A DNA stretch of 64,000 nt, taken from the IMG/VR virus record IMGVR_UViG_2654587728_000014, positions 1 to 64,000 of that record. One strand, given 5' to 3'. This DNA is from a virus (lineage: Duplodnaviria; Heunggongvirae; Uroviricota; Caudoviricetes). Position 1 is the stretch's first letter. Every line of letters starts with the position of its first letter. The notes beneath the pieces are model-generated. The model was not told where the DNA came from and ran no database searches. It worked only from the letters and a program-made list of their open reading frames with translations. The translations under genes and the position numbers were made by a program. This document shows positions 1 through 64,000 of this stretch, piece by piece.

Positions 1-1110
1 TCACGCTGTTTCTGCTATCCATTCCGGGATTTTTGCCTCAAGCTCAAGCTGCGTGGTAAAGCCGCTGTTATCAATGGTGTGCTCGGCTTTTGCAATAATC
101 CAGTCCTGATTATCAATCTCGCTTTTAAATCCTGTTACCGTGCCATGCATTTCGGGGTAGAGTTCTGCACGTCCACGCGCCAGCGTGATGGAAAATGATG
201 CGGCTCCGCGTTGTAGCTGCTGCCACTTTGCCGCCGCTGCGCGTCTTGCTGCCTGCTCGTTCTGATAAGTCTTGCGTAACACAAACACATTGCCTTCCGC
301 GCCTTCCATATAATCACCTTCACGGCTGCTGCTTTTCTCCTTTTTGGGTTTTGGCGGTTTGCGGCGTTTCACGCTGACTTTTTTCTTTTTCCCGTAATTA
401 AGATCAAGCCAGTAAGCGCGTACCCCCGTATACGCCTCGCGGTCAGCAATGCGGAACTGATGGCGATCGCCGCTGCTGCGTGTGATGGCGAACGATGGCA
501 ACGGCTGGCCCTGTGCGTTCACGCCACCACCTGGCATGATGAATAACAGATTGCCGCTTTTTACCGTGGTGATTGCGCCCAGCATTTCCGCCATGCGCGT
601 AAGGAAGGACATATCGCTTTCTTCGGTCTGGTCGGCGTGGTCGATTTCGATATCCATCAGCATTTCGCTGATTTGCGGTTTCAGACCATACCGATGAGCG
701 ATGGCGGATACCACACGCTCAACGGTCACATCATGCCAGGACACCTCACGTTTAACGTTAAATTCATCCCGAAAATCTGCGCTTCTGGCTGAAACAGTCA
801 GCCTGTCCGGCGGTCCTTCGTGAGCGATTTCATCAACAATGTAAGTGCCTTTTTCTGTCAGCGGTTCTCCTTTCCAGCCAATGAGAACCGTCAGGCGCGC
901 GCCCCGTGGCGGTAGCTGCAACTGACCATCCGCATCATCCAGCGTGATGGTGAGCTGGTCCGCGTCAAATCCCCGGTTGTCGGTCAGTGACAGGCTCATC
1001 AGGCGCTCTGCCACGCCTGACAGCGTTTTACCCTCCGCGAGAATATCAAAATCCGGCATTTTCACGGGGTCTGTGCCCTGACTGAGCAATTGCATGGTGG
1101 TATCGGTCAT
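1..1110 (-). CDS. D: P2-like tail protein gpD (late control D family)
   Basis: ORF track 1..1242; likely start ATG 1108-1110 after GGAGGG RBS; MTDTTMQLLSQG... resembles gpD; window starts at its stop codon. Confidence 0.88.
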   Translation of the reverse strand: MTDTTMQLLSQGTDPVKMPDFDILAEGKTLSGVAERLMSLSLTDNRGFDADQLTITLDDADGQLQLPPRGARLTVLIGWKGEPLTEKGTYIVDEIAHEGPPDRLTVSARSADFRDEFNVKREVSWHDVTVERVVSAIAHRYGLKPQISEMLMDIEIDHADQTEESDMSFLTRMAEMLGAITTVKSGNLLFIMPGGGVNAQGQPLPSFAITRSSGDRHQFRIADREAYTGVRAYWLDLNYGKKKKVSVKRRKPPKPKKEKSSSREGDYMEGAEGNVFVLRKTYQNEQAARRAAAAKWQQLQRGAASFSITLARGRAELYPEMHGTVTGFKSEIDNQDWIIAKAEHTIDNSGFTTQLELEAKIPEWIAETA

Positions 1111-1267
1111 CTGTTCCCTCCCTGTGCGGCATGGTCGCATGTGCGTGCGGAGGGGGTTACTGCTTTTTGTTGTCGCCGGATCGGGAGAACGGCACAGGGG
1201 TGAGATTACGCGCGTGGTGGGTGATGATTGTTGCCGAATCATTTAACGGATACAAGGGGCTAAAGCT

Positions 1268-2452
1268 ATGAGTGAAACTCGTTTTCATGGTGCCCGTGTT
1301 ACGGAAAATACCGACCTGGTAACAGCGATTAACGATGTTGATTCCAGCGTTATCGGTATCGTGGCAACGGCGGATGATGCGGACGCGAAGCTGTTCCCGC
1401 TGAACAAGCCCACACTGCTGACCCGCGTCAATGACGTGCTGGGAAAATGCGGGACAACGGGGACGCTTTATCGTGCGCTTAAGGCCATCGCAGACCAGGT
1501 GAGCACAAAGGTGATCGTCGTTCGCGTGGCTGAACACAAAGAAGAAGACGGAAAGACGCAGGATCAACTGGTTATCGGTGGTTCTGAATCTGACGGCAGC
1601 TATACGGGGATGTATGCGCTGCTTGTTGCAGAGCAGGATGAAAGCATCGGATACCGTCCGCGTATTCTGGCCGCGCCGGAGCTGGACACGGAGGCGGTGA
1701 CAAAATCCCTGTGCGTGATTGCGGGTAAACTGCGCGCGTTTGTGTATGCCTCATGTCACGGCTGTAACACGATGGCTGAGGTGATTACCTACCGCCAGAA
1801 ATTCAACGAACGTGAGGTGATGCTCTTATGGCCGGACTTCATCGCCTACAACCCGAAAAGTGGCAAAAACGAAACGTTCCCCGCGCCTGCCTATGCGTGC
1901 GGCCTTCGTGCGTACATTGACCATGAGCAGGGATGGCACAAATCACTGTCCAACGTTCCGGTTAAAAATGTGCTGGGGATGTCCAGGCATGTGTTCTGGT
2001 CGTTGCAGGCCGAAGACAGCGATGCCAACAGCCTCAACAACAAAGAAATCACGACCATTATTCGTCGCAACGGGTTCCGCTTCTGGGGCAACCGCACACC
2101 GGAAACGAACGCCTACATCTTTGAGGTGTATACCCGAACCGCACAGGTGCTGGCTGATTCAATTGCGGAAGCGCAGTTTGAAACCATCGACAGTCCACTG
2201 ACGCCTGCGAACGTGAAAGATGTTATCAGTGCCATCAGGGCAAAACTGGATTCACTGGTTACTGCCGGGAAACTGATTGGGGCGTCGTGCTGGTATGACG
2301 TGGTGGATAACGGCACCACGAATTTACGTCAGGGGCGTGTGCGTATTCGCTACAAATATACGCCTGTTCCCCCGCTGGAAGACATGGAGCTTTACCAGTC
2401 GTTTACTGATGAATTCTTTGGTCCCGCATTTGCGGTGCTGGGAGGTGCCTGA
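1268..2452 (+). CDS. FI: P2-like contractile tail sheath protein
   Basis: 394 aa; conserved sheath blocks (FPLNKP, LRAF.Y, WPDF, GWHK.LSNV, RRNGFRFWGNRT, YTPVPPLE) as in P2 FI. Confidence 0.92.
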   Translation: MSETRFHGARVTENTDLVTAINDVDSSVIGIVATADDADAKLFPLNKPTLLTRVNDVLGKCGTTGTLYRALKAIADQVSTKVIVVRVAEHKEEDGKTQDQLVIGGSESDGSYTGMYALLVAEQDESIGYRPRILAAPELDTEAVTKSLCVIAGKLRAFVYASCHGCNTMAEVITYRQKFNEREVMLLWPDFIAYNPKSGKNETFPAPAYACGLRAYIDHEQGWHKSLSNVPVKNVLGMSRHVFWSLQAEDSDANSLNNKEITTIIRRNGFRFWGNRTPETNAYIFEVYTRTAQVLADSIAEAQFETIDSPLTPANVKDVISAIRAKLDSLVTAGKLIGASCWYDVVDNGTTNLRQGRVRIRYKYTPVPPLEDMELYQSFTDEFFGPAFAVLGGA

Positions 2453-2964
2453 TGGCTGTACCAAAACATCTTCGCTTTTTTACGCTGTTTGTGGATGGTG
2501 AAAACGAAGTGGGTAAGGTGACGTCCGTCACTCTGCCTAAGCTGACGCGCAAAACCGACAGCTACCGGGGTGGTGGCATGATGGGTGCGGTAAGTATTGA
2601 TCTCGGTCTGGACGACTCCGCGCTTGATGCGAGCTTTGTCATGGGGGGCGCAGTTCGTGAGCTGTTCCTTAAGTATGGCGGCACGATTGACGGCACGCTG
2701 CTGCGTTTTGCGGGTGAATACTACACCGATGCAGAAAGCGATCTGTATGAAATCGAGATGCGCGGACGTGTGACGGAAATTGATATGGGGGAAGCCAAAC
2801 AGGGCGAAGCCACATCACACACTTACGCCATTAAAAACACCTACTACAAGCTGAGTGTTAACGATCGCCCGTTGTGGGAGATTGACCTGCTGAACTTCAT
2901 TTACCGGAAGGACGGCAAGGACATTGTGCCCGATCGCATCCGTTCCGCGCTTGGGCTTGGCTGA
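2452..2964 (+). CDS. FII: P2-like tail tube protein
   Basis: 170 aa directly after sheath gene with ATGA overlap; tube-like sequence. Confidence 0.88.
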   Translation: MAVPKHLRFFTLFVDGENEVGKVTSVTLPKLTRKTDSYRGGGMMGAVSIDLGLDDSALDASFVMGGAVRELFLKYGGTIDGTLLRFAGEYYTDAESDLYEIEMRGRVTEIDMGEAKQGEATSHTYAIKNTYYKLSVNDRPLWEIDLLNFIYRKDGKDIVPDRIRSALGLG

Positions 2965-3018
2965 TAAGTAATATGCAGGCGGCGCAGTGCGCCGCCTCTG
3001 ACTGAAAGGAGTTTCCTG

Positions 3019-3384
3019 ATGAAAGAGACGAAAAACATCGATACCGAAAACACGGTAGTTGCTGACACTGTGAAAGAAACCAGTGAGCGTGGCGTAAAAC
3101 TTACCCAACCAATTGAGCGAGGCGGCGAAAAAATCACGTATGTGGAGATCACCGGGGCTATTGAGCAGGCTGGATCTCTGCGAGATTTGTCGCTGTCTGA
3201 TGTGCTGAATCTGAAAGCGGAATCCATGTTTACGCTGCTGTCACGCGTGACATCACCGCGACTGGATGAAGTGACGATCAAAAAAATGGCATCCCGTGAC
3301 TTTATTCAGTTATGTGTGGTTGCCGTAAATTTTTTGAGCGGTGCGGACTCTGGCGGGAAGAACGAACAGGCGACGGAAGCCTGA
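3019..3384 (+). CDS. E: tail assembly chaperone gpE
   Basis: 121 aa ORF between tube and tape-measure genes; ends ...NFLSGADSGGKNEQATEA. Confidence 0.8.
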   Translation: MKETKNIDTENTVVADTVKETSERGVKLTQPIERGGEKITYVEITGAIEQAGSLRDLSLSDVLNLKAESMFTLLSRVTSPRLDEVTIKKMASRDFIQLCVVAVNFLSGADSGGKNEQATEA

Positions 3385-3548
3385 TCACGGTTGTGTGCTT
3401 TGAGCACATAGAAGACTTTGTGGCAGATATTGCCGTTATTTTTAACTGGTCGCCCGCCGAAATCTTCATGATGACGCCCGGCGAAGTGGTTAGCTGGCGT
3501 GAGCGGGCGGCACTTCGCAGCGGGAATGCAGACAATGAAGACTCTTGA
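3019..3548 (+). CDS. E': gpE+E' extended chaperone made by programmed -1 frameshift at TTTTTTG (3330-3336)
   Basis: slippery heptamer TTTTTTG inside E; the -1 frame continues as ORF 3312..3548 (FFERCGLWREER...NEDS). Confidence 0.65.
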
Positions 3549-4905
3549 TATCCGGGTCGCTTTCAGCGCCGTTGACAGGCTGACCCGACCTGCAGAAAAC
3601 GCACGCCGCCTGATGGGGCAGTTTGGTGACTCCATCCAGCGAACGCAGGGGGCGATCAAAAATCTCGAGCGTCAGGCGCGTTCATTTGAGCGCGCCCGCG
3701 ACGCTGTCAGTAAAGCGGATGCGGGTATCGTGAAAGCACGACGCCAGCTTAACGCCCTTAATCAGTTACAACGCACGGGTACAGTGCTCAGCGAAAAACA
3801 ACAAAAGCTGATGCAGCAGTTAAGCACCCGGCTTGAACGCCTGAATGAATCGCGCACACGGGAGATTCAGAAAATGCGGGAGCTTGGCGGAGAGCTGAAA
3901 CGCCACGGCATTTCCCTGACAGGCAGCGATAACACCATCCAGCAGGCCATCAGACGCACCGAACAGTACAACAACCAGCTTGAACGCGAACGGCAGGCGC
4001 TTGCGCGTGTAACGCGGGCGCGTGAGCGGTATTCGCGCGCGCAGGAAACCGCGGGAAAACTGAAAACAGGTGGTGCACTGGCAACAGGTGCGGCAGCGGC
4101 GGGCGGCTATGCTGCCGGGCGTTTTTTGCAGCCCGCGATTGGGTTCGGGAAAGAGATGTCCCGCGTTCAGGCACTGACGCGAATCGACAAAAACAGCCCA
4201 CAGTTTAAGGCGCTGCGTGAGCAGGCGTTAAAACTTGGCTCTGAAACGCAGTTCACCGCTGGAGATGCCGCCAGTGGACAGGCATTTCTTGCAATGGCTG
4301 GTTTTACTCCGCAGGCCATTCAGGCTGCGTTTCCCGGCGTGCTGAGCATGGCAACGGCTGGCGGTATGGATCTCGGCGAGACGGCGGATATTGGCTCAAA
4401 TATCCTGACGCAGTTCGGCCTCTCTGCTGACCAGATGGACCGGGTTGGCGACACGCTTACAGCGGCGTTTACCCGTACCAACACTGACCTTCGCGCGCTG
4501 GGCGAAACCATGAAATATGCAGGTCCGGTGGCGGGTAAGCTGGGAATATCGCTGGAGCAGGCCGCTGCGATGGCGGGCGTGCTGGCGAATATGGGCATCA
4601 GAGGGAGTGATGCCGGGACGGCAATGCGTGCCAGCCTGGCTCGTCTGGCATCACCGCCAAAGGCGGCAGCAGAGGCGCTGAAAGAGCTGGGTGTGGCTGT
4701 CTCTGACGCGAACGGCAAAATGCGCCCGATGGAGGATGTACTGGCCGACCTTTATAAAGCCACCCGCAAATACGGGGAAGTTGACCGGGTATCGTTCTTT
4801 AAGGACATTGCCGGAGAAGAGGCTTTCACATCGTTTATGGCGCTCGTTGATGCAGCGGGTGACGTGATGCGCCGCGCGATAAATGCACTCTATCTTGTGC
4901 GATAA
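3526..4905 (+). pseudogene. T: P2-like tape measure protein gpT, N-terminal part; native sequence ends about 4864 where a Mu-like end begins
   Basis: ORF 3499..4905 with coiled-coil tape-measure character; last 13 codons (VMRRAINALYLVR) are read from the inserted element. Confidence 0.8.
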
Positions 4906-4940
4906 ATGGCATCCACGCGGCGTTTCATTATTTGAAAAAG
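4865..4940 (+). repeat. Mu-like right-end terminal repeat region (putative transposase-binding sites)
   Basis: TGAT-N9-GATAAATG terminal motif, repeated GCGATAAATG(C/G)CA, then GTTTCATTATTTGAAAAAG; same motif at 10682. Confidence 0.55.
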
Positions 4941-4942
4941 AA

Positions 4943-5515
4943 TTACATTTCAGGTTGCGTTATGACAGTCCCAACAGGGTGATAGCGGTAGATCGTTGAC
5001 AGTCCAATATCATAGATAATTGCCAGCCGCTTTCTGTCATACCCTTTCTGGAGCAATCTTGCGATCTGCTCATGCTGCTCCTTCGTCAGTTTCGGGCGAC
5101 GTCCTCCAACTCTTCCTTGTGCTCGCGCAGCAGCCAGTCCAGCCAGCGTGCGCTCAACTATCAGTTCACGCTCCATTTCTGCCAGTGCACCCATCATATG
5201 AAAAAAGAACCTTCCCATCGGAGTGCTGGTATCGATTGAATCCGTCAGACTGCGAAAATTGACACCTTTTGCGCGTAGCTCTTCTGTGAGAGCAATGAGG
5301 TGTTTCATTCTTCTACCCAACCGATCCAGCTTCCAGACCACCAATGTATCCCCTCTTTTAAGGCACTTTAAAGCGCGTTTCAGGCCTGGTCGTTCCGACT
5401 TGGTTCCGCTCATTTTGTCCTCAAAAATCTGTTCACATCCTGCGCACATTAATGCATTGCGTTGCAAATCTGTGTTTTGGTCATTTGTTGACACACGTAT
5501 GTAGCCAATCAGCAT
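4943..5515 (-). CDS. gin: Gin/Hin/Pin-family serine DNA invertase (invertase 1)
   Basis: 190 aa MLIGYIRVSTNDQNTDLQRNAL...; catalytic Ser motif and C-terminal HTH; AAGGGAG RBS; ORF track 4943..5644 has an upstream non-native extension. Confidence 0.93.
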   Translation of the reverse strand: MLIGYIRVSTNDQNTDLQRNALMCAGCEQIFEDKMSGTKSERPGLKRALKCLKRGDTLVVWKLDRLGRRMKHLIALTEELRAKGVNFRSLTDSIDTSTPMGRFFFHMMGALAEMERELIVERTLAGLAAARAQGRVGGRRPKLTKEQHEQIARLLQKGYDRKRLAIIYDIGLSTIYRYHPVGTVITQPEM

Positions 5516-5569
5516 TAAAAATACTCCCTTTTGAGTGGTTAAAGTACTGAGATAATGTGGGGAGGATTT

Positions 5570-5597
5570 GAGAGATAAACGTTGGTTTGGGAGAAGG
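5570..5597. other. gix-like crossover site A (GAGATAAACGTTGGTTTGGGAGAAGG)
   Basis: matches gix/hix/cix consensus core AAACC-NN-GGTTT; inverted relative to site B at 7984-8011. Confidence 0.6.
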
Positions 5598-6048
5598 TTC
5601 GGCATTACCCGTTGGTGTGCCTGTTCCGTGGCCTTCAGCCACACCGCCTACTGGCTGGCTGAAATGCAACGGTGCGGCTTTTTCTGCTGAAGAATACCCG
5701 GAACTGGCAAAGGTTTATCCGACAAATAAATTGCCGGATTTACGCGGTGAATTTATTCGTGGCTGGGATGACGGACGTGGTGTGGATGCCGGGCGACAAT
5801 TATTATCTTCACAGGGGGATGCAATAAGAAATATTGAGGGATTCGCAGATGGCGGGATCGGTATGTCTTTTGATGCAATCAGAGGGGCTTTTTATGATGC
5901 AGGAACACGATCTGCGAGAATGCCGAATAACACAACTGATATAGGCAAAACCGATGACCTTGGATTCGACGCCTCTCGTGTCGTGCCAACAGCTAATGAA
6001 AACCGTCCACGTAACATCGCCTTTAATTATATTGTGAGGGCTGCATAA
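5587..6048 (+). CDS. tail-fibre variable C-terminal cassette (Sv type), no constant N-terminal part attached in this isomer
   Basis: starts at crossover site with GEGSALPVGVPVPWPSATPPTGWLKCNG, ends ...AFNYIVRAA; homologous to C-termini of S (43887..45341) and H (45962..47611). Confidence 0.75.
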   Translation: MGEGSALPVGVPVPWPSATPPTGWLKCNGAAFSAEEYPELAKVYPTNKLPDLRGEFIRGWDDGRGVDAGRQLLSSQGDAIRNIEGFADGGIGMSFDAIRGAFYDAGTRSARMPNNTTDIGKTDDLGFDASRVVPTANENRPRNIAFNYIVRAA

Positions 6049-6641
6049 TGAAACCTGTTTTTGATGAAAATGGGCTGGCTACAGTGCCGGGTGATATGCG
6101 TTGTTATTATTATGATGCAGTAACGTCTGAATATACGGGCTGGTCTGATGAATATATTAATACTGGCGTAAGTATGCCCGTTTGTTCCACTGGTATTGAC
6201 CCGGGCGAATACATTCCGGGAAGAGTGGCAGTATTTACGGGTAAGGGATGGAGCCATGAAGAAGACCATCGCAATGAGACCGTTTACTCAACTGAAAATG
6301 GCGCAGCTGTTACAGTGGATTATATCGGTGCCATCAAAGACGGTTATGTCACGCTTTCACCGTTAACGCCATACGATAAATGGGATGGTGAGAAATGGGT
6401 GACGGATACCGAGGCACAGCATAGCGCCGCAGTAGAAGCTGCAGAAGCACAGCGCCAGTCGCTGATTGATGCTGCAATGGCTTCCATCAGTCTGATTCAA
6501 CTGAAATTACAGGCCGGGCGGAAGCTGACGCAGCCAGAAAACACCCGACTTAACGCTGTGCTGGATTATATTGACGCGGTGACGGCAACAGATACCAGCA
6601 CAGCGCCGGACGTCATCTGGCCTGAACTGCCGGAGGCGTAG
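6048..6641 (+). CDS. tail fibre assembly protein (Mu U / P2 G family)
   Basis: 197 aa directly after Sv cassette; same family as 45348..45962. Confidence 0.85.
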   Translation: MKPVFDENGLATVPGDMRCYYYDAVTSEYTGWSDEYINTGVSMPVCSTGIDPGEYIPGRVAVFTGKGWSHEEDHRNETVYSTENGAAVTVDYIGAIKDGYVTLSPLTPYDKWDGEKWVTDTEAQHSAAVEAAEAQRQSLIDAAMASISLIQLKLQAGRKLTQPENTRLNAVLDYIDAVTATDTSTAPDVIWPELPEA

Positions 6642-7056
6642 GCCATTCAATATCTGGCGCACCGGAAGTATCGACCAGTTCCAGTGCGTCCAGATAATCC
6701 AGCCACAAATTATATTGCGCCAGTTCCTCACCTTTCAGGCGACCAATCGCCGCTTTACCAGGCCATTGCTTACTGTATATGTATTCGTTGACCTGATTAA
6801 TCAATTGCTGCTTTTCCAGTTCGGCTGCAGCAATTTGTTCCTCATGAGTTGGCGGTGGAATTTCCCCCCAGGTGGGAAGGCCATCATCACCCGCGATGCG
6901 TACTTTCCCTTGCAACGTTCTGTCTTCAATAAATTCCAGGTAAGTGTCATATGTCACTTCGACAACATCAGCAAGTTCCCATCCGGCCTGTTCATATTTC
7001 GCCACATCATTTTTAGCGAAAAAACTATTTTTTGAGGCGCTATAAACCATTTCCAT
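6613..7056 (-). CDS. tail fibre assembly protein (U' type, opposite arm of cassette)
   Basis: 147 aa; conserved ...WPTPPAVQAR end typical of U/G chaperones. Confidence 0.8.
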   Translation of the reverse strand: MEMVYSASKNSFFAKNDVAKYEQAGWELADVVEVTYDTYLEFIEDRTLQGKVRIAGDDGLPTWGEIPPPTHEEQIAAAELEKQQLINQVNEYIYSKQWPGKAAIGRLKGEELAQYNLWLDYLDALELVDTSGAPDIEWPTPPAVQAR

Positions 7057-7057
7057 A

Positions 7058-7531
7058 TTAATACCCTACTGCAATATAAAAAACTGATTCACCAGCGTCC
7101 TGAGAACCTACCCCCGGAACGCCAGACCAGGTTTTGTTAATGAATGCAAAACTGGTATTACTCAGATCAGATGCTCTGTACATCGGGCTGAACATCCAGT
7201 AGTTGGCTCCATATGTTTGTCCGAAAACAATGCCATAGCACTGATTTGTAAATGGCGTAGAAAATAATTTTCCACCAGTACCAGCGATAGTCCCGAATCG
7301 CATCTGGAACCCATTCGGGAAATTAATTCCGCCTGCCGGTGAAGACCAGTAAGACATATCAGGTATTTGCCCAGCACTATTTCCCACGTTTTTTGTTGCA
7401 ACGGTTCCTAACCCAAGATTAGCTCTTGCGTCAGATTTATTTGTTAACTCATAAAGATTATTTGCCTTTTGAAGTGCTCCTATTATGCGTAAATCATCAC
7501 CAGCGGCAACGGTTCCGACTGTCGTGCCCAC
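7058..7531 (-). CDS. tail-fibre-associated protein (extra ORF in cassette)
   Basis: 157 aa, Gly/Asn/Ser-rich with NLGLG motif like fibre distal tips; sits between Sv' and U'. Confidence 0.5.
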   Translation of the reverse strand: MGTTVGTVAAGDDLRIIGALQKANNLYELTNKSDARANLGLGTVATKNVGNSAGQIPDMSYWSSPAGGINFPNGFQMRFGTIAGTGGKLFSTPFTNQCYGIVFGQTYGANYWMFSPMYRASDLSNTSFAFINKTWSGVPGVGSQDAGESVFYIAVGY

Positions 7532-7565
7532 ATCCCTTTTCGCCGCTTCTCCTAAACCAACGTTT

Positions 7566-8072
7566 CTATGCCGCCCTTACGATGTAATTAAACGCAATGT
7601 TACGGGGACGAATGGTCACATAATTAACCCCATCGCCTCGCGAAGGACCTGCAAATGAAAAACGGGAGAATCCAGGTTGGTTGTCAAGGATTTGGTCATA
7701 GTTATTGATTGAATGACCAGACCCAATGTCAAAATTACCTGCGTAATGAGAAAAACTTGTACCATCCTGCCGTGAAAGCAGATCGCGCCCTGTATCCACT
7801 TTTCGCCCGTCGTCCCATCCACGGATAAACTCACCGCGCAAATCGGGAAGACGGAGGGTCGGGTAGACTCTGGCCAGAACAGGATATTGTTCTTTTGTAA
7901 AGGCGCGCCCGTCGCACTTTAACCAGCCTGCTGGCGGTGTGGCAGTGGGCCACGGAACAGGTACACCAACGGGCAGCGCCGAGCCTTCCCCCAAACCAAC
8001 GTTTTCGTTTTTATCCCTACCTATACCAACTCTGTATTTTTCACGAAACAAAGAGGATGTTTTTTTATGCAA
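7566..8072 (-). CDS. tail-fibre variable C-terminal cassette (Sv' type), promoterless in this isomer
   Basis: LGEGSALPVGVPVPWPTATPPAGWLKCDGRAFTKEQYPVLARVYPTLRLPDLRGEFIRGWDDGRKVDTGR nearly identical to the H segment at 46275-46465. Confidence 0.8.
   Translation of the reverse strand: MHKKTSSLFREKYRVGIGRDKNENVGLGEGSALPVGVPVPWPTATPPAGWLKCDGRAFTKEQYPVLARVYPTLRLPDLRGEFIRGWDDGRKVDTGRDLLSRQDGTSFSHYAGNFDIGSGHSINNYDQILDNQPGFSRFSFAGPSRGDGVNYVTIRPRNIAFNYIVRAA
7984..8011. other. gix-like crossover site B (CCTTCCCCCAAACCAACGTTTTCGTT)
   Basis: about 21/26 identical to reverse complement of site A; lies just upstream of invertase 2. Confidence 0.6.
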
Positions 8073-8666
8073 ATTGGCTATATTCGTGTGTCAACAAATG
8101 ACCAGAACACGGATTTACAACGCAATGCACTGAACTGCGCAGGATGTGAACTGATTTTTGAAGATAAAATCAGCGGAACGAAATCAGCCAGACCGGGATT
8201 GAAAAAACTGCTCAGAACGCTATCAGAAGGAGATACGCTGGTTGTCTGGAAGCTGGACAGACTGGGCAGAAGTATGAAACACCTGATCACGCTTATTGAG
8301 GAATTGCGGGAAAAAGGTGTTAATTTCCGTAGTCTGACGGACAGCATTGACACATCAACACCCATGGGGCGTTTCTTTTTTCACGTCATGGGGGCTTTAG
8401 CCGAAATGGAACGTGAATTAATTGTAGAGCGTACACTGGCCGGGCTGGCAGCAGCACGCGCACAAGGACGCATTGGCGGACGTCGCCCGAAGTTGACAAA
8501 AGAACAACACGAGCAAATAGCGAGGCTGATTAAAAACGGTCATGACAGGAAACAACTGGCGATCATTTACGACATCGGCATATCGACGATTTATCGTTAT
8601 CACCCTGTAGGCGATATACAGGCTGAAGAAACAACCAGGCAGACTCAGGAAAATAAAAACCGCTAA
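8067..8666 (+). CDS. Gin/Hin/Pin-family serine DNA invertase (invertase 2)
   Basis: 199 aa MQIGYIRVSTNDQNTDLQRNAL...; paralog of invertase 1 in inverted orientation. Confidence 0.93.
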   Translation: MQIGYIRVSTNDQNTDLQRNALNCAGCELIFEDKISGTKSARPGLKKLLRTLSEGDTLVVWKLDRLGRSMKHLITLIEELREKGVNFRSLTDSIDTSTPMGRFFFHVMGALAEMERELIVERTLAGLAAARAQGRIGGRRPKLTKEQHEQIARLIKNGHDRKQLAIIYDIGISTIYRYHPVGDIQAEETTRQTQENKNR

Positions 8667-8686
8667 TCTGACCATTAGCGGTTTTG
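8659..8686 (+). terminator. rho-independent terminator of invertase 2
   Basis: hairpin ACCGCTAAT-CTGACC-ATTAGCGGT followed by TTTTG. Confidence 0.6.
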
Positions 8687-8692
8687 CGTTAA

Positions 8693-9187
8693 TCAAAACA
8701 GCCCTTTAACGGAGCTGGCCGCGCTGTTAAGGGATGATGTGACCTTATCTTTGAAGCCGGACAGCATATCACTGAACGATGAGGATTGCAGGCGCTCCCG
8801 CAAATCCTCATCACAGCGTTCAAGAGTCAGTGAAAATTCTATCTTTTTCGCCTTACCGTAGCGATCAAACTCGGAACGGGTCGTATTCGTTTCAGTCAGT
8901 ACATACATGCCGTAAATCTGCCCGACACCATCAATCAGAGGCCAGGGGCGTCCTGTATATGCCTGCGTGGTCAGCAACGAAAGCGACACTTCGCCACCTG
9001 TAATTTCAGGATAAAGCACGCCGGAAAGCACGATGCGATCATCACCTGCGCCGATATACTGCCAGCTTGCTGAACGGTTAACGCGTTCATTTTTCACATG
9101 CCGCCAGCTTTTGTTTTGCTGTAACTGCTGATGCGGCAATGTGCGCAGCTCAAAAACAAACATGCCGTAGATCATCATCATGGCCAT
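8693..9187 (-). CDS. U: P2-like tail protein gpU
   Basis: 164 aa MAMMMIYGMFVFELRTLP...; gpU family; D is not downstream as it would be in P2. Confidence 0.88.
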   Translation of the reverse strand: MAMMMIYGMFVFELRTLPHQQLQQNKSWRHVKNERVNRSASWQYIGAGDDRIVLSGVLYPEITGGEVSLSLLTTQAYTGRPWPLIDGVGQIYGMYVLTETNTTRSEFDRYGKAKKIEFSLTLERCDEDLRERLQSSSFSDMLSGFKDKVTSSLNSAASSVKGLF

Positions 9188-9193
9188 GACTCC

Positions 9194-10681
9194 TCAATCT
9201 TTATCGTAAAAACTGCCACGCCCGGCACGGGCGCGCCGTTCCATTTCTGCCCTGACCATTTCGCCAATCAGTTTCGCCAGTTCGCGGGGATTCTGTGTAA
9301 CAACGTTATGCAGATGAACATGAATTTCACCGCCAAATCCGGAGGCAACAGGCTCCCGGTTACGGGAAGTTGCAGGAACTGATGCCACTGGCGATCGTAT
9401 AGCCTCCGCCACCGGGCGGGAGCTGGCCGCAACAACAGGGACCAGCGCCGGAGGCAGCGGAGCCGGAACCACGGGTGTGATAGTAATTGCGGGGGCAGGC
9501 TTACTGACCTGCGCAATCTTCCGCTCCTGCCACTCCCCACGAACAGCAAGTGCGCGGGGCAGGTTCTTAAAGACAATATCGCCGGGGCCAATGCGTTTTT
9601 TCGTCTCATCAACCAGCTTACCTGTGTTATCAGCAATTTTGCTGAGTCTGCGTAGCGTACCGGTATTGTTGTCTGTGAGCGGTTTGTTGTCTCTGGGTTT
9701 ATCGCCTTTTTTGTCGTCGACCTTATCTGACGGGGCCGGGCCGGGAGTCCATGGTTTCTGAACCATTTTCTTGAGAACCGGATCCCATTCCCACATTACA
9801 GGAGCCTTTGAAGCGTTCTCTATTTTCTTTCTCGCCCGTTCCGCTTCATCCGGAAGCACTCCGAGCTTTTCAAGTATCCACGCCAGTGAATCCATCAATG
9901 CTTTTGTTGGCGTCAGGACAAGCTCTATCGCTCCACCGAGTACCCTGCCGAATACCTCGCCAGCACTGGTACATTTATCCAGCGTTTCCTTGCTGGACTC
10001 CATCGGTGACAGCAGCGATTTAAACCAGTTAAAGACCTGAATAATCCCATCGCGCACGACATCAAAAACTGGACCGAACCGTTCAAAGGTTTCGCGCAAC
10101 GGAGCCAGCCGTTCCATAATCCCACTGAACACCCCTGCATAAAACGCCTTGATGGGTTCCCAGTATTTCCAGATGAGAACCGCCGCAGCCACAAACGCAG
10201 CAGCAATCAATCCGACCGGGCTGAACAGCGCCCCGATAGCGCCCCCCAGTAACGAAACGGAACCCGTCACCATTCCCCATAGTGCTGGCAGGAGCCTGAC
10301 AGCATTCATTGATCCGGTCAGGAGGGAAAAGCCAAGACGCAGTTTTGCCAGCGGGCCAGCAAGCACACCAATAGCCAACGACAACGAGCCGACCGTTGCA
10401 GTCATCGCCAGCAATGCCCCACCTGCAATCAGTAGCTGGCGCGTCAGTGCCGGATGGGCCTGCGCCAGCGCCGTCACCTTTGATACCACCCGCGTGAGCC
10501 ACTGCGTGACAGAACGCAGCGGACCGTCAATCAGATCTGCAATGCGGATGCGCAACCCTTCCCATGCACTGCCGAGTGATTTCAGATCGCCGTCAAGGTT
10601 GTTGGCCATAACCTTTGCTGTGCGTTCAGCCTCACCGCGCGCGCCTTCAAGTTCTTTTCTCAGTTTGGGTAAGGAGCCGTC
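9194..10681 (-). pseudogene. T: P2-like tape measure protein gpT, C-terminal part (upstream boundary is the Mu-like end at about 10681)
   Basis: ORF 9194..10609 (471 aa) with Gly/Ala-rich hydrophobic tape-measure segment; frame open only to an in-frame stop at 10658-10660. Confidence 0.78.
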
Positions 10682-10845
<164 letters not shown>

Positions 10846-11235
10846 TTACTCTTTTTTCTCCGTATCTGCATCGGGTTCATCAGCAAATAGCTTGCCCTGC
10901 ATCCGATCCAGTTCTTCTTTTCTTACCCGCTTAACCACGCTGTAGACCCACTGAAGCGAAACACCAAATTTGCGGGCCAGTTCGTGGTGGTTGCGTCCGT
11001 TAAACTCCCTGAAGATTTCCCGGTCGCGCTGACTGACCTTCCATACCATGCCCATCGGGAAATAAACGTTTTGCCCGCCCCAGACCTGCATCATTCGGTT
11101 CGCGACGGCCTGACCAATCTGGTCGGCAACTTCGGGCTCAATATCAATAATCTCGCGAACGGTCTCAGAGGTATGCTGTGCCAGTTCCACCAGGAGTTCC
11201 GGCCCCTTACTTCGAAACTGATTCAGGTCGCTCAT
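10846..11235 (-). CDS. mor: Mor/C-family transcriptional activator
   Basis: 129 aa; C-terminal HTH ...ELARKFGVSLQWVYSVVKRVRK typical of Mor/C; directly downstream of gemA-like gene. Confidence 0.78.
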   Translation of the reverse strand: MSDLNQFRSKGPELLVELAQHTSETVREIIDIEPEVADQIGQAVANRMMQVWGGQNVYFPMGMVWKVSQRDREIFREFNGRNHHELARKFGVSLQWVYSVVKRVRKEELDRMQGKLFADEPDADTEKKE

Positions 11236-11656
11236 GTTTGACTCCCGCAGCTCTGCGCTGCCACTTCTTCAGTTTCTCAATAACACTGCTTGCCTGTTCA
11301 GTACTGAGCCAGCGCAGGGCGCTGATGCCCGTTTCCCGCTTGATCCACCTCGCTAATGCATTTTCTGAACGGTCACGAACAATGCCGGCAGCAGCCATTT
11401 CAAGCCATAGCGCACGAATTTTCCTGGACTGCGGATGGTTATCCAGCGGTAAACCGGAGCTGGCTTTTCTGGCTGGTTTAACGCGAAAGCCTTTCTTTTT
11501 CATGGATTCCAGCACGCAGTTTAGTTGTGTGGTATCCATTCCTTTGGTTGAGGCTTTACCGGTCAGCCCCTGTAACATCTGGCGGTAGGTGTCTTCATCC
11601 ATACCCAGTTCATTACGGGCAATATGGATAAGCTGTATCAGGCGTTTTTTCTGCAT
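11207..11656 (-). CDS. gemA: GemA-like protein (Mu gp16 family)
   Basis: 149 aa; synteny with mor; family call from memory. Confidence 0.65.
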   Translation of the reverse strand: MQKKRLIQLIHIARNELGMDEDTYRQMLQGLTGKASTKGMDTTQLNCVLESMKKKGFRVKPARKASSGLPLDNHPQSRKIRALWLEMAAAGIVRDRSENALARWIKRETGISALRWLSTEQASSVIEKLKKWQRRAAGVKHERPESVSK

Positions 11657-11657
11657 A

Positions 11658-11864
11658 TCATCTCCTTTTTTTCAGTCTGTCGGCAACAATGTCGGTTGCA
11701 GCTGGCAGGGTGACTGGCCAGAACAACATGACGGCGGTCATGTACAGGATGTAATGCGCGGTGTCGTAGTGCCTGCCATAGCCCAGGGAACGATGAAGTC
11801 TTGCGCTGCATGATCCTGCGTACATATACCAGAAAAGAAAACAGACAATGGTTTCAGTAGTCAT
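11658..11864 (-). CDS. small membrane protein
   Basis: 68 aa from ATG after GGGGAGG RBS; hydrophobic (FLFWYMYAG..., LYMTAVMLFWPVTL). Confidence 0.45.
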   Translation of the reverse strand: MTTETIVCFLFWYMYAGSCSARLHRSLGYGRHYDTAHYILYMTAVMLFWPVTLPAATDIVADRLKKRR

Positions 11865-12084
11865 TCTGAATACCTCCCCATTCGATATGAATATTACGGG
11901 CAGCAATGACAGGGTCGTTATTCCACCATGCACCTGACATGTATTTTTCAACCTGTTCGCGTCCGGCAATAACACCAATTGTGATCCCCGGCCTGACGTT
12001 CTTAAAAAAGGCGCGGGCAAAAAGGTATCTGGCAGATATTCGGCAGGCTTTTAATTTCCGGCTTTTACCTGATAGCGTAATCAT
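11854..12084 (-). CDS. hypothetical protein
   Basis: 76 aa; GGAGG RBS; start overlaps upstream stop (ATGA coupling). Confidence 0.5.
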   Translation of the reverse strand: MITLSGKSRKLKACRISARYLFARAFFKNVRPGITIGVIAGREQVEKYMSGAWWNNDPVIAARNIHIEWGGIQNDY

Positions 12085-12764
12085 CTGGCCTCCAGTTTCT
12101 GTTGTTCCTGCCCACTGACCGGGCGGTGCAGTCTGACGTTCTGCCCTTCACGAAACCCCGCATAGCGCGAGGCGTCGCCATTGCGGCTTCTTCCCGGTTT
12201 ACGCGCCCTGGTGGTTTGCGTCTGCGGGTATTTATGTTCCAGCCACTGCTGCATCAGTTCACGCTCATCATCGGTCAGGGCAAAGGACTGTATTTCACTG
12301 ATAACGGCCAGCACCCAGCCTTCGGCAAACTGGTCTCCACGGCTGGTGCGGGTGGCGGTTTTTATTCTTTTGTTCTGTGCACTGATATACTGCTGACGCG
12401 CCTTTTTCAGCTGACGGGCCAGCACTTCCCAGGTGTATGCAGCCAGTGCCGCACGTTCCCGGTTGCCGTAGAACCCCACAGACGGATGCGTGCCGGGGTG
12501 AATGATGGAGTTAACACCAAATACCTCGCGGATGATGTTCATCAGGCCCAGCATGTAGCGCGGTGGACGGAGACTGCCTGTCGGCCAGTAGTGACTGATG
12601 GTTTCATCAATATCACTCATAGCAATGTCGGAATGTGTGATGCCGTGAACATCCATCAGTTTACGGGCTCGGCACAGTGCCAGAGCGGCCTCGTGCGGGT
12701 TGCCGGATGCGGCCAGCGCCAGCAACTTTTTCAGTTTCTCAATGTGTTTATTCTGGTCTGTCAT
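12081..12764 (-). CDS. hypothetical phage protein (DUF2786-like N-terminus)
   Basis: about 227 aa from MTDQNKHIEKLKKLLALAASGNPHEAALAL...; domain call from memory. Confidence 0.5.
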   Translation of the reverse strand: MTDQNKHIEKLKKLLALAASGNPHEAALALCRARKLMDVHGITHSDIAMSDIDETISHYWPTGSLRPPRYMLGLMNIIREVFGVNSIIHPGTHPSVGFYGNRERAALAAYTWEVLARQLKKARQQYISAQNKRIKTATRTSRGDQFAEGWVLAVISEIQSFALTDDERELMQQWLEHKYPQTQTTRARKPGRSRNGDASRYAGFREGQNVRLHRPVSGQEQQKLEAR

Positions 12765-12976
12765 TGTTCTGTATCTCCGGTATTTTTCTGCCGTTTCCAT
12801 GCCCGGACAGCGTCGGACAGCTCTTTCAGGCTGTATGCTGCTTTAAGCTTTTCCCATAACCACTGTGTTGTTATGTGCATCAGCAGGGCAGCCAGGGCTG
12901 CCCCCGCACTGAGGCATGTCGCCAGGCCAGTAAGAATCAGTATCCATGCGGTGATTTCCCTGAGTATGTCAGCCAT
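12761..12976 (-). CDS. small membrane protein
   Basis: 71 aa with one hydrophobic helix (ITAWILILTGLATCLSAGAALAALLM). Confidence 0.45.
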   Translation of the reverse strand: MADILREITAWILILTGLATCLSAGAALAALLMHITTQWLWEKLKAAYSLKELSDAVRAWKRQKNTGDTEQ

Positions 12977-12990
12977 TGAATGCCTCCCGG

Positions 12991-13287
12991 TTACTCGTTC
13001 GTGTAAATCACGCCCAGTCGTGCAGCCAGACGTTCCAGTTTTTTCTGTTTGTGGAAGTCAATCAGCCGGTCCATCCCCTGAAGGCGCAATTGCTCTGTCA
13101 TGATTTCCACGTCTGCCAGCTCTGCCGCGAGGTCGCTTTCGCTGCCCTGTCCGTTCAGATTGCGGGCAGCACTGGCCGCCAGTTCAGCGGCCTCTTCTGT
13201 CAGTTTCAGGGCCTGTGCGTCCGGCCCGAAACGCTGCAGGGCCAGACGGTAGAGGGCGGTGCGGGTGAGTATGGTGTTCCGTGTCAT
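12991..13287 (-). CDS. MazG-like nucleoside triphosphate pyrophosphohydrolase (putative)
   Basis: 98 aa with EEAAELAASA...AAELADV acidic helical motifs typical of small MazG/all-alpha NTP-PPases. Confidence 0.5.
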   Translation of the reverse strand: MTRNTILTRTALYRLALQRFGPDAQALKLTEEAAELAASAARNLNGQGSESDLAAELADVEIMTEQLRLQGMDRLIDFHKQKKLERLAARLGVIYTNE

Positions 13288-13296
13288 GCCGCGCCC

Positions 13297-13569
13297 TCAG
13301 TGCTTCCGGCTGACGGTGATGTGCAGGCCGCCTTCTGCAGTGGTTTCCATCCGGTACGGCACCTCATGCGCTGCCGTGTGGGTTAGTGTGTTCACCAGTA
13401 CCTGCAGGGCAGCCGCCTTTCCGTTGGTCGCCACAATGGCTTGAGCGGTCATGCTGATTAGCGCCGTCAGGACGTGCTTCACATCGGTGAGGTCGCGGCA
13501 TTCACACTCGTTGACATAGTGTTCAACAAGGGTTCGGGTGCGCTGTCGTGCTTCCTGTGGGGTAATCAT
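13297..13569 (-). CDS. hypothetical protein
   Basis: 90 aa ORF in early operon, coupled to neighbours. Confidence 0.45.
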   Translation of the reverse strand: MITPQEARQRTRTLVEHYVNECECRDLTDVKHVLTALISMTAQAIVATNGKAAALQVLVNTLTHTAAHEVPYRMETTAEGGLHITVSRKH

Positions 13570-13760
13570 TGCGAGTCCTCCCTGTCAGGGCGGGAGAATT
13601 CCATGACGGGCACGTCTGCCGAAAAATGCTGGCTGCAGTACGGGCAGACCAGGGTGACGCGTACCGCAGGGATGTGGTATTTACCGGACATCACGGCGAT
13701 GGCGCTGTGAAAACGCAGGGCTGTTATATCCCTCTCGCACTGAATACATTTAAATATCAT
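13566..13760 (-). CDS. zinc-ribbon protein (Com-like CxxC...CxxC)
   Basis: 64 aa MIFKCIQCERDI...VCPYCSQHF resembling Mu Com zinc finger. Confidence 0.5.
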   Translation of the reverse strand: MIFKCIQCERDITALRFHSAIAVMSGKYHIPAVRVTLVCPYCSQHFSADVPVMEFSRPDREDSQ

Positions 13761-13857
13761 GATTTAATTCTCCTCTGTTTCCGGCGTGCAGAAGCCCGCG
13801 GCGCTGACGTCGGAATAAAAAAGAAAATGTTTTTATTAAATAATTAACGTGGTGTGT

Positions 13858-14388
13858 TTACTGCACATCCTGCTCAAAAGGAATTATTGAAAAATCCTCA
13901 ATGTCGCTTTTAATGGAAATACCGGGAATATTTTTCACGGCCTCTTTTTCATTCAGGATAGCGTCTTTATTTATTTCCTCTTTTACACGAATAAAGCGCT
14001 CAAGCCCCAGACGTCTCAGCAGTTCAATGACATTATCCGCCCCGCGAATGCTGACTGACGGCGGACGGTTTCGCCACTGCACCTCGCCGGTGGTGAGGTT
14101 AGCGAACTTCACCTTCCCGTTGCCGGTCAGTTCATCACGGTGCGCCTCACACCATGTCTGGATACCGGACTGCAGTTCGGCCATGCGTTTTTTCAGGCTC
14201 TCGGTGAGCGGGGCATAACGTGCAGTGATGTCGCCAATGGTGTCATTCATTTCTGTTTCAGCCCTGACCAGTTCACGTTGCGCGTCACCAAGCAGTCTGA
14301 TTCCCTCAATGACCTCTTCGCGTGTCCCCGGCACCCAGAGTGCTGCTGCGGCTTTGATACGTTTTGCCCCTTTTGTACTTTTTGCCAT
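13858..14388 (-). CDS. gam: Gam-like host-nuclease inhibitor
   Basis: 176 aa; Mu Gam family by sequence and position downstream of B. Confidence 0.82.
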   Translation of the reverse strand: MAKSTKGAKRIKAAAALWVPGTREEVIEGIRLLGDAQRELVRAETEMNDTIGDITARYAPLTESLKKRMAELQSGIQTWCEAHRDELTGNGKVKFANLTTGEVQWRNRPPSVSIRGADNVIELLRRLGLERFIRVKEEINKDAILNEKEAVKNIPGISIKSDIEDFSIIPFEQDVQ

Positions 14389-14415
14389 ATTTTATGACTC
14401 CTCCTGTTGTGCTGA

Positions 14416-14685
14416 TTACCACAAAGATTCCGGCCACACGACGCGACAGCCGTGCAGTTCGAAAACGCCCTGACGGAAATGTCCCCTGTGGTCATGACCG
14501 GTATACAGATAACAGGCCTTTCCCTGCTCAAGCATGCGCATGCAATGCGCACTCCGGGAAACGCGGATGACAGGTTTGTTACCCCTGATGGTGATGCTTT
14601 GTACATCCGTGTTCGTCGCCTTAAGCGCCATAATGGCTGACTGCACTTTGCTGATTTGCTGGTTGATACCTGTGGTGGATTTCAT
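14416..14685 (-). CDS. hypothetical protein (occupies Mu kil position)
   Basis: 89 aa ORF between B and gam. Confidence 0.4.
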   Translation of the reverse strand: MKSTTGINQQISKVQSAIMALKATNTDVQSITIRGNKPVIRVSRSAHCMRMLEQGKACYLYTGHDHRGHFRQGVFELHGCRVVWPESLW

Positions 14686-14687
14686 TA

Positions 14688-15854
14688 TTAAACCCCTTTG
14701 ACAACGTCAGCGTTGACCTGTGGAACCCCGATTTCAGCGGCCAGATTCATGGCGGCTATTACCAGGTTACTGACGGCCAGCGGATACAGCAGGCTGACCA
14801 TATTTTTACGATGACTTCCCGGATTGCTCAGGCGGGCACGTATGGCATCCACTGCGCTGGCGTCCATAATGTCCGTCAGTTGTTTACCGGCCCGTTGCAG
14901 TTTGAACGTCAGAAACTCTTCAAGGTTATTGTCCAGAGGCAGAAGTTCGACCACCTCACAGCGCTGAACGACTTCACGGACTTCCATATTGCGTTCAGAC
15001 AGTTTTGTCGCCAGTTCCGGCTGGCCAATCAGCACGATGGACAGCAGTTTTTTGAAACCGGACTCCAGCTCAAAAAAGCGTTTGAGGTGTTTCAGTGTCG
15101 GAATGGGCAGACTGTGGGCCTCCTCAATCACCAGAACGTGGCTGAACCCCGCCTGGCTGCTGTCTTTCAGGACGCGATGCAACTGGCGAAAGCGGGCGTC
15201 CTGACTGCGTCTGATGCTTTCCAGTGGTGCGATGGTACTGATAATGGCTTCGGCAATCGCTGCTGCCTTCAGGGTTTTCCCTTTCACATCGTTGTCTTCC
15301 ATAGCGATGATGTATGGCTCGATAACAATTACCGGCGCATTCTCGCGGTTGATACGTTCAGTCAGGTCGCGGCGCAGCGTGGATTTACCCGCACCGGACT
15401 CACCGATGACGGCCATAAACCCACCATGACGGGCTGTCTGGTACAACGCCTCACGCACGTAGCGAATATCCGGGGTGGTGAACACATCATCAGAACCCTG
15501 CATGGCTTCGTCGGCGAACGGGTCACGGAAAAGACCAAACGCTTTTTTGGTTGCTGGAAATAACACCTGTTTTTTGAGTAACATATTCTCTTCCTCACTG
15601 AGGCTCGTTTTATCTGTGGTACCCGCTGTACGGGGCGTGGCCGCGCCCTGTACAGCATCAAAACTCTTCGTTGTATCAATCCCCTGACTTTCCAGCCAGG
15701 ACGCAAGACGCCGGCGCACTTCTCCGGGGCTGGTGCGGGGCCACGCGTTATGATTCACAATCTGGGCCAGCGTGGCCTCAGAAACATCGACAGCTCTCGC
15801 CACCACCGCCTGTGGAATACGGGCCTCTTTCAGTTGCTGCTTCAGTACCAGCAT
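14688..15854 (-). CDS. Mu B-like transposition ATPase
   Basis: Walker A AVIGESGAGKST, N-terminal HTH; probable start MLVLKQ after GGAGGG RBS; ORF track 14688..15893. Confidence 0.8.
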   Translation of the reverse strand: MLVLKQQLKEARIPQAVVARAVDVSEATLAQIVNHNAWPRTSPGEVRRRLASWLESQGIDTTKSFDAVQGAATPRTAGTTDKTSLSEEENMLLKKQVLFPATKKAFGLFRDPFADEAMQGSDDVFTTPDIRYVREALYQTARHGGFMAVIGESGAGKSTLRRDLTERINRENAPVIVIEPYIIAMEDNDVKGKTLKAAAIAEAIISTIAPLESIRRSQDARFRQLHRVLKDSSQAGFSHVLVIEEAHSLPIPTLKHLKRFFELESGFKKLLSIVLIGQPELATKLSERNMEVREVVQRCEVVELLPLDNNLEEFLTFKLQRAGKQLTDIMDASAVDAIRARLSNPGSHRKNMVSLLYPLAVSNLVIAAMNLAAEIGVPQVNADVVKGV

Positions 15855-15864
15855 GTTTCCCTCC

Positions 15865-17634
15865 TCAGTTGCCGTTAACAATGCTGATAACACTGCTGCG
15901 GGCCGGTGTGGTCAGCGTGGCCATGACTTCATCCAGTGCGGCTTCCGGTACGCCGTCCGGGTACTGTGCCGTTAACTGGCGGTAATGTTCCGGCGTCCAG
16001 GTAAGGCCGTCGGCGCTGAACTTATCGCGCAGGGCTTTCGCGGCCTCCACATGAGTCATGGGACGTTGTTCAGTGCGCGGCCCGCGTACGTCAGAGGCCT
16101 GACCACGCTTCGGCATATAGGCCGGAAGTGTGGTGTCGTCGATATGTTTATACGGGTCAAGCCGCCCGCCGAACGGCAGCGCCTTCGCCTTGCGTGCGGC
16201 GGCTGCATCTGCGGCGTTGTCTGTACCGGTAACCAGCGCTTCGGTTTCTTTTGCCGCCATCTGTGCCGGGGTTTCCGGCAGGGCTTTGTAACTTTCGCCA
16301 AATACCGCCGCGCCTTCAGCAAAGCCAAACTCGTTCTTTCTGACCTCTTCGACCAGGAAGAACGTCTCGTGGCCGTCCTCACCGGTCAGAACCACCTGTG
16401 CCACATCGCTGCGCCATGGGTTACGGGTAATCATCAGTTTTTCACCAACCAGTACGCCCGGTACCGTTGATACGTCAAATTCAGTGCCCCGGAACGAGAC
16501 ACGAAGTTTTGGCGTGACTTTGCGGAGTTCTGGTGCCGCCACAGCCAGTTCACGACATACCTCAACGGAAGGCGCTTTTTTCAGCTGCTCAGCAGTAATC
16601 TTCAGCCAGATATCCGTGCGGGTTTTACCGTGGCGGCTGTGAACAGCCGTGGCGTTAAAGTGGCTGCGCCATTTCGCGGCCAGCGCGTTGAGTTCTTCCA
16701 GACTGTGAACCGGCCGGAACTTCAGACCCGGCTCCAGCTTGCGTTCGATAATGTCACGCGCCTTTTCCACCTGTCCGGTGGCGCGGGCGTTATGCGGCTT
16801 GTGCGCTATCAGGTCGATGCCCAGTGAGCGGCACATGTTTTTCGTCATACCCGCGGTGTTTGCCGAGCCGGGGTCGAGATAGAGTATTTTCGGCACGCCG
16901 TGCAGCACGTCTGCGCCGCCACGCTCCTGCATGGCGTTGATAAGCACAGAACACAGGTTCTCACCTGATTCCGCGCCCGTCACATACTCAACGTAAATCC
17001 AGCCGCTGGCATGGTCGGTAATCTCGTAACTCCACACGCGGTCACTGGCGATACGGGCAAGGTTAGCGGGCTTGTTCTTGTAGAACTTCGCGCTGTCCAT
17101 CACCTGCAGCCCTTTATGTCCATTGCTCAGGTAGTAAAGCGTGCAGAGTGAGGCGTCAATCTGCCAGACATGATTGGGATGCAGACTGGCCACTTCGGTA
17201 TGTGGTGCAGGGGCATCCAGTTGTTCCGGGTGCAGGCCATAGTTACGCAGAGCACGGCTGATGGCATCTTCAGACAACGGGAAAAACTCACTGGTGGTTT
17301 CATCTGTTCTGCCTGCGGTGATAAAGCCGTTAGCCCGCAGGGTTTCCACTGCATCTGCGATGGAATAGAGACGCTTACCGTTCTTGCGGGTGGCCTCACG
17401 CAGTGTGGCAGATATCAGCGCGGCTTCGTCGCGGGTCAGGGCGCTGCGCCCGGCATCGGCGCGTTTTTTGCGTTTATCAGTCACAGATACCTCCTTCAGC
17501 CTGCGCAGCAGAGTGGCGCGGGACATGCCAAGTTCAGCACAGGCAGCGTCGTATATTGCACCGCGTTTACCATGCCCCGCGTCACGTGCCGCGCGGGCTG
17601 TTTCAACCAGTTTTTCAGTCAGTGCCGGGGTCAT
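15865..17634 (-). CDS. Mu-like DDE transposase (MuA family)
   Basis: 589 aa; large transposase immediately upstream of B-like ATPase; MuA-like N-terminal DNA-binding and core regions. Confidence 0.88.
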   Translation of the reverse strand: MTPALTEKLVETARAARDAGHGKRGAIYDAACAELGMSRATLLRRLKEVSVTDKRKKRADAGRSALTRDEAALISATLREATRKNGKRLYSIADAVETLRANGFITAGRTDETTSEFFPLSEDAISRALRNYGLHPEQLDAPAPHTEVASLHPNHVWQIDASLCTLYYLSNGHKGLQVMDSAKFYKNKPANLARIASDRVWSYEITDHASGWIYVEYVTGAESGENLCSVLINAMQERGGADVLHGVPKILYLDPGSANTAGMTKNMCRSLGIDLIAHKPHNARATGQVEKARDIIERKLEPGLKFRPVHSLEELNALAAKWRSHFNATAVHSRHGKTRTDIWLKITAEQLKKAPSVEVCRELAVAAPELRKVTPKLRVSFRGTEFDVSTVPGVLVGEKLMITRNPWRSDVAQVVLTGEDGHETFFLVEEVRKNEFGFAEGAAVFGESYKALPETPAQMAAKETEALVTGTDNAADAAAARKAKALPFGGRLDPYKHIDDTTLPAYMPKRGQASDVRGPRTEQRPMTHVEAAKALRDKFSADGLTWTPEHYRQLTAQYPDGVPEAALDEVMATLTTPARSSVISIVNGN

Positions 17635-17649
17635 AGCTTGTCTTCCCTG

Positions 17650-17967
17650 TTATCCGATTCTGGCGGCAATTTTTCTGGCGAGGTCGCACAGTGTTTCGCC
17701 ATCGCAGGTTTTCACCACGGTATTTACCGGTTGCGGTGCAACTACCGGGCGTAATGCTGACTGATTCTGCAGACGTCTTATCTGCTGCATCAGCATCACC
17801 TCCATCGTCAGTACAAACGGGTGCGTCTCCTGTGCGGGTACGCAGATTTCACCGGAAGGGGTCACCACGCGGAAACCCTGCACCATCTCCGGCAGCAGAT
17901 TACACAGTGCGTGCCCCAGTGCCTCCGGGCTGTCCATCAGGGTATTTTGTGTGTTATTCGTATTCAT
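17650..17967 (-). CDS. hypothetical protein
   Basis: 105 aa ORF in early operon. Confidence 0.45.
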   Translation of the reverse strand: MNTNNTQNTLMDSPEALGHALCNLLPEMVQGFRVVTPSGEICVPAQETHPFVLTMEVMLMQQIRRLQNQSALRPVVAPQPVNTVVKTCDGETLCDLARKIAARIG

Positions 17968-18887
17968 TACTGCATATCCTCCGGTCGGTTGATTTCAGGT
18001 TCCGGTTCGGTCAGCCAGGCGGGGGCATCGTTACCCGATGGAGCGGCCTCAAGGTCAAACGTCTCACGTAATGCATGAACACTGCGTTCAATCTGGCAGA
18101 CCAGACCGGCCATGAAATCTCTGGGGGTATCGATCATGTTTTTGGTGCAGTATTCACACAGGGTCTCAAAAACACTGGACAGCCGGACGGCGATAGCCGA
18201 TTCGGCCTCAACCGCTAATGCCGTCACTTCCGCCCGCAATTTTTTCAGTTCTTCGTCTGGCGGCGGAGGTTGCAGGCGCGATTTCTTCTCCAGTTTTGTG
18301 GCCAGTTCGTTGATTTTTTCGTCCTTTCCGGCAAGCACCTGTTGCTGAGCTGCGTTGGTTTCGCGCGCTTCACGCAGGGCGGCCTTCAGTTCGCGGCTGG
18401 TCATGCGATCAATATCATCAAGCGTTGCACCGGCGACGGTTCCACCATCAGCTAATGCGTCGAGTTCTTCGTCATCCAGAACCATCAGTTCATATAACTT
18501 GGTTTTTCCCAAAACGCTCAGCGCTGAGCGTTTTGGCTGTTCATCTCCATTGCCGAGAAATTTCACGCTGGCCTGCATCATGCGACGAGCTACCTGTGGT
18601 GCTAATCCGAGGTCGTTTTCCAGAATATTTGTGAAATCACCATGCGGTTCATTTTCTTTTAAGATGATCAGCCGCTTACCCGCTTCCAACATAGATTCAG
18701 CACTCTGCGCCATATAAAAACGTGCTTCGTGAACGATGCGTTCACGTTCATAAGGCAGTCCATCACCAAACTGCTGCATGATCTCCATGCGATGCTGTGT
18801 CATGGCATTCAGGCTGACGTTGAGATCATCCGACAGCGGTACATCGGCGTTCAGTTCAGTGTTAATCGGTGATTTGGTACGTCCCAT
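17967..18887 (-). CDS. hypothetical protein (DUF3102-like)
   Basis: 306 aa, acidic and coiled-coil rich; domain call from memory. Confidence 0.45.
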   Translation of the reverse strand: MGRTKSPINTELNADVPLSDDLNVSLNAMTQHRMEIMQQFGDGLPYERERIVHEARFYMAQSAESMLEAGKRLIILKENEPHGDFTNILENDLGLAPQVARRMMQASVKFLGNGDEQPKRSALSVLGKTKLYELMVLDDEELDALADGGTVAGATLDDIDRMTSRELKAALREARETNAAQQQVLAGKDEKINELATKLEKKSRLQPPPPDEELKKLRAEVTALAVEAESAIAVRLSSVFETLCEYCTKNMIDTPRDFMAGLVCQIERSVHALRETFDLEAAPSGNDAPAWLTEPEPEINRPEDMQ

Positions 18888-18897
18888 TGATTACTCC

Positions 18898-19212
18898 TTA
18901 CAAACGACTACCTGAAATGACACGTTGGTTAATTTCGTTAATACGATCCTGTGCACGTGCCATCTCGTTACTGTGGGCCATGGCGATCTGCAGTAACTGG
19001 ATGCCCGGTGCAAAACGTCCGTTCTCCAGTTTCAGAGCCAGCCCTTCTTCAATGAGGGTGTTGAGTGCCCGGTTGATGTTTGCCGGTGACTCGTGCAGTG
19101 CTGTCGCCAGTTCACCGTTAGAAATACCGTTCAGGGCATGACCGCGCAGCGCTTTGAGTACCCGGAGGATGCGACTGCCGGAGCTTGAAACATTCGTCTT
19201 ACTCATCTGCAT
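18898..19212 (-). CDS. HTH DNA-binding protein
   Basis: 104 aa with winged-helix-like segment ISNGELATALHESPANINRALNTLIEEGLA. Confidence 0.5.
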   Translation of the reverse strand: MQMSKTNVSSSGSRILRVLKALRGHALNGISNGELATALHESPANINRALNTLIEEGLALKLENGRFAPGIQLLQIAMAHSNEMARAQDRINEINQRVISGSRL

Positions 19213-19258
19213 ACCTCTTTTGCGATATGTGATAACCTTTTACAAAGACTCAAAATAT

Positions 19259-19447
19259 TTAGGCCGCCTGAGCTGTTGATTTCAGTCCCAACTTCACGGC
19301 GATTTCATGGGATTTACCGTAACGGGCTTTGGTCTGCCCGTTGAGAACGCGGTATACCTCATTGCGGTTGTAGCCGTTTTCTTCTGCCCAGCGGGTGAAA
19401 GTGATCCCGCGCTGGCGGAAGAGAGCTTTGACTTGTTCTGCAGTCAT
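19259..19447 (-). CDS. ner: Ner-like DNA-binding regulator
   Basis: 62 aa; pattern FRQRGITFTRWAEENGYN...GKSHEIAVKLGL parallels the Ner/Nlp family; divergent from repressor gene. Confidence 0.65.
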   Translation of the reverse strand: MTAEQVKALFRQRGITFTRWAEENGYNRNEVYRVLNGQTKARYGKSHEIAVKLGLKSTAQAA

Positions 19448-19499
19448 CGTTGTCTCCTTTGTTGATGCAATGATGTTTGCCTTATATGTGTTAGATTAT

Positions 19500-19547
19500 T
19501 GCTCATAATTATGAGCATATCAAGATAGAGATTCACTTTTATGAGCA
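19500..19547. promoter_or_regulatory. operator region: perfect palindrome TGCTCATAATTATGAGCA plus extra TTATGAGCA half-site over the repressor start codon
   Basis: seen directly in the ner/repressor divergent intergenic region. Confidence 0.5.
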
Positions 19548-19897
19548 AAGATATAGGAGAGCGCGTTATTTCTGTGAGGAAGAAAGCAGGGTTGAACCAG
19601 AGAGAATTTGCAGCTCGTTTAGGTATTTCTAATGGTGGTATCAGTCAGATTGAAAATGGAAAGGCGATGCCTGGAGGGGAGTTTCTGTTAAAGATGCATC
19701 AAGAGTTTAATGTTGATGTAAATTGGTTGCTCACTGGAATGAGCACAGATGGTATGACTAGAAACCAGAATCAAATTTCCCCAGAAAAACAAAAACTAAT
19801 AGATACTTTTGACGACATGACACCAGACCAACAACGCTCATTTCTTGAGATTGGGCGATTCTATACTCAGCCAAAACCAGGAAAAATCGCAGGCTGA
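19541..19897 (+). CDS. XRE-family HTH repressor (Mu c-like)
   Basis: 118 aa; HTH QREFAARLGISNGGISQIENGK; divergent from ner-transposase operon. Confidence 0.8.
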   Translation: MSKDIGERVISVRKKAGLNQREFAARLGISNGGISQIENGKAMPGGEFLLKMHQEFNVDVNWLLTGMSTDGMTRNQNQISPEKQKLIDTFDDMTPDQQRSFLEIGRFYTQPKPGKIAG

Positions 19898-19983
19898 TAC
19901 TGACCCGGACACAAAGGACAGGTGGTTGATCTGGATGCTTTCAGAAAACATCGCCAGTGACATAGTGGAAGTTGTTTGGTTTA

Positions 19984-20014
19984 CCGGAAAGCATTGTGCT
20001 TTCCGGTTTTGTTT
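19984..20014 (+). terminator. rho-independent terminator after repressor gene
   Basis: hairpin CCGGAAAGCA-TTGT-GCTTTCCGG followed by TTTTGTTT. Confidence 0.6.
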
Positions 20015-20778
20015 CAGAAGTTGCAGATTAGCAGTTCACGGCGCGGCGTGGGTTTACCCGCCAGACTGTAGTTGATATTCACTGTCTGTATGTTCAGTCC
20101 AGTGAACACCTCGCGCATCTGCGGGATGTCGTTCACCGAAATTATCATTTTTCCTCTGATGCACCGGGCCAGCTCTGCCAGCCGCGAGTAGTTCCCTTCA
20201 GGAAAATCCACACCATAGCCTTCCGTACCCAGGTACGGTGGGTCGCAGTAGAACAGCGTGTGCGGACGATCATAACGCTCAATGCACTGTTGCCAGTCCA
20301 TGTGTTCTATGACTGTTCTGGAAAGCCGCAGGTGTGCCGCTGACAGTTCTTCTTCAATACGTAGCAGGTTGAAGCGTGGCGGGGATGTGGTGGAGGTACC
20401 GAAGCTGTGCTCTGCCACCTTGCCGCCAAACGCCTGCTTCTGAAGGTAGTAGAACCGTGCCGCACGCTGGATATCCGTCAGTGTTTCTTCCGGGGTGATC
20501 TGCAGCCATTTGTAGATCTGACGGCTGACCAGCGCCCATTTGAACTGGCGGACAAATTCTTCCAGGTGATGCTTTACCACCCGGTACAGATTCACCAGTT
20601 CACCGTTGATATCATTGATGACTTCGATCTTGCCGGGTGTCTTAAGAAAATAGAGCGCTGCTGCCCCACAAAACGGCTCCACATAACATTCATGCGCCGG
20701 AAACAGCGGCAGAATGTGTTTTGCAAGGCGGCGTTTGCCACCAATCCACGGCACGATGGGTAATGTCTGCATTTTCAT
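20014..20778 (-). CDS. dam: DNA adenine methyltransferase (Dam-like, orphan)
   Basis: about 254 aa; IVPWIGGKRRLAKHILPLFP... and DPPY motif (FYCDPPYLGTEGYG). Confidence 0.85.
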   Translation of the reverse strand: MKMQTLPIVPWIGGKRRLAKHILPLFPAHECYVEPFCGAAALYFLKTPGKIEVINDINGELVNLYRVVKHHLEEFVRQFKWALVSRQIYKWLQITPEETLTDIQRAARFYYLQKQAFGGKVAEHSFGTSTTSPPRFNLLRIEEELSAAHLRLSRTVIEHMDWQQCIERYDRPHTLFYCDPPYLGTEGYGVDFPEGNYSRLAELARCIRGKMIISVNDIPQMREVFTGLNIQTVNINYSLAGKPTPRRELLICNF

Positions 20779-20968
20779 AATCTGCAAGCCTTTTACAATT
20801 ATTAAAAAATATGGCAGTCTGGTCAGGTCTCGCGAGACTGACTGAACCTTGGTCGGCTCACAGCGCATTCCTGTGGGGCGATGACCAGCCCGGCTTTCGG
20901 GTGCCGGGCTGGTCGTTCTTTCATGATGCGGCAGGGATGGCGGGATTTCTGTTAATGTGGTTTAGGGA

Positions 20969-21184
20969 TTATCCGGGGCGATTTTCTGACCTTATCCGGT
21001 CCAGGGCATAAGTAATACCTTCTGCAAAAACAGAAGTATCAAACTGCTTTTGTATTCCCTGAAAATGAAAAGCGGCACGACAGACACTCAGTTCTCCGCG
21101 GTATAACCGGATAATATCTTCCAGAACATTGTTCACTGCTTCAGCACGGCGCTGATGTTCTGTTAACGTTAATCGGGGATTCAT
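20969..21184 (-). CDS. hypothetical protein
   Basis: 71 aa with strong AAGGAG RBS 6 nt upstream of ATG. Confidence 0.45.
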   Translation of the reverse strand: MNPRLTLTEHQRRAEAVNNVLEDIIRLYRGELSVCRAAFHFQGIQKQFDTSVFAEGITYALDRIRSENRPG

Positions 21185-21587
21185 GATGCACTCCTTAAAT
21201 GATGATTTTTATGTACTCACCGGCAAAATATTCTGCCGATTACTGAACACGCATCCGGCACCTCAGGTTTTGATTTATTCTGGTTTTTTCGATATCCCGG
21301 ACCAGGTTGATCACGACCAGAAAAAGTGCCGGTGTTTTATTGATACGCTGATATGGCTTCGGGATAACAGCTATATTCGTTACTCTCAGTTGCTGGCTGT
21401 GGGAGCGGCTGATGTCGTCCTCACGGAAAAAACGCTCTGTCTGCTCAATGCCATGCCGACCTTTCTGCAGCCCCGGCCCGTACCATTTAAAGAGTCACTT
21501 CTGGATGCAGTAAAAACCGGTGAAAATGCAGTCATCGCTGAATGCGTATCCCGGATTATGCGTTACGTGTTTAATGAACGTAAGTGA
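21183..21587 (+). CDS. hypothetical protein
   Basis: 134 aa; start codon overlaps the divergent 71-aa ORF start; weak GGGGA RBS. Confidence 0.35.
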   Translation: MMHSLNDDFYVLTGKIFCRLLNTHPAPQVLIYSGFFDIPDQVDHDQKKCRCFIDTLIWLRDNSYIRYSQLLAVGAADVVLTEKTLCLLNAMPTFLQPRPVPFKESLLDAVKTGENAVIAECVSRIMRYVFNERK

Positions 21588-22291
21588 GGTTTATCCGCTG
21601 TCTGCATAATCCCGATAGCCAGTGCGAGGGGAAGTAATTCCGGGGAAACTCTTTCAAACAGCGATGCCCATTCTCCTCTCGCCATCACTCTGTCCAGCCC
21701 GCCCTCCAGTTGCATTTCAGCAATCTTCCTGATTTCCCGGAACAACGCCGCTTTGATCTCTTCATGCTCAGCTTTATTTTCCGGTGTCAGAAGGTATTCG
21801 TCGAAGAACCGGGGAGGCTGGTTAATCGGGATGTGTTCCTGTTTGCCGTACTTCGGGGACGAACAACATTCTGTTGACTGACCAGTGAGTTTACGTAACT
21901 CCTTCATGAGCAGCTCCTGATCGTAAACTGTCATCAGTGCCGCAATGGTGGCATGCAGTGCATCGGGCAGTATCCAGGGTTGCCGGCCCGTGGGGCATAT
22001 AACATCCAGCAGCTCATTCGTCCGACAGATACGCTCCTCGCCGTATGACAACAGGCCCTGTCCCGTGTATTCCTCCAGCCTGATCACTGTGCCAGCCCGT
22101 GGTTTCTGCCATGTGCTCAGATCATCCCCACTCATACGGCGCTCACCGTCCACGTCTGCGGCGTCGACAATGACGCTGTTTCCGAATTCCTGTTTCACCA
22201 CTTCCTCTATTCGCGCCAGTACGTAACTTTTACCGCTGCCCACAGGACCGGACACGGTGACAGTGATGACCGGATTCAGTGTCTGCGTCAT
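21563..22291 (-). CDS. P-loop NTPase of unknown function
   Basis: 242 aa; N-terminal Walker A VSGPVGSGKSYVL; no recognisable second domain. Confidence 0.55.
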   Translation of the reverse strand: MTQTLNPVITVTVSGPVGSGKSYVLARIEEVVKQEFGNSVIVDAADVDGERRMSGDDLSTWQKPRAGTVIRLEEYTGQGLLSYGEERICRTNELLDVICPTGRQPWILPDALHATIAALMTVYDQELLMKELRKLTGQSTECCSSPKYGKQEHIPINQPPRFFDEYLLTPENKAEHEEIKAALFREIRKIAEMQLEGGLDRVMARGEWASLFERVSPELLPLALAIGIMQTADKPHLRSLNT

Positions 22292-22421
22292 ATCGTATTC
22301 TCCTCTGTGAATAATTCATCGTTTATCCTGCACATCCCGTATCCCCGGCTCTCTTAACGCGCTTTAAAATCCTTCGCGCCCTGTATTTGTGATGCTGTCT
22401 CCACCAGATAAGGAGACACAC

Positions 22422-22772
22422 ATGAAAAAACTGAAAAAATTCATTCCCCCTGTTAAAAAACCTCGCCTCAGCGGCTGGCTGCTGACCTCAGTGCTGTTGC
22501 TGGGCACCATCGCTCTGGTCTCACCACAGCAGCTGCCTGTTGTGATCTACAAGCTGGCACTCATCACGCTGGCAGCAGTGCTGGGTTACTGGCTTGACCG
22601 TTCGCTCTTCCCCAAAGCCCGTCCCGGTCAGTACCTGAAACATGACGACAGGCTGATGGCTGAAGGGCGTTTCCCGGTACAGACCGGCCTTCACCTGGTG
22701 TTTTCTGCTGCGTTAATCCGCCGTGCACTGATTGTTGCAGCGGTCTGCCTGGCTGTTGCGATGGGGCTTTAA
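22422..22772 (+). CDS. membrane protein at head of lysis cassette (possible holin)
   Basis: 116 aa from MKKLKKF after AAGGAG RBS; two hydrophobic segments. Confidence 0.45.
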   Translation: MKKLKKFIPPVKKPRLSGWLLTSVLLLGTIALVSPQQLPVVIYKLALITLAAVLGYWLDRSLFPKARPGQYLKHDDRLMAEGRFPVQTGLHLVFSAALIRRALIVAAVCLAVAMGL

Positions 22773-22774
22773 TC

Positions 22775-23515
22775 ATGAACTGGCCGCAGATCACCTGGAT
22801 TGTATGCATGTCCCTGAAACTGGCTTTCGAAGCCTTTCGGGTCTTCATCAGAACCGAACGCCTGTCAGTCCGCGCCGGGACCTTTCTGGTTCATATGGCA
22901 TGGGTATTCTTTGTCGCAATGTTGCTCTGGTGTGGCGGCTTTTTCAGCCAGGCATGCGCAGCACAACCTCCGCAGGCTGCGCTGCAGTATCGCGATGATG
23001 TGATCCGTAATGCCCGGCTTGAATGGGGACTGTCTGCGCCGGTGGCCGATTTCGCCGCGCAACTGCATCAGGAAAGCGGCTGGCGACCTGATGCGATCTC
23101 GCCGGCTGGCGCTCAGGGACTGGCGCAGTTCATGCCTGCCACTGCCGACTGGATAAGCCAGTTGATACCGATGCTGAGCAGTCGTGAGCCGTTTAATCCG
23201 GCATGGGCTATCCGGGCGCTGGTCAGCTATGACCGCTGGCTGTGGCAGCGTGTCAGCGCCGCCAGTGACTGCGAGCGTATGGCCATGACACTGTCGGGCT
23301 ATAACGGTGGTCTGGGCTGGGTACAACGGGACAGGCGGCTTGCATCACAGAAAGGTCTGGACAGCACCCGCTGGTTCGGACATGTCGCCACGGTGAATGC
23401 CGGACGCAATGCGGCCAGCTGGCGGGAGAACCGCCATTATCCGCAGCGCATCCTGCGCGAACTGGCACCGCGATATCTCACATGGGGAGGCAGCAGTTGT
23501 GTGGCATCTGGTTAA
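22775..23515 (+). CDS. lytic transglycosylase endolysin with N-terminal signal-anchor
   Basis: 246 aa; SLT motif ESGWRP...GAQGLAQFMP; hydrophobic N-terminus. Confidence 0.8.
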   Translation: MNWPQITWIVCMSLKLAFEAFRVFIRTERLSVRAGTFLVHMAWVFFVAMLLWCGGFFSQACAAQPPQAALQYRDDVIRNARLEWGLSAPVADFAAQLHQESGWRPDAISPAGAQGLAQFMPATADWISQLIPMLSSREPFNPAWAIRALVSYDRWLWQRVSAASDCERMAMTLSGYNGGLGWVQRDRRLASQKGLDSTRWFGHVATVNAGRNAASWRENRHYPQRILRELAPRYLTWGGSSCVASG

Positions 23516-24149
23516 AAAGCTGCCGTGGCGCGGCATTCTGCTGGCCATTCTTATCAATGCCTTTCTGGTCGGCCTGTATGCCATGGGATACAGAAGTGGT
23601 CATGACTCTGCAAAGCGTGACGGTGATACCGCGCTAAGTCAGTTGCAGTCAGCATTTGACGCGTACAAAACGGAGCAGGCAACGCTTGAGAATGCTGCGC
23701 TGCGGGCCTGGGCCAGACGGTATCAGGAGCAGGTGGCCGCCGGGCAGCGGGCTGAAGCCGGTTATCTTGAGCAGATTGCTCAACTGGAGAGCCGGAACAA
23801 ACAACTACAGGGGCAAATTAACGATGTCACACAGCGCTGGATTGATGAAAAAGGTAAGAGTCATCCCATTGAGTGCGTGTTTACTCGCGGTTTCGTGCGC
23901 CAGTACAACGCCGCACTCGGATATGACAACGCATCCGTCGACACCGGTCATTCAGACTCAGTTGCCGCCACTGGCACCCGCTCTGGCACAGCGACCGGGC
24001 AACCTGAAACCACTGACACCCGGTTACGCGATTCGGGTGTCTCCCAGCGTGACGTTCTCGCCAACATCATCGACAACGCATGGCAATGTCGTCGCTGGCG
24101 GAACCAGATAAACGCGCTGCTGGATGAACGGGAAGGATTACAGAAATGA
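23499..24149 (+). CDS. i-spanin (Rz-like)
   Basis: GTG start after GGAGG; N-terminal TM helix then coiled coil; ORF track 23397..24149. Confidence 0.6.
   Translation: MWHLVKKLPWRGILLAILINAFLVGLYAMGYRSGHDSAKRDGDTALSQLQSAFDAYKTEQATLENAALRAWARRYQEQVAAGQRAEAGYLEQIAQLESRNKQLQGQINDVTQRWIDEKGKSHPIECVFTRGFVRQYNAALGYDNASVDTGHSDSVAATGTRSGTATGQPETTDTRLRDSGVSQRDVLANIIDNAWQCRRWRNQINALLDEREGLQK
23845..24111 (+). CDS. o-spanin (Rz1-like lipoprotein) embedded in +1 frame of Rz
   Basis: MKKVRVIPLSACLLAVSC lipobox-like signal then proline-rich tail; ORF track 23656..24111. Confidence 0.55.
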   Translation: MKKVRVIPLSACLLAVSCASTTPHSDMTTHPSTPVIQTQLPPLAPALAQRPGNLKPLTPGYAIRVSPSVTFSPTSSTTHGNVVAGGTR

Positions 24150-24472
24150 CACTGCAGGTTGAATTCTGGACGGTGGTGAGTTTTCTGCTCACCTTCATGG
24201 GGTTTGTGGGAGGGCTCGCCAAATGGTTGTTCAGTAAAACAGAAGAACGCCAGGCGGCACGATTCGCCTCCCTTGAACAGGCCCTGCAACAATCCGCCTC
24301 CAACTGGGGCGAGCTGGAAAAAGAATTTATGCGATTTAAAGCGGATTTACCGCTGAATTATGTCCGTCGAGAGGATTATATCCGTGGCCAGACAGTCATT
24401 GAGGCCAAACTGGACGCGCTTTATAACAAACTGGAAGTGGTACAGCAGTACCGCAATACCGGAGGTCAATAA
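24146..24472 (+). CDS. small membrane protein (Mu gp25-like position)
   Basis: 108 aa with one TM helix, ATGA-coupled after spanin. Confidence 0.5.
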   Translation: MTLQVEFWTVVSFLLTFMGFVGGLAKWLFSKTEERQAARFASLEQALQQSASNWGELEKEFMRFKADLPLNYVRREDYIRGQTVIEAKLDALYNKLEVVQQYRNTGGQ

Positions 24473-24783
24473 TGGTCGATATTACCCGGGTACGCCGCGA
24501 ATCCCTGCGCTGGAGTCTGCTGGTTGCCCTGAACAAGACCCGCCCTTACACCGCCAGCGAGACGCTGCTGCTGGATGTGTCCCGTGCCATCTACCCGGAC
24601 ACCACACCGCTGGAACTGCGCCGCGAACTGGATTATCTGGCTGACCGTAAAATGGTTGAGCTGGAGAAAAAACCTTCTGGCGACTGGTTTGCTGACCTGA
24701 CCCGCCTCGGCGTAGACCTGGTGGAATACACCGTGGAATGTGGTCCGGGTATTGCCCGCCCGGAAAAGTACTGGAGTGAATAA
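24472..24783 (+). CDS. hypothetical protein (Mu gp26-like position)
   Basis: 103 aa ORF coupled between lysis and packaging genes. Confidence 0.45.
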   Translation: MVDITRVRRESLRWSLLVALNKTRPYTASETLLLDVSRAIYPDTTPLELRRELDYLADRKMVELEKKPSGDWFADLTRLGVDLVEYTVECGPGIARPEKYWSE

Positions 24784-25328
24784 TGGCCAGACGCAGCACA
24801 ATAGAAAAGCTGCCGGAAGACGTGCGCCGCTGGCTTGAACGGGCGCTGACTGAATCCGGCTTCAGCGGGTATAACGAGCTGGAGTCACTGTTGCGTGAGC
24901 GGGGGTACGTCATCAGCAAATCCGCTATCCATCGCTATGGACAGAAGATTGAGCGCCGCTATGGTGCTATCCGTGCGGCAACAGAAGCGGCCCGCATGCT
25001 GACCGAAGGCGCAGCAGACGATCAGGATGCGCGTTCGGAGGCTGTGATAGCCCTTATTCAGACCGAGCTGTTCGAGAGTATTGTCCAGTTGCAGGAGGCG
25101 GAAGAAGGCGAAGTCGATCCTAAAGAACGCGTGGCCCTGCTGTCGAAGGTGGCGAAGAATGTGGCTACGCTGTCCCGCGCGTCCGTCAACCTCAAAAAGT
25201 TCCAGTCTGAAGTACGGGCCAGAGCGCAGCAGGCAGCCAGCAACGCCGAGAAAATTGCCCGTAAGGGGGGACTGTCAAGCGACGCAGTACAGGCGCTTCG
25301 TCGCGAGATTCTGGGGATTGCCACATGA
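24783..25328 (+). CDS. Mu gp27-like protein (putative small terminase subunit)
   Basis: 181 aa immediately upstream of large terminase. Confidence 0.65.
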   Translation: MARRSTIEKLPEDVRRWLERALTESGFSGYNELESLLRERGYVISKSAIHRYGQKIERRYGAIRAATEAARMLTEGAADDQDARSEAVIALIQTELFESIVQLQEAEEGEVDPKERVALLSKVAKNVATLSRASVNLKKFQSEVRARAQQAASNAEKIARKGGLSSDAVQALRREILGIAT

Positions 25329-26920
25329 CAAAATCATCCGGAGTGATTTTAAACGCCGCTGGCGGCGGCCCCGAAGGGATGAGTCCCATGGACGGGAGGA
25401 ATAACCTTGCTCCCGTTTTGCCTGATACCTCGGCGCTGGATGCCCCTCCCGTTCTGTTGCCTTACCAGCAGCGCTGGGTGGCAGACACCTCTCCGCTTAA
25501 GGTGATAGAAAAGAGCCGTCGTACCGGTATTACATGGGCTGAGGCATCCGATAACGTACTGACCGCCGCCTCTTCTGCGCCAGCAGGCGGGATGAATGTG
25601 TATTACATCGCTTATAACCAGGACATGACCGTCGAATACATTCAGGCGTGTGCGATGTGGGCACGGGCATTCAACTATGCGGCCAGTGAAATTGAAGAAG
25701 GATTCTGGGAAGAGGACGACGACGACAAACACATCAGGACTTACACCATCAAATTTCCTGACTCCGGCTTTCGTATTGTTGCGCTCTCCAGCCGCCCGTC
25801 TAACCTGCGTGGCCGTCAGGGTATTATTGTTATCGACGAAGCGGCGTTCCATGAGCAACTGGACGAACTGCTGAAAGCGGCGCTGGCGATGCTTATCTGG
25901 GGGGGAAAGGTACGCGTTATCTCCACCCATGACGGTGACGACAATCCGTTCAATACGCTTATCGGGGATATCCGTGCCGGACGTCAGGGAGGCAGCATAC
26001 ATCGCATCACTTTCCGGGAAGCCGTATCTGAGGGGCTGTTCCGGCGCGTCTGTCTGCGCACCGGGAAGGAATGGTCGGAGGCATCCGAGCAGGCCTGGAT
26101 GGCATCGGTGTACAAATTCTACGGTGCCGGCGCATCCGAAGAGCTTGACTGTATTCCGGCCAACGGTGGCGGTGCCTGGCTGTCCCGTGCCCTGATAGAG
26201 TCCCGCATGTCCGCTGATACGCCGGTATTGCGTCTGACCTGCAAGGAAGGTTATGAACTGCTGTCTGATGAGGTTCGCTTCCGCGAGACGCAGGACTGGC
26301 TTGATGAGTATCTGAAACCATTGCTGGAGGCACTCCCCACTGATGCCCGCTCTTTCCTGGGGCGCGACTTTGGCCGTAGCGGTGATTTGTCGGTGGACTA
26401 TCCCCTGCTGCAGGAGAAGAACCTGGTACGACGCGTGCCATTCGTACTGGAGCTGCGTAACGTGCCGTTCAGACAGCAGGAGCAAATCACCTGGTATCTG
26501 ATGGATGGCCTGCCCGGTCTGCTGGGTGCAGCGTTTGATGCCCGTGGTAATGGTGCCTATCTGGCTGAATACGCCATGCAGCGCTACGGCTCCGGCCGGG
26601 TTCAGCAGGTGATGCCAACCGAAGGCTGGTACCGGGAGCATATGCCTCCGGTCAAAGCTGCACTGGAAGACGGCAACCTGGTGGACTTACCAAAGGATGA
26701 AGACACACTGGATGACCTGCGGGCCGTTCAGGTGGTGAACGGTGTCCCCCGCGTACCGGAGCAACGCTCAAAAGCAAAGGCTGACGGTGGTAAACGCCAC
26801 GGGGATTCAGCCATCGCACTGGCGCTGGCGTATTTCGCCAGCCGTGAAATTAACAAAGGGCCGGTGAAGGCAAGCTCACGCCGTCGTCGTCAGGCGGCCC
26901 GTATGCTGGAGGGATTCTGA
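25325..26920 (+). CDS. terminase large subunit (Mu gp28-like)
   Basis: 531 aa; position and size; acidic nuclease-type motifs. Confidence 0.82.
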   Translation: MTKSSGVILNAAGGGPEGMSPMDGRNNLAPVLPDTSALDAPPVLLPYQQRWVADTSPLKVIEKSRRTGITWAEASDNVLTAASSAPAGGMNVYYIAYNQDMTVEYIQACAMWARAFNYAASEIEEGFWEEDDDDKHIRTYTIKFPDSGFRIVALSSRPSNLRGRQGIIVIDEAAFHEQLDELLKAALAMLIWGGKVRVISTHDGDDNPFNTLIGDIRAGRQGGSIHRITFREAVSEGLFRRVCLRTGKEWSEASEQAWMASVYKFYGAGASEELDCIPANGGGAWLSRALIESRMSADTPVLRLTCKEGYELLSDEVRFRETQDWLDEYLKPLLEALPTDARSFLGRDFGRSGDLSVDYPLLQEKNLVRRVPFVLELRNVPFRQQEQITWYLMDGLPGLLGAAFDARGNGAYLAEYAMQRYGSGRVQQVMPTEGWYREHMPPVKAALEDGNLVDLPKDEDTLDDLRAVQVVNGVPRVPEQRSKAKADGGKRHGDSAIALALAYFASREINKGPVKASSRRRRQAARMLEGF

Positions 26921-28416
26921 TGGCGAGGGGTATCTGGGTTTCACCCGATGAATTTGTTGCTTTTTCTGAGCCTCAGAAATCACTGACCGCGCAGATTGCC
27001 TCCCGCAGCCGCGCGATCGACTTTTACGGACTGGGCATGTATCTGCCCAATCCTGATCCCATTCTCAAGGCTCAGGGACGGGATATCCGTATCTACCGCG
27101 AACTGCGCACCGACCCGCTGGTCGGGGGCTGTATCCGCAGACGTAAAGCAGCGCTTAAATCGCTGGAGCGTGGACTGGAGCGTGGTCACGCCTCTGCCCG
27201 GGTCTTCCGTTTCATCCGCGACATGCTCGACGATCTGGATCTGTCCCGCATCATCGGTGAAATGAGCGATGCCGTGCTCTACGGGTATCAGCCCTGTGAA
27301 ATCATGTGGGGCCGTTCGGTCAGGTCGTGGGCGGTGACGGATATTGTCGGCAAACCGCCTGAGTGGTTTCAGTTTGATACGGACAACTGCCTGCGCTTCC
27401 GGGCGCGTGATGCGGGTGTGGAGGGTGAGCTGCTGTCACCGTCAAAATTCGTGGTGCCGGCACAGGATGCCTCGTATGACAATCCTTACGGTTTCCCGGA
27501 CCTGTCCATGTGCTTCTGGCCGGTCGCCTTCAAGAAAGGCGGGATGAAATTCTGGCTCCGCTTTGCCGAAAAGTTTGGCTCCCCGTGGGTGATCGGTAAG
27601 CACCCGAGGGGTGCAAATGATGCAGAGATTGAAAAACTGCTGGACTCCATGGAGCAGATGGTGGAGGACGCGGTGGCCGCCATCCCCGATGACAGCAGCA
27701 TCGAACTCAAAGCCGCGGATGGTAAGGCGGACAGCAGCGAGGTATTCCGCGAGCTGATCACACTGTCACGCAGTGAGATCTCCATTGCATTACTCGGTCA
27801 GAATCAGACCACGGAAGCGAACAGTAACAAGGCCTCTGCACAGGCCGGGCTGGAGGTAACGGCTGATATCCGCGATGCGGATGCGGACATCATTCAGGCG
27901 GCAGTGAATCAGGTCATCAGAACGGTGGTCACCCTGAACTTCGGCGATGTGCCGTGTCCGGTCTGGGCCATGTGGGAACAGGAGGCCATTGATGACACCC
28001 GTGCCACCCGCGACGAAAAACTCACCCGGGCGGGTCTGCGTCTGACCCCGCAGTACTTCAAGCGTGAGTACCAACTGCAGGACGGCGATATTGACGAGAC
28101 ACCACCGTCGGAACGACAGAATAACATGCTGCCGCTGTCATTTGCCGAGGCGATTGATGCTGATATTCAGGCTCAGCAGCAGCTTGACGACGCGCTGGAC
28201 ATTCTGATGAACGGAGGCGCGTTAAATGGCACGCTGGAACCCGTCCTGGCACCTCTGTTCAGGCGGGTCGAAAATGGGGTTAACCCGTCTGAGCTGCTGG
28301 GCGAACTGGCGGAGCTCTACCCTCAGATGAACACGGACGATCTGCAGGAGCGGCTGGCCCGCATTCTCTTTGTGACAAATATCCGGGGGCGTCTGCATGA
28401 GCGTGACAACGGCTGA
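26920..28416 (+). CDS. portal protein (Mu gp29-like)
   Basis: 498 aa following terminase. Confidence 0.82.
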   Translation: MARGIWVSPDEFVAFSEPQKSLTAQIASRSRAIDFYGLGMYLPNPDPILKAQGRDIRIYRELRTDPLVGGCIRRRKAALKSLERGLERGHASARVFRFIRDMLDDLDLSRIIGEMSDAVLYGYQPCEIMWGRSVRSWAVTDIVGKPPEWFQFDTDNCLRFRARDAGVEGELLSPSKFVVPAQDASYDNPYGFPDLSMCFWPVAFKKGGMKFWLRFAEKFGSPWVIGKHPRGANDAEIEKLLDSMEQMVEDAVAAIPDDSSIELKAADGKADSSEVFRELITLSRSEISIALLGQNQTTEANSNKASAQAGLEVTADIRDADADIIQAAVNQVIRTVVTLNFGDVPCPVWAMWEQEAIDDTRATRDEKLTRAGLRLTPQYFKREYQLQDGDIDETPPSERQNNMLPLSFAEAIDADIQAQQQLDDALDILMNGGALNGTLEPVLAPLFRRVENGVNPSELLGELAELYPQMNTDDLQERLARILFVTNIRGRLHERDNG

Positions 28417-29218
28417 ACTGGCGTACTGCATGACGCTTCCCCCGAAGCGGGCAATCAACTACCTGAAGTCCAAAGGGTATCAGATTACCTGGGACTGGGA
28501 AGAAATGTGGCAGGAGGCCCATGCCCGCGCCTTTACCGTTGCTAAAGTGACCCGCCTGGATATCCTGGAAGATATTCGCGGGGCACTGCAGCAGGCTGTC
28601 GATGAAGGAAAAACCGATCGCTGGTTCCGGCAGGAGCTGGAGCCGGTGCTGAAGCGTAAGGGATGGTGGGGACCACGTGACACGACTGACCCGGTAACGG
28701 GTGAGCCAGTCACCATTCAGCAGGGCAGTCCGTGGCGGCTCGATACCATCTTTCGCACCAATATGTCCGTACTCTACAGCGCCGGTCGTTGGGCGGAACA
28801 GATGGAAAACGTCGACGACAGGCCGTACTGGATGTATACCGGCATCAACGACAGCCATACCCGCAGGAGCCATCTGGCGCTGCATGGTCTGGTGCTGCGC
28901 TGGGATGACCCGTTCTGGCAGGCATTTTACCCGCCGAACGGCTGGCGCTGCCGCTGTAGTGTGATTGCCCTGAGTGCGGCGGATGTACGTGCCCGTGGCC
29001 TGAAGGTTATCAGCTCCGGCTCTGCCATGGGCCAGGAACTGAAACTGGTCTCAGAGAAAACCGGCGAAATGCGGAACGTGGCCACCTTTAATACCGGCAC
29101 CACGAAGGTGATCACCGACGTCGGCTGGTCTTATGCACCGGGGGCAGCATACCGTCCCGACCTGGCCCGCTATCAGGGTACGCTTCAGCCACTGGCACAA
29201 CAGGAACTGAGAGGATAA
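28397..29218 (+). CDS. head morphogenesis protein (Mu F-like)
   Basis: 273 aa; Mu F family by position after portal. Confidence 0.75.
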   Translation: MSVTTAELAYCMTLPPKRAINYLKSKGYQITWDWEEMWQEAHARAFTVAKVTRLDILEDIRGALQQAVDEGKTDRWFRQELEPVLKRKGWWGPRDTTDPVTGEPVTIQQGSPWRLDTIFRTNMSVLYSAGRWAEQMENVDDRPYWMYTGINDSHTRRSHLALHGLVLRWDDPFWQAFYPPNGWRCRCSVIALSAADVRARGLKVISSGSAMGQELKLVSEKTGEMRNVATFNTGTTKVITDVGWSYAPGAAYRPDLARYQGTLQPLAQQELRG

Positions 29219-29220
29219 CA

Positions 29221-29679
29221 ATGGCTTCCGATAACCTGGTCAGTATCACCATTAACGATAAATCCCTGCGCCGGAGCCTCCGTGCGCTGGATCTTGCTGC
29301 CACAGACCTGGAGCCCGCGATGCGCAAAATTGCCGGAACCCTGCTGGCGGAAACACAGTTTAACTTTCTTGATGAGGGGCGTCCGGGGTGGATGCCCTCG
29401 CTGGCAGCGGAAGAGCGTGACGGGCAGACACTGCAGGATACCGGGCGTCTGATGGGGTCAGTATCAACCGACCATGACGACCGGCAGGCTGTTGTGGGGA
29501 CCAACGTTGTTTACGGTGCCATTCACCAGTTCGGGGGTAAAACGGGGCGTAATGAGTCTGTTGAACTTCCGGCCCGCCCGTTCCTGCCGGTGACGGGGGA
29601 TGGAGAACTACAGCCTGAAGTGGTAATCCCCATCCTCGATACCATTGTCCGCCATCTTGAATCAGCGGCCCGTCGCTGA
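29221..29679 (+). CDS. virion morphogenesis protein (Mu G-like)
   Basis: 152 aa after F-like gene. Confidence 0.65.
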   Translation: MASDNLVSITINDKSLRRSLRALDLAATDLEPAMRKIAGTLLAETQFNFLDEGRPGWMPSLAAEERDGQTLQDTGRLMGSVSTDHDDRQAVVGTNVVYGAIHQFGGKTGRNESVELPARPFLPVTGDGELQPEVVIPILDTIVRHLESAARR

Positions 29680-29724
29680 GTTTTCTCTCTTCAGGCGGGT
29701 GATTTATCATTGCCAGCGAATGAG

Positions 29725-29770
29725 GGGCTGTATTACCTTTATAAAGGCTTTACAGCCTCTGTTTTATAAC
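29725..29770 (+). terminator. hairpin/terminator before a 215-bp promoter gap upstream of protease gene
   Basis: GGCTGTA...TACAGCC dyad followed by TCTGTTTTAT; Mu has a late promoter before gene I. Confidence 0.4.
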
Positions 29771-29893
29771 CGCCTCCGGTTCACCGTATTGCTTTCCCTG
29801 TCCTTCTCCCCTGATGTTTTCTAAAGCAGATTAAAATCGCCGGGCCTGCATTTCTCACAAACTGTCTCCGACAACATAACGCGGGACAGCAAA

Positions 29894-31009
29894 ATGTCAG
29901 CCATTCACATTTTTAAAGCCGGTACTCATACCGATATGCACGGCAAAAAACTGCCGTTCACGCCAGACGATCTTGCCGCCTGCGTGAAAGCCTATGACCC
30001 GTCCGTCCATGAAGCACCACTCGTGATTGGTCATCCCAGAACGGAAGACCCGGCGTGGGGCTGGGTGAAAGCCCTGTCGCTCAGCGGCGTCGATCTGATG
30101 GCAGAGCCTGCCCAGCTGGACCCGCAGTTTGCTGAGATGGTCACCGACGGACGATTCAAAAAAGTGTCCGCCTCTTTCTACCTCCCGGATTCACCGTCCA
30201 ATCCGAAGCCCGGCGTGCTCTACCTGCGCCATGTGGGCTTTCTCGGGGCACAGCCACCTTCCGTCAAGGGGCTGAAACAGGTGTCCTTCAGTGAGCAGGA
30301 AGAAGGTGTGGTGGAGTTCGCCGACTGGCAGGCCATCACGAATGCCTCCCTGTGGGGAAAGCTGCGCGATTTTCTGATCGCCCGCTTCAGTCTGGACGAA
30401 GCAGAAAAAGTCCTGCCGGAATGGCAGCTCAACAATCTGCGCGAAGAGGCGTACCGCGACACACCGTCGCAGGATGCAGCAGGTGCGCAATTCAGTGAGA
30501 CAGGCCAGGTGCCGTCTTCCGCAAGTAACGAGGAATCATCGATGACAAAAGAAGAGATTGAAGCCCTTCAGGAGGAGAACCGCCGCCTGAAGCAGCAGGC
30601 TGCTGATCGCGATGCGCGTGATGCACAGGTCAGACAGGAGCAACTGCATAAGGACAATGTGGCCTTTGCAGAAAAACTGGTCGCAGAGGGCCGTCTGGCT
30701 CCCCGCGCCTCCTCCGTGGTGGTTGCCCTGCTGGATGCCGTCGCCGGTGGCGACAAGCCGGTGGAGTTTGCTGAGGGGGAAAGCCGCACACCGCTGGCCA
30801 CCGCCTTTCGTTCATTGCTCTCCGACGGGGAGCCGGTGATGAATTTCGCCGAACAGGCCACAAAAGAGCGTGTCGGCGACACGGTGAAGGTGGATGTGGC
30901 AGAGTTTGCGGAAGCCGATCCTGAGCGTCTGGCCCTGCATCAGAAAGCAGTGGCCCTGTCCAAAAAAGAAGGCATCAGCTATGAGGCTGCTGTCGCACGC
31001 TGCCTGTAA
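29894..31009 (+). CDS. prohead protease/scaffold (Mu I-like)
   Basis: 371 aa; MSAIHIFKAGTHTDMHGK... Mu I family. Confidence 0.8.
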   Translation: MSAIHIFKAGTHTDMHGKKLPFTPDDLAACVKAYDPSVHEAPLVIGHPRTEDPAWGWVKALSLSGVDLMAEPAQLDPQFAEMVTDGRFKKVSASFYLPDSPSNPKPGVLYLRHVGFLGAQPPSVKGLKQVSFSEQEEGVVEFADWQAITNASLWGKLRDFLIARFSLDEAEKVLPEWQLNNLREEAYRDTPSQDAAGAQFSETGQVPSSASNEESSMTKEEIEALQEENRRLKQQAADRDARDAQVRQEQLHKDNVAFAEKLVAEGRLAPRASSVVVALLDAVAGGDKPVEFAEGESRTPLATAFRSLLSDGEPVMNFAEQATKERVGDTVKVDVAEFAEADPERLALHQKAVALSKKEGISYEAAVARCL

Positions 31010-31023
31010 TTTAAGGAGAGAGC

Positions 31024-31977
31024 ATGTCTGATTACTTAAAAGGTAAACGTGTCGTTGATCCGGTACTGACCAGTATCGCCCGTGGCTATAAAAATGCCGC
31101 ATTCATCGGCGAACGTATTTTCCCCGTCGTGCTGACGGACAAGGAAGGCGTGCGTGTACCGACCTTCGGGAAAACCGCCTTTGTGGAATATGACACCGAG
31201 CGTGCCGTCGGGGCGGACAGCAATGTTCTGGTTCGTGAAAAAACAGGCACGCTGGACCTGGTGCTGGGTGAACACGATCTGGCTGCGCCGGTGGACTATC
31301 GCGAGCAGGCGGAGTCCATGTTTAACGAAGAGAGCAAGGCCATCCGTCGCGCCACGAATGGCGTGAACCTGCGCCGTGAACTTATCGCTGCCCGTCTGGC
31401 TCAGGATGAAAAGGTCTACCGTACCGGGCACGTCAAAAAACTGACAGCCAGTGATCGCTGGGTCGGTGGTAAGGGGGACCCCATCGGGGTGATTGAAGCC
31501 GGTATGGAAGCGGTCCGTACGGCCACGGGGCTGCGTCCTAACCTGATGACCATGGGGGCCGGCGTGATGGCGCTGCTGAAGTTCCACCCGGCGATTCAGG
31601 CCGCCATCGGAGCCAACGAACGCAAGCGCATCACCACAGAAATCCTGCAGGACCTCTTTCAGATCGAAGAGATCGTCATCGGTGCCCCAGTCTCCCTGCC
31701 GTCCATGAAAGCGGCAATGGATAAGAACAGCGTGCCGGCGGATATCTGGGGAGACAATCTGATGCTGCACTATGTCGGCAAACCGCAGCCGGGGGCGGAC
31801 AGCGCGGACGAGAACGAGCCGTCCTTCGGCTACACCCTGCGTCGTAAGGGGATGCCTGTTGCCGACAAATACGACGGAGCCGGTGGCAAGGTGAAGTACT
31901 GCCGTTATACCGATATCTACAAAGTCGCCGTGGTTGGTGGCGATGCCGGGTATCTCATTACCGGTATCAGTAAATAA
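31024..31977 (+). CDS. major capsid protein (Mu T-like)
   Basis: 317 aa after protease/scaffold. Confidence 0.82.
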   Translation: MSDYLKGKRVVDPVLTSIARGYKNAAFIGERIFPVVLTDKEGVRVPTFGKTAFVEYDTERAVGADSNVLVREKTGTLDLVLGEHDLAAPVDYREQAESMFNEESKAIRRATNGVNLRRELIAARLAQDEKVYRTGHVKKLTASDRWVGGKGDPIGVIEAGMEAVRTATGLRPNLMTMGAGVMALLKFHPAIQAAIGANERKRITTEILQDLFQIEEIVIGAPVSLPSMKAAMDKNSVPADIWGDNLMLHYVGKPQPGADSADENEPSFGYTLRRKGMPVADKYDGAGGKVKYCRYTDIYKVAVVGGDAGYLITGISK

Positions 31978-31986
31978 GGAGGCGTT

Positions 31987-32325
31987 ATGGGAACCACTCA
32001 GCAGGTCATTCTGATCACAACCGTAACGGCAGGGGCAGCACTGGCACAGCAGCGTTTTGTCGGGGCAGATAATACCCCCTGTAAAGCCGGTGCCGCAGCG
32101 CTCGGGGTTGCCGAAGTGGATGCTGTTACCGGCGACAGCACGCCGGTGAGCGTTCTGGGCATTATTGCTGTCGAGGCCGGGGCCGCTGTCAGCCGTGGTG
32201 TGGCTGTTCAGTCAGATGCTCAGGCCAGAGCCGTGCCGCAGTCCGGCGACGGTAAATCCTGTGGTATTGCACTTGATGAAGCCGGGGGTGAAGGCGACGT
32301 CATTCGTATCCTGCGCGGGGTGTGA
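31987..32325 (+). CDS. hypothetical head protein
   Basis: 112 aa Ala/Gly/Val-rich ORF after capsid gene. Confidence 0.45.
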   Translation: MGTTQQVILITTVTAGAALAQQRFVGADNTPCKAGAAALGVAEVDAVTGDSTPVSVLGIIAVEAGAAVSRGVAVQSDAQARAVPQSGDGKSCGIALDEAGGEGDVIRILRGV

Positions 32326-32326
32326 C

Positions 32327-32773
32327 ATGTACTGCACCCTGGAGGATTTGCTTGCGCAGGTGCCGGAGCGGACGCTTATCGAGCTCACCAGTGAAGAGAT
32401 GGACTTCGACTCGCCTGCAACAGTGAATACCCGTGTGGTGGACAGCTGTATCCGCTATGCCGACGAGCTGATTGATGCCCATCTGCGCGGACGCTATATC
32501 CTGCCACTGGCAGAGATACCGACTGTTCTGCGGGACATTGCCATCACGCTGGTCCGTTACCGGCTCTACGCCCGCCGCCCGGAAGGTGACCTCCCGGATA
32601 CGGTGAAGGATGACCACAAAGAAGCGCTGCGGCAACTCAGGGAGTTACGTGATAACAGGCTCACGCTGGGGCTGCCGTCCACTCAGAAAGATGTGCCTGA
32701 GCCTGGCGAGTTTCGTGTACGCAGTCGCCCGGCCACTTTCGGCGGTCGTGACGGTTTACTGGAGAAATACTGA
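32327..32773 (+). CDS. head-tail joining protein (Mu gp36-like)
   Basis: about 149 aa from MYCTLEDLL; ORF track 32165..32773. Confidence 0.55.
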   Translation: MYCTLEDLLAQVPERTLIELTSEEMDFDSPATVNTRVVDSCIRYADELIDAHLRGRYILPLAEIPTVLRDIAITLVRYRLYARRPEGDLPDTVKDDHKEALRQLRELRDNRLTLGLPSTQKDVPEPGEFRVRSRPATFGGRDGLLEKY

Positions 32774-33237
32774 TGAACGTTCTGCCCGTCCTTGATGCGG
32801 TACTGGCCCGGTTACGCGAGAAGCTGCCGCAACTGCAGGTGGAGTACTTCCCGGAGAAACCGGCTGAATATCGCCTGAACCATCCGGTTGGCGCGTTGCT
32901 GCTGAGCTATGCCGGTTCGCGCTTTGACAGGCCGGATGATACCGGTGCGGTGATCCAGTCTCAGACTATCCAGCTCTGCGTCACGGTGGTCTTCCGCCAG
33001 CTCAACGGTAAAAAAGGGGCGATTAATGTCCTGGATGCTGTCCGCCGCATTCTCGGTGGCCACACCCCGCCCGGCTGCCGCCGCCGTATCTGGCTGACCC
33101 GCGAGGTGTTTATCGGTGAAGTCAGGGGGCTGTGGCAATACGCCCTCGACTTCGCGACTGAAAGCATCTTTATCGAAGACAGCGATTTACCGTCCGGCCC
33201 GCTGTTAACCGAAGTGAACTATGAGGAAAGCGAGTGA
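32773..33237 (+). CDS. Mu gp37-like protein
   Basis: 154 aa, ATGA-coupled. Confidence 0.55.
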   Translation: MNVLPVLDAVLARLREKLPQLQVEYFPEKPAEYRLNHPVGALLLSYAGSRFDRPDDTGAVIQSQTIQLCVTVVFRQLNGKKGAINVLDAVRRILGGHTPPGCRRRIWLTREVFIGEVRGLWQYALDFATESIFIEDSDLPSGPLLTEVNYEESE

Positions 33238-33488
33238 TGAAAGCATACCGCTATTCCGGCCCGGCCAGCGGCGTCACGCTGTCGGACGGAACCGAAATCC
33301 TGCTCTGGCCGGGGAAGGCGGTTTCCCTGCCGGAGGAGCATGACTACGTGAAGGTACTGGTGGCGCTGAAGCATCTGACGCCGGTACCAGAAGATACTAA
33401 ACCCGCCGTCACACCGGCTGTGCAGTCACCAAAGCGCAGAAGCAGCAGTGACAGCGAAGTGAAAACGGAGGACGCCCATGGCAGCTAA
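33234..33488 (+). CDS. Mu gp38-like protein
   Basis: 84 aa, coupled upstream of sheath. Confidence 0.45.
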   Translation: MMKAYRYSGPASGVTLSDGTEILLWPGKAVSLPEEHDYVKVLVALKHLTPVPEDTKPAVTPAVQSPKRRSSSDSEVKTEDAHGS

Positions 33489-34905
33489 CTATCTGCATGG
33501 TCCCGAAACCATTGAGGTGGAAAACGGAGCCCGCCCGGTTAAAACGGTGAAATCTGCCGTTATTGGCCTGATTGGTACCGCCCCGATGGGGGATGTCAAT
33601 ACGCTGGTACAGTGCCTGTCTGAGAAAGACGCAGCGGCATTTGGCAGCCAGTTCACCGGCTTTACCATTCCGCAGGCGCTGGATGCGATTTATGACCATG
33701 GTGCAGGCACCGTTCTGGTCATTAACGTCCTCGACCCGGCGAAACATAAAACGGCGATCGAGGATGAGGTGGTTACCTTTGACAAATCGACAGGGCAGGC
33801 CAGACTGGCGCATCCGGTTGTCGCTAATGTGGTGGTGAAAAACAGTGAAGGCAGCACCACCCACACGGCGAACACGGACTACCGTGTTGATGCGCAGGCG
33901 GGTGTGCTCACGAACCTGGGCAAGGCTATTGAGGCCGGTGGCAGCGTGAAGGTGAGCTATGAGTACGCGGACCCGTCGAAGGTGACTGCGGCGGACATCA
34001 TCGGCGGGGTGAACAGCGCCGGAAACCGAACCGGCATGAAGCTGCTTAACGACAGCTTCAACCTGTACGGCTATTTCGCCAAAATTCTGATTGCGCCGGT
34101 GTTCTGCACCCAGAAGAGTGTCGCAGTTGAGCTTATCGCCATGGCAGAGAAGCTGGGCGCGGTAACCTACATTGATGCGCCTGTCGGTACCACCTTTGCA
34201 CAGGCTCTGGCAGGTCGTGGCCCGGAAGGCACCATCAACTTCAATACCAGCTCCGACCGCGTCCGTCTGTGCTATCCGCATGTGAAGGTATATGACCCGG
34301 TGACAAACACAGAGCGTCTGGAGCCGCTCAGCCAGCGTGCAGCAGGTCTGCGTGCCAGAGTCGATCTGGACAAGGGCTACTGGTGGTCATCCTCCAATCA
34401 GGAGATTCTGGGGATCACCGGCGTGGAGCGCCAGCTGTCCGCGATGATTGATGACCCGCAGAGTGAGGTAAACCTGCTTAACGAACAGGGGATCACCACG
34501 GTATTCAGCAGTTACGGCAGCGGCCTTCGTCTGTGGGGTAACCGGACGGCAGCATGGCCAACGGTCACCCATATGCGTAACTTTGAGAACGTTCGCCGCA
34601 CCGGTGATGTGATCAACGAGTCCATTCGTTATTTCAGCCAGCAGTACATCGACATGCCGATTACTCAGGCGCTGATTGATGCACTGACGGAGTCGGTCAA
34701 CGCCTACGGTCGCAAAATGACTGGTGATGGTGCGGTACTGGGCTTCCGTTGCTGGTTTGATCCGGCCCGCAATCCGGAGACGGAGCTGGCCGCCGGGCAC
34801 CTGTTGCTGAGCTACAAATATACGCCACCACCGCCGCTGGAGCGACTGACGTTTGAGACTGAGATCACCTCGGAATACCTGTTAACCCTGAAAGGGGGCA
34901 ACTGA
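33478..34905 (+). CDS. contractile tail sheath protein (Mu L-like)
   Basis: 475 aa; sheath family; ends ...YKYTPPPPLE like the FI-type terminus. Confidence 0.9.
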   Translation: MAANYLHGPETIEVENGARPVKTVKSAVIGLIGTAPMGDVNTLVQCLSEKDAAAFGSQFTGFTIPQALDAIYDHGAGTVLVINVLDPAKHKTAIEDEVVTFDKSTGQARLAHPVVANVVVKNSEGSTTHTANTDYRVDAQAGVLTNLGKAIEAGGSVKVSYEYADPSKVTAADIIGGVNSAGNRTGMKLLNDSFNLYGYFAKILIAPVFCTQKSVAVELIAMAEKLGAVTYIDAPVGTTFAQALAGRGPEGTINFNTSSDRVRLCYPHVKVYDPVTNTERLEPLSQRAAGLRARVDLDKGYWWSSSNQEILGITGVERQLSAMIDDPQSEVNLLNEQGITTVFSSYGSGLRLWGNRTAAWPTVTHMRNFENVRRTGDVINESIRYFSQQYIDMPITQALIDALTESVNAYGRKMTGDGAVLGFRCWFDPARNPETELAAGHLLLSYKYTPPPPLERLTFETEITSEYLLTLKGGN

Positions 34906-35426
34906 TGTCAAAGATTGAGATAAACCGCATCACGAATGCCAACATCTATCTGGATGGTACTAACCTGCTGGGACGGGCTGAGGAAGTTAAACTCCCCGAT
35001 GTCTCCATGATTATGCAGGAACACAAGGCGCTGGGGATGGTGGGTAAGGTGGAACTCCCGGCTGGTTTTGACAAACTGGAAGGCGAAATCAAATGGAACA
35101 GCTTTTACCGCGATGCGATGCTGTCTGCCGCTAACCCGTACAGGTCGCTGGCACTGCAGTGTCGTTCCAGCGTCCAGCGCTACAGCTCGCAGGGGCTGAT
35201 TGACGAAATCCCGCTGGTCACCTTCCTGACGATTATGTTCAAGAAGAACCCTCTGGGGACGTTCAAACAGCACGAGAACGCCGAGTTCTCCAGTAGCTTC
35301 ACCTGCACGTATATCAGACAGGTACTGGATGGTGAAGAGCTGCTGCAACTGGACTATCTGGCCAACATCTTCCGGGTCGGCGGTGTTGATCAACTGACTG
35401 ACTACCGTATCAATATCGGGGGCTGA
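34905..35426 (+). CDS. tail tube protein (Mu M-like)
   Basis: 173 aa immediately after sheath. Confidence 0.85.
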   Translation: MSKIEINRITNANIYLDGTNLLGRAEEVKLPDVSMIMQEHKALGMVGKVELPAGFDKLEGEIKWNSFYRDAMLSAANPYRSLALQCRSSVQRYSSQGLIDEIPLVTFLTIMFKKNPLGTFKQHENAEFSSSFTCTYIRQVLDGEELLQLDYLANIFRVGGVDQLTDYRINIGG

Positions 35427-35717
35427 CGATGAGTGTTGAACTGACGGATAAAGGAAGACGATGTGCGGCACTGGGCATGTCAAATGGTACGTGGTTAACC
35501 CTCCTTGATATTCCGGGGGGTGGAAACCCTTTTTAATACCCGTAAAACCAATGACCCGATTGACTGCACACGTTCAAAGGCCCGCAAACTGGCGGATTTG
35601 ATTGAAGCATGGGAGCCTCCCGACCACTGGTTCTCCGGCACCGGCAAATCTGAGGGAAAGACGCTTCTCATCGCTTTCCTGCGTAACTGCAAGGGGTTTC
35701 GCACTTGCTGACATCAC

Positions 35718-35745
35718 AGGGGCTCCGGCCCCTTCTTCTTAATCT
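35718..35745 (+). terminator. hairpin terminator GGGGCTCCGGCCCC plus T-rich tail
   Basis: seen between tube gene and chaperone gene. Confidence 0.4.
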
Positions 35746-35808
35746 CCTTTAATATCCGTCACGCGCTTCTCCCGACATACTGCCCTGAACTTACACAGGA
35801 GCACAATC

Positions 35809-36081
35809 ATGTCACAGACCCCATCCGATACTTTTAAATTGTCTTATCCCTTCACCACTGCTGCAGGCACCAGAATTGAGCAGGTTGAACTGAAACGCCT
35901 GACGGTAAAAGACCTGAAGCAGGTGCGCAAAATCAGCAAAAACCCGGCAGACTGGGACGAACCGCTGATTGCCCGCAGTACTGGTCTTCTCCCGGAAGAT
36001 CTCGACAATATGGATCTGGCTGATTACCTGCAGTTACAGAAACGATTTCAGCTCATCACGGGGATGGGTGAGAGCAACTAG
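35809..36081 (+). CDS. tail assembly chaperone (Mu gp41-like)
   Basis: 90 aa before tape-measure gene; overlapping +1-frame ORF 35969..36226 suggests a frameshift extension. Confidence 0.55.
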   Translation: MSQTPSDTFKLSYPFTTAAGTRIEQVELKRLTVKDLKQVRKISKNPADWDEPLIARSTGLLPEDLDNMDLADYLQLQKRFQLITGMGESN

Positions 36082-36301
36082 GGCGCTGACGCAGGCGCAG
36101 GGGCTGCTGGCGAGATGGTTCCGGTTTCAGCCGGGGGAGATTGATGCCCTCGATACTGACGATCTGGAGATGTGGCTGGAGCAGGCTGAAGAGCAAATAA
36201 AAAGCGAGTACGGCGACAAATCATAGTACAGACAGCCGCCAGTAGCGGCTGTTCTGCGTTATCCCCTCACGTCTTCTCACCTTCCCCGGAGGTTAACCAC
36301 T

Positions 36302-38992
36302 ATGTCGGGACAGTTTTCAGTCGGCGTTGTTATCGGCGGGATGATTGGTAGCACATTCCGTTCTGCAATGAGCGGTACCCGCCGTGCGCTTGATTCCCTG
36401 AGCGATACCTCACGCCGCCTGCAGGAACGTCAGAACGCTTTAACCCGTGCAACAGAACGTTATGGTCAACTGGGTTCTTCCCGGATGCAGCATCTCAACA
36501 GCGAGCTGCTGCGGGTAAGCCGCACCATGGAGCAAATTGAGCGCCAGCAGCGCCGTCTGTCAGCGGCATCCGCTACCAGTGATGCGCTGAAAGCTAACCG
36601 CATGGCGCTGTATGGTCAGGGGATTGAAGCGTATGGCATGGCACAGACTGTTTATCATACGGTTTCCCCTGCCGTTCAGCAGTCCATGTCTTTTCAGGAC
36701 AAAATGATTGATATGTCGATCACCGCAAAATATGACAATAAAACGCGGGATGGACTTGCCGGACAGATAAAAGGCTGGGCGCTTAAATACAATCAGTATC
36801 AGGATGAGCTGCAGGAGGCGGTGGGTTCACTCATCAGCGACAATATTGATAATGTGTCAGATATCGGTTTTCTGATGCCGGATATTGCCCGCGCGGCAAC
36901 GGCAACACGCACGTCTGCTCAGGACTGGGCAAAAGTGGCCGCAGTCTGGCAAAACTCCCTGAAAGGTGCGGCCAGAGATTTTGGTGCCGTTCAGAATATT
37001 ATGGCTTATGCCGGTGACCAGGGGTCATTTGAAATCCCGGATCAGGTCAAGTGGATGCAGTCCCTGGCCCCAATGATGGCGGGTATTGCCAGTGGAAAAG
37101 AGGCTGTTGCTGAAATCGGGGCCAGTCTCCAGATAGCAAAAATCGGTGCAGGTTCCACCGACGAAGCAGCCAATAATTTTAAAAACTTTCTTACCAAAAT
37201 TTTTGCCCGCGATACTCAGAAACAGTTTGCTGATCTGGGTATTGATTTGCAGGGATCTATTGCGAGTTATAAAGCTGCGGGGATCTCTCCGATTGAAGGG
37301 ATGTTGAGTGTTATAGAACGTTACCTCAATGCCAAAAGCCCCGAAGCGCTGGCCGGCTTCAAATCAGCCATGAAAATAAAGAATGATACGGCAAGAGATG
37401 AGGCACTTCAGGCTCTGGCGAAAAACTTTGGTCTGGGCGATATGTTCGCGGATATGCAGGTCATGGCATTTATCCGCCCGATGCTGGCCAACATGGACAG
37501 ATATCGAGAGATCCGTGCCGGTGCTCTCAGGGCTGCGGATAACGATTTGCTTGCCAGTGCTTATGATCAGCGGCTGAAATCTCCCCTTGAAGCCACTAAA
37601 ACACTTATGGTCAGCAGTCGCGATCTGGCAATTACGCTGGGCGATCAATTAGCTCCATCTTTTATTTCTTTGACTCAGGAACTGCTTCCACTCATTCAGG
37701 GGGCAAAACACTGGGTAGCGACTCACCCGCAATTTGTCAGTGGGGCTTTTAAGCTCATCAGTGCGCTCCTTGCGATTAAGATAGCGACTGTTGGTCTCAA
37801 ACTGGGGCTGAATCTCCTTATTTCCCCCTTTGTAAGTGTCTGGAAAAATGCTGTTTTACTTCGGGCCAACTGGCTTCGTCTGTCGCTCGCACTGGGGCAA
37901 GGCGGTAAGCTCCGCTGGCTGGTGACCGGATTTAGCGCCGTCGCCAGAGGAGCCAGAACACTGAGTGGCGTGCTCTCCGGGGGGCTGGTTCGCGGAATTA
38001 TGCTCGCCGGACGTGCTGTTCTCTGGATTGGACGTGCGCTGATGATGAATCCCATCGGTCTCGTTATCACCGCTGTCGCGGCAGCAGCTTACCTTATCTA
38101 CCGCAACTGGGGGGCAGTCAGTGGCTGGTTTAAACAGCGCTGGGCAGACATTCAGGAAGCCTTTAACGGCGGCATTGTGGGAATTGGTAAGTTACTGATT
38201 AACTGGTCGCCGGCAGGCCTGCTCTATAAAGCCTTTGCAGCTGCGCTGAAATATCTTGGTGTTGATCTGCCGGCAAAGTTTACCGACTTCGGTGGCCATC
38301 TTGTCGATGGTCTGATTAACGGTATCAAAAACAAATGGGAGTCGCTCAAATCCAGTGTAACCGGAATGGGTGACAGCATCAGTGGCTGGTTCAGCGAAAA
38401 GCTGGGCATTCATTCGCCGAGCCGCGTGTTTATGGGCTTTGGTGACAATATCGCGCAGGGGGCCGCCATTGGCCTGCAGCGGACCACTCCGCTTGCAGCT
38501 CTGGCCGGGCAGCGAATGGCCAGTGAACTGCTCCCCAGAATGCCCGTGAGCATCCAGGGGCCAGAAATACGGGATAACACTTCAGGTGTTCGCTTCAGTA
38601 TGCCGTTGCCCGATATCAATGGGTTTATGTCGTCTGCTAAAAATGCGATCGGAGCCGTAATCAATAGTTTGTCTTCCATGCCCGCTATTCCGCTCTCCAC
38701 CCGGGCATCGATTTTACCAGGGCAACGTCTGGCAAATGAGATGACACCGGATGTTCCCCGTATCCCCTCGCCTGAAATCCTGGCTGCCGGATATTCAGGC
38801 CGTGGTGCAGCTGCAACCGGCGGTGGAACGTCTGGTGGTATCCAGGTCAGCTTTAATCCTCAGTTTTTCCTCAATGGCAGGGAAACCACAGCGCCTGCAG
38901 GACTGACTGGTGCCCTGAATATGAGTCTGCATGAGCTGGAAAAAATGCTGGAGCGTCTGCTGGCTCAGAAACAACGTAAGGAGTACCGCTGA
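36302..38992 (+). CDS. tape measure protein (Mu-like element)
   Basis: 896 aa, coiled-coil N-terminus and Gly/Ala-rich hydrophobic centre. Confidence 0.85.
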   Translation: MSGQFSVGVVIGGMIGSTFRSAMSGTRRALDSLSDTSRRLQERQNALTRATERYGQLGSSRMQHLNSELLRVSRTMEQIERQQRRLSAASATSDALKANRMALYGQGIEAYGMAQTVYHTVSPAVQQSMSFQDKMIDMSITAKYDNKTRDGLAGQIKGWALKYNQYQDELQEAVGSLISDNIDNVSDIGFLMPDIARAATATRTSAQDWAKVAAVWQNSLKGAARDFGAVQNIMAYAGDQGSFEIPDQVKWMQSLAPMMAGIASGKEAVAEIGASLQIAKIGAGSTDEAANNFKNFLTKIFARDTQKQFADLGIDLQGSIASYKAAGISPIEGMLSVIERYLNAKSPEALAGFKSAMKIKNDTARDEALQALAKNFGLGDMFADMQVMAFIRPMLANMDRYREIRAGALRAADNDLLASAYDQRLKSPLEATKTLMVSSRDLAITLGDQLAPSFISLTQELLPLIQGAKHWVATHPQFVSGAFKLISALLAIKIATVGLKLGLNLLISPFVSVWKNAVLLRANWLRLSLALGQGGKLRWLVTGFSAVARGARTLSGVLSGGLVRGIMLAGRAVLWIGRALMMNPIGLVITAVAAAAYLIYRNWGAVSGWFKQRWADIQEAFNGGIVGIGKLLINWSPAGLLYKAFAAALKYLGVDLPAKFTDFGGHLVDGLINGIKNKWESLKSSVTGMGDSISGWFSEKLGIHSPSRVFMGFGDNIAQGAAIGLQRTTPLAALAGQRMASELLPRMPVSIQGPEIRDNTSGVRFSMPLPDINGFMSSAKNAIGAVINSLSSMPAIPLSTRASILPGQRLANEMTPDVPRIPSPEILAAGYSGRGAAATGGGTSGGIQVSFNPQFFLNGRETTAPAGLTGALNMSLHELEKMLERLLAQKQRKEYR

Positions 38993-39876
38993 TGTTTGCC
39001 GTACTGGGTGATATTGAGTTTGAGCTGATTACCTACTGGGACGGCTTCGAGGCCACGTTCGGCGTCGATTATGCGGAGCATGCCCGCATCGGGGGTAAGC
39101 CTGGCCTGCAGTTCGTCGGCGACAGGCTGGACGAAATCCAGATAACTCTGGTTTTCCATCAGCATTATTGTGTACCCGATGTGGAGCTGGCGAGACTGCG
39201 AACAGCCATGAAAGCCCATCAGGCACTGGCGCTGGTCTTCGGCAACGGTGACTATCGCGGCTGGTTCGTGATTACCGATGTGACTGCAACCAGCGAGCAG
39301 ACTGACAGTACCGGCAACGTGCTGGCTGTCAGTGCCACCGTGTCTCTCCGGGAATACACCGGTGACCCGAAAAATCCTCTGCAACCACCGGCAATACGCA
39401 CGAAGCTCCCGGGTGTCGGGGCGGTCTCCGGTGCCATACCTTCACCTTCAGGGGTGGCGCAGTTCATCCGCAACGGCGTCAACTATGCGAAACAGGCGCA
39501 GTCTGTACTCCAGACCACTATCAGCGCCGTTCGGGTGACACAGAAAATGAAGGATAACCCCGTTGTCGCACTGACCCGTGTGCCGGGGCTGATGAGCGGA
39601 CTGGGTAATATCTCCGGGGCTCTGGGGAAAAGTGTTCCGGCGTTTAACGCACTCTCTGAATCCATGCCCGATGCCATCAGTCTGGCCAGAACAGCCAGCG
39701 AAGCAGCCACGTATGTACAGCAGGCACAGTCTGCGCTGAGTGGTGTGGACAAAAGAAATATTGCAGGTGCTCTGGATACCGTTTCCGGGCAGCTTAACGC
39801 CGCCGGCACAGCATTCAACCGCATGTCTCCGGAATTAAGTGCAATGGCCGCCAGAATACTGACGAGGAGTGTGTGA
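38992..39876 (+). CDS. DNA circularisation protein N-like tail protein (gpU-related N-terminus)
   Basis: 294 aa after tape measure. Confidence 0.65.
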   Translation: MFAVLGDIEFELITYWDGFEATFGVDYAEHARIGGKPGLQFVGDRLDEIQITLVFHQHYCVPDVELARLRTAMKAHQALALVFGNGDYRGWFVITDVTATSEQTDSTGNVLAVSATVSLREYTGDPKNPLQPPAIRTKLPGVGAVSGAIPSPSGVAQFIRNGVNYAKQAQSVLQTTISAVRVTQKMKDNPVVALTRVPGLMSGLGNISGALGKSVPAFNALSESMPDAISLARTASEAATYVQQAQSALSGVDKRNIAGALDTVSGQLNAAGTAFNRMSPELSAMAARILTRSV

Positions 39877-40088
39877 TGTTTCTTGAACATGTTACCCGTG
39901 ACGGAGAGCGCTGGGATTCGCTGGCATGGCAGTACTACGGTGACCCGCTGGGCTATCCCCGGATTATTGCCGCCAATCCGCACGTGGCCATCACGCCGGT
40001 GCTGCCCTCCGGGCTGTTGTTACTGATCCCGGTGATTGAGGCTGAAGAAGCCCGTACAGAAGAGGATATTGCCCCATGGCTGAGATAA
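39873..40088 (+). CDS. tail protein X-like (LysM-like)
   Basis: 71 aa; ERWDSLAWQYYGDP...NP motif like P2 gpX and the X at 52386..52586. Confidence 0.65.
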   Translation: MMFLEHVTRDGERWDSLAWQYYGDPLGYPRIIAANPHVAITPVLPSGLLLLIPVIEAEEARTEEDIAPWLR

Positions 40089-41230
40089 ACAGCACTGCGC
40101 AAGTCACATCAGCGTTAACCGGCGTCAGCGATGTGCTGACACCGGTGTTCACTTTGTGGTATCTGCAGAAAAACATCACCTCTGATATCGCGCCTTATGT
40201 CACCCGTGTGACCTGGAGCGATAACATCAAAAATGAGTCCGATACCATTGAGGTGGAGCTGGACGACACCGATGGCCGCTGGCTGGATAAATGGTATCCG
40301 GGCAAGGGTGACACGCTGACGCTGAAAATGGGCTATCAGGGCGAGAAGCTGCTGTCCTGCGGTACGTTCTCTATAGACGAGATCGAAGTGAGTTCGCCCG
40401 CTTCCGTTGTTTCTATCCGTGGGGTGGCCACCTCGGTTAACAGTGCCCTGCGGACTAAAACCAGTCGTGGTTTTGAGAACACCACGCTGGCAGCTGTTGC
40501 GGGGCGGATTGCCAGAAAGCACCGACTGAAACTGGTGGGCAGCATTGAGTCCATCAGAATCGACCGGGTGACCCAGTATGCTGAAACCGACGTGGGTTTT
40601 CTGCGCCGGCTGGCCAGCGAGTATGGTTATGCAGTGAAAGTGGTCAGTGACCAGCTGATTTTTTCTCATCTGGCCACACTGCGCAGTCAGGAGCCGGTCA
40701 GGCAGTTAAAACCGCAGGATGTGGCCCGCTTTTCCCTGCGTGACACCATCAACCGGGTCTATAAATCTGCAAAGGTAAAACACCAGAAAAGCAGCAGTAA
40801 AAAACTGATCGTCTACGAAGCTGATGGTGGTACCCGTGAAAGCGACAAAAAGCTCAAAGGTGGTAAGGTTACCAGCGCTGACTCACTTAAAGTTAACAGC
40901 CGCGTCAGCGACCCGGACAGTGCCCGGATTAAAGCGGATTCAGCACTGGCCAGACATAACGAATACCAGCAGAACGGCTCCCTGACGCTGACGGGAACAC
41001 CTCAACTGACAGCAGGCAACAAAATTGAACTGGTGGGTTTTGGGCAGTTATCCGGGCCATGGCTCATAACCACTGCCCGCCATGCGTTTGACCGTAACAG
41101 CGGCTACACCACAGAGCTGGAAGTGGCACGGGGGCCAGTCACAAGAGGGAAAAAACAAAAAACTCAGAAACTCACGGTTTATCACCCGGATGGCAGTACA
41201 TCGACGGTGATTAAGGAGAAGAAAAAATGA
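40076..41230 (+). CDS. baseplate hub protein (gpD family, Mu P-like)
   Basis: 384 aa; distant paralog of P2 D at 1..1110. Confidence 0.82.
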   Translation: MAEINSTAQVTSALTGVSDVLTPVFTLWYLQKNITSDIAPYVTRVTWSDNIKNESDTIEVELDDTDGRWLDKWYPGKGDTLTLKMGYQGEKLLSCGTFSIDEIEVSSPASVVSIRGVATSVNSALRTKTSRGFENTTLAAVAGRIARKHRLKLVGSIESIRIDRVTQYAETDVGFLRRLASEYGYAVKVVSDQLIFSHLATLRSQEPVRQLKPQDVARFSLRDTINRVYKSAKVKHQKSSSKKLIVYEADGGTRESDKKLKGGKVTSADSLKVNSRVSDPDSARIKADSALARHNEYQQNGSLTLTGTPQLTAGNKIELVGFGQLSGPWLITTARHAFDRNSGYTTELEVARGPVTRGKKQKTQKLTVYHPDGSTSTVIKEKKK

Positions 41231-41823
41231 CTGGTGTCACTCGTCAGGTCGGTACGGTCAGTGCCGTTGATGCCGACAGGGTTCAGGCCCGCGTTCGTCT
41301 GCCTGAATGCGATAACCTGCGCACAAACTGGCTTAACGTGCTGCAGCGCAATACCCAGGATAACAAAGATTACTGGCTCCCTGACGTGGGGGAGCAGGTT
41401 GAGGTGCTGCTCGATGCCAACGGCGAGGATGGTGTTATTCTGGGCGCGGTGTATTCAGACGTCGATAAACCACCGTTCAGTGACAAAAATATCCGGGGAA
41501 CCCGGTTTGCTGATGGTGCAGAGTACAGCTACAACCGGAAGACGCACACTCTGACCATCCGGGGCGGCATTGAGCATATTGTCATTGAGTGTGGTGCTGA
41601 TGTGGTATTGAAAACACAGAAAGCCACGATTGACGCACCGGAAACCGAACTTACCGGAGATCTGCGTGTCAGGGGTAAGCTGATTTACGAAGGAGGCATG
41701 GCGGGTTCTGGTGGTGAAGGTGTTACCGCGACCATCCATGGCAATATCGAGATTAAAGGGAATGCCCATGCCACGGGCAGTATGTTGTCTGATGGCGAAA
41801 ACTCCAGCCACCACTCCCACTGA
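41227..41823 (+). CDS. baseplate spike protein (gpV family)
   Basis: 198 aa; paralog of P2 V at 49456..50037. Confidence 0.8.
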   Translation: MTGVTRQVGTVSAVDADRVQARVRLPECDNLRTNWLNVLQRNTQDNKDYWLPDVGEQVEVLLDANGEDGVILGAVYSDVDKPPFSDKNIRGTRFADGAEYSYNRKTHTLTIRGGIEHIVIECGADVVLKTQKATIDAPETELTGDLRVRGKLIYEGGMAGSGGEGVTATIHGNIEIKGNAHATGSMLSDGENSSHHSH

Positions 41824-41877
41824 GCTTTTTAAACGCCTTTAATATCAGCGTTCCCGCACGGGGGCAATACTGCCCCC

Positions 41878-42225
41878 ATGAAAACAACCTCAGTATTCTG
41901 GCAACCGACCCTGCAGGCTCCCGGCGAAATTGTCCGGGGGCTGGATGATATCCGGCAGGCGATTCAAATTATCCTGCGGACTCCCCGCGGCAGCGACCCG
42001 CATCGCCCGGAGTTCGGCAGCAATCTGCATCTTTATATCGACTGGCCTGTAGACCGGGCCATTCCGCATGTGGTGCGCGAATCCGTCGATGCCATCCGGC
42101 GCTGGGAGCCCCGCTGCCAGCTTATGTCAGTTAAACCCGCCGTCGACGGCGAACATCTTACGCTCCGGGTGAGCTGGAAAGGCTCAGACGGACAGACCCG
42201 GACTCAGGAGCTGCTATGGCGCTGA
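41878..42225 (+). CDS. baseplate wedge protein (gpW/GP25 family)
   Basis: 115 aa; paralog of P2 W at 49109..49459. Confidence 0.8.
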   Translation: MKTTSVFWQPTLQAPGEIVRGLDDIRQAIQIILRTPRGSDPHRPEFGSNLHLYIDWPVDRAIPHVVRESVDAIRRWEPRCQLMSVKPAVDGEHLTLRVSWKGSDGQTRTQELLWR

Positions 42226-43319
42226 CAGAACCCGATTTTATTGAACGCGATGCCGACAAAATCACGGCAGAAATGATTGCGAAGTATGAAGCGGATACCG
42301 GCAAAACGCTGTACCCGGCACAGGCAGAACGTCTGCTGATTGATCTGTGGGCCTATCGCGAAATGCTGGTCAGGGTTGCGGTACAGGAGGCAGCAAAGCA
42401 GAATCTGGTCGCCTTTGCCCGTGAGCCGATGATTGATTACCTCGGTGAACTGGTCGGTGTATACCGTCTTGCCGCGCAGCCTGCCACTACCACGCTCCAG
42501 TTCTCCGTAGATGAGGCACTGGCCATTGATGTGCTGATCCCGGCAGGCACCCGCGTCAGCGCTTCCGACAGCGTTATTTTTGCCACCGATACAGATGTGG
42601 TACTGAAGGCCGGATTGCTGCTGGTCAATGTCACGTCCACCTGTACCGAACCCGGTACCGCTGGTAACGGCTGGCAACCTGCGCAGGTCAGTCAGTTACT
42701 CGATGAGATTGATAACGTCGACCTGCTGGTGAGCAATCTGACGGCCAGTTCCGGCGGTTCAGAACAGGAAGACGATGACAGGCTCCGGGAGCGTATCAGG
42801 CTGGCCCCGGAGTCATTCACCAATGCCGGAAGCCGTGGCGCATACCGCTTTCATGCCATGCAGGCCCATCCCAACATTGTCGATGTTGCTGTGCTTTCCC
42901 CGGTTCCCGGGACCGTAGATCTGTATCCGCTGCTCAGTACCGGTCTGCCGGACGGCGGTGTTCTCACGCTGGTAGAGAGTTTCTGCTCTGATGAGAAAGT
43001 CAGGCCACTCACTGATACAGTGCGGGCTAAAACACCAGTGAAGGTGGATTACACCATTGAAGCCAAGATTACGATCTATCGTGATCAGGATGCCAGGTCT
43101 GTAAAAGATGCCGCTAACAGCGCCATACAGAACTGGGTGGCATCACGTGCCGCCACGCTGGGGCGCGATATTGTCCCCAGCCAGATTATCAGTGCATTGT
43201 CCGTTTCCGGGGTGTACCAGGTTGAACTGGTGACACCGGCACTGCGGGTGGTGGCAGAAAACGAATGGGCAAACTGTACGGCAATCACTCTTAACATGAC
43301 TGGAGTGTCTGATGACTGA
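42216..43319 (+). CDS. baseplate protein J family
   Basis: 367 aa after W-like gene. Confidence 0.85.
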   Translation: MALTEPDFIERDADKITAEMIAKYEADTGKTLYPAQAERLLIDLWAYREMLVRVAVQEAAKQNLVAFAREPMIDYLGELVGVYRLAAQPATTTLQFSVDEALAIDVLIPAGTRVSASDSVIFATDTDVVLKAGLLLVNVTSTCTEPGTAGNGWQPAQVSQLLDEIDNVDLLVSNLTASSGGSEQEDDDRLRERIRLAPESFTNAGSRGAYRFHAMQAHPNIVDVAVLSPVPGTVDLYPLLSTGLPDGGVLTLVESFCSDEKVRPLTDTVRAKTPVKVDYTIEAKITIYRDQDARSVKDAANSAIQNWVASRAATLGRDIVPSQIISALSVSGVYQVELVTPALRVVAENEWANCTAITLNMTGVSDD

Positions 43320-43890
43320 GCCATTACAACTCCCGCCACCGCTTGAGGGTGATATCAGTCTCAGGACGCTGGGAAGACTGGCAGGACGGCTGGATAACAT
43401 CGACCTGAGCGTACTGATGGTCTTTCTCGTCGATATCGTCGACAGTTCCGCGCTGCCATGGCTGGGCGAGCAGTTCTCACTGTCTGGCGATGGCTGGGAG
43501 CTGGCGGAATCGGACGATGTTCGCCGCATGCTTATAAAAGCAGCCATCGAACTGCACCGGTATAAAGGGACGCCGTGGTCAATCCGGGAAGTTATCCGCC
43601 GTTTTGGCTTTGGTGAAGTGGATCTGATTGAAGGCACAGGTCGTCTCAGTTACGACGGCAATCGCAGCTATAACGGACTGTTTGTTCATGGAGATGCAGC
43701 CGCCTGGGCAGTTTATCGCGTTATTCTGAAACAGCCCATTACTAACGATCAGGCCGCGATGCTGCGTCAGACGCTCGCTGCATTTGCACCGGCCCGCTGC
43801 CATCTGGCCAGCCTGGAGTATCAGTCTGTGGCCATTCGCTATAACAATACCGCCATCCATGATGGCAGTTATAACCACGGGAGCAGTTGA
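43312..43890 (+). CDS. tail protein I family
   Basis: 192 aa before tail-fibre gene. Confidence 0.78.
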   Translation: MTEPLQLPPPLEGDISLRTLGRLAGRLDNIDLSVLMVFLVDIVDSSALPWLGEQFSLSGDGWELAESDDVRRMLIKAAIELHRYKGTPWSIREVIRRFGFGEVDLIEGTGRLSYDGNRSYNGLFVHGDAAAWAVYRVILKQPITNDQAAMLRQTLAAFAPARCHLASLEYQSVAIRYNNTAIHDGSYNHGSS

Positions 43891-45341
43891 TTATGGGAAA
43901 CCTGAATGAAACAGAAAAGTGGGAAGAAAATATCTATCAACTGGAGACATCAGATCCGGTTCTGGGTGGTGCAGACGGGATATCAAATCGAGCCCCCCGG
44001 CAACTGGCAAACAGGACGAAATGGCTGAAGAAAAAAACGGAGGAAGCCGCACAGTCACTGGCTGAACACGTACGTTCCCGTAACCACCCGGACGCGACAC
44101 TGACAGCTAAGGGGTTCACCCAACTGAGCAGTGCCACCAACAGCACCTCTGAAACGCTGGCCGCCACACCAAAGGCCGTCAAGGCTGCATATGACCTGGC
44201 TGCCGGCAAGGCCCCCGTCAGCCATACTCACCCGTGGAGTCAGATAACGGGAGTGCCTGCTGCCTCGCTGACGGCAAAAGGCACCGTACAACTGAGCAGC
44301 GCCACGGACAGTCAATCAGAAACTGAGGCTGCCACGCCGAAGGCGGTCAAGGCTGCATACGACCTTGCAGCCGGCAAGGCGCCCGTCAGCCACACTCACC
44401 CGTGGAGTCAGATAACGGGAGTGCCTGCTGCCTCGCTGACGGCAAAAGGCACCGTACAACTGAGCAGCGCCACGGACAGTCAATCAGAAACTGAGGCTGC
44501 CACGCCGAAGGCGGTCAAGGCTGCATACGACCTTGCAGCCGGCAAGGCGCCCGTCAGCCACACTCACCCGTGGAGTCAGATAACGGGAGTGCCTGCTGCC
44601 TCGCTGACGGCAAAAGGCACCGTACAATTGAGCAGTGCCATCAACAGCACGTCTGAAATACTGGCCGCCACACCGAAAGCGGTCAAGGCTGCATACGATC
44701 TGGCAAACGGAAAACAACCGGCAGATGCCACGCTCACTGCTCTGGCAGGACTTGCCACTGCAGCAGATCGGTTGCCTTATTTTACCGGAGCAGACCGCGC
44801 AGAGCTGGCAACCCTTACAGCTATTGGTCGCGCTATTATCGCTAAGGGCAGTATAAAAGATGTCCTCAATTACCTTGGTTTGGGGGAAGGCTCTGCATTG
44901 CCTGTTGGTGTACCGGTTCCATGGCCCACCGCCACACCGCCAGCAGGCTGGTTACAGTGCAACGGAGCTACGTTCACCAAAGAACAATATCCTGTTCTGG
45001 CCAGAGTCTACCCGACCCTCCGTCTTCCCGATTTGCGCGGTGAGTTTATCCGTGGATGGGACGGTGGTCGCAAGGTTGATACCGGGCGTGCGCTACTTTC
45101 ATTTCAGGAAGGGACTATCGTATCCGGTTTTGATGATAATGATACCGGAGATATCAGTTCGCTCGGCTCTACACAATACGGATTTGGTGACGCTTTAACC
45201 TCTAATCAACTGGGGGTCTTAAATGGCAAAAAGTGGATATTTGATGCATCCTCTAAAGGTGCACAAAGATATGACTGGTGGGCTTATGTATCAGCTCGCC
45301 CCCGCAATATCGCATTTAACTATATCGTGAGGGCGGCGTGA
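43887..45341 (+). CDS. tail fibre protein S of Mu-like element (constant part up to site C, then variable part)
   Basis: 484 aa; tandem shaft repeats; C-terminus LGLGEGSALPVGVPVPWP...NYIVRAA shared with H and the cassette ORFs. Confidence 0.9.
   Translation: MIMGNLNETEKWEENIYQLETSDPVLGGADGISNRAPRQLANRTKWLKKKTEEAAQSLAEHVRSRNHPDATLTAKGFTQLSSATNSTSETLAATPKAVKAAYDLAAGKAPVSHTHPWSQITGVPAASLTAKGTVQLSSATDSQSETEAATPKAVKAAYDLAAGKAPVSHTHPWSQITGVPAASLTAKGTVQLSSATDSQSETEAATPKAVKAAYDLAAGKAPVSHTHPWSQITGVPAASLTAKGTVQLSSAINSTSEILAATPKAVKAAYDLANGKQPADATLTALAGLATAADRLPYFTGADRAELATLTAIGRAIIAKGSIKDVLNYLGLGEGSALPVGVPVPWPTATPPAGWLQCNGATFTKEQYPVLARVYPTLRLPDLRGEFIRGWDGGRKVDTGRALLSFQEGTIVSGFDDNDTGDISSLGSTQYGFGDALTSNQLGVLNGKKWIFDASSKGAQRYDWWAYVSARPRNIAFNYIVRAA
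44099..44700 (+). repeat. tandem 168-bp coding repeats (about 3.5 copies; two perfect copies at 44267-44434 and 44435-44602)
   Basis: exact 168-nt periodicity encoding LTAKGTVQLSSATDSQSETEAATPKAVKAAYDLAAGKAPVSHTHPWSQITGVPAAS. Confidence 0.85.
44865..44891. other. gix-like crossover site C (CTCAATTACCTTGGTTTGGGGGAAGG)
   Basis: consensus core; same orientation as site A; at the constant/variable junction of S. Confidence 0.6.
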
Positions 45342-45347
45342 TACCGT

Positions 45348-45962
45348 TCAGCCGGCAAGCGCCAGTGGCGCTTCCGGCCAGCTGATTTCAGGTGCCTTGC
45401 TGATATCCAGTGCGTTCAGCTCGTCGATATAATCCAGCACGGCGTTCAGTTTTGCCGTTTCTTCTGGTTTCAGACTGCGACCAGCACGCAGTTTGAGGTT
45501 GATAAGATCGACGGACGCCATCGCCTGTTTCACCCGTTGCTGGCGTTGCTGTCTGGCAACCTCCAGTTCTGCGGCTCGCTGCCGTTCAGTATCGGTTACC
45601 CACGCCTCACCGTTCCAGGTATCCCATGGCGTGGCTGGCTGTTTTGTGGTGGTGTCCGCCGGGTAATCACCCGGTTGGGTAATCAGAACGGGGTTACCGT
45701 TCTCCGTGCTGTATACCGTCTCGCCGCGGTGATCAGGCACATGCTCCCACCCGTTCAGCGTGGCAGTCCGGCAAACCACGTAACCCGAAATTGCTTCCGG
45801 CGGTGCATCGGCGCACGAATGTGCCGGAGTACCCACCCCAAGGGCGAGATACTCCACAGAGGATGAGGTGTATTCCCGGGTTTCCTCGTCATAGTGATAT
45901 ACAGTGATATCGCCCGCTACAGTGGCGATACCGTTTTCATCCAGAACTGCAGTGTTACTCAT
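45348..45962 (-). CDS. G: tail fibre assembly protein (P2 G / Mu U family)
   Basis: 204 aa directly downstream of H; stop is 6 bp from the stop of S on the other strand. Confidence 0.85.
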   Translation of the reverse strand: MSNTAVLDENGIATVAGDITVYHYDEETREYTSSSVEYLALGVGTPAHSCADAPPEAISGYVVCRTATLNGWEHVPDHRGETVYSTENGNPVLITQPGDYPADTTTKQPATPWDTWNGEAWVTDTERQRAAELEVARQQRQQRVKQAMASVDLINLKLRAGRSLKPEETAKLNAVLDYIDELNALDISKAPEISWPEAPLALAG

Positions 45963-47611
45963 TAAACTGCCCTCACAATGTAATTAAGTGCAATGCTACG
46001 GGGTCTGACAGTGATACCCTTCGCATACCCGCTTCTGATAGAGGTCAGAATAGTAGCCTGCATACCATTGTCTGACATTGCCACGACAGGATCGCTGAAT
46101 GTTGTCCCGTCCGGCATTTTAAAGCTGCCCTCACGAAGGTCTGTAATGGAATCTTCATTGTTGAATCCCATGCCGACTATCCCCGAGGTTCCCGTAGTGT
46201 CCTGGTTATAATAATCCAGCATTGCTGTTCTTAACAGCGTTGCCCCTTGTGCGGACAGCAACTTACGTCCTGTATCAACTTTGCGCCCGTCGTCCCATCC
46301 ACGGATAAACTCACCGCGTAAATCGGGAAGACGGAGGGTCGGGTAGACTCTGGCCAGAACAGGATATTGTTCTTTTGTAAAGGCGCGCCCGTCGCACTTT
46401 AACCAGCCTGCTGGCGGTGTGGCGGTGGGCCACGGAACAGGCACACCAACGGGTAGCGCCGAGCCTTCTCCTAAACCAAGGTAATCAAGAACTCCCTGAG
46501 TGCTGGTTTTACCAAGAATGGCACGTCCAACACTTGTCAACGCGGTTAACGCGGCACGATCTGCCCCTGTAAAATATGGGAGTTTATCTGCTGATGTAGC
46601 AAGCTCCGCCAGCGCCGTCAGGGTGGCATCCTTCGGTTGCTTACCCGCAAGCGCGTTAGTCATGGTGGTCGCAAAATTCGGGTCATTGCCCAGCGCTGCA
46701 GCCAGTTCGTTCAGCGTGTTCAGTGCATCAGGTGACGAATCTACAAGTGCGGCAATCGCAGCCATAACGAAAGCCGTGCTTGCGATCTGGGCACTATTAG
46801 TCCCCTGTGGCGCTGTTGGTGTTGTTGGCGTTCCGGTCAGTGCCGGGCTGTTTAATGGTGCTTTCTTGTTCGTTTCATCCATTACCGCCTTAACAGCTTT
46901 TGGTGTCGCTGCCAGCGTTTCAGACGTGCTGTTCGTGGCGCTACTGAGCTGAACAATCCCTTTTTGTGTAGTGGTGGCGTTCTGGGCGGTATATTTCCCG
47001 TTAGCCAGGTCATATGCAGCCTTAACCGCTTTCGGTGTTGCGGCCAGTGTTTCTGATTCACTGTTAATTGCACTGCTTAACTGAGTAAAACCTTTTACGG
47101 TCAGCGAGGCGTCCGGGTGACGTCGTGACTGTTCGTGCTCTGATATTTTATCATCCACATATTTGCGGGTTGCCAGAACCACAGACGGGTCGATTTTCAG
47201 CGTGATGGCTTCGGTGTTCGTGACAACCAGAATCATGCGGATAGTCTGGGTGCGTCCACTGCCTTCCTGCAACTGCGGTTTGTACGTTTCCGGGCAGTTT
47301 GCCACCGCAATGAGTGCACCTTCATCATCATAAAGACCAATCTCACGGATCCAGAATCCTCCCTCGTTTTCAGGGATGATTTGCTCCGCAATAATCTGGC
47401 TCTGATTGTTAGGGTCAACACTCAGAAGATTCAGCGGTGCAATGCGTTTCTGGTTAATCAGTTTTGTTTGTGCAGGGTCTGGTGTTGGTAACACACCATT
47501 TGCATCACCAACGGCCATTTGCGTCAGATTCAGCTTACTGCCGAGCATCGTCGCGTTAGCCAGTCGTGCTGCGCCCTGATTAGTCAGAATGGCGTAGTAT
47601 TTCACTGTCAT
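45962..47611 (-). CDS. H: P2-like tail fibre protein
   Basis: 549 aa; N-terminus MTVKYYAILTNQGAARLANA...IAVANCPETYKPQLQEGSGR matches P2 H; C-terminal part after site D matches Mu-type Sv. Confidence 0.9.
   Translation of the reverse strand: MTVKYYAILTNQGAARLANATMLGSKLNLTQMAVGDANGVLPTPDPAQTKLINQKRIAPLNLLSVDPNNQSQIIAEQIIPENEGGFWIREIGLYDDEGALIAVANCPETYKPQLQEGSGRTQTIRMILVVTNTEAITLKIDPSVVLATRKYVDDKISEHEQSRRHPDASLTVKGFTQLSSAINSESETLAATPKAVKAAYDLANGKYTAQNATTTQKGIVQLSSATNSTSETLAATPKAVKAVMDETNKKAPLNSPALTGTPTTPTAPQGTNSAQIASTAFVMAAIAALVDSSPDALNTLNELAAALGNDPNFATTMTNALAGKQPKDATLTALAELATSADKLPYFTGADRAALTALTSVGRAILGKTSTQGVLDYLGLGEGSALPVGVPVPWPTATPPAGWLKCDGRAFTKEQYPVLARVYPTLRLPDLRGEFIRGWDDGRKVDTGRKLLSAQGATLLRTAMLDYYNQDTTGTSGIVGMGFNNEDSITDLREGSFKMPDGTTFSDPVVAMSDNGMQATILTSIRSGYAKGITVRPRSIALNYIVRAV
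46464..46491. other. gix-like crossover site D (CCTTCTCCTAAACCAAGGTAATCAAGAA)
   Basis: very good match to hix/gix consensus; same orientation as site B. Confidence 0.6.
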
Positions 47612-48249
47612 GCGTTTACTCTCAGATTATCAATTAAATGAATGGCCGGGGCAGGGAAATAATCCCCTTCGACAATAATGGACTCCGGGGTGTAGGGATA
47701 AACCGTCAGGGCATCGCCGTGATAGCATCCCGTACCAACGAAAATCTTTCCGTTCACACTCAGGCTGATCGCCAGCCCCGTCAGATGGCGACTTACTGGT
47801 TTTGCATCCGCAATAAGGCGCTCAAGTTCCTGATACATTTCATCGGTGATGCCCTGATCAAGTACTCCGACAACAATGCGAAATGTTCCTGGCTCCTCGT
47901 TGAGTTGCCACCACTCCTTTACTTCAATCAGGTAGCCGAGAGGCTCCACGGCTCTTCGCAGTGCGCTGATGGTCCCTTTGTGTCGGTGTATCAGCCATGC
48001 ATCACGAATTACCTGTCGCTTTGTCTCTTCCGGCCAGTTGCGATCCCAGCGGTCAACGGAAAACGCCCAGGCGAGATAAGGCAGCAGATGCACCGGGCAG
48101 GTGTCCGGCGACCACAGCGTGTTGAGGTCTACCGGAATGTCTGTAATGCGTGTTCCGACGGCTTCGGCACAACGCATGAAATTGCTGGCTGATGGTGGTA
48201 ACAGTGAATTACTCATTGCGTCCACCTTCGCTGATGGTGAATGACTCAC
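47608..48249 (-). CDS. I: P2-like tail protein gpI
   Basis: 213 aa; LLPYLAWAFSVDRWD and ERLIADAKPVSRHL blocks as in P2 I. Confidence 0.88.
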   Translation of the reverse strand: MSHSPSAKVDAMSNSLLPPSASNFMRCAEAVGTRITDIPVDLNTLWSPDTCPVHLLPYLAWAFSVDRWDRNWPEETKRQVIRDAWLIHRHKGTISALRRAVEPLGYLIEVKEWWQLNEEPGTFRIVVGVLDQGITDEMYQELERLIADAKPVSRHLTGLAISLSVNGKIFVGTGCYHGDALTVYPYTPESIIVEGDYFPAPAIHLIDNLRVNA

Positions 48250-49105
48250 AGCGCGCCGCCTGTATGTCGCTGATGGTCATATTCTGTGTGGGTTCGATTA
48301 TCTCCACGCGTTGCACACCGTGCACATGCAGTGCGGCAGCAATGGCGGACAACGCCACGTCCTGACCGATAAGCCCCTGCTCAGCCAGCCACTTCCTGAA
48401 CGACGATTCAGCCGCGGCCAGAATAGGTTCGGATTCCGGGCCGGGGTAAAAGTACAGTTTTGCATTCAGCCGCCATGTCACGATTCTGGCGCTCTGTACG
48501 GTCAGGCGGTCGGCCACCGGGCGGGTATCCTCTGCATTCAGAACGGCGCGAACGGTATTAAGCAACGCCTCCGTTGCTGTGCCGTCGCCTTCAGTGGACA
48601 GGATGGAAACCGTCACATTTGCCGGAGACGGACTGATAGCCCGCGCATCACGCACCAGACCGCTGGCGCTGCGGGCAAAATACTCGTATGCACCTGACGG
48701 GCCAGCAACACTCAGGCCATCGTACGCCCGCTGTGCCCGCAGTCTCAGCGAGGTGTCACTTTCCATCACTGCGTCGGTGGTATCCGTTGCCGGAGTGATG
48801 GTCAGGCGCTTTGTGTTCATATTGCCCGCGAGGTTGTCCAGGTCTGTCCCGGCGCTGTGGCTTAACATGCAGGCGTGTGCCCCCTCATTGACCCGCTGGC
48901 GTAACAGCATTTCACGAAACGCTGTTGTCTGGGCGATAACGTTCAGGGGTTCCGATTCCAGCTCCAGCGCGGCGGAGACGGCTTCACGCTGTTCGGCGGG
49001 ATAAGCCGCAATCATCATGGCCTTTGTGTCAGCCAGAATTGCCTCAAAGTCAGGCTCCGCGATGATGGCGGGTTCCGGTAACTGGGAAAGGTCAACGGCG
49101 GGCAT
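48209..49105 (-). CDS. J: P2-like baseplate assembly protein gpJ
   Basis: 298 aa; synteny. Confidence 0.88.
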   Translation of the reverse strand: MPAVDLSQLPEPAIIAEPDFEAILADTKAMMIAAYPAEQREAVSAALELESEPLNVIAQTTAFREMLLRQRVNEGAHACMLSHSAGTDLDNLAGNMNTKRLTITPATDTTDAVMESDTSLRLRAQRAYDGLSVAGPSGAYEYFARSASGLVRDARAISPSPANVTVSILSTEGDGTATEALLNTVRAVLNAEDTRPVADRLTVQSARIVTWRLNAKLYFYPGPESEPILAAAESSFRKWLAEQGLIGQDVALSAIAAALHVHGVQRVEIIEPTQNMTISDIQAARCESFTISEGGRNE

Positions 49106-49108
49106 GAT

Positions 49109-49459
49109 TTACTCCTTCAGCGTGATGGTTAACTCAACATTCTGCATGGTCTGCATGACAGTGCCCGACAGCGTCACCCCGGCGCGGCCTCCCGCTTTCC
49201 AGACAACGTCGATGGCGTCCAGGGCAATGCGGGGTTCCCATCGTGTCAGCGCAATCACGGCAGCACTCATGCATTGCAGACGAGTTGTGTTATTCATGGG
49301 TTCGTCAATCAAATCAGGCACAAGGCTGCCATATTCCCGTCGCATAACCCGGCTTGCCAGCGGGGTGATCAGGATGTCCCTGACTGACTGTTTCAGGTGC
49401 TCCATATCGTTCAGGTTTCCCGTCCCGTCCGGATTCATTCCTGTGTAGCGGGTTGTCAC
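49109..49459 (-). CDS. W: P2-like baseplate protein gpW
   Basis: 116 aa; synteny. Confidence 0.85.
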   Translation of the reverse strand: MTTRYTGMNPDGTGNLNDMEHLKQSVRDILITPLASRVMRREYGSLVPDLIDEPMNNTTRLQCMSAAVIALTRWEPRIALDAIDVVWKAGGRAGVTLSGTVMQTMQNVELTITLKE

Positions 49460-50037
49460 TGCGGGCCTCCTGTCGAATCGCTGCCACCTTTAACGCCACC
49501 GTGCTTATGCGTATGCACTGTGATGCCGTTTGAGGTGAAATCGCCGCCGCTGTGCGTGATATTGCCGCTCATCTTTCCCCCTTTTGTGACGTCAAGCGTC
49601 GCTGTTCTCAGAAGGTCTGTGCATTCCACGACGGGCGTATCCAGTGTCACGCTGACGGATGCCTGCAGGGTGGCTGTTTTCATGCCGCTGGCGCTCAGTG
49701 CGCCTGCGTCCGTGTCGTAGCGGAACACCGCGCCATCCGGCGCGCTGATCACGATTTCTTTCAGGCTTTTGCCGGGGGCCGGACTGGCATCACTCCACAG
49801 GCTGCCAATTATCATGGCGGTTTCCGGGTTGCCGCCAATGCAGGCAATTACCACCTGTTCGCCTGGTGATGGCGGCAGCCACACATTGAAGGCTCCCGCG
49901 CGCGTGGTGTTCCAGCGCAGCCAGCCTGTTTCCAGTTCGCCGCTGCGAACGCGCACGCACCAGGATTCCTCATCAACTTCAGAGATGATCCCGGTACGGA
50001 TGATGTTGCTCAGCAGTCGCATGAGTTCTGCGCTCAC
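49456..50037 (-). CDS. V: P2-like baseplate spike gpV
   Basis: 193 aa; synteny. Confidence 0.85.
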   Translation of the reverse strand: MSAELMRLLSNIIRTGIISEVDEESWCVRVRSGELETGWLRWNTTRAGAFNVWLPPSPGEQVVIACIGGNPETAMIIGSLWSDASPAPGKSLKEIVISAPDGAVFRYDTDAGALSASGMKTATLQASVSVTLDTPVVECTDLLRTATLDVTKGGKMSGNITHSGGDFTSNGITVHTHKHGGVKGGSDSTGGPQ

Positions 50038-50678
50038 CGTACAGCCTCCGCAATCCGGCCCAGCACCGTGTTATAAATCAGGCGCTCATCTGCCTGGCTG
50101 ATACCCAGCAGCTCACGTACCGGGTAATCGGTGAAAATGCCCGGCGCAACCTGATCGCGCTCACCGAACTGATGAACGCGTGCAATACGTGCGGCCACGC
50201 CGCTGTAACCCACCGTCACACCGGAAGCATCTGCACGGGCTTTCAGGTAGCGGGCGGTGCGCAGTTTTACGAACATGGGGACGCGCTTTGTGCTGTCCTG
50301 GTTGATGCGCCGGGTGCGTATTTCCAGAAAACGGTCGATGTCATCCCGGTAAAACGTGCGGATATTGTTTTTATCCTCATCCCACCCGGTAATGGTTCGC
50401 CCGTATTTCCCCGTGTCGTGATGCCAGTTTTTCAGCGTGCGTGCTTCGTTATTCCAGATAAAGCGAATGCGCTCCTGTATCCGGGTTACGCGGCGTCTGC
50501 GTGGTGTCCATGCGGTCCCGTCCGGCGCTTTCTGTGACCGGATGCGCGCCTGCTGGGCGCGGCGTAAATCCTGTGCCAGCTTTCTGGCGATGTTATTGAT
50601 GGCCTGCTGATTCAGGCTGTCGCGGATGGCCTCAAAGGTTTCATCCACACGGGTGAATGCCTTATCCATCGCTTTCAC
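50034..50678 (-). CDS. S: P2-like tail completion protein gpS
   Basis: 214 aa; synteny. Confidence 0.8.
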   Translation of the reverse strand: MKAMDKAFTRVDETFEAIRDSLNQQAINNIARKLAQDLRRAQQARIRSQKAPDGTAWTPRRRRVTRIQERIRFIWNNEARTLKNWHHDTGKYGRTITGWDEDKNNIRTFYRDDIDRFLEIRTRRINQDSTKRVPMFVKLRTARYLKARADASGVTVGYSGVAARIARVHQFGERDQVAPGIFTDYPVRELLGISQADERLIYNTVLGRIAEAVR

Positions 50679-51129
50679 CCCACGTCACATCCTGGAATAT
50701 ATGCGACCAGTCGCCTTCGGAAGATGGCAGACGGGGTTTTGGCTCCGGCAGGTGCTCTGCCTGCGGTGTCCCCTGACTGCTGCGCGTAATGCGAACGCGT
50801 TCCCGCAGGGGGAGCGTAAACAGGAGATCGGCGCTGTCATCGTCATTGATAACGGCGGAGAATTTGATGTCCTGATTACGCTCCGGATTGAGCAACAACT
50901 GTGGCTGATTTTCGGATAACCACGCCAGTAGCGGCAGCGTGAGGTCGTCCAGCTCCCCGGCGTAATCCATGACAAACATCACCATCTGATAGCGGTAAAC
51001 AAACGAGGGCGTTTCTCCGGTCGTTTCAATGTTGCCGCTCTCCACGAAAATGGTGAATTTTTCCGGGTTGGCCTGACACCATCGGCATGAACGGGTCATG
51101 GCTTCACGCAGGGAATCAGTTTTCAGCAT
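50662..51129 (-). CDS. R: P2-like tail completion protein gpR
   Basis: 155 aa MLKTDSLREAM... resembles P2 R. Confidence 0.82.
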   Translation of the reverse strand: MLKTDSLREAMTRSCRWCQANPEKFTIFVESGNIETTGETPSFVYRYQMVMFVMDYAGELDDLTLPLLAWLSENQPQLLLNPERNQDIKFSAVINDDDSADLLFTLPLRERVRITRSSQGTPQAEHLPEPKPRLPSSEGDWSHIFQDVTWGESDG

Positions 51130-51436
51130 GGTTGTTGTCCTCGTTGTTCAGTCGTTGCAGTCTGCGCTGTTCCAGTAATTCAATGGCCCGTTTATCCGCG
51201 TTACAGGTTTCCAGTGCATCCAGAAGGCGGTCGCCCCATATACCGAGATTTCCCCATGTGGGAGTGTCAGGGAAGGGGGGAGGCGTTACCGGTATGGTCA
51301 GCGTCTGCGGTATAAGCCGGACTGACGGCGCTGGCCGTGGCGCGTTCTGCGTGCCTGCGCAACCTGTCAGTAAAACGAGCATCAGACAAAGCGTGGGCGC
51401 ATTCATCTTTTGCAATATCGTTGCGTAGCTGTTCAC
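51116..51436 (-). CDS. lysC: o-spanin lipoprotein (LysC/Rz1 type), overlapping lysB
   Basis: 106 aa; signal with LLTGC lipobox, proline-rich. Confidence 0.6.
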   Translation of the reverse strand: MNSYATILQKMNAPTLCLMLVLLTGCAGTQNAPRPAPSVRLIPQTLTIPVTPPPFPDTPTWGNLGIWGDRLLDALETCNADKRAIELLEQRRLQRLNNEDNNHAEN

Positions 51437-51674
51437 GTCTGGCTTCTCCGTCCTGATTGCGTTGCTGATTTTCCACGCGGAGTTGCGCCAGCACCTGCTG
51501 CATATCCTGTACCCCGGTGCTGATGATATTCAGGGTGTCGACGGTACTTTTCAGGGTGCTGGCCTGCGCTTCGTTTCTGGCGTTCTCCCGGCCCAGCGAC
51601 CACGACAGACGTATGGATGTTCCCCATGCGGCAATCAGAAGGAAAGCGACACCCAGCGTGGGCCAGAGCTTCAT
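51267..51674 (-). CDS. lysB: i-spanin (LysB/Rz type)
   Basis: about 136 aa from MKLWPTLGVAFLLIAAWG (TM) then coiled coil; ORF track 51267..51818. Confidence 0.65.
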   Translation of the reverse strand: MKLWPTLGVAFLLIAAWGTSIRLSWSLGRENARNEAQASTLKSTVDTLNIISTGVQDMQQVLAQLRVENQQRNQDGEARREQLRNDIAKDECAHALSDARFTDRLRRHAERATASAVSPAYTADADHTGNASPLP

Positions 51675-52063
51675 GCCGGATAGGCTCCGTGTGGTAACTG
51701 AAAATGCGGTCCGTCTTTCAGGGTCTTCCAGTCGCCGCCCCATTCCACCGGAATATTCAGTTCCCGGCTGGCCTGTCTGAATGCTGCTGCGATTTTTTCG
51801 TACAGCGACCATTCCCATGACACCTGGCTGCCGATATAAGCCACAACATCCACGGCATGCCCCGTAAGGTGGCGGCTGTTCATGGTCTGGCTCTTACCCG
51901 TGGCCACCAGTTGCTTCTGGCGGTAACGGCTGCGCAACCCTTCGGTGATACCAAAATCCACTTCCGAGATTTCCAGTGCCCGTCGGGTCACTTTCACCAG
52001 ATCAGGATTTACGCCCTGCAAATTCTTTTCGCTCCGGCTGCTGAATTTAAATGTGTTGCTCAT
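51671..52063 (-). CDS. endolysin, peptidase M15-like (putative L-Ala-D-Glu peptidase)
   Basis: 130 aa with SRHLTGHAVDV metal-binding-like motif; replaces the lysozyme K of P2. Confidence 0.65.
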   Translation of the reverse strand: MSNTFKFSSRSEKNLQGVNPDLVKVTRRALEISEVDFGITEGLRSRYRQKQLVATGKSQTMNSRHLTGHAVDVVAYIGSQVSWEWSLYEKIAAAFRQASRELNIPVEWGGDWKTLKDGPHFQLPHGAYPA

Positions 52064-52383
52064 TCGTCCTTCTCCTTCACCCTGCGATTAAAGGCCGCAA
52101 TAACCTTGTCGCGTGCTTTCTCTGCCCCCATAAAACCGATTGATGCGCCGATAAACGTCACGGCATCTTCAGGAAAACCGAAGAAGCGCAACGACCCGGC
52201 CACGGCCATGGCAAGAACGCCGCACGCCAGCGATCCCGTTACGGTCTGAACCAGTGTTCGTCCGTCATAAAGACTCATCAGCGCGGAAATGCTGACCGCC
52301 GCGCCTACTGCATACACCGTTGGCAGGTGGTCAAAGAGCCATGCAATAACCTGCTCTGTGATCCCTGTTTGAATGGTGCTCAC
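52060..52383 (-). CDS. holin (putative)
   Basis: about 107 aa from GTG after GGGGGGAG RBS; hydrophobic helices; ORF track 52060..52602 over-extended. Confidence 0.55.
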   Translation of the reverse strand: MSTIQTGITEQVIAWLFDHLPTVYAVGAAVSISALMSLYDGRTLVQTVTGSLACGVLAMAVAGSLRFFGFPEDAVTFIGASIGFMGAEKARDKVIAAFNRRVKEKDE

Positions 52384-52385
52384 TG

Positions 52386-52586
52386 CTACTCCCCCCACAA
52401 CGGAATCATTTCTCGTTTCTTCTTCTCCGGCTCCGGCATCTCCACTTCCTGCCCGGCGTCCAGAAATACCTGCTGACAGAGTCCGGGGTTGGCATCCAGC
52501 ACCTTTTCGGTGACGCCCTGCGTCGTGCCGTAGTACCGGAAACAGAGCGAATCCACGGTGTCGCCTTCCAGTGCCTTTACTTTCAT
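52386..52586 (-). CDS. X: P2-like tail protein gpX
   Basis: MKVKALEGDTVDSLCFRYYG... LysM-like, as P2 X. Confidence 0.8.
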   Translation of the reverse strand: MKVKALEGDTVDSLCFRYYGTTQGVTEKVLDANPGLCQQVFLDAGQEVEMPEPEKKKREMIPLWGE

Positions 52587-53089
52587 CAGCACAACTCCGC
52601 AAAGATTCGCGGACGGCACAGAATGTCAGAGATGGCCCAGCTCACATCACGCCACAAATCCGATGTCTGTATATCCAGTGCGTCCGCCCGGCGGTCGCCC
52701 TTGTCCGTTGTGTCCGCATCGCGGTAACGCTCCAGAATCAGGGCGCGTGTGGCGGTGTAAACCGCATTGCGCCAGTGCCAGAGATTGACACTTTCTCCGT
52801 TAATTACGGGTGCCGGAACATCGGCCAGCGTCTGATGGCCAGCCGCCTGCTGTTCCTGCTGCCATGCTTCCAGCTCGCGGGTAACATGTGCCACAGCCCC
52901 GGTGGCGGTATGCAGCAGACGGGAGGTGGTCACACGGCCCGGCAGTCGTACCGCCAGACGCAGCTCACGCAGCACAATATCCGGCCAGAATGCACCCGCT
53001 GAAATACGGGTATCACCATCATCGGTATCGGTGATGTCGTCCTCTGCGGGGCCGGGGTTGGTTCTGGCAACCATACTCATGGGGTTCAC
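52586..53089 (-). CDS. L: P2-like head completion protein gpL
   Basis: 167 aa; synteny. Confidence 0.78.
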   Translation of the reverse strand: MNPMSMVARTNPGPAEDDITDTDDGDTRISAGAFWPDIVLRELRLAVRLPGRVTTSRLLHTATGAVAHVTRELEAWQQEQQAAGHQTLADVPAPVINGESVNLWHWRNAVYTATRALILERYRDADTTDKGDRRADALDIQTSDLWRDVSWAISDILCRPRIFAELC

Positions 53090-53182
53090 TCCTGAAAAAA
53101 ATCGGGCGGTGGGTGCGCGGTGTAAACGGTCACGGAGTCAAACCGGAACACCGCGCACGCCGCCCGCTGACGGGGTCAGTCG

Positions 53183-53983
53183 TTAACCGCGCTTCGCCTT
53201 CTGCGTCGCGGTGGTTTTTCGTGTTGCAGGCTTCCGCGTTGTCTTTTTACTTTTGCTGCTTTCGTCCTGCGCCTGCTGTGCGCTGGCGTCTTCTGGTTCG
53301 GCTGCGGAATCGGCTTTTTTCAGGGCGCGGGAAAGGGTTGCAATCTCGCGTTTCACACCTGCATTCGGGTTCAGGTGCATTGCTTCGCGCAGCAGCTTCA
53401 GTGACAGGGCCATGCTGTCCGCATCACTCAGGCCACGACGGGCAAAGGCGCACGCCTTGCATAATTTGGCGCGCACTTCGTCCGGCATGTCCTGGTCGGT
53501 GACAATCTCCCGGAGGGTATCCAGTGGTTCGATAAAGGCGGACAAATCCGCGTCGGCATCCGTCCCGGCCTGCGTCAGTACCGGGTTGCAGATTTCTTCG
53601 GTCAGCACTGTGGCAGCAGTACGGCCAAAGTTATCCGGCATAATGAGGTTATGACGGACCACATACGCACCAATACGCAACGCCAGCGGAAGATCGCCGC
53701 AGTCAATCGCCCACACCATCAGCGTGGCAATCACTTCATCCTGCTGCCCGCCGTCAGCCTCCAGCGTTCCCTCAATCCAGCCGGAAAAGTCCGGCAACAA
53801 CTCTTTTTTGATGGCGGCTTTCGCGCTTCTGGCCTGTACGCCCTTAAGCCGGGCCTGTGCCAGACGCAGACGATACAGCACCTCTTCATGCGCGGTACGC
53901 GCGGCGTGGTCCACGCCTTCGTTCGCCCGGCCTGCGCGCTGTGCCATCACGTTCTGCCAGTGTTGCTGTGCAGGAGTAATCAT
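53183..53983 (-). CDS. M: P2-like terminase small (endonuclease) subunit gpM
   Basis: 266 aa; synteny between N and L. Confidence 0.78.
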   Translation of the reverse strand: MITPAQQHWQNVMAQRAGRANEGVDHAARTAHEEVLYRLRLAQARLKGVQARSAKAAIKKELLPDFSGWIEGTLEADGGQQDEVIATLMVWAIDCGDLPLALRIGAYVVRHNLIMPDNFGRTAATVLTEEICNPVLTQAGTDADADLSAFIEPLDTLREIVTDQDMPDEVRAKLCKACAFARRGLSDADSMALSLKLLREAMHLNPNAGVKREIATLSRALKKADSAAEPEDASAQQAQDESSKSKKTTRKPATRKTTATQKAKRG

Positions 53984-54028
53984 TTTTTCTCTCCGTTACA
54001 GGCGGGCATGATGCCCGCTGTGAGTTGA

Positions 54029-55081
54029 TTAGCTGTCGGCGAACTTCAGGCCAGTGACCATCGCGCACTTGCCATAGTCTTCAACGACATAAGCGTCATT
54101 GATGGACTGGTAGGTGGCGATGCGGTTGTATTCCGGTTCGTCTTTCATCAGACGACGCATTGAACCTTTCTGCCAGTAAATCGACAGGTTGTTGAACGAG
54201 GTGATCAGCATCGTTGCATCCGGGAAGAACGGCGCAAGGAACACACCCAGCCCGCCAATGGTGCGCGATGACAGGATGAGCTGTCCGGCGAGTAATTCCG
54301 CATTGGGATTCTGGCCGCTGATGCTGTTCAGCACGGGCAGACGCAGCGAGTTAAACAGGTTGCGCCCCATAATCACCACGAGGTCGTCAGCTTCCTTGTG
54401 CCATTCATCCAGCAGGGATGAGCGTGCGTCCTGAACCAGTGCATCAGCGTTCGCATACTCACCCGCGTGCGCCACGGTGTTGTCCATGTTGCGGGAGGTC
54501 AGCGTCACGTCATTCATTACGCGCGCGCTGGCATTGGTTCTGATGTGCTCCAGCCACCCCACGTTAACGTCCTGAAGCAGCTTGTTGGTGCTGAAGTTGG
54601 ATTTTTCCGCGTGTGACGTGCCGTTAAAGCCGATCATGATGCGGTCAAGCGCCACCTGTCGGGCAATCTGTGCGCTGATGCGGGTCTGGAAGTCATTGTG
54701 CGCCGCCCAGGCATCAAGCTGCGGATACGAAATAAACGTGTCGTAGTTCACCTGCTCACACTGGTACTGACGGGACTTCAGGTCGACAGCGTTAATCGGG
54801 TTGCGGCGATCTGTGCCGTCATAACTGGTATTTGTGCGCGCAATCGGCCCGGTGGTGTCCATGAGGACTTTTTCGCCTTTCTGGTCGGTCACACCGATCA
54901 CGTTAATTTTTTTTGTAAGTTCGGTGCTATCCTTTGAGGCGTTTTCAAAACGCTGCTGCACCGAGGGTTCCACGGTAAATCGCGATACCAGCCCAGAAAC
55001 CGGGATATTGTTAATCGACGCCTGTCGCGTCATGTAGCAGCCCAGCTTGTTACGGGCATTATCTGACATCACCAGATTCAT
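54029..55081 (-). CDS. N: P2-like major capsid protein gpN
   Basis: 350 aa; FTVEPSV and VVEDY blocks as in P2 N. Confidence 0.9.
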   Translation of the reverse strand: MNLVMSDNARNKLGCYMTRQASINNIPVSGLVSRFTVEPSVQQRFENASKDSTELTKKINVIGVTDQKGEKVLMDTTGPIARTNTSYDGTDRRNPINAVDLKSRQYQCEQVNYDTFISYPQLDAWAAHNDFQTRISAQIARQVALDRIMIGFNGTSHAEKSNFSTNKLLQDVNVGWLEHIRTNASARVMNDVTLTSRNMDNTVAHAGEYANADALVQDARSSLLDEWHKEADDLVVIMGRNLFNSLRLPVLNSISGQNPNAELLAGQLILSSRTIGGLGVFLAPFFPDATMLITSFNNLSIYWQKGSMRRLMKDEPEYNRIATYQSINDAYVVEDYGKCAMVTGLKFADS

Positions 55082-55104
55082 AAAAAATTTGCTCCTTTGT
55101 CTTA

Positions 55105-55974
55105 TCAGAAGTCAGCCAGCTGGTCGGAGGCTGCGCCCGTTGCGGTGAACCGGTTCTGCGGATCGCCGTCCTGCGTGCGCAGCTTTTCCTTCAGTGCTGT
55201 CAGCTCTGTGGTCAGCGAAGTGATTTTCTGGCTGTCCTGCTGATGGCGGGTTTCCAGTGCATTAAAGCGGTCGATAATATCGGCCTGTGACGTTGCGACA
55301 CCTTCCACCGCTTCCTGAATACGGGAGAAACTGGCGTCATCCGCTTTGCGGCCACGGCCAATAATCCCCATAACGCGGTTAAACCACTGGGTGCCTTCTT
55401 CCTGACGTTGTTCGGTGAGTTCGATAAGTTCTGACTCCATAGCGGCGGTGAACATCGCCACGTCTCCCTGCTGACAGTTGAATGTCATCAGTTGCATACG
55501 TTGTTGTGCCGCAAAGGCCAGACGTTCCGTGCCCAGGCTGGCGGGGGTGTCGGTCATTGCCAGCCCGCGCAGGTAAGGGCCTCCCGTGATGGTTGACTGT
55601 GGTTCCAGCTCAATACTGGAGTAAATTTTTTTACCATCGTTAAGCAGGGACATCATGCGAGCGGTCGGCTCAATTTCGGCATACAGTGCCGTGCGGCCTG
55701 CCAGCGGGCCATCGGTTATGTCTTCGGTGCTCAACCCCACAACATCGCCCATAGCGGAAAACTCGCTACCGGGGAGTGGTGACAGGATGTGCTCAATATT
55801 CACACGTGCACCATAAACGGACGGGTTATAACTGGTGGCGGCAGCTTTCAGCATGTCGCCGTTGATTTCGCGCCCGTCTGCCGTCACACCGGAGACAGCC
55901 ACGCGAAACTTTTTGCGGGATGTCTTTTTTTCATTAGTCATAGTTTTTGCCCCTCTGACTGGTTCTTCAGTCAT
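55105..55974 (-). CDS. O: P2-like capsid scaffold protein gpO
   Basis: 289 aa; divergent from P-Q. Confidence 0.85.
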   Translation of the reverse strand: MTEEPVRGAKTMTNEKKTSRKKFRVAVSGVTADGREINGDMLKAAATSYNPSVYGARVNIEHILSPLPGSEFSAMGDVVGLSTEDITDGPLAGRTALYAEIEPTARMMSLLNDGKKIYSSIELEPQSTITGGPYLRGLAMTDTPASLGTERLAFAAQQRMQLMTFNCQQGDVAMFTAAMESELIELTEQRQEEGTQWFNRVMGIIGRGRKADDASFSRIQEAVEGVATSQADIIDRFNALETRHQQDSQKITSLTTELTALKEKLRTQDGDPQNRFTATGAASDQLADF

Positions 55975-56095
55975 GATGGCAAAGCGTAACAGGCTGATAC
56001 AAAGGGCTTTTGTTGTAAGAAAACAGTCAGAACAGGGGGTTAAGGAGAACGGTTTCGCGCGCGGGTAATCTTCCTGTAATTACTCAGGGGGAGCA

Positions 56096-57847
56096 ATGAT
56101 TCAGGACGCTTTTGTGCGCCAGCGTGCGCGGCAACTTTACTGGCAGGGTTATCCGCCCGCAGAAATATCACGTCTGATGGGAATAAACCCGAACACGATT
56201 TATGCGTGGAAAAAACGCGACCAGTGGGATGAAACGCCACCCGTGCAGCGTGTCACGCAGTCCATCGATGCGCGCCTCATCCAGCTTACTGAAAAACAGA
56301 ATAAAACAGGTGGTGACTTCAAGGAAATAGACCTGCTGACCCGGCAGCTTAAAAAGCTGCATGATGGCCAGCCGGATGTGATGGCCGCAGGAAAGAAAGG
56401 CCGGGCGAAAAAACTCAAAAATCATTTCACGCCGGAACAGATTGCCGCACTGCGGGAAAAAATCATCAGCAGGCTGGAGTGGCATCAGCGGGGCTGGTTT
56501 GACTCCCTGACCCTTTGCAGGGAAGCCGGGATACGTAACAGGATGGTCCTGAAATCCCGACAGATTGGGGCGACCTGGTATTTTGCTCAGGAAGCACTGC
56601 TGATGGCGCTGCGTGACGATGTGGCGCAACCTTACCAGCGTAACCAGATTTTTTTGTCTGCGTCGCGTCGTCAGGCGTTCCAGTTTAAAAGCATTATTCA
56701 GGAGGCTGCATCTGAAGTTGATGTGGAGCTGAAAGGGGGCGATAAAATCATCCTCTCCAACGGCGCAGAGCTGCATTTTCTTGGTACTTCTGCTGCGACG
56801 GCACAGTCCTACACGGGCAATTTTTATTTTGATGAATTTTTCTGGGTCAGTCGCTTTGCTGAACTGCGCAAGGTGGCTGGCGCTATGGCAACCCTCAGCG
56901 GACTGCGGCGCACCTACTTCTCCACGCCATCCACCGAAACGCACGAGGCATACGCCTACTGGAACGGCGACCGCTGGAACGAGAAAAAGGCCTCGCATAA
57001 ACGCCAGCGTTTTTCTGTGGACTGGAAAACGCTGCATAACGGGCTTATCTGCCCTGACCGGACGTGGCGGCAAATTGTCACGCTGGAAGATGTGGTTAAT
57101 CACGGCTGGAAACACACCGATATTGATGAAATTCGTGATGAAAACACCGAAGACGAGTTCCTCAATCTCTATATGTGTGAGTTTGTCCGCGAAGGGGAAT
57201 CGGCATTTAACCTGAATATCCTGATTGGCTGTGGTGTTGACGGATACGACGACTGGAAAGACTGGAAACCTTTTGCTCCCCGCCCGATGGGGAATCGTCC
57301 GGTATGGATTGGGTATGACGCAAACGGCAGCAGTGGAAACGGCGACAGCGGCGCTGTGTCCGTGGTGGTTCCTCCGGCTGTTCCTGGCGGCCGTTTTCGA
57401 ACGGTGGAGACGCGACGCGTTCAGGGGCTGGAGTTTGAAGAACAGGCCAGAGTCATTGAAGAGTTCACGTGTCGCTACAACGTGGAACACATCGGCATTG
57501 ATGTGACAGGCGGGAACGGGGAGGCTGTTTATCAGATAGTGAAACGGTTTTTCCCTGCTGCTATTCCGTACACCTTCACGCTGTCATCAAAACGGTCGCT
57601 GGTACTGAAAATGCTGCAAATAATGCGTGCCGGGCGGTGGGAATACGATCGCGCCGAACGCGAGCTGGTCGCAGCCTTTAACGCCGTGCGTAAGGTGAAA
57701 ACACCGGGCGGCTTTATCACTTACGAAACGGACCGCGCGAGGGGGATCAGCCACGGCGACCTTGCGTGGGCAACCATGCTTGCTGTCATTAACGAACCAA
57801 TTGGCGGCGAAGGAGAAAACGAGCGTTTCACGGTTATGGAGTTCTGA
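56096..57847 (+). CDS. P: P2-like terminase large (ATPase) subunit gpP
   Basis: 583 aa; synteny. Confidence 0.9.
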   Translation: MIQDAFVRQRARQLYWQGYPPAEISRLMGINPNTIYAWKKRDQWDETPPVQRVTQSIDARLIQLTEKQNKTGGDFKEIDLLTRQLKKLHDGQPDVMAAGKKGRAKKLKNHFTPEQIAALREKIISRLEWHQRGWFDSLTLCREAGIRNRMVLKSRQIGATWYFAQEALLMALRDDVAQPYQRNQIFLSASRRQAFQFKSIIQEAASEVDVELKGGDKIILSNGAELHFLGTSAATAQSYTGNFYFDEFFWVSRFAELRKVAGAMATLSGLRRTYFSTPSTETHEAYAYWNGDRWNEKKASHKRQRFSVDWKTLHNGLICPDRTWRQIVTLEDVVNHGWKHTDIDEIRDENTEDEFLNLYMCEFVREGESAFNLNILIGCGVDGYDDWKDWKPFAPRPMGNRPVWIGYDANGSSGNGDSGAVSVVVPPAVPGGRFRTVETRRVQGLEFEEQARVIEEFTCRYNVEHIGIDVTGGNGEAVYQIVKRFFPAAIPYTFTLSSKRSLVLKMLQIMRAGRWEYDRAERELVAAFNAVRKVKTPGGFITYETDRARGISHGDLAWATMLAVINEPIGGEGENERFTVMEF

Positions 57848-58893
57848 TGAGCAGAAAAAATAAAAAAGTGCGCATGAGTTCACGCATTGATCTCGCTGAT
57901 GCGCTCAGGAAAGAATCATCGCTCAGTGCATTCACATTTGATGGTCCTTATCGCCTGACCGGGCATGACCTGCTGGACAATATGTACTGTGCTGATAACG
58001 GGCGGTGGTATGAAACCCCGGTGGACTGGTACGGTCTGGCAAGAGCAGCCCGGCAAACGTCCTGGCATCAGTCTGCGCTTTACTTTAAGCGCAATGTATT
58101 ACTCGGTTGCTACATCCCGCACCCGCTGCTTTCCCGGCAGGATTTCTCGGCGCTGGCGCTGGACTGGTTTGTGTTCGGTAACGCATTCCTTGAGCTTCGA
58201 AGCAATATGCTCGGCGAACCGCTTAAATTACGGCACGCCCTGGCGAAATACATGCGACGCGGAAGCGATCTTGAATCATGGTGGTATGTGCAGGATGGCA
58301 AGGACGCGTTTCAGTTTCGTCCTGGCAAAGTGTGCCACCTGATGAATCCGGATATTAACCAGGAAATCTACGGCATGCCGGAATATCTTGGCGCATTACT
58401 CTCGGCCAGCCTTTCTCATTCGGCGGACATGTTCAGAAAACTGTACTACGACAACGGATCCCACGCCGGGTGCATCATCTACATCGGTGCAGCGCAGGTA
58501 AACCGCGAAAGCATGGACTCCCTGAAAGAAACGCTACAGGGGGCACGTGGTGGTGGTGCGTTTAAAAACGTGCTCATTCATGCGCCCAACGGGGGCAAAG
58601 AGGGGGTGCAAATTTTGCCGTTCCAGCAGATCACCGCAAAAGATGAATTCATGAATGTTAAGGCGGCATCCCGTGATGATGTGCTGGCTGCGCACCGCGT
58701 TCCGCCGCAACTGATGGGGGCGATGCCGGGCGAAAAAAGTGCGTTTGGCGATGTGGAGAAGGCAGCGCGGGTTTACGCAATTAACGAGCTGATGCCCGTC
58801 ATGGAGGCTATGAAGCACATCAATGACTGGCTTGGCGAAGAGGTGATCCGTTTTAACTCTTATGCTCTTCTTGATGAAAAAACAGCCCCGTGA
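57847..58893 (+). CDS. Q: P2-like portal protein gpQ
   Basis: 348 aa; ATGA-coupled to P. Confidence 0.9.
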   Translation: MSRKNKKVRMSSRIDLADALRKESSLSAFTFDGPYRLTGHDLLDNMYCADNGRWYETPVDWYGLARAARQTSWHQSALYFKRNVLLGCYIPHPLLSRQDFSALALDWFVFGNAFLELRSNMLGEPLKLRHALAKYMRRGSDLESWWYVQDGKDAFQFRPGKVCHLMNPDINQEIYGMPEYLGALLSASLSHSADMFRKLYYDNGSHAGCIIYIGAAQVNRESMDSLKETLQGARGGGAFKNVLIHAPNGGKEGVQILPFQQITAKDEFMNVKAASRDDVLAAHRVPPQLMGAMPGEKSAFGDVEKAARVYAINELMPVMEAMKHINDWLGEEVIRFNSYALLDEKTAP

Positions 58894-58910
58894 TGGGGCT
58901 GTCCTTTTTA
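58883..58910. terminator. bidirectional hairpin terminator between Q and the first cargo gene
   Basis: CAGCCCCG-TGA-TGGGGCTG with T-runs on both strands. Confidence 0.6.
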
Positions 58911-59432
58911 CCAGAGTTGAACCATTTTCTGGGTGCCGTCAGGCTTGAGATTATCAATTTCAGAGAGAACGTAATATTGAATGGCTTCACAAACGGTGGT
59001 GTAGGGTGAATTACCTTCTTTAAGTGGCACGATATTATTATTAACGCGAACCTGTATTTCATCGTTATACATTGCGATCGAAACAGGCGTGTGCACGAAC
59101 GCGACTTCGCCAGGTGTGTCGTCAACCACCGTTTCAATACTAAAAGTCAGTTTTCGCTCATCATTGCTGCCCCGTGCTTTGGGGGTAGCGGCAGGGATCT
59201 GGGATAAAGGCATTCTGCGAAATCCTTCGGCTGCTTCCAGTCCGCATGAAACGTAATGCTGGCGATTACCGTCGCTATCTGTCCAGGTCTGTGATGGCAG
59301 CTCCAGCGAGATTTCATAAGCATCAACAATGCCCTGGGCAAGGCGTACAAGCGGGGTCAGATCTTCATTGCGGCGAAAGCTCTCCTTTACCTGCTCCCGT
59401 TTTTCTCTTAACTGCTTGTAATTAATGACCAT
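58908..59432 (-). CDS. hypothetical protein, hotspot cargo (174 aa)
   Basis: ATG after GGAGG RBS; no family recognised; ORF track 58908..59471. Confidence 0.5.
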   Translation of the reverse strand: MVINYKQLREKREQVKESFRRNEDLTPLVRLAQGIVDAYEISLELPSQTWTDSDGNRQHYVSCGLEAAEGFRRMPLSQIPAATPKARGSNDERKLTFSIETVVDDTPGEVAFVHTPVSIAMYNDEIQVRVNNNIVPLKEGNSPYTTVCEAIQYYVLSEIDNLKPDGTQKMVQLW

Positions 59433-59954
59433 AAGACAGCCTCCATTGATTTCTTTGCTCGTATTTTGCACTTATGAAGTATGGTCGGCAAGGTGCCGTA
59501 TCGCTGACGCGCTTCGCTTGTCTGCTGCTTCGCCGGGGCATAAAAAATTTATGCCCCGGCTCTCCAGCTCCTGTATCAATCAGATAATTTCACGACGCCT
59601 TCCAGTTTATCGCCACCATCGACGGTCAGACTCTTACGCAATTCCACCGCGTTGACTGTATGTTCTCGCTGCCTCAGTGCGATTTTGACGGCCTTACCTT
59701 TCACCCCATCAAATCAAAAGCCCTCACGCCTTTTTCATGCTCAGCGTGAGAAATATGGCCATTCTGTTGTGTCTCTGCGACATCGTTCAGGGAATGCTAT
59801 TTACCCCCTGAAACGCGGGCTGTTCCCCCGTCACCTGCGCGCAGAAAAAACGCGTTTTTTTGTGCACGTACGGATCCTTGACGGATCCAGCCACCACGCG
59901 GGCCGGAAGTACAAAAAGTCGTTCAAAAAAATTGTGCAAACTTGTGCACTATCG

Positions 59955-59986
59955 TGCAAACAAAAAAAGCGCCTTATCGGCGCTTC
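59955..59986 (-). terminator. rho-independent terminator of 89-aa cargo gene
   Basis: on minus strand AAGCGCCGATAAGGCGCTT followed by TTTTTTTGTTTG. Confidence 0.6.
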
Positions 59987-59993
59987 AAAAGTA

Positions 59994-60263
59994 TCAATTG
60001 TTGCTGTTTATTAATCGCCAACCACGAACATATGCTTCATAGGCATCTCTGTGCCTTACAGTTCCAGCCTGGCTAAACGGAATGTTAGCTAAAACTAAAT
60101 CATTCTGAGCCATAGCGCGTCCTTCAAGCGCATCTTTTATGCCTAGCTCAAAAGCACAGGCAGCGCATTTGTGCCGACCTTCTTGTCCTTGATATTCAGG
60201 GAGAGACAGAAATGTTGGATTATAACGATGAGGGTTCTTGCAAATACCTGTTTTAGCCCGCAC
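59994..60263 (-). CDS. hypothetical small protein, hotspot cargo (89 aa, Cys-containing)
   Basis: GTG start with GAGG RBS; own strong terminator; no family recognised. Confidence 0.45.
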   Translation of the reverse strand: MRAKTGICKNPHRYNPTFLSLPEYQGQEGRHKCAACAFELGIKDALEGRAMAQNDLVLANIPFSQAGTVRHRDAYEAYVRGWRLINSNN

Positions 60264-60393
60264 TTTATTTACCTCATAGGAAAAATATGCGTGCCTTTAC
60301 AGAGGTGCGTGTAAGCAATAAAATATACGACGCACATTTTGATTTACTTCGGAAGGCACGCATATCAGGTTAAGTGAGCCCGACCGAGTTTTA

Positions 60394-60427
60394 CGCCCCA
60401 ATAGTTGCTGCTATTGGGGCGTTTTGC
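60394..60427 (+). terminator. plus-strand hairpin terminator with no upstream plus-strand CDS (possible small RNA 3' end)
   Basis: CGCCCCAATAG-TTGCTG-CTATTGGGGCG followed by TTTTG; long-range inverted repeat TATGCGTGCCTT...AAGGCACGCATA upstream. Confidence 0.4.
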
Positions 60428-60627
60428 ATGGACAATGCCGCGCAATTATCTTGTCGCTCACAATGCGAACGATCTTACAAAAAGGCACATTACTGTCAAG
60501 ATAATTGATCGTTTTAATCGATAGATAATAGACAATCTATTTGTTTAACAGATCGATTATTGAAGTAAGTGTGCCAAATGGAATGATACTGTCTCTATAA
60601 ACGTGAGCATTTTTCGCGCAGATGCTT

Positions 60628-60939
60628 TTACTCAGGAAATAACGCCCGGATATTCCCAGCCATCTGGCTGGTTATCTTAGCCACTGGTGCAGACTGTGCT
60701 TCAAACTTTTTTGAGCTGATTTGTGTCACAGGTAACATCTCATCATCAGCCCATGCGGCCAGTCGGTAAGCCTCTGCCGGATTCGTCTTCAGAAGTGCCA
60801 GCCCGGCCAGAAAAGCCACGCGTTGGCCGCTTTTGCGGGCTTCTGGTGTAAGGCTGTCCAGCCAGGCGCATGCTTCTCCTTCGTTCTTGACGGCGGCGGG
60901 CTTCAGATAGAAACTTATCCGTCTGGTTGGTGTCGTCAT
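60628..60939 (-). CDS. parR: ParR-like centromere-binding protein
   Basis: 104 aa from MTTPTRRISFYLKP (compare R1 ParR RRTIAFKLNPD); AAGGAG RBS; 4 nt after parM stop. Confidence 0.6.
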   Translation of the reverse strand: MTTPTRRISFYLKPAAVKNEGEACAWLDSLTPEARKSGQRVAFLAGLALLKTNPAEAYRLAAWADDEMLPVTQISSKKFEAQSAPVAKITSQMAGNIRALFPE

Positions 60940-60943
60940 TGGT

Positions 60944-61903
60944 TTACTCCTTGTCCATTGCGTACAGCCCATTAACCAGAGCAAACTGTGGCACCCCGTC
61001 CGCGATGAAAGTCGCATTAACTCCGCAGGCTTCGCGGATAGCGGGTGCCACAATCTCCGCCCCGCCACCGACAACCATCACCCGCCCGTAACCCGAAAAA
61101 ACCGCCAGCGCGCGGATCACGCGTTGTTTCAGTGTTTCTTCCTTTTCACGAATAACCGCCATCAGGCTGGCGTAATGCGCGTCATTGTGGATGTGCTGGC
61201 GCAGCCAGGCTTCATTATGGCGATGTTCGATAATGGTATTGGCGATGTGGTGACTGGTGCGCATACCGTTAGTGGCCATCACCGACAGTACGGCATCGGC
61301 CATAAGAGAAACGCCTACGTGTGGATCGCAAAACACCTGGCTGATACCTGCCAGTTGCCCCTGAACCTTTGCCACATCCAGCGTGGTTCCGCCCAAATCC
61401 ACAATCAGCAGGGATTCAAACGGACTCATGTCAGCCAGTGCTTTAAAGCCAGCCGGAATGGATTCAGGCATAACCCGTACGTTACGGATAGTGAATGCTT
61501 CGCCGTTCTGGTACTCCACCGGGCGCATGACGTTCGCTTTTTTGCGGTTGATGTTGGCCATGTCCGGCTGTGCGTTTGTGTCGAAATATTCGCTCAGTGG
61601 CAGGGTAACAACCACATCCACTTCCTGTGGCGTGATGTCTGATTTGACCAGCGCGTGATGAATGGCAATGACATTCACATCGCTGTACTGGTATTGCGTG
61701 TCGGTCGTCTGGACAAAGCGATCGCTGACCGGATCAAAACCATAGCGCACGCCATCAAGCATGTAGTTAGCAGGCTGCGAGCCACCGAACGGCGCAGACC
61801 ATTCCGACTTGAAGCTGTTCGGGCTGATGGCGTTGCGGCGTTCGCCGTTCTCAGTCCATGCCAGCTTGATGTTGGTGGAGCCGTCGTCGATGTAAATTTT
61901 CAT
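60944..61903 (-). CDS. parM: ParM/StbA-like actin-family segregation ATPase
   Basis: 319 aa; blocks IDDGSTNIKL, SPNSFK, YSDVNVIAIHHAL, VMPESIPAG, LIVDLGGTTLDV, MVVGGGAE shared with R1 ParM. Confidence 0.85.
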   Translation of the reverse strand: MKIYIDDGSTNIKLAWTENGERRNAISPNSFKSEWSAPFGGSQPANYMLDGVRYGFDPVSDRFVQTTDTQYQYSDVNVIAIHHALVKSDITPQEVDVVVTLPLSEYFDTNAQPDMANINRKKANVMRPVEYQNGEAFTIRNVRVMPESIPAGFKALADMSPFESLLIVDLGGTTLDVAKVQGQLAGISQVFCDPHVGVSLMADAVLSVMATNGMRTSHHIANTIIEHRHNEAWLRQHIHNDAHYASLMAVIREKEETLKQRVIRALAVFSGYGRVMVVGGGAEIVAPAIREACGVNATFIADGVPQFALVNGLYAMDKE

Positions 61904-61932
61904 GTCGGTTTTCCTTATGTTGATTAATTAAT

Positions 61933-62046
61933 CGTTTACGGGATTCTGAAATCCCGTTTTTGCCTGTTTTGTGCGCGCCTCATATATCGCTGCGCGTTTT
62001 TTGCTCATTTACGGGATTCGTGAGTCCCGTTTCTGTCTGTTTTTTG
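61933..62046 (+). repeat. two 41-bp direct repeats, each containing a dyad (ACGGGATTC..GAATCCCGT) and T-rich tail
   Basis: 61933-61973 and 62006-62046, about 80% identical; one in the last codons of A, one between A and parM. Confidence 0.5.
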
Positions 62047-64000
62047 TTTCCACTGGTCAGGCCACCCCGCAGCAGGTCTGCTTTGCGGCTGGCGCGTTCA
62101 GTGGTTTCACTGATTCTCTGTGCGTGCTCTGCGTCGCGGATGGCGCGCAGCATGTCAGAAAGCACGGTAACGGGTGTTTTCATGGTGTTCTGGTCCTGCT
62201 GAAGTGTGGATGCCAGGCGTGCGGCGGCTTCAGGGTCTGATGCCCCCAGCTGTGCCAGATAGCTGGCGACCGGGTTATGGCGGATCTCCGTGCTGCTTAC
62301 GCCATGATTACGGCTCAGACGCTGCCAGAGCTGCGTGATTCGGCTGTCCGGGCGGGTATCCGGTTTGCGTACAATTTCAAATCCCTGCGGTGCAATGATG
62401 CTGCCGTCAACGTACAGACTGCCGCCCCGTAACAGGTGCTGCATCTGTTGTTCACCGATATGCAGGCCGAGAGATTCAGCAGACTCCCGCCATTCTTTAG
62501 CGAGTAACTCGTGGTTATCAGGCAAAGGCCGCTGCTGTTTGCGGCTCTGTGTCCAGTTCTGCATTTCATCGCTGCTGTTTTTTGCCTGTTTGTCACGAAG
62601 CGAACGCATCAGCGCCCGGCGTTCGTGCCGTTTCAGTGAGCGCATCCATTCATTTACTTCAACGCCGTCAGGAAGCTGCGGCCACGGTGCTGGCCGTTCT
62701 TCCGGCTGTTCTGTCCCGTTGTTGCCTGTTTCCTGTACACGGGGACAGTTATTGCCACGAGTCCAAGGGGCGGCAGGGCCGCCCTGAAGGTCAAAACCAT
62801 TTTCGCGGGCGCTGTCTTCCGCTTCCGGTTTGCGTCTTACCAGCTTCCAGTTATCCGGATGCGTGCATACGCGGGAAGACTCCCCAATGAGCGGCGACCA
62901 GATCCCGTAAATCTGTACGCTCTGTTCACCGTAATCGTTCAGCTCATCTGCGAGGTCGTAGGCGGTGCGAATCAGGTAGTCTTTGCGTGGAACAAGTACG
63001 CCACCCTGTTTCTCAATGTAGGTGGCAAAACATCCGGCATCAGCGGCAGCGAGTACCGCGTCCATTGCGTCATCCTTCAGCCGTTGCGGGCCTTCCGGAT
63101 TGCGTGCCATCTGGCTGGCAAGGCGGCGCAGTTCACGCCACACCTGACGGGAGGGGATGCCAAAGAACTGGAACTGACGGACCCGGTGAAGGCGCGCCCA
63201 GCCGATGGCGCGCTCCACGCTCTCGGCCATTGATTTACCTGTTTCGTGGTCAACGCGTGGCTTGCCCGTTTTCGGGTCGATGCCATCCACGGCGCGGCTG
63301 TCCAGGTTCTTTCCGATGTAGGTGGCGATGTAGCTGGTTGGCGTGCCTTTTGAGCCGTCGACGTACTCCGCCTTAAAACGCGGAGTTATGTCATCGCCCA
63401 GCTCGTGGCGGTCTTCCTGAATGGCAATATCGCAGACGTGGGACACGATGGTTTCAATCTCGTCCGGATGTGCAAAGACCATCATATGCCAGTGCACAGT
63501 GCCGTCATGGTGAGGCTCCACCGTGCGGATGCCATACCAGCGCAGGCCGTCGCGGTTCAGTTTTTTGCGGACCGCCGCAAAAAACGTGTTAACCAGGTAA
63601 TCGCTGGAGTCGCGCATTGTGGCCCCGTTCCATTTGGGATTCGGATGACCGTTCTCCGTTGTTGCGTGGTATTTTGACGGGCAGGTGACAGTCAGAAACA
63701 CCGCTCTGTCGCCACGGGCTTCGGCCAGAAGTTCCAGCCCCTTCATGGTGGCCATCATTTCTGCCTTACGGTGAACCGGGTTACTTACTCCCGCGTAATA
63801 CACCGTCTCGAGATCAATCGTGAACCCGTCTTCATTTTCCAGCATGAAACTTTTCAGGAAATCGCGTGTTTTCTCGCGCTGTGCGCGAAACTCGCTTAAC
63901 GCGTCCTGGCTCAGATAGGGTGATGTTTTTCTGGAAACCAGACAGGCGGCGCGGAGTTGTTCTTCCCGCCACTCGCAACGTAACAGCCACAGTTTGCGTT
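61980..64000 (-). CDS. A: P2-like replication initiation protein gpA, C-terminal part (gene continues beyond window end)
   Basis: ORF 61980..63845 open to window edge; rolling-circle initiator with histidine pair HWHMMVF. Confidence 0.85.
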   Translation of the reverse strand, partial: RKLWLLRCEWREEQLRAACLVSRKTSPYLSQDALSEFRAQREKTRDFLKSFMLENEDGFTIDLETVYYAGVSNPVHRKAEMMATMKGLELLAEARGDRAVFLTVTCPSKYHATTENGHPNPKWNGATMRDSSDYLVNTFFAAVRKKLNRDGLRWYGIRTVEPHHDGTVHWHMMVFAHPDEIETIVSHVCDIAIQEDRHELGDDITPRFKAEYVDGSKGTPTSYIATYIGKNLDSRAVDGIDPKTGKPRVDHETGKSMAESVERAIGWARLHRVRQFQFFGIPSRQVWRELRRLASQMARNPEGPQRLKDDAMDAVLAAADAGCFATYIEKQGGVLVPRKDYLIRTAYDLADELNDYGEQSVQIYGIWSPLIGESSRVCTHPDNWKLVRRKPEAEDSARENGFDLQGGPAAPWTRGNNCPRVQETGNNGTEQPEERPAPWPQLPDGVEVNEWMRSLKRHERRALMRSLRDKQAKNSSDEMQNWTQSRKQQRPLPDNHELLAKEWRESAESLGLHIGEQQMQHLLRGGSLYVDGSIIAPQGFEIVRKPDTRPDSRITQLWQRLSRNHGVSSTEIRHNPVASYLAQLGASDPEAAARLASTLQQDQNTMKTPVTVLSDMLRAIRDAEHAQRISETTERASRKADLLRGGLTSGNKKQTETGLTNPVNEQKTRSDI

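Follow-up and report, generated by a model that had tools for sequence, protein, structure and literature searches.

The gpA-gpQ hotspot of P2-family prophages, a cos-adjacent region, was described by Rousset et al. 2022 (PMC9122126), who place cos between gpA and gpQ and document the position as an anti-phage hotspot, as an earlier reading of the DNA studied here (the original prediction) had said. Their table of arrangements also includes a parMR pair, and both proteins that concern us, ORF174 and ORF89, are present in their Table S5 with the label 'hypothetical'. In P2, 186, and P4 (Ziermann and Calendar 1990, as cited in PMC9122126), cos is a non-coding block by the end of the portal gene, is conserved among phages with shared terminase genes, and has short repeats on the side away from Q.

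In R-M systems, controller (C) proteins are small Xre-type helix-turn-helix proteins whose genes lie inside the R-M operon, directly upstream of or overlapping the endonuclease gene. The IS10 transposase is controlled by the Dam-sensitive promoter pIN together with an antisense RNA, RNA-OUT. SymE/SymR and RalR/RalA are type I toxin-antitoxin pairs with a protein toxin. The locus that we describe recalls each of these systems in part and departs from each in other respects.

Element Identity and Slot Architecture

We identify the element in the window, by which we mean the whole stretch of 64,000 nucleotides analyzed, as a P88-like (Xuanwuvirus, P2-family) E. coli prophage with a parMR partition locus; P2 itself is excluded. 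The gene order N-O-P-Q ... parR-parM-A is common to P88, 520873, PhiR44_2, and the window prophage, and gene order and synteny with P2 place the locus between the portal gene Q and the replication gene A, beside cos. Gene content at this locus varies among otherwise near-identical phages. The same place between Q and A by cos and a similarly fast gene turnover characterize the old/tin locus of P2, but the backbone here is P88-like with parMR, and the cos flank is unlike that of P2. The original assignment to the P2 Q-A hotspot thus stands as far as the gpA-gpQ hotspot of a P2-family prophage is concerned and fails for P2 as such.

The 520-bp gap between the genes for ORF174 and ORF89 combines two things, conserved backbone DNA at 59503-59961 and the terminal parts of two cassette insertions, as delimited by alignments A1 and A4 (Table 1). 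ORF174 and ORF89 are independent single-gene cassettes, one on each side of the conserved block, with ORF174 in slot 1 (portal gene to block) and ORF89 in slot 2 (block to parR). The ORF174 cassette is also found in PhiR44_2 and related records, and the ORF89 cassette is swapped for other genes in P88 and PhiR44_2. Phage 520873 carries ORF89 without ORF174, and PhiR44_2 carries ORF174 without ORF89. That the two proteins are cargo, as was originally proposed, agrees with these comparisons, in which both genes are swappable, missing, or substituted in close relatives. Among 5426 complete E. coli genomes, the ORF89 cassette is present in 173, and its carriers include common pathogenic lineages (ETEC H10407, O111, O55:H7). 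P2 fills only the A-side slot of its hotspot, whereas in the window prophage cos would make two separately used slots. A division of the P2-family hotspot by cos into two slots with independent exchange is relevant to the idea that cohesive ends drive the exchange of cargo. Overall, we favor, with a probability of roughly 0.7, a reading of the locus as a cos-flanking accessory region of a P88-like prophage that holds two cargo cassettes, with ORF89 as a regulated unit.

Table 1. Positions of genes, cassettes, and sequence features between the portal gene and parM in the window
Feature	Position	Strand	Description
Portal gene Q	57847..58893	+	Listed as phage portal protein in identical records from E. 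coli and phages; marks the left edge of the hotspot
Hairpin with T-runs on both strands	58882..58902		Overlaps the portal stop codon (terminator scan; direct reading)
ORF174 cassette, slot 1	58887..59503	-	Insertion relative to P88, P88_4B11, and phage 520873 (alignment A1)
ORF174	58908..59432	-	174 aa; phrog_5091; MVINYK start; GGAGG ribosome-binding site
Conserved non-coding backbone, probable cos/packaging region	59503..59961		92-100% identity in >30 P88-like loci (alignment A1)
Perfect palindrome	59532..59560		13-nt arms (59532-59544 and 59548-59560), 3-nt spacer
42-codon ORF	59576..59704	-	Annotated gene in P88, P88_4B11, and PhiR44_2; probably non-coding
Putative cos core	59814..59961		Block GCTGTnCCCCCGTCnCCTGCGCGC (59820-59842) and block TCAAAAAAATTGTGCAAAnTTGTGCACTATnGTGCA (59923-59958)
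A6CGCGT7 palindrome	59845..59860		16 nt, perfect; kept only within the E. coli P88 group
Candidate cos end	59913..59914		Both ends of the linear P88_4B11 record (NC_049391) map here
Three YGTGCAM repeats	59933..59959	+	Starts at 59933, 59943, and 59953; one orientation; exact 10-bp spacing
ORF89 cassette, slot 2	about 59962..60627	-	Promoter, leader, predicted antisense RNA, ORF, and terminator; edges from alignments A1 and A4
ORF89 intrinsic terminator	59966..59986	-	Terminator scan
ORF89	59994..60263	-	89 aa; phrog_3941; GTG start; GAGG ribosome-binding site
Predicted 5' leader of ORF89 mRNA	60264..60465	-	About 200 nt; fold -72.4 kcal/mol, z = -4.5
Antisense promoter-like site	60296..60324	+	TTTACA-17-TAAAAT
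Predicted cis-antisense sRNA	60331..60427	+	About 97 nt; ends at hairpin 60393-60422 plus TTTT; fold z = -3.7
ORF89 promoter, sigma-70-like	60472..60499	-	TTGACA-16-TAAGAT; GATC overlaps the -10
Imperfect palindrome	60501..60560		26-nt arms; upstream of the ORF89 promoter; kept between module types A and B
parR (StbB-like)	60628-60939	-	Pfam PF10784 and annotation; backbone; right boundary of slot 2
parM	60944-61903	-	Backbone gene; parR and parM together span 60628..61903

A Probable cos Site in the Conserved Block

The block between the two cassettes is most likely the cos packaging site. We favor this reading because its position matches that of P2 cos, between Q and old/A, and because the P88_4B11 record ends at 59913/59914, a record start that could itself reflect the choice of an assembler or submitter. 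This junction falls in the most variable part of the putative cos core, as judged from a variability profile. The reading further draws on the conservation of the core in the P2-like prophages of Salmonella (L096) and Trabulsiella (L094), where 73-80% identity is kept, on the enrichment and phasing of GTGCA, and on a 42-codon ORF that lacks a coding signature. The variable sites of this ORF number 11/13/11 over codon positions 1/2/3 in 19 distinct sequences; codon-position bias is absent, and we therefore rejected the ORF as a real gene. Literature searches turned up no account of the P88 cos site.

The motif YGTGCAM occurs 21 times in the window versus 60 expected, and 5 of the 21 copies lie inside 59861-59959, among them the array of three and a further copy at 59861-59867. 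This clustering and phasing is far beyond chance, and the three-repeat array is invariant in the Salmonella and Trabulsiella relatives. We regard the phased repeats as a candidate array bound by terminase or an accessory protein; both they and the GCTGT..CCTGCGCGC block would serve as recognition elements for the packaging machinery. As in the P2/186/P4 cos sites mentioned above, the site would be a non-coding block by the end of the portal gene, kept among phages that share terminase genes, with short repeats on the side away from Q, and the GGTGCAT repeats at the right end of P2 are comparable to the GTGCA repeats seen here. The 19-nt P2/186/P4 end and its flanks, however, have no sequence similarity to the probable cos region of the window, and a comparison with the P2 cos region and flank found none, the best local alignment scoring 20 and lying elsewhere.

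All the sequence features noted in the original prediction were found where it had placed them, including the perfect palindrome, the A6-CGCG-T7 palindrome, and the repeated motifs, with the arms of the perfect palindrome starting at 59532. By chance, the expectation for such a palindrome in 64 kb is ≈1e-3. It belongs to the backbone, sits at the place of the P2 terminator tQ, has no T-tail, and is also kept in a further locus (L098). A6CGCGT7 alone is expected by chance roughly once per window and is not conserved in the Salmonella or Trabulsiella prophage. By analogy with the P2 ...CAC|TGCGCGC junction, we considered A6CGCGT7 and its flanks as a 19-nt cohesive end; this candidate is not favored because the sequence is self-complementary and is not kept in Salmonella or Trabulsiella. 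What the original prediction saw as unusually structured non-coding DNA belongs to no defense system; it is conserved backbone and most likely cos. With the hotspot already known and most of the strange DNA probably an ordinary packaging site, the headline claim becomes a smaller one.

Predicted Control Region and Antisense RNA of the ORF89 Cassette

In our model, an ORF89 mRNA with a structured 200-nt leader would be transcribed from a sigma-70 promoter that has GATC in its sequence and nearby. The promoter is kept in module type B and aligns with TTGAgg-17-TATAAT promoters at other loci. Two GATC sites lie in the imperfect palindrome upstream of it (60507 and 60551), and a third is found at 60471; the palindrome is a candidate operator or Dam-sensitive control region. 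We also asked whether the palindromic DNA at 60501-60560 serves ParR as its parC centromere and rejected this assignment because P88 and PhiR44_2 lack this DNA, their cargo genes directly following parR. The leader contains a long hairpin, with arms at 60353-60365 and 60285-60297, that ends immediately ahead of a U-run and the ribosome-binding site.

The original prediction had pointed to a plus-strand terminator without an upstream gene and had suggested a small RNA ending near 60427. The terminator is real, with a perfect 12-bp stem (arms 60393-60404 and 60411-60422) followed by TTTT and no plus-strand ORF upstream. We conclude that this 'orphan terminator' most likely ends a ≈97-nt cis-antisense RNA. 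A convergent internal promoter would make this RNA, fully complementary to the leader and ending at the 60393-60427 terminator. The comparative evidence for the small RNA comes from the promoter-like site and from the hairpin. GTAAAG, the complement of the antisense -35, shows no variation across 11 aligned gammaproteobacterial loci, and type-B modules as well as the loci of Citrobacter/Klebsiella have equivalent sites; the promoter is predicted from its match to the consensus, and some loci have a weak -10. Promoter and terminator are both kept in the diverged type-B cassette even though the sequence between them is unrelated. In 11 loci, hairpins that differ in sequence are found at one and the same place, and the Citrobacter/Klebsiella loci have a canonical antisense-strand terminator at the same relative position. 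Compensatory double changes affect seven of the nine stem pairs, G-U pairs number 28 on the antisense (plus) strand versus 4 on the other, and in 12 of 15 loci the antisense strand forms the more stable hairpin. A covariance model, trained on most of the sequences that it later found, has its sole window match at 60347-60432 (+). The predicted antisense RNA has no match in Rfam, nor does the equivalent position in eight other loci; the terminator hairpin of the window reaches ctRNA_pGA1 and sar only below threshold, at 22 bits versus gathering cut-offs of 43-45.

It is rather unlikely, in our estimation, that the structures in 60264-60627 act only in the sense mRNA, as a stabilizer, an attenuator, or a protein-binding site, and that no antisense RNA exists. 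The minus-strand leader is indeed highly structured, and its long hairpin and U-run just before the ribosome-binding site resemble an attenuator. T-runs, however, follow the hairpin on the plus strand only, in both cassette types, and the strand bias of the wobble pairs, the textbook terminator that unrelated loci carry on the antisense strand at the matching place, and the invariant antisense -35 would all be unexpected of a purely sense element. Along with its predicted role in the antisense RNA, hairpin 60393-60422 could act in the sense leader as well.

The predicted arrangement resembles IS10 control, and also P22 sar/ant and plasmid counter-transcript RNAs, in that GATC overlaps the predicted sense -10 and a convergent promoter would yield a short terminated RNA able to pair with the 5' portion of the mRNA. 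It differs from IS10, P22 sar/ant, and plasmid counter-transcript RNAs in that the RNA would pair with the middle of the 200-nt leader and not with the start-codon region. By analogy with IS10, expression of ORF89 would stay low except in certain states of DNA methylation or replication.

The cassette also resembles SymE/SymR and RalR/RalA in its prophage or island location, its small protein gene, and its predicted cis-antisense RNA. A type I toxin-antitoxin-like unit, in which overproduced ORF89 is harmful and the antisense RNA is the antitoxin, serving prophage addiction or abortive infection, would account for a long leader opposed by a fully complementary predicted RNA with its own promoter and terminator, kept across genera, and for a ribosome-binding site that the leader fold is predicted to mask. 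We nevertheless consider such a unit improbable. Type I toxins are usually smaller than 60 aa and hydrophobic, and ORF89 is instead a soluble 89-aa protein with conserved Cys/His residues and no sequence similarity to these toxins. The predicted RNA stays clear of the ribosome-binding site and start codon, and many ORF89 homologs lack an antisense partner. In ≈40% of related loci, the homologs are co-transcribed in R-M operons with no space for one, which argues against intrinsic toxicity. Of the type I antitoxin-like transcript originally suggested, the antisense RNA fits loosely; the small hydrophobic toxin is missing.

ORF89 and Its Relatives in R-M Operons

ORF89 is probably a small zinc-binding protein of a widespread unnamed family, with 173 representatives at E ≤ 1e-3. 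C8, Q25, R30, H31, C33, C36, Q65, R70, and H71 are invariant in the family and also in fusion proteins, and ORF89 contains two copies of a SQxGxxRH(K/R)...AYxxG motif. The AlphaFold2 model is confident (pLDDT 89.3, pTM 0.82), with short strands and helices round a Cys/His site, and has no neighbor in the PDB. Searches of Pfam, PADLOC, and NCBIfam gave no match, and no HTH family was matched either. The homology and fold prediction that had been proposed for both proteins thus yielded, for ORF89, an unnamed R-M-linked family and a confident model, but no known family match for either protein.

The gene neighborhoods of ORF89 relatives point to restriction and defense systems. DpnII-like genes occur in 31-34 of 80 related loci (≈40%) and Dam-like methylase genes in 38 (≈48%). 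The operonic upstream neighbor is a DNA methylase in 20 of 24 cases, and the downstream neighbor is a DpnII endonuclease in 11 of 28; relatives form the middle gene of methylase-X-endonuclease (M-X-R) operons of the DpnII/Dam (GATC) type; in locus L091, X (2998-3252) overlaps R (3249-4145). Further partners are DUF4062, AIPR, DUF3644, and DUF6119, relatives are also found upstream of other defense-type effectors, and the domain is fused to WYL, DndB/DGQHR, NOV_C, and HNH_2. Elsewhere among phages, the gene occupies classic moron positions, either downstream of cI or between Q and the lysis genes, and in the window prophage it has no partner gene. We found no description in the literature of a small R-M-associated protein like ORF89.

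Members of the family, although not the orphan phage copy, match C proteins in their small size and in their operon placement. They differ in that C proteins are helix-turn-helix proteins, whereas ORF89 has a Cys/His motif and an internal repeat and lacks an HTH, and no C-box-like operator was identified for ORF89. We interpret ORF89 as a probable nucleic-acid-binding regulatory or accessory module of restriction and defense systems, which a phage would keep as an orphan to modulate restriction or defense, to the benefit or detriment of incoming DNA. Stand-alone ORF89 copies in Dam-positive hosts have an excess of GATC upstream and M-X-R operons do not, which makes Dam-dependent control of the promoter more likely; ORF89 as a GATC-binding protein is unsupported.

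A broader proposal would make the family a new class of small zinc-binding proteins that regulate restriction and defense systems or serve them as accessory subunits, with mobile stand-alone copies in Enterobacterales/Orbales under an undescribed cis-antisense RNA and Dam-sensitive promoters, the phage copy sensing the state of DNA methylation or replication and modulating restriction of self or competitors. We put this forward tentatively, as something that is probably not correct in full. ORF89 nonetheless offers a handle on an unnamed family of many phyla that occurs in GATC-type R-M operons and beside other defense effectors, and if it regulates or assists restriction enzymes, a part would have been missing so far from systems regarded as well understood.

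Doubtful to a somewhat greater degree is a role for ORF89 as an orphan anti-restriction or anti-defense factor, in which the phage-borne copy of such an R-M accessory or controller protein, expressed from the cos-proximal genome end soon after entry, would shut down or misregulate host restriction systems that rely on the same module. The family is embedded in R-M operons with X overlapping or abutting the endonuclease gene, the cassette lies about 50-700 bp from the putative genome end, and dual control by promoter GATC and the predicted antisense RNA would be well matched to a short pulse of expression. E. coli, however, is Dam-positive, DpnII-type systems are atypical of its restriction repertoire, and no homology ties the family to inhibition of any enzyme.

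ORF174 and Defense Functions

That the whole interval is a two-protein anti-phage island, in which ORF174 and ORF89, perhaps with the DNA between them, protect the lysogen as old/tin do in P2, is unlikely: the location is a documented defense hotspot, both genes are variable cargo with expression signals of their own, and ORF89 relatives adjoin restriction enzymes and other defense-type proteins, but the two genes occur independently (520873 vs PhiR44_2), the intervening DNA is conserved backbone present in phages with neither gene, PADLOC is negative, and neither protein has a recognizable enzymatic or effector domain.

Neither protein is similar to old, to tin, or to any PADLOC model, and PADLOC, Pfam, and NCBIfam recognized no anti-phage system in the cargo; a reading of the two as known anti-phage proteins is not borne out. 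In PHROGs, both match only families of unknown function. For ORF174, we found no family or fold match, with Pfam, PADLOC, and NCBIfam all empty, and its homologs do not support a 187-aa version with a GTG start. These homologs occur only in Enterobacteriaceae and only in the gpA-gpQ hotspot. Each protein does have its own terminator, as was originally stated. That of ORF89 is the intrinsic terminator at 59966-59986, and the hairpin at 58882-58902, being T-rich on both sides, is able to serve the portal gene Q and ORF174 as a shared terminator.

Gene content of the accessory interval

All features named in the original prediction, including both open reading frames, were found in place, and its reading of them is partly supported. 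It had placed them in the P2 Q-A hotspot; because the element's relatives are phages P88, P88_4B11, 520873, and PhiR44_2 (genus Xuanwuvirus, family Peduoviridae), we classify it from sequence as a P2-family but P88-like element. Many E. coli chromosomal prophages are 98–99.8% identical to the window DNA. In the E. coli H10407 and SEC470 records, the hotspot region of ETEC H10407 is broken by IS1B and matches in two pieces over 2.7 kb.

The gpA-gpQ interval is an already known hotspot for accessory genes. At the position of P2 orf91, the element instead carries a plasmid-type partition pair, as do about a quarter of P2-like phages (Rousset et al., PMC9122126). The prophage, an integrated P2-family element, has this ParM/ParR (StbA/StbB-type) pair at 60628–61903, between replication gene A and the cos hotspot. 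No repeat array resembling a centromere was found: A and parM lie just 76 bp apart, and the palindromes beyond the end of parR are part of the cassette of ORF89, the 89-residue protein gene.

Features of the accessory interval and its backbone neighbors
Feature	Coordinates	Strand	Remarks
N	54029–55081	−	
O	55105–55974	−	
Terminase P	56096–57847	+	
Portal Q	57847–58893	+	
Hairpin	58882–58902		T-runs on both sides; overlaps Q stop codon
ORF174	58908–59432	−	174 residues; then 561 bp non-coding
Perfect palindrome	59532–59560		13 + 3 + 13
42-codon ORF	59576–59704	−	"Hypothetical protein" in P88, P88_4B11, PhiR44_2; inside the conserved putative cos region
A6CGCGT7 palindrome	59845–59860		16 nt
ORF89-side terminator	59986..59966	−	
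ORF89	59994–60263	−	then 364 bp non-coding
Promoter-like TTTACA-17-TAAAAT	60296–60324	+	Predicted RNA start near 60331
Hairpin-plus-T4	60393–60427	+	Hairpin 60393–60422, then TTTT; predicted RNA end
Promoter-like TTGACA-16-TAAGAT	60499..60472	−	Predicted mRNA start near 60465; leader about 200 nt
parR (StbB-like)	60628–60939	−	
parM	60944–61903	−	
gpA-type replication endonuclease	61980–63845	−	

A conserved non-coding block is most likely the cos region

When the window is aligned with four relatives (alignment A1), the stretch from 59503 to about 59961 is common to all of them. Near 59962 homology stops again, the genes beyond differ from phage to phage, and homology restarts exactly at the parR stop codon (alignment A4). 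Identity across the block is 92–100% over >30 P88-like loci. The P2-like prophages of Salmonella and Trabulsiella, which are more distant, align over 59814–59961 alone, at 73–80% identity; this comparison reveals two near-invariant blocks, GCTGTnCCCCCGTCnCCTGCGCGC and TCAAAAAAATTGTGCAAAnTTGTGCACTATnGTGCA, the latter holding phased GTGCA repeats, and the A6CGCGT7 palindrome is not conserved. The repeats are clearly non-random: the 64-kb window has 21 YGTGCAM sites where 60 would be expected, and 5 of these fall inside 59861–59959, 3 of them in the same orientation at an exact 10-bp spacing.

Both ends of the linear P88_4B11 record correspond to window 59913/59914, where the core varies most. 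The cos site of P2 is located likewise, with Q and its terminator tQ on one side and old on the other, and the gpA-gpQ interval has been described as cos-proximal (Rousset et al., PMC9122126). Because the block is conserved, the P88_4B11 record ends there, and the position matches that of P2 cos, 59503–59961 is most likely the cos/packaging region, within which the cut site and protein-binding roles are putative. No sequence similarity was detected between the P2 cos flank and the block, and the literature yielded no paper on P88 genome ends. The structured gap had been proposed as a peculiarity of the cargo region; it is instead shared backbone in A1, and an ordinary cos site would explain most of the interval's apparent strangeness. 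The 42-codon ORF inside the block is probably an annotation artefact, because its substitutions lack codon-position bias (11/13/11 variable sites over the three codon positions).

Two cargo slots flank the putative cos

The putative cos divides the hotspot into two slots. The first, from Q to cos, holds ORF174 in the window and PhiR44_2, is empty in P88 and 520873, and in a further lineage is occupied by an Ogr/Delta-like gene; in A1, the segment made up of ORF174 and its flanks (about 58887–59503) is an insertion missing from P88, P88_4B11, and 520873. The second, from cos to parR, holds ORF89 in the window and 520873; in its place P88 has two other genes and PhiR44_2 has four. Each gene is found without the other; among 5426 complete E. 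coli genomes, the two occur together in 74 and the ORF89 cassette in 173. Table S5 of Rousset et al. (PMC9122126) already includes the accessions of both, labeled "hypothetical".

ORF174 has no match in Pfam, PADLOC, or NCBIfam and belongs to PHROG 5091, a family of unknown function. Its homologs, down to 46% identity, come only from E. coli, Salmonella, and Trabulsiella, and all those examined lie in the gpA-gpQ hotspot of P2-like prophages, mostly convergent with the portal gene; one, on the gpA side, adjoins HicB and Phd/Fic modules. The AlphaFold2 model (pLDDT 77.8) consists of two N-terminal helices, an antiparallel sheet, and a C-terminal helix, a fold class common in protein-binding, immunity, and inhibitor proteins that is no evidence of function. 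ORF174 is one more uncharacterized hotspot gene.

ORF89 belongs to a family associated with restriction systems

What remains of interest is the ORF89 family together with its predicted antisense RNA, both of which appear to be undescribed: no description was found of the family in Pfam, NCBIfam, PADLOC, or the searchable literature, or of the RNA in Rfam or that literature. ORF89 itself matches no catalogued defense protein in PADLOC. It lacks the helix-turn-helix that defines the C proteins of restriction-modification systems, and it is neither small nor hydrophobic, unlike a classical type I toxin.

Exhaustive phmmer searching gave 173 cluster representatives at E ≤ 1e-3, most of them stand-alone proteins of 80–100 residues, and every member with any name is "hypothetical". 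Near-invariant positions are C8, H12, Q25, R30, H31, C33, C36, Q65, R70, and H71, and the family alignment also has an internal repeat, SQxGxxRH(K/R)...AYxxG. Fusion proteins retain the invariant residues, with the domain at the C-terminus of a WYL regulator and of DGQHR/DndB-like proteins and at the N-terminus of NOV_C (DUF3883) proteins and of an HNH_2 protein.

Scanning one genome per species gave 216 relatives. The best 80 of these, used for neighborhood analysis, span Proteobacteria, Bacteroidota, Firmicutes, Spirochaetes, Myxococcota, Actinobacteria, and other phyla. Same-strand upstream neighbors are DNA methylases in 20/24 cases (12 Dam-like D12 and 8 N6_N4), and downstream neighbors are DpnII-family endonucleases in 11/28 and second methylases in 7/28. 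By tblastn within 3 kb of the best 80 of 216 loci, 31–34 have a DpnII-like gene and 38 a Dam-like methylase. In these methylase-X-endonuclease (M-X-R) operons the family gene, X, often abuts or overlaps the endonuclease gene (at locus L091, X spans 2998–3252 and R 3249–4145). Other downstream partners are DUF4062 in Citrobacter, Klebsiella, and Buttiauxella, as well as AIPR, DUF3644, and DUF6119. In other phages, the gene occupies classic accessory sites: a P22-like Salmonella phage has it directly downstream of cI, and a Providencia phage has it between antiterminator Q and the lysis genes. From this gene context we infer a family that serves restriction and defense systems as an accessory or regulatory module and probably binds nucleic acids; the prophage ORF89 would be an orphan copy.

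In two Bacteroidota MAGs (L027 and L028), a 474-residue DGQHR/DndB-like protein with a C-terminal ORF89-type domain has a DpnII-like gene directly 3′, a second architecture tying the domain to such enzymes. A motif, ggtattgc..ttgttcgagttttagaatataat, is conserved in the promoter region before the Dam-like methylase genes of M-X-R operons (L043, L055, L067, L080, L087, and L091); since an HTH_17 domain stands at the N-terminus of several of the encoded enzymes, the motif may be the operator of a self-regulating methylase.

A predicted antisense RNA in the ORF89 leader

Both strands of the leader fold far better than shuffled controls (z = −3.7 and −4.5). Among IMG/VR contigs, 34 contain the hairpin sequence, and together with E. 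coli loci they form two cassette types. Type A includes the window; the type B protein is 57% identical, and type B carries an extra 95-residue gene. Both types share an upstream palindrome, a sense promoter with GATC in its −10, a hairpin whose T-runs are confined to the plus strand, and the antisense −35 complement and antisense −10 at 17-nt spacing, and the sequence separating these elements is unrelated between them. Type B occurs at L012 (E. coli NZ_OZ462646, 2263–2895) and L013; at L012 an unannotated 92-residue ORF89 homolog (2617–2895, minus strand) is followed by the extra gene, of unknown function, and the portal-side slot holds an Ogr/Delta-like zinc-finger gene.

The same upstream layout recurs in Providencia, Proteus, Yersinia, Rahnella, Pantoea, Enterobacter, Gilliamella, and a Salmonella phage, each locus having a GC-rich hairpin of differing sequence. 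Two elements are invariant in these loci, a GATC immediately upstream of the sense −35 and a GTAAAG situated about 40 nt ahead of the start codon. In Citrobacter, Klebsiella, and Buttiauxella, the antisense strand carries TTTACA-17-CACAAT and, about 95 nt on, a canonical, T7-tailed terminator. In 12/15 loci the antisense strand gives the more stable hairpin, with 28 G-U pairs versus 4 on the sense strand, and RNAalifold recovers it with compensatory double changes in 7/9 pairs. A covariance model trained on these RNAs matched only the ORF89-leader position in 537 kb searched, with one match in the window (60347–60432, plus strand; 40.8 bits), a result that is not independent evidence because most matches are training sequences or close relatives. 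Rfam 15 holds no family for this RNA, just a 22-bit terminator-like resemblance to ctRNA_pGA1 and sar.

Owing to the retained promoter and terminator layout, the strand bias, and the covariation, the small plus-strand RNA that had been proposed is a computationally well supported prediction. The call for homology and fold checks on both proteins yielded no Pfam, PADLOC, or NCBIfam match and, for ORF89, a family context linked to restriction-modification. The cassette is a variation on two familiar themes, the accessory gene under antisense control and the small protein associated with restriction-modification.

GATC is under-represented in the window (164 versus 244 expected); the ORF89 control region has 3 within 60471–60554, one inside the −10. 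Enrichment of GATC is seen upstream of the stand-alone family genes of Dam-positive hosts and is not seen upstream of M-X-R operons. The IS10 transposase is controlled by a GATC-bearing promoter and an antisense RNA; because the cassette recalls this arrangement, ORF89 expression might be confined to particular methylation or replication states. Elsewhere in the window, 11987–18131 has zero GATC in 6.1 kb at normal G+C (51–59%), where roughly 16–24 are expected; this corresponds to the early region of a transposable, Mu-like prophage, with a DDE transposase, an ExeA/MuB-like protein, and Gam.

Follow-up and report, generated by a model that had tools for sequence, protein, structure and literature searches.

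Among the described systems closest to the partition module analysed here, the ParMRC system of plasmid R1 has a cis site, parC, made of ten 11-bp iterons lying on both sides of the promoter, and the C-terminal peptide of its ParR binds ParM (PMC3794156). Actin-like systems are also present in elements that integrate into the chromosome. In the SXT/R391 ICEs, the ParM-type system srpMRC serves the excised form (Carraro et al. 2015, PMC4489591), and in the prophage CGP3 of Corynebacterium glutamicum the phage DNA replicates efficiently only with AlpAC, an early-induced pair (Donovan et al. 2015, PMC4446434). These two precedents contradict an initial sequence-only reading of our locus, according to which partition is of no use to an integrated element. 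With regard to the P2-like phages, a 'putative plasmid partitioning system' has been described in about a fourth of them, with a speculated role in plasmid maintenance (Rousset et al. 2022, PMC9122126). The parMR genes of P2-like phages are already annotated and have been remarked on in the literature, and our search for experimental work on ParMR of P88- or P2-like phages returned only that one-sentence remark of Rousset et al.

We have analysed one of these modules in a stretch of phage DNA of 64,000 nucleotides (the window), in which the replication gene A, parM and parR follow each other in this order on the minus strand (Table 1). The three genes had been described as co-directional, with spacers of 76 and 4 bp and with strong ribosome-binding sites for both par genes, and all of this was confirmed in the sequence, where 76 bp separate the stop codon of A from the ATG of parM and 4 bp the stop codon of parM from the ATG of parR. 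The parM site AAGGAA is invariant in the alignments of relatives, including a Hafnia variant. For parR, a start at TTG 61074 given by the ORF lister was rejected, as all the annotated relatives use the ATG at 60939, with AAGGAG upstream of it. Gene A matches the Pfam family Phage_GPA (3e-82), and its identical copy in FRIK944 (946 aa, 2841 bp) is annotated as 'replication endonuclease'. The probable ori within A is the sole part of a 5.2-kb query that is common, with 90% identity, to Klebsiella, Salmonella and Yersinia P2-like phages, and it may resemble the nick sequence of the P2 ori.

Table 1. Features of the A-parM-parR locus and its surroundings (positions in the window)
Feature	Position	Strand	Remarks
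Gene A, 3' two-thirds	61980 to beyond 64000	-	HUH rolling-circle replication initiator; gene cut by the window end
Probable ori (nick region) within gene A	62737-62786		Inferred
Repeat D1, copy A	62005-62046		Palindrome at 62011-62030 (ACGGGACTCACGAATCCCGT, gene strand); overlaps the last A codons; candidate parC half
Repeat D1, copy B	61932-61973		Palindrome at 61938-61957; in the 76-bp A-parM spacer; candidate parC half
parM ribosome-binding site AAGGAA	61911-61916	-	7 nt 5' of the ATG; read from sequence
parM	60944-61903	-	319 aa; actin-fold segregation ATPase
parR ribosome-binding site AAGGAG	60947-60952	-	Within the end of parM, 7 nt 5' of the ATG
parR	60628-60939	-	103 aa; predicted adaptor and DNA-binding protein
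Variable cargo segment, ~640 bp	59986-60627	-	Outside the par module; shared only by FRIK944 among 12 relatives
Promoter-like site TTGACA-16-TAAGAT	60472-60499	-	Inside the cargo; would serve the 89-aa ORF
89-aa cargo ORF	59994-60263	-	PHROG 3941, function unknown per PHROG
Terminator-like hairpin and T-run	59966-59986	-	8-bp stem with 5 GC pairs, then TTTTGTTTGC
Conserved non-coding segment, probably the cos region	59504-59985		In all relatives, Hafnia too; far cargo edge

At the level of sequence, ParM is an actin-fold ATPase of full length whose nucleotide-binding motifs are intact. It contains the Pfam domains StbA_N (PF06406, 1e-80) and ParM C-terminal (PF21523, 3e-68), it is assigned to PHROG 691 ('partition protein'), and a phmmer search against the PDB matched R1 ParM (1mwk) over residues 1-316 with an E value of 8e-92, the identity to R1-type ParM being 46% over the full length. 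The ATP-binding blocks of R1 ParM (DDGSTNIKL, MPESIPAG, DLGGTTLD and GGGAE) are intact in the alignments, in agreement with the conserved actin-fold blocks that had been noticed before, and the Pfam and PDB matches likewise bear out the claim that a ParM/ParR module homologous to that of R1 lies directly downstream of A. A scan of genome contigs with ParM yielded nine loci, a set too small for an analysis of covariation between ParR and its site; six are of plasmid type, at about 50% identity, and the three close ones come from E. albertii, Salmonella and a 'Vagococcus' assembly that is probably contaminated.

ParR belongs to Pfam PF10784 (Plasmid_stab_B, 1e-23) and to PHROG 2515, and is 33% identical to residues 1-61 of R1 ParR. 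In the alignments of its alleles, the N-terminal domain (residues 1-65) is conserved and the linker that follows (66-93) is hypervariable, whereas the C-terminal tail, NIRALFPE in this copy and [KG]NI[QR]x[LF]FPE across alleles, is again conserved. The N-terminal domain, predicted to be of the ribbon-helix-helix type and to bind DNA, is of the R1 ParR/StbB family, and the linker evolves freely. These linkers fall into several allelic classes, and the copy in this window has a linker allele of its own. Furthermore, all the ParR alleles have the beta-strand segment RRISFYLKP unchanged, which would fit an invariant DNA site such as the candidate palindromes described below. A PDB sequence search with ParR gave no match at E values up to 1, and the confidence of the AF2 monomer (pLDDT 56, pTM 0.29) was too low for the model to be used in a fold search.

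The parMR pair is genuine, is under purifying selection and is fixed in the P88-like (Xuanwuvirus) lineage. The dN/dS ratio is 0.077 for parM, with 0.038 for the portal gene Q and 0.128 for A, and within parR the N-terminal domain has 0.28, while the linker reaches about 0.8. A query spanning the A-parM junction matched 1372 genomes, 1287 of them at a coverage of at least 80% (94% intact), and full-length par genes were present in 29 of 30 and in 27 of 30 rows of two spread samples, among the matches listed. This R1-type pair is present, within a chromosomal prophage, in about 24% of the complete E. coli genomes, the carriers including O157:H7, O104:H4, O145 and ST131-related strains. The A-parM-parR-(cargo)-Q-P region is collinear with P88, 520873, 503458, PhiR44_2 and the Citrobacter phage phiSM (75-88% coverage, 95-98% DNA identity), and the annotation of P88 has the same gene order. 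Moreover, the par module is intact in decayed prophages; in O157:H7 an IS3 element lies directly after parR, and the prophage of this window is itself defective, with a split tape-measure gene and an intact par module.

In R1 and in the plasmid ParM loci of about 50% identity, iterons are obvious on both sides of the promoter. An R1-like array of about ten 11-bp iterons is absent from the 76-bp spacer and from the 3' end of A. An R1-like parC upstream of parM was discarded after pairwise alignment with the R1 site, which gave only A/C-richness and a similar SD context, and CA(A/G)AAAC motifs at -143, -132, -100, -68 and -59 upstream of parM are suggestive but form no regular array. The ParR iterons had been proposed to be ATCGAT repeats at 60490-60560. 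These repeats sit in the variable cargo, outside the par module, where they overlap or lie just upstream of the promoter-like site for the 89-aa ORF, and we rejected them as parC: among the 12 relatives that match the parR-to-Q region, one has the segment 59986-60627 and all have parR.

A pair of 42-nt direct repeats (D1) is in our opinion a better candidate for the centromere than the ATCGAT repeats. The two copies are 81% identical, lie 73 bp apart (about seven helical turns), straddle the stop codon of A and are kept in nine relatives and in the Hafnia variant. The arms of their palindromes are invariant while the loops vary, Hafnia included. Beyond these two sites, the motif GGGAyT-N4-rATCCC is absent from the whole window and from a complete 34-kb related phage, with 0.12 occurrences expected. 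In the alignment, 4 of 42 columns vary in copy A and 6 of 42 in copy B, versus 9 of the 31 between the copies, although copy A is part of a coding sequence and is not clearly more conserved than the coding background. When read on the plus strand, the two palindromes resemble intrinsic terminators, so that their role may be transcriptional rather than centromeric. The RNA fold of the A-parM junction (z -4.1) arises from the two palindromes pairing together, and fits all the models alike.

With respect to transcription, a crude consensus scan of the gene strand from 62400 to 60500 found no sigma-70-like promoter, and the hairpins are not followed by a T-run on that strand. The first convincing sense-strand terminator downstream of A-parM-parR is the hairpin at the far end of the cargo. 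As there is no recognisable promoter or sense-strand terminator between A and parMR, the pair would be co-transcribed with A as the tail of the early operon. A weak promoter regulated by ParR could exist between the palindromes; the candidate found by eye, TGAGCA-16-TATATG, lies across the stop codon of A and has about 7 of 12 matches.

The homology with the relatives breaks at the stop codon of parR, where the variable cargo begins, and the two variable segments (58894-59503 and 59986-60627) are both past this gene. Since a putative 19-mer of P2 cos had no match with up to three mismatches, we place the probable cos only from the conserved non-coding block that separates them; the cos site of P2-like phages is located between gpA and gpQ, a region that is also a defence hotspot (Rousset et al. 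2022, PMC9122126). The suggestion that parMR is cargo captured at a hotspot holds for its position, at the A-proximal edge of the A-Q hotspot, but not for its behaviour, because the module is fixed in the lineage and 94% of the junctions are kept. Given that it occurs in about a fourth of the P2-like phages (PMC9122126), the module varies between lineages and not within the P88-like one. PADLOC gave no match at E values up to 0.1 for ParM, ParR or two cargo ORFs, and a defence function for parMR was accordingly set aside.

Taking these data together, we propose, with a confidence that we would place midway, that parMR is a selectively maintained module of the type II ParMRC kind that acts on the transient circular phage genome and is co-transcribed with A. 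Both the timing of its expression and its DNA target are what we infer from the sequence. Placed at the end of the early replication operon, parMR would be off in the repressed lysogen and on after infection or induction; ParR would then bind the two palindrome-bearing repeats on either side of the stop codon of A, some 700 bp away from the probable ori, and its C-terminal tail would capture ParM filaments, which would push apart or disperse the circular genomes arising from A-dependent rolling-circle replication. The benefit would be that the transient extrachromosomal form is stabilised or distributed, and not permanent plasmid maintenance: the phage would not be lost at division after excision, and replicating or packaging templates would be spread, for example in SOS filaments. 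This advantage is not obvious, since classical partition is of little use to a lytic phage whose host is dead within one generation. More tentatively, and with somewhat less than even confidence, we consider positioning of the genome during the lytic or induction phase, in which a system switched on with A and using a minimal palindromic centromere near ori would spread monomeric circles through the cell or the SOS filament. In a related variant, parMR would carry the phage, in the form of a short-lived plasmid, through an abortive induction or a delay in integration.

The phage could alternatively use parMR to persist as a low-copy, A-replicated episome, for instance when attB is absent or before integration, which we consider unlikely. 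Such carriage, which if true would bring the P2-like phages into the phage-plasmid continuum, has been speculated on in print (PMC9122126) and agrees with the homology of the module to a true plasmid partition system, and a plasmid ancestry of parMR is plausible. In addition, the sole phage-sized circle that we found, pZ1323PEC0009-2 (34,461 bp), is a complete P88-like phage filed as a plasmid, and it also has a gene for a Hok/Gef toxin, which is likewise a stability function of plasmid type. However, this phage is also integrated, with 100% identity, in another strain, so that the circle may represent the excised phage in its replicative form, and the other PLSDB 'plasmid' matches inspected were mostly prophages with chromosomal flanks, or else fragments. 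In fact, the host elements are overwhelmingly integrated in the chromosome, as, across 5426 complete E. coli genomes, 1532 of the places are chromosomal and 2 are on plasmids. Every full relative examined keeps a tyrosine integrase and a Cox-type excisionase, in a region before which our window ends, and these integrases abut btuC, dmsA or pheA, with chromosomal flanks. Unlike phage-plasmids of the P1, N15 or SSU5 type, these phages replicate by a P2-type A and not by a theta or telomere module of plasmid type, have relatives with an integrase and are found as integrated copies. The proposal that the element is a phage-plasmid therefore fares poorly, with 1532 of 1534 places chromosomal and integrases in the relatives. 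Moreover, in P2-type regulation A shares the lytic early operon with cox, and its sustained expression would lead to late-gene activation, not to stable carriage.

An activity in the lysogen is less probable still, and we give little credence to parMR as hotspot cargo that causes incompatibility with, or exclusion of, plasmids or P88-like phages with a similar centromere, or that has some other defence-like role. Its place on the border of the defence hotspot between gpA and gpQ (PMC9122126), its integrity in decayed prophages and the several allelic classes of ParR linker would agree with this role, but the pair is fixed beside A and not variable, PADLOC found no match and the promoter scan gave none of the lysogen type. 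The nearest true-plasmid parM has only about 66% DNA and 50% protein identity, the parC iterons of plasmids are unlike the phage palindromes, and the variation of ParR is concentrated in the linker (dN/dS about 0.8) and not in the DNA-binding strand. Finally, the lack of a classic iteron array and of a promoter of its own, together with the defective state of this very prophage, could be taken as signs of a non-functional relic of an old recombination between plasmid and phage, passively carried. This is very hard to reconcile with a dN/dS of parM (0.077) similar to that of essential phage genes, with intact catalytic motifs, with a ParR whose N-terminal domain and tail are conserved while the linker drifts, and with the full-length genes in nearly all the listed sample rows (29 of 30 and 27 of 30).

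If our proposal of an action on the transient circle is correct, the precedents of the ICEs and CGP3 would extend to a major group of enterobacterial phages, and lysogens of P88 or phiSM would offer a simple and tractable system to study why integrating elements keep partition machinery. If genome positioning is its function, parMR, which about a quarter of E. coli strains carry, would be the first case of an actin spindle of the R1 family shown to work for a tailed phage that integrates.

Compared with the known systems, P88 and its relatives (Xuanwuvirus, Peduoviridae) have the same genes in the same position, and this window differs only in the ParR linker allele and the cargo. The module is like ParMRC of R1/NR1 (parA/stb, type II) in the parM-parR order and in the cis site expected upstream of parM, in a ParM that is 46% identical and has all the actin-fold and ATP motifs, and in a ParR N-terminal domain with 33% identity and a common Pfam family. 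The surroundings of the ribosome-binding site (CATAAGGA) are similar in both, and the ParR C-terminus of the phages, KKNIQxLFPE or GNIRALFPE, resembles by eye the end of R1 ParR, KKNAMKLIN. It differs from R1, a low-copy plasmid, in residing in an integrating phage, with an upstream spacer of only 76 bp and a ParR of 103 aa with a hypervariable linker versus 117 aa in R1; in place of the 2x5 11-bp iterons and a clear autoregulated promoter, it has two 42-nt repeats with 20-nt palindromes, one of them within A. AlpAC is also an actin-like filament protein with a co-transcribed adaptor, which binds upstream of the operon, in an integrated prophage, and is induced after excision, but it belongs to a Gram-positive host, has a very divergent actin-like protein and shows the gene order alpA-alpC. 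As for srpMRC, its host is an ICE and its function has been shown, whereas our module is in a tailed phage and is known from sequence; SrpM and SrpR are no more than distant relatives of R1 ParMR, SrpR being without a recognisable ParR domain, whereas the phage proteins are clearly of the R1 family. Both are ParM-type systems in normally integrated elements whose excised form uses a rolling-circle initiator of the HUH type. The small centromere of srpMRC consists of a few repeats, direct and inverted, within the 5' UTR of its ParM gene; the system is expressed solely upon activation of the element, and it stabilises the transient circle.

The Pfam matches, the R1 alignments and the PHROGs classes confirm in measurable detail the ParM/ParR pair that the sequence-only reading had described downstream of the P2-type replication gene A. 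The three genes are co-directional on the minus strand, parM lies 76 bp after A and parR 4 bp after parM, and the strong ribosome-binding sites claimed for both par genes are Shine-Dalgarno sequences of the AAGGA type, 7 nt 5' of each ATG. The actin-fold blocks of plasmid R1 ParM were also borne out: ParM matches the two ParM Pfam domains along their full length (1e-80 and 3e-68) and the R1 ParM crystal-structure sequence over residues 1-316 (E 8e-92), and against a plasmid-encoded R1-type ParM it shows 46% identity and has kept the blocks for phosphate binding and catalysis. ParR matches PF10784 (Plasmid_stab_B; 1e-23) and shows 33% identity to residues 1-61 of R1 ParR, a reference sequence that over 1000 IncF plasmids carry unchanged (100% identity). 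PHROGs classes both as 'partition protein', and PADLOC returned zero matches for either. The pair is a real, correctly identified module of the R1 family. Gene A is 2841 bp long in the identical copy of E. coli O157:H7 strain FRIK944.

Features of the window, with the segments and candidate sites discussed in the text
Feature	Position	Strand	Remarks
Tape-measure gene, one half	3499-4905	+	468 aa
Gin-like recombinase	8067-8666
Tape-measure gene, other half	9194-10609	-	471 aa
Mu-like transposable prophage	about 10.7-45.3 kb		between P2-like tail module and remainder of P2-like prophage
MuB-like ATPase	14688-15893		Mu-like prophage
MuA-like transposase	15865-17634		Mu-like prophage
Mu portal	26920-28416		Mu-like prophage
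Mu-like tail-fibre gene	43887-45341	+	abuts next gene
P2-like tail-fibre assembly gene	45348-45962	-	abuts preceding gene
Segment with 187-aa ORF	58894-59503		common to two relatives
187-aa ORF, PHROG 5091	58908-59471	-
Non-coding block	59504-59985		common to all relatives, Hafnia included
Direct repeat ACGGATCC, two copies	about 59869-59890		in non-coding block
GTGCAAAC-like units	about 59934-59962		in non-coding block
First good sense-strand terminator	59966-59986
Segment with 89-aa ORF and ATCGAT repeats	59986-60627		common to FRIK944 only
89-aa ORF, PHROG 3941	59994-60263	-
Promoter-like site of 89-aa ORF	60472-60499
parR	60628-60939	-	103 aa; common to all relatives
parM	60944-61903	-	319 aa
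42-nt repeat copy	61932-61973		in A-parM spacer
Palindrome with T-run	61938-61965	+
Gene A	61980 to window end	-	Pfam Phage_GPA 3e-82
42-nt repeat copy A	62005-62046		across last codons of A
Palindrome with T-run	62011-62040	+
Conserved 50-nt island	62737-62786		probable origin or nick site

Between the portal gene Q and gene A, the 5.2-kb stretch shows 95-98% identity with Escherichia phage P88 (genus Xuanwuvirus, Peduoviridae), and phages 520873, 503458 and PhiR44_2 and Citrobacter phage phiSM are equally near; the records of all five already annotate the two genes as ParM and partition protein. Homology with the relatives ends exactly at the parR stop codon, and this break, together with the map of the parR-to-Q interval, shows that parMR is not the variable cargo of the A-Q hotspot but lies on its conserved side. 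The suggestion that the module had been captured there as cargo is thus not upheld, as parR is present in all relatives and the variable segments start past its stop. The two cargo ORFs of this gpA-gpQ hotspot flank the conserved non-coding block and gave neither a Pfam match above threshold nor a PADLOC match; the 89-aa ORF is preceded by a promoter-like site of its own, and immediately 5' of that site are GATC/ATCGAT palindromes. The block itself (~480 bp), which contains two kinds of short repeat, is probably the cos/packaging region; a 19-mer of P2 cos was looked for and is absent.

R1 parC, the cis site of that plasmid, has obvious 11-bp iterons on either side of a sigma-70 promoter, and so does parC of plasmid ParM loci with ~50% identity, whereas no R1-like iterons around a sigma-70 promoter were found upstream of the phage parM. 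What the phage has is a pair of 42-nt direct repeats, 81% identical and 73 bp apart, each with a 20-nt palindrome (arms ACGGGAyT/rATCCCGT) that has no further copies in the 64-kb window or in a complete 34-kb related phage (0.12 expected by chance). Nine close relatives and a Hafnia variant further removed all retain the palindromes, the arms fixed and the loops variable, and the repeats vary in 4/42 and 6/42 columns against 9/31 in the sequence between them. These repeats are our best candidate for parC, with the caveats that coding constraint acts on copy A anyway and that the plus strand of both palindromes also fits the intrinsic-terminator pattern. Each palindrome is followed by a T-run on that strand, antisense to all local genes, and therefore both score as plus-strand terminators; there are 14 terminator-like sites in 58800-62400, against 4.1 +/- 2.2 expected. 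The ATCGAT repeats that the sequence-only reading had put forward as ParR-binding iterons were rejected, as they sit in a variable segment that FRIK944 alone shares whereas parR is in all relatives.

A consensus scan of the gene strand from A to parM found no promoter, and the hairpins lead on this strand into AAACGA and AAATGA rather than a T-run; the first good sense-strand terminator lies beyond parR. The simplest reading is that parMR forms the tail of the early operon ending with A. In P2 the lysogen keeps this operon repressed, and infection or induction turns it on, so that parMR would be active only while the phage genome replicates as a free circle, and the paradox of partition genes in an integrated prophage would disappear. 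A would act as a rolling-circle initiator at an origin within its own gene. Of the 5.2-kb query, only the 50-nt island inside gene A still matches Klebsiella, Salmonella and Yersinia P2-like phages (90%); it presumably resembles P2 ori, probably serves as rolling-circle origin or nick site, and lies about 700 bp away from the parC candidate. We give an even chance to the proposal that the module, co-expressed with gene A, acts on this transient extrachromosomal circle.

The sequence-only reading had suggested a possible phage-plasmid. Seven PLSDB 'plasmid' records contain a close copy; four of these were inspected, and only pZ1323PEC0009-2, a circle of 34,461 bp, holds a complete phage genome, integrase included. 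The other three are an unplaced linear prophage fragment, an IncHI2 record holding a prophage with chromosomal flanks, and a remnant context as in O157:H7; furthermore, a 100% identical twin of the circular phage is chromosomally integrated in another strain of the same project. A search of 5426 complete E. coli genomes found parMR in 1303 of them, at 1449 chromosomal places and 2 plasmid ones, and a query of the A-parM junction matched 1372 genomes (1532 chromosomal places versus 2 plasmid), with the junction intact in 1287 (94%). The proposed search for an integrase, run on full relatives, placed a tyrosine integrase and Cox beside btuC in FRIK944, dmsA in strain 4/0 and pheA in a Salmonella copy, all of them chromosomal genes. 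Carriers are almost exclusively integrated prophages, true plasmid parM genes are ~66% (DNA) and ~50% (protein) identical to the phage gene, and a facultative plasmid lifestyle seems to us unlikely. The module is part of the backbone conserved among P88-like P2-type phages, next to a published defence hotspot, and a host-level cargo function is still less probable. Three side observations concern the relatives. pZ1323PEC0009-2 (NZ_CP148288.1) carries a Hok/Gef toxin gene near ogr (1291-1431), a second plasmid-type stability function in a P88-like phage. The Salmonella copy in NZ_CP110658.1 (locus 2745-3467) has sopE in the tail-fibre region and sits with the chromosomal genes pheA, tyrA, rplS and ffh on a record labelled IncHI2 plasmid. 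NZ_JBQPOM010000071.1, labelled Vagococcus sp., has an enterobacterial P88-like A-parM-parR-Q region (97% identity) and is almost certainly contaminated or mislabelled.

That the genes are a relic is hardly credible beside their conservation, although the prophage of the window is itself disrupted. The halves of its tape-measure gene lie in opposite orientation around the Mu-like prophage, and E. coli strain 4/0 has the same Mu/P2 tail-fibre joint, which suggests that the two prophages rearranged with each other through the invertase; parM and parR are nonetheless intact. They are also intact in a decayed prophage of O157:H7 strain 7409, with an IS3 element directly 3' of parR. The dN/dS values, computed from nine close sequences, were 0.077 for parM, 0.038 for portal Q, 0.128 for gene A, 0.28 for the N-terminal 65 codons of parR (0.13 within one allele class) and about 0.8 for its linker, and the module is under purifying selection. 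ParR alleles are conserved to about residue 65, with the N-terminal segment RRISFYLKP, which corresponds in position to the RHH strand of R1 ParR, invariant, hypervariable at residues 66-93, and conserved again at the extreme C-terminus ([KG]NI[QR]x[LF]FPE). This layout is as would be expected for an adaptor working through its two ends; R1 ParR binds ParM by its C-terminal 17 residues (PMC3794156).

Both the ParM/ParR observation and the phage-plasmid hypothesis had already been published (Rousset et al. 2022, PMC9122126) and are thus not new; we found no experimental follow-up on the phage module in the literature, and its interest rests on what it does. Known systems offer precedents. In the SXT/R391 ICEs, the ParM-type system srpMRC is expressed only once the element is activated, and it keeps the excised circle, which a relaxase replicates, stable (Carraro et al. 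2015, PMC4489591); the integrated prophage CGP3 needs the actin-like AlpC, together with the adaptor AlpA, if its DNA is to be replicated efficiently (Donovan et al. 2015, PMC4446434).

Follow-up and report, generated by a model that had tools for sequence, protein, structure and literature searches.

At the junction between gene A and parM of a P88-like prophage lie two tandem repeats with internal dyads, and their position next to the genes of a plasmid-type segregation machine raises the question of what these repeats are for. A preliminary description of this DNA placed three options side by side: the repeats could be tandem terminators, elements of the replication origin, or binding sites for ParR. 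We weighed these options in the window, that is, in the whole stretch of 64,000 nucleotides that was analyzed, and in a set of related loci. Judged by sequence comparison, the two 42-bp repeats and the 31-bp spacer between them probably represent a parC-like centromere that belongs to a type II ParMRC cassette.

Two phased dyads at the A-parM junction of a P88-like prophage

The region of the window considered here belongs to a P88-like prophage (Xuanwuvirus, Peduoviridae; P2-family), of which it forms the right-hand end of the early operon; megablast searches showed it to be 94-97% identical to the phages P88, 520873, 503458, Shae_phiSM and others. The genes A, parM and parR follow each other in this order on the minus strand, and the terminase and portal genes converge on them from the plus strand. 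Gene A (61980-64000, minus strand), the 3' two-thirds of which are present, encodes a P2 gpA-like protein (Pfam Phage_GPA, 3.3e-82), ends with a TGA stop codon at 61982-61980 and runs off the end of the window. The list of open reading frames let A start at an ATG at 63845, and the interruption of the gene apparent from this start is not real: the frame aligns unbroken (tblastn) with residues 269-941 of the A protein of Shae_phiSM, a protein of about 940 amino acids in the relatives. Since this alignment continues up to position 64000, the gene is merely cut by the window.

A type II centromere adjoins its operon, typically immediately upstream of parM, contains several repeated binding sites, and has the genes for the cognate ParM and for a ribbon-helix-helix adaptor alongside. 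Proteins of both kinds are encoded next to the repeats. The parM gene (60944-61903, minus strand) specifies an actin-like segregation ATPase of 319 amino acids (Pfam StbA_N, 9.7e-81; ParM C-terminal domain, 3e-68) that is 46% identical to the ParM protein of plasmid R1. It is followed by parR (60628-60939, minus strand), whose product of 103 amino acids is a predicted ParR-like centromere-binding adaptor (Pfam PF10784, 2.4e-23); it shares 34% identity with R1 ParR across a stretch of 56 N-terminal residues, and its family profile matches the pB171 ParR structure 2jd3 (E = 0.0015). The sequence RRISFYLKP at its N-terminus, the predicted strand of the ribbon-helix-helix fold, is invariant in 85 of 86 loci, and the first 60 or so residues remain conserved among ParR variants that otherwise diverge to 43-56% identity. 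As far as can be read from the protein sequences, this invariant N-terminal strand matches what one would expect of an adaptor with a conserved DNA target. An AlphaFold2 model of the ParR monomer, computed from an alignment of 13 sequences, had a mean pLDDT of 55 and left the N-terminal strand unmodelled. A search of the literature for ParM in P88, Xuanwuvirus, Peduoviridae, CP-933T or Sp13 yielded nothing specific.

ParR is mosaic: along with its N-terminal 60 or so residues, the last eight (NIRALFPE), possibly a tail that contacts ParM, are conserved, and the middle of the protein has diverged (60628-60885; relatives P0033-P0061). Phages whose ParR proteins differ in this middle part to the extent given above carry parM genes and repeats that are 97-98% identical. 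The variable cargo 3' of parR contains two promoter-like sites, each with a 10/12 fit to the consensus, one on the minus strand (60499-60472) and one on the plus strand (60296-60324) that is directed antisense into parR and parM.

A repeat search revealed two 42-nt direct repeats, 81% identical to each other and with a start-to-start spacing of 73 bp, as the sole substantial repeat family in the cassette. Copy 2, the A-proximal repeat (62005-62046), is contained in the final 22 codons of A; copy 1, the parM-proximal repeat (61932-61973), lies in the 76-bp spacer between A and parM. The preliminary description had thus been right on the presence of the repeats, their spacing of about 73 bp, and their placement at the end of A and in the A-parM spacer; the length of 41 bp that it gave has to be corrected to 42 nt. 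The whole element spans about 115 bp (61932-62046) and ends 28 bp ahead of the parM start at 61903, so that it sits directly upstream of parM, as do the corresponding regions of plasmid R1 and of IncL/M plasmids.

Each repeat contains one 20-bp dyad with the consensus ACGGGAyT-N4-ArTCCCGT. Dyad 1 (61938-61957; ACGGGATTCTGAAATCCCGT) is a perfect palindrome with 8-bp arms and eight of eight possible pairs (ACGGGATT-CTGA-AATCCCGT). Dyad 2 (62011-62030; ACGGGATTCGTGAGTCCCGT), which reads ACGGGATT-CGTG-AGTCCCGT on the plus strand, has seven Watson-Crick pairs and one T.G pair in the window, and its commonest form among the relatives is likewise a perfect palindrome (ACGGGATT-N4-AATCCCGT). The 31-bp spacer between the repeats (61974-62004) harbors the stop codon of A at 61980-61982; by direct reading, we also found in it a short GC-rich inverted repeat around GATATAT and an additional A-tract unit, CAAAAAACGCG on the sense strand. 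When the 64-kb window was searched with the dyad pattern ACGGGAYTNNNNARTCCCGT and up to two mismatches, exactly two matches were obtained, compared to an expectation of 0.05, and none of 100 shuffled sequences reached two. The complete 35.8-kb genome of P88 contains no further copy of the dyad with up to three mismatches allowed. Because the dyad is unique to this place in the window and in the P88 genome, it is not an operator shared with the lysogeny switch.

The element is also phased with the DNA helix. The segment 61921-62051 has the strongest 10.5-bp periodicity of T-tracts among 6388 sliding windows on both strands of the 64 kb, and its phasing value was matched by 8 of 2000 shuffles of the region. 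The 73-bp spacing of the repeats corresponds to seven helical turns; consequently, both dyads face the same side of the DNA. By eye, shorter CnGTTT / AAACnG units can be made out at multiples of about 10.5 bp within the element, and of all these units only the two long repeats are statistically secure. We also tried the short motifs CNGTWTTTT and CNGTTTNTG as a link to iterons of the IncL/M type; their matches are scattered across the window, and since the motifs are of low information, no claim is drawn from them. The second-strongest 10.5-bp phasing of T-tracts in the window is found on the minus strand at 59841-60011, in the cargo that separates the portal gene from parR, where it adjoins a strong minus-strand terminator-like hairpin (59986-59966).

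Inheritance of the repeats with parMR

We collected 80 related loci that retain this region and aligned a 241-bp segment that includes the repeats. Of these loci, 79 have both dyads, the exception being a decayed locus without copy 2, and their 73-bp spacing is kept in all loci with both dyads but one, in which a single nucleotide of the spacer has been deleted. With the window included, repeat copy 1 is present in 81 of 81 related sequences. Two of the loci are decayed and have been cut by insertion sequences, namely L065 and L002, the latter on a plasmid.

Particularly informative are three loci whose upstream sequence is unrelated to that of the window. In L063 and L050, homology begins at the 5' edge of repeat 2, and in L045 it begins a few bases ahead of dyad 2. 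The A gene of L050 and L063 is shorter, and a separate open reading frame for 155-159 amino acids is located between A and the repeats; in L063, this frame stops about 40 bp ahead of repeat 2, so that both repeats are intergenic. In L045, the upstream open reading frame reads repeat 2 in another frame and stops inside it. From the start of homology at or just before repeat 2 despite the unrelated upstream DNA, it follows that the repeats are inherited along with parMR and independently of A, and since repeat 2 is intergenic in one locus and read in another frame in a second, it is kept as DNA and not by virtue of a protein sequence. The overlap of repeat 2 with the last 22 codons of A in the window is therefore incidental. 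The extra open reading frame (1493-1960 in L050, phrog_21788, function unknown; 1374-1853 in L063) replaces the long C-terminal region of the P88-type A protein, and a search of the phage collection for upstream segments of the L050 or L063 type without parMR gave no match.

The other edge of the conserved block lies inside parR. Relatives with a ParR protein of about 55% identity match the window at 97% from A at the window end down to about position 60885, roughly codon 18 of parR (megablast). Taken together, the edges of homology at repeat 2 and inside parR define a unit that travels together and consists of dyad 2, the spacer, dyad 1, parM and the 5' end of parR. Matches to ParR were obtained by tblastn only in the P88-like phage family, and the identity of ParM falls from 94% to 47-52% with nothing in between. 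Since relatives of intermediate similarity are missing for both proteins, the dyad could not be followed into other genomic contexts, and with all known members in one phage family, the association with parMR is testable at mosaic boundaries only.

The mosaic joints at the edge of the repeats would also fit a different history, in which the repeats have no function of their own and are a scar of local duplication or recombination, left behind when the parMR cassette joined the phage. Nucleotide diversity is in keeping with such a scar: among 76 close relatives, pi amounts to 0.047-0.050 in the dyad arms, to 0.051 in the spacer and to 0.038-0.042 in the neighbouring coding sequence, so the arms show no measurable excess of conservation over their flanks, and purifying selection on them is not demonstrable from these 76 relatives. 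The 4-nt loops of the dyads are clearly more variable (pi 0.12-0.23). A scar would, however, hardly be expected to retain both copies and their 73-bp spacing in nearly all of the 80 loci, and perfect palindromes, helical phasing and a position exactly as expected for parC are unlikely features for it. We consider this explanation improbable.

The element is common. Of 5426 complete E. coli genomes, 1303 contain the 241-bp repeat region; 1440 of its occurrences are chromosomal and two are on plasmids. Individual E. coli genomes have it at up to three places, so that several copies of the same putative centromere can coexist in one cell; in the O157:H7 strain FRIK944, the region is 100% identical.

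Transcript ends, RNA hairpins and the P2 origin

Both dyads have the shape of intrinsic terminators on the plus strand. In a terminator scan of that strand, each passed with a stem of eight pairs, four of them G-C, a 4-nt loop and five T residues in the next eight bases, which bears out the earlier claim of a stem followed by a T-run antisense to A; the T-runs read TTTTTGCC or TTCTGTCTG. The stem-loops alone have a folding energy of -9.7 kcal/mol, the 53-nt segments around the dyads reach -12.3 and -10.2 kcal/mol (z about -1.7), and most of the 80 loci keep the plus-strand hairpin with its U-run. As a pair of terminators antisense to parR, parM and A, the dyads would keep convergent transcripts that originate in the late operon or the cargo from entering A, a function compatible with binding of ParR; the promoter-like site at 60296-60324 (TTTACA-17-TAAAAT) points into parR in the antisense direction.

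The genomic setting argues against this being the main role of the dyads. No plus-strand open reading frame ends within about 1.9 kb of them, the nearest end being at about 60014, and the dyads are situated antisense inside the A-parM-parR string and not at the end of a plus-strand transcription unit. The portal stop codon has a stronger terminator-like hairpin of its own (58882-58902, plus strand; nine pairs, six of them G-C), which is followed by CCTTTTTACC and is likely the end of the terminase-portal late transcript. The promoter-like site at 60296 is part of cargo that varies between relatives, and inheritance links the repeats to parMR, not to the 3' end of A. Moreover, 12 of the 80 loci have a weakened antisense hairpin of dyad 1, with -3.3 or -3.5 kcal/mol, whereas its sense version keeps -7.5 to -7.8 kcal/mol, the T-run is shortened to TTTC in 13 loci, and no compensatory two-sided changes of the stems were seen. 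Of the terminator proposal in the preliminary description, the shape thus stands but the context does not, and we regard it as unlikely to be the primary explanation; a secondary insulating role is conceivable and would not conflict with the predicted binding of ParR.

The same hairpins also form in the sense RNA, nearly as stably as on the plus strand (-11.4 and -9.0 kcal/mol), with no U-run after them. They might then act within the A-parM-parR mRNA as a processing site or as a barrier to 3'-exonucleases and uncouple the stability or translation of A from that of parMR. The commonest variants of dyad 1 do retain G.U wobbles on the sense strand, but in dyad 2 of the window and in both dyads of L050, the wobbles are on the antisense strand and the sense strand is left with A.C mismatches. 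All stem substitutions in the 80 loci are one-sided, without any compensatory change, and include parallel G-to-A changes in both dyads of L050; from these one-sided changes and the occurrence of wobbles on either strand, it follows that there is no strand-specific RNA signal. The z-scores of the sense folds are only -1.8 to -2.2, and an Rfam scan of 60400-62600 with E-values up to 1 produced nothing beyond a chance match (20 bits, compared to a gathering score of 63.6). Sense hairpins would, in addition, leave the helically phased A-tracts unexplained, and we deem a role in the mRNA quite improbable.

The notion of the repeats as accessory origin elements that the A protein recognizes derives from the location of the P2 origin inside the 3' part of A, since repeat 2 is part of the 3' end of A here. 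The premise is correct: the nick site of P2 is annotated at 29892 within A (28034-30319), 427 bp ahead of the A stop codon, with the nicked sequence GCGCCTCGGAGTCCTGTCAATAAC and the surrounding sequence GCCGCGCCTCGGAGTCCTGTCAATAACTGT. Comparison with the P2 origin nevertheless puts the homologue of the nick site elsewhere in the window, on the minus strand at about 62774-62745 (GCCGCCCCTTGGACTCGTGGCAATAACTGT), where 25 of 30 bases are identical to P2 and the equivalent of the nick falls at about 62764. The A proteins of the window prophage and of P2 are 35% identical. In megablast searches, 62737-62786 was the sole part of a 3.5-kb query that was matched in dozens of otherwise diverged P2-like phages, and these 50 bp or so are roughly 90% identical across diverged P2-like phages of Klebsiella, Salmonella and Yersinia. 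Such conservation at the DNA level is the pattern expected of an origin.

The repeats resemble the P2 origin in their location in or beside the 3' part of A. Unlike it, they contain no P2-type nick sequence, and the true homologue, about 718 bp upstream of the nearest repeat (repeat 2), shares no sequence with them. P2 itself has nothing like the repeats at the corresponding place, where A is directly followed by orf91, and in L050 and L063 another open reading frame separates A from the repeats. With the nick-site homologue located elsewhere, we reject the assignment of the repeats to the origin, and the chance that they nonetheless serve A as accessory elements appears very slight.

The putative centromere and its possible use by the phage

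Among the options of the preliminary description, that of ParR-binding sites is favored by the position of the element directly upstream of parM, the uniqueness of the dyads, their phasing, their co-inheritance with parMR and the invariant beta-strand of the predicted ParR adaptor. From these sequence features, we infer binding by ParR, as well as the register in which it would occur. Dimers of the ribbon-helix-helix protein would bind both 20-bp dyads and probably also the adjacent helix-phased A-tract units; the dyads, seven helical turns apart, would face the same side of a segment with intrinsic curvature. The resulting ParR-DNA complex would capture the ends of ParM filaments, and these filaments might in turn push or position copies of the phage DNA. 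Among the points against a centromere are that there are two long repeats only, compared to ten iterons in R1, and that the element is also shaped like a plus-strand terminator.

One comparison is parC of plasmid R1, a region of 159 bp, reported to be strongly curved, in which a 39-bp core with the promoter is flanked on each side by five 11-bp iterons and which ParR folds into a U (PMC2241845). The phage element resembles it in its position immediately upstream of homologous parM and parR genes that follow in this order, in the two repeat blocks that flank a central segment, in the helix-phased A/T-tracts that imply curvature, and in a similar ribosome-binding region (CATAAGGA). The differences concern the repeats themselves, which are direct 11-bp iterons (AAACCCAAAAA-like) in R1 and 42-bp units around 20-bp palindromes here, and the overall design: the 159 bp of R1 include the par promoter in the core, whereas the phage element of about 115 bp has no promoter consensus and overlaps the end of the upstream gene. 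This palindromic, promoter-less layout that overlaps the end of A is unlike that of R1 parC. A matrix derived from the ten R1 iterons gave scores of 6.3-7.8 bits in the region, at ranks 114-298 of 352 matches in the window; since it does not pick the region, any recognition by ParR would be of a different sequence.

We scanned the element and its immediate surroundings for sigma-70 consensus promoters and found none on the sense strand at a 9/12 or a relaxed 7/12 fit, weak or activator-dependent promoters being outside the reach of such a scan, and none on either strand of the 31-bp spacer. By this consensus scan, the autoregulated par promoter that lies within R1 parC is not seen in the phage element. 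An internal par promoter is not universal, since the srpMRC system of SXT/R391 elements functions without one (PMC4489591).

The closest plasmid ParM proteins (52% identical) are encoded by IncL/M plasmids, and there too, two T-rich blocks of 10-12-nt repeats are located upstream of parM at a block spacing of 73 bp. On plasmid p24A17014B_A_KPC, these repeats occupy 766-881 of the locus (L091) and read CGGTATTTTTCT and similar. In contrast to the phage element, the T-rich strand is the sense strand of parM in IncL/M plasmids and the antisense strand in the phage, a TTTACA-17-TAATAAT promoter is present between the blocks, and there is no 20-bp palindrome; the IncL/M region is itself a candidate centromere.

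Two systems on chromosomally integrated elements are of further interest. The centromere of srpMRC, srpC, consists of a few repeats, some direct and some inverted, that precede the actin-like gene; both its binding and the stabilization of plasmids by it have been demonstrated experimentally (PMC4489591). Like the phage cassette, srpMRC is a type II cassette on a normally integrated element, and its proposed action is limited to the excised circle (PMC4489591). It is expressed from an upstream regulated promoter and has no autonomous par promoter (PMC4489591), a situation similar to that of the phage cassette if the latter is read from A. It differs in that SrpR has no detectable similarity to ParR, that its repeats are 13 bp long, and that it resides on a conjugative element and not on a phage. 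In the Corynebacterium prophage CGP3, the AlpA/AlpC/alpS system consists of an actin-like filament and an adaptor that binds repeats upstream of the operon, and it has been linked to the transport and replication of phage DNA after induction (PMC5539076). CGP3 shares with the cassette studied here a prophage-encoded actin-like filament with an adaptor and sites upstream of the operon; its protein families and host are unrelated, and its alpS repeat is the short sequence TTAAnnG.

The P88-like prophage is nearly always integrated, and the site lacks a promoter consensus; from this, transcription together with A and action on circles appear probable. The cassette would accordingly be part of the early operon transcript, and it would act only on extrachromosomal phage circles, be it after infection, after excision or during replication. 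If, as is probable, parMR is reached by readthrough from A and depends on the early promoter, a repressed lysogen would not express the cassette. Tentatively, we suggest that a P2-family phage that resides in roughly one in four complete E. coli genomes, O157:H7 among them, carries a functional ParMRC system with a two-dyad centromere and uses it to position or segregate extrachromosomal circles, either in replication after induction or infection or in temporary persistence as a plasmid; this larger proposal is possible but doubtful at present. If it is true, P88-like phages would be facultative phage-plasmids, or a classical temperate coliphage would employ actin-driven handling of its DNA.

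The candidate parC is an unannotated element in a very common E. coli prophage family and belongs to a known kind of system, and it leaves the understanding of the ParMRC mechanism unchanged. Should ParR bind the repeats, P88-like prophages would carry a complete ParMRC system and not two orphan genes. Annotators would gain a defined cis site, and with it a parC variant made of palindromes that overlap the 3' end of a replication gene. We see the interest less in the site than in its implication, a complete actin-type partition system within a very common integrating prophage of the P2 family, which raises the question of how an integrating P2-type phage uses a plasmid segregation machine. It might stabilize excised or newly injected circles, organize replication, or support a plasmid-like carrier state.

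One database entry deserves mention in its own right. A complete P88-like phage of 34461 bp from an E. coli isolate from a cat has been deposited as a circular 'plasmid' (NZ_CP148288.1; L092); this entry could reflect a plasmid state or merely induced phage DNA, and it contains int, C, cox, A, parM, parR, terminase, and capsid and tail genes.
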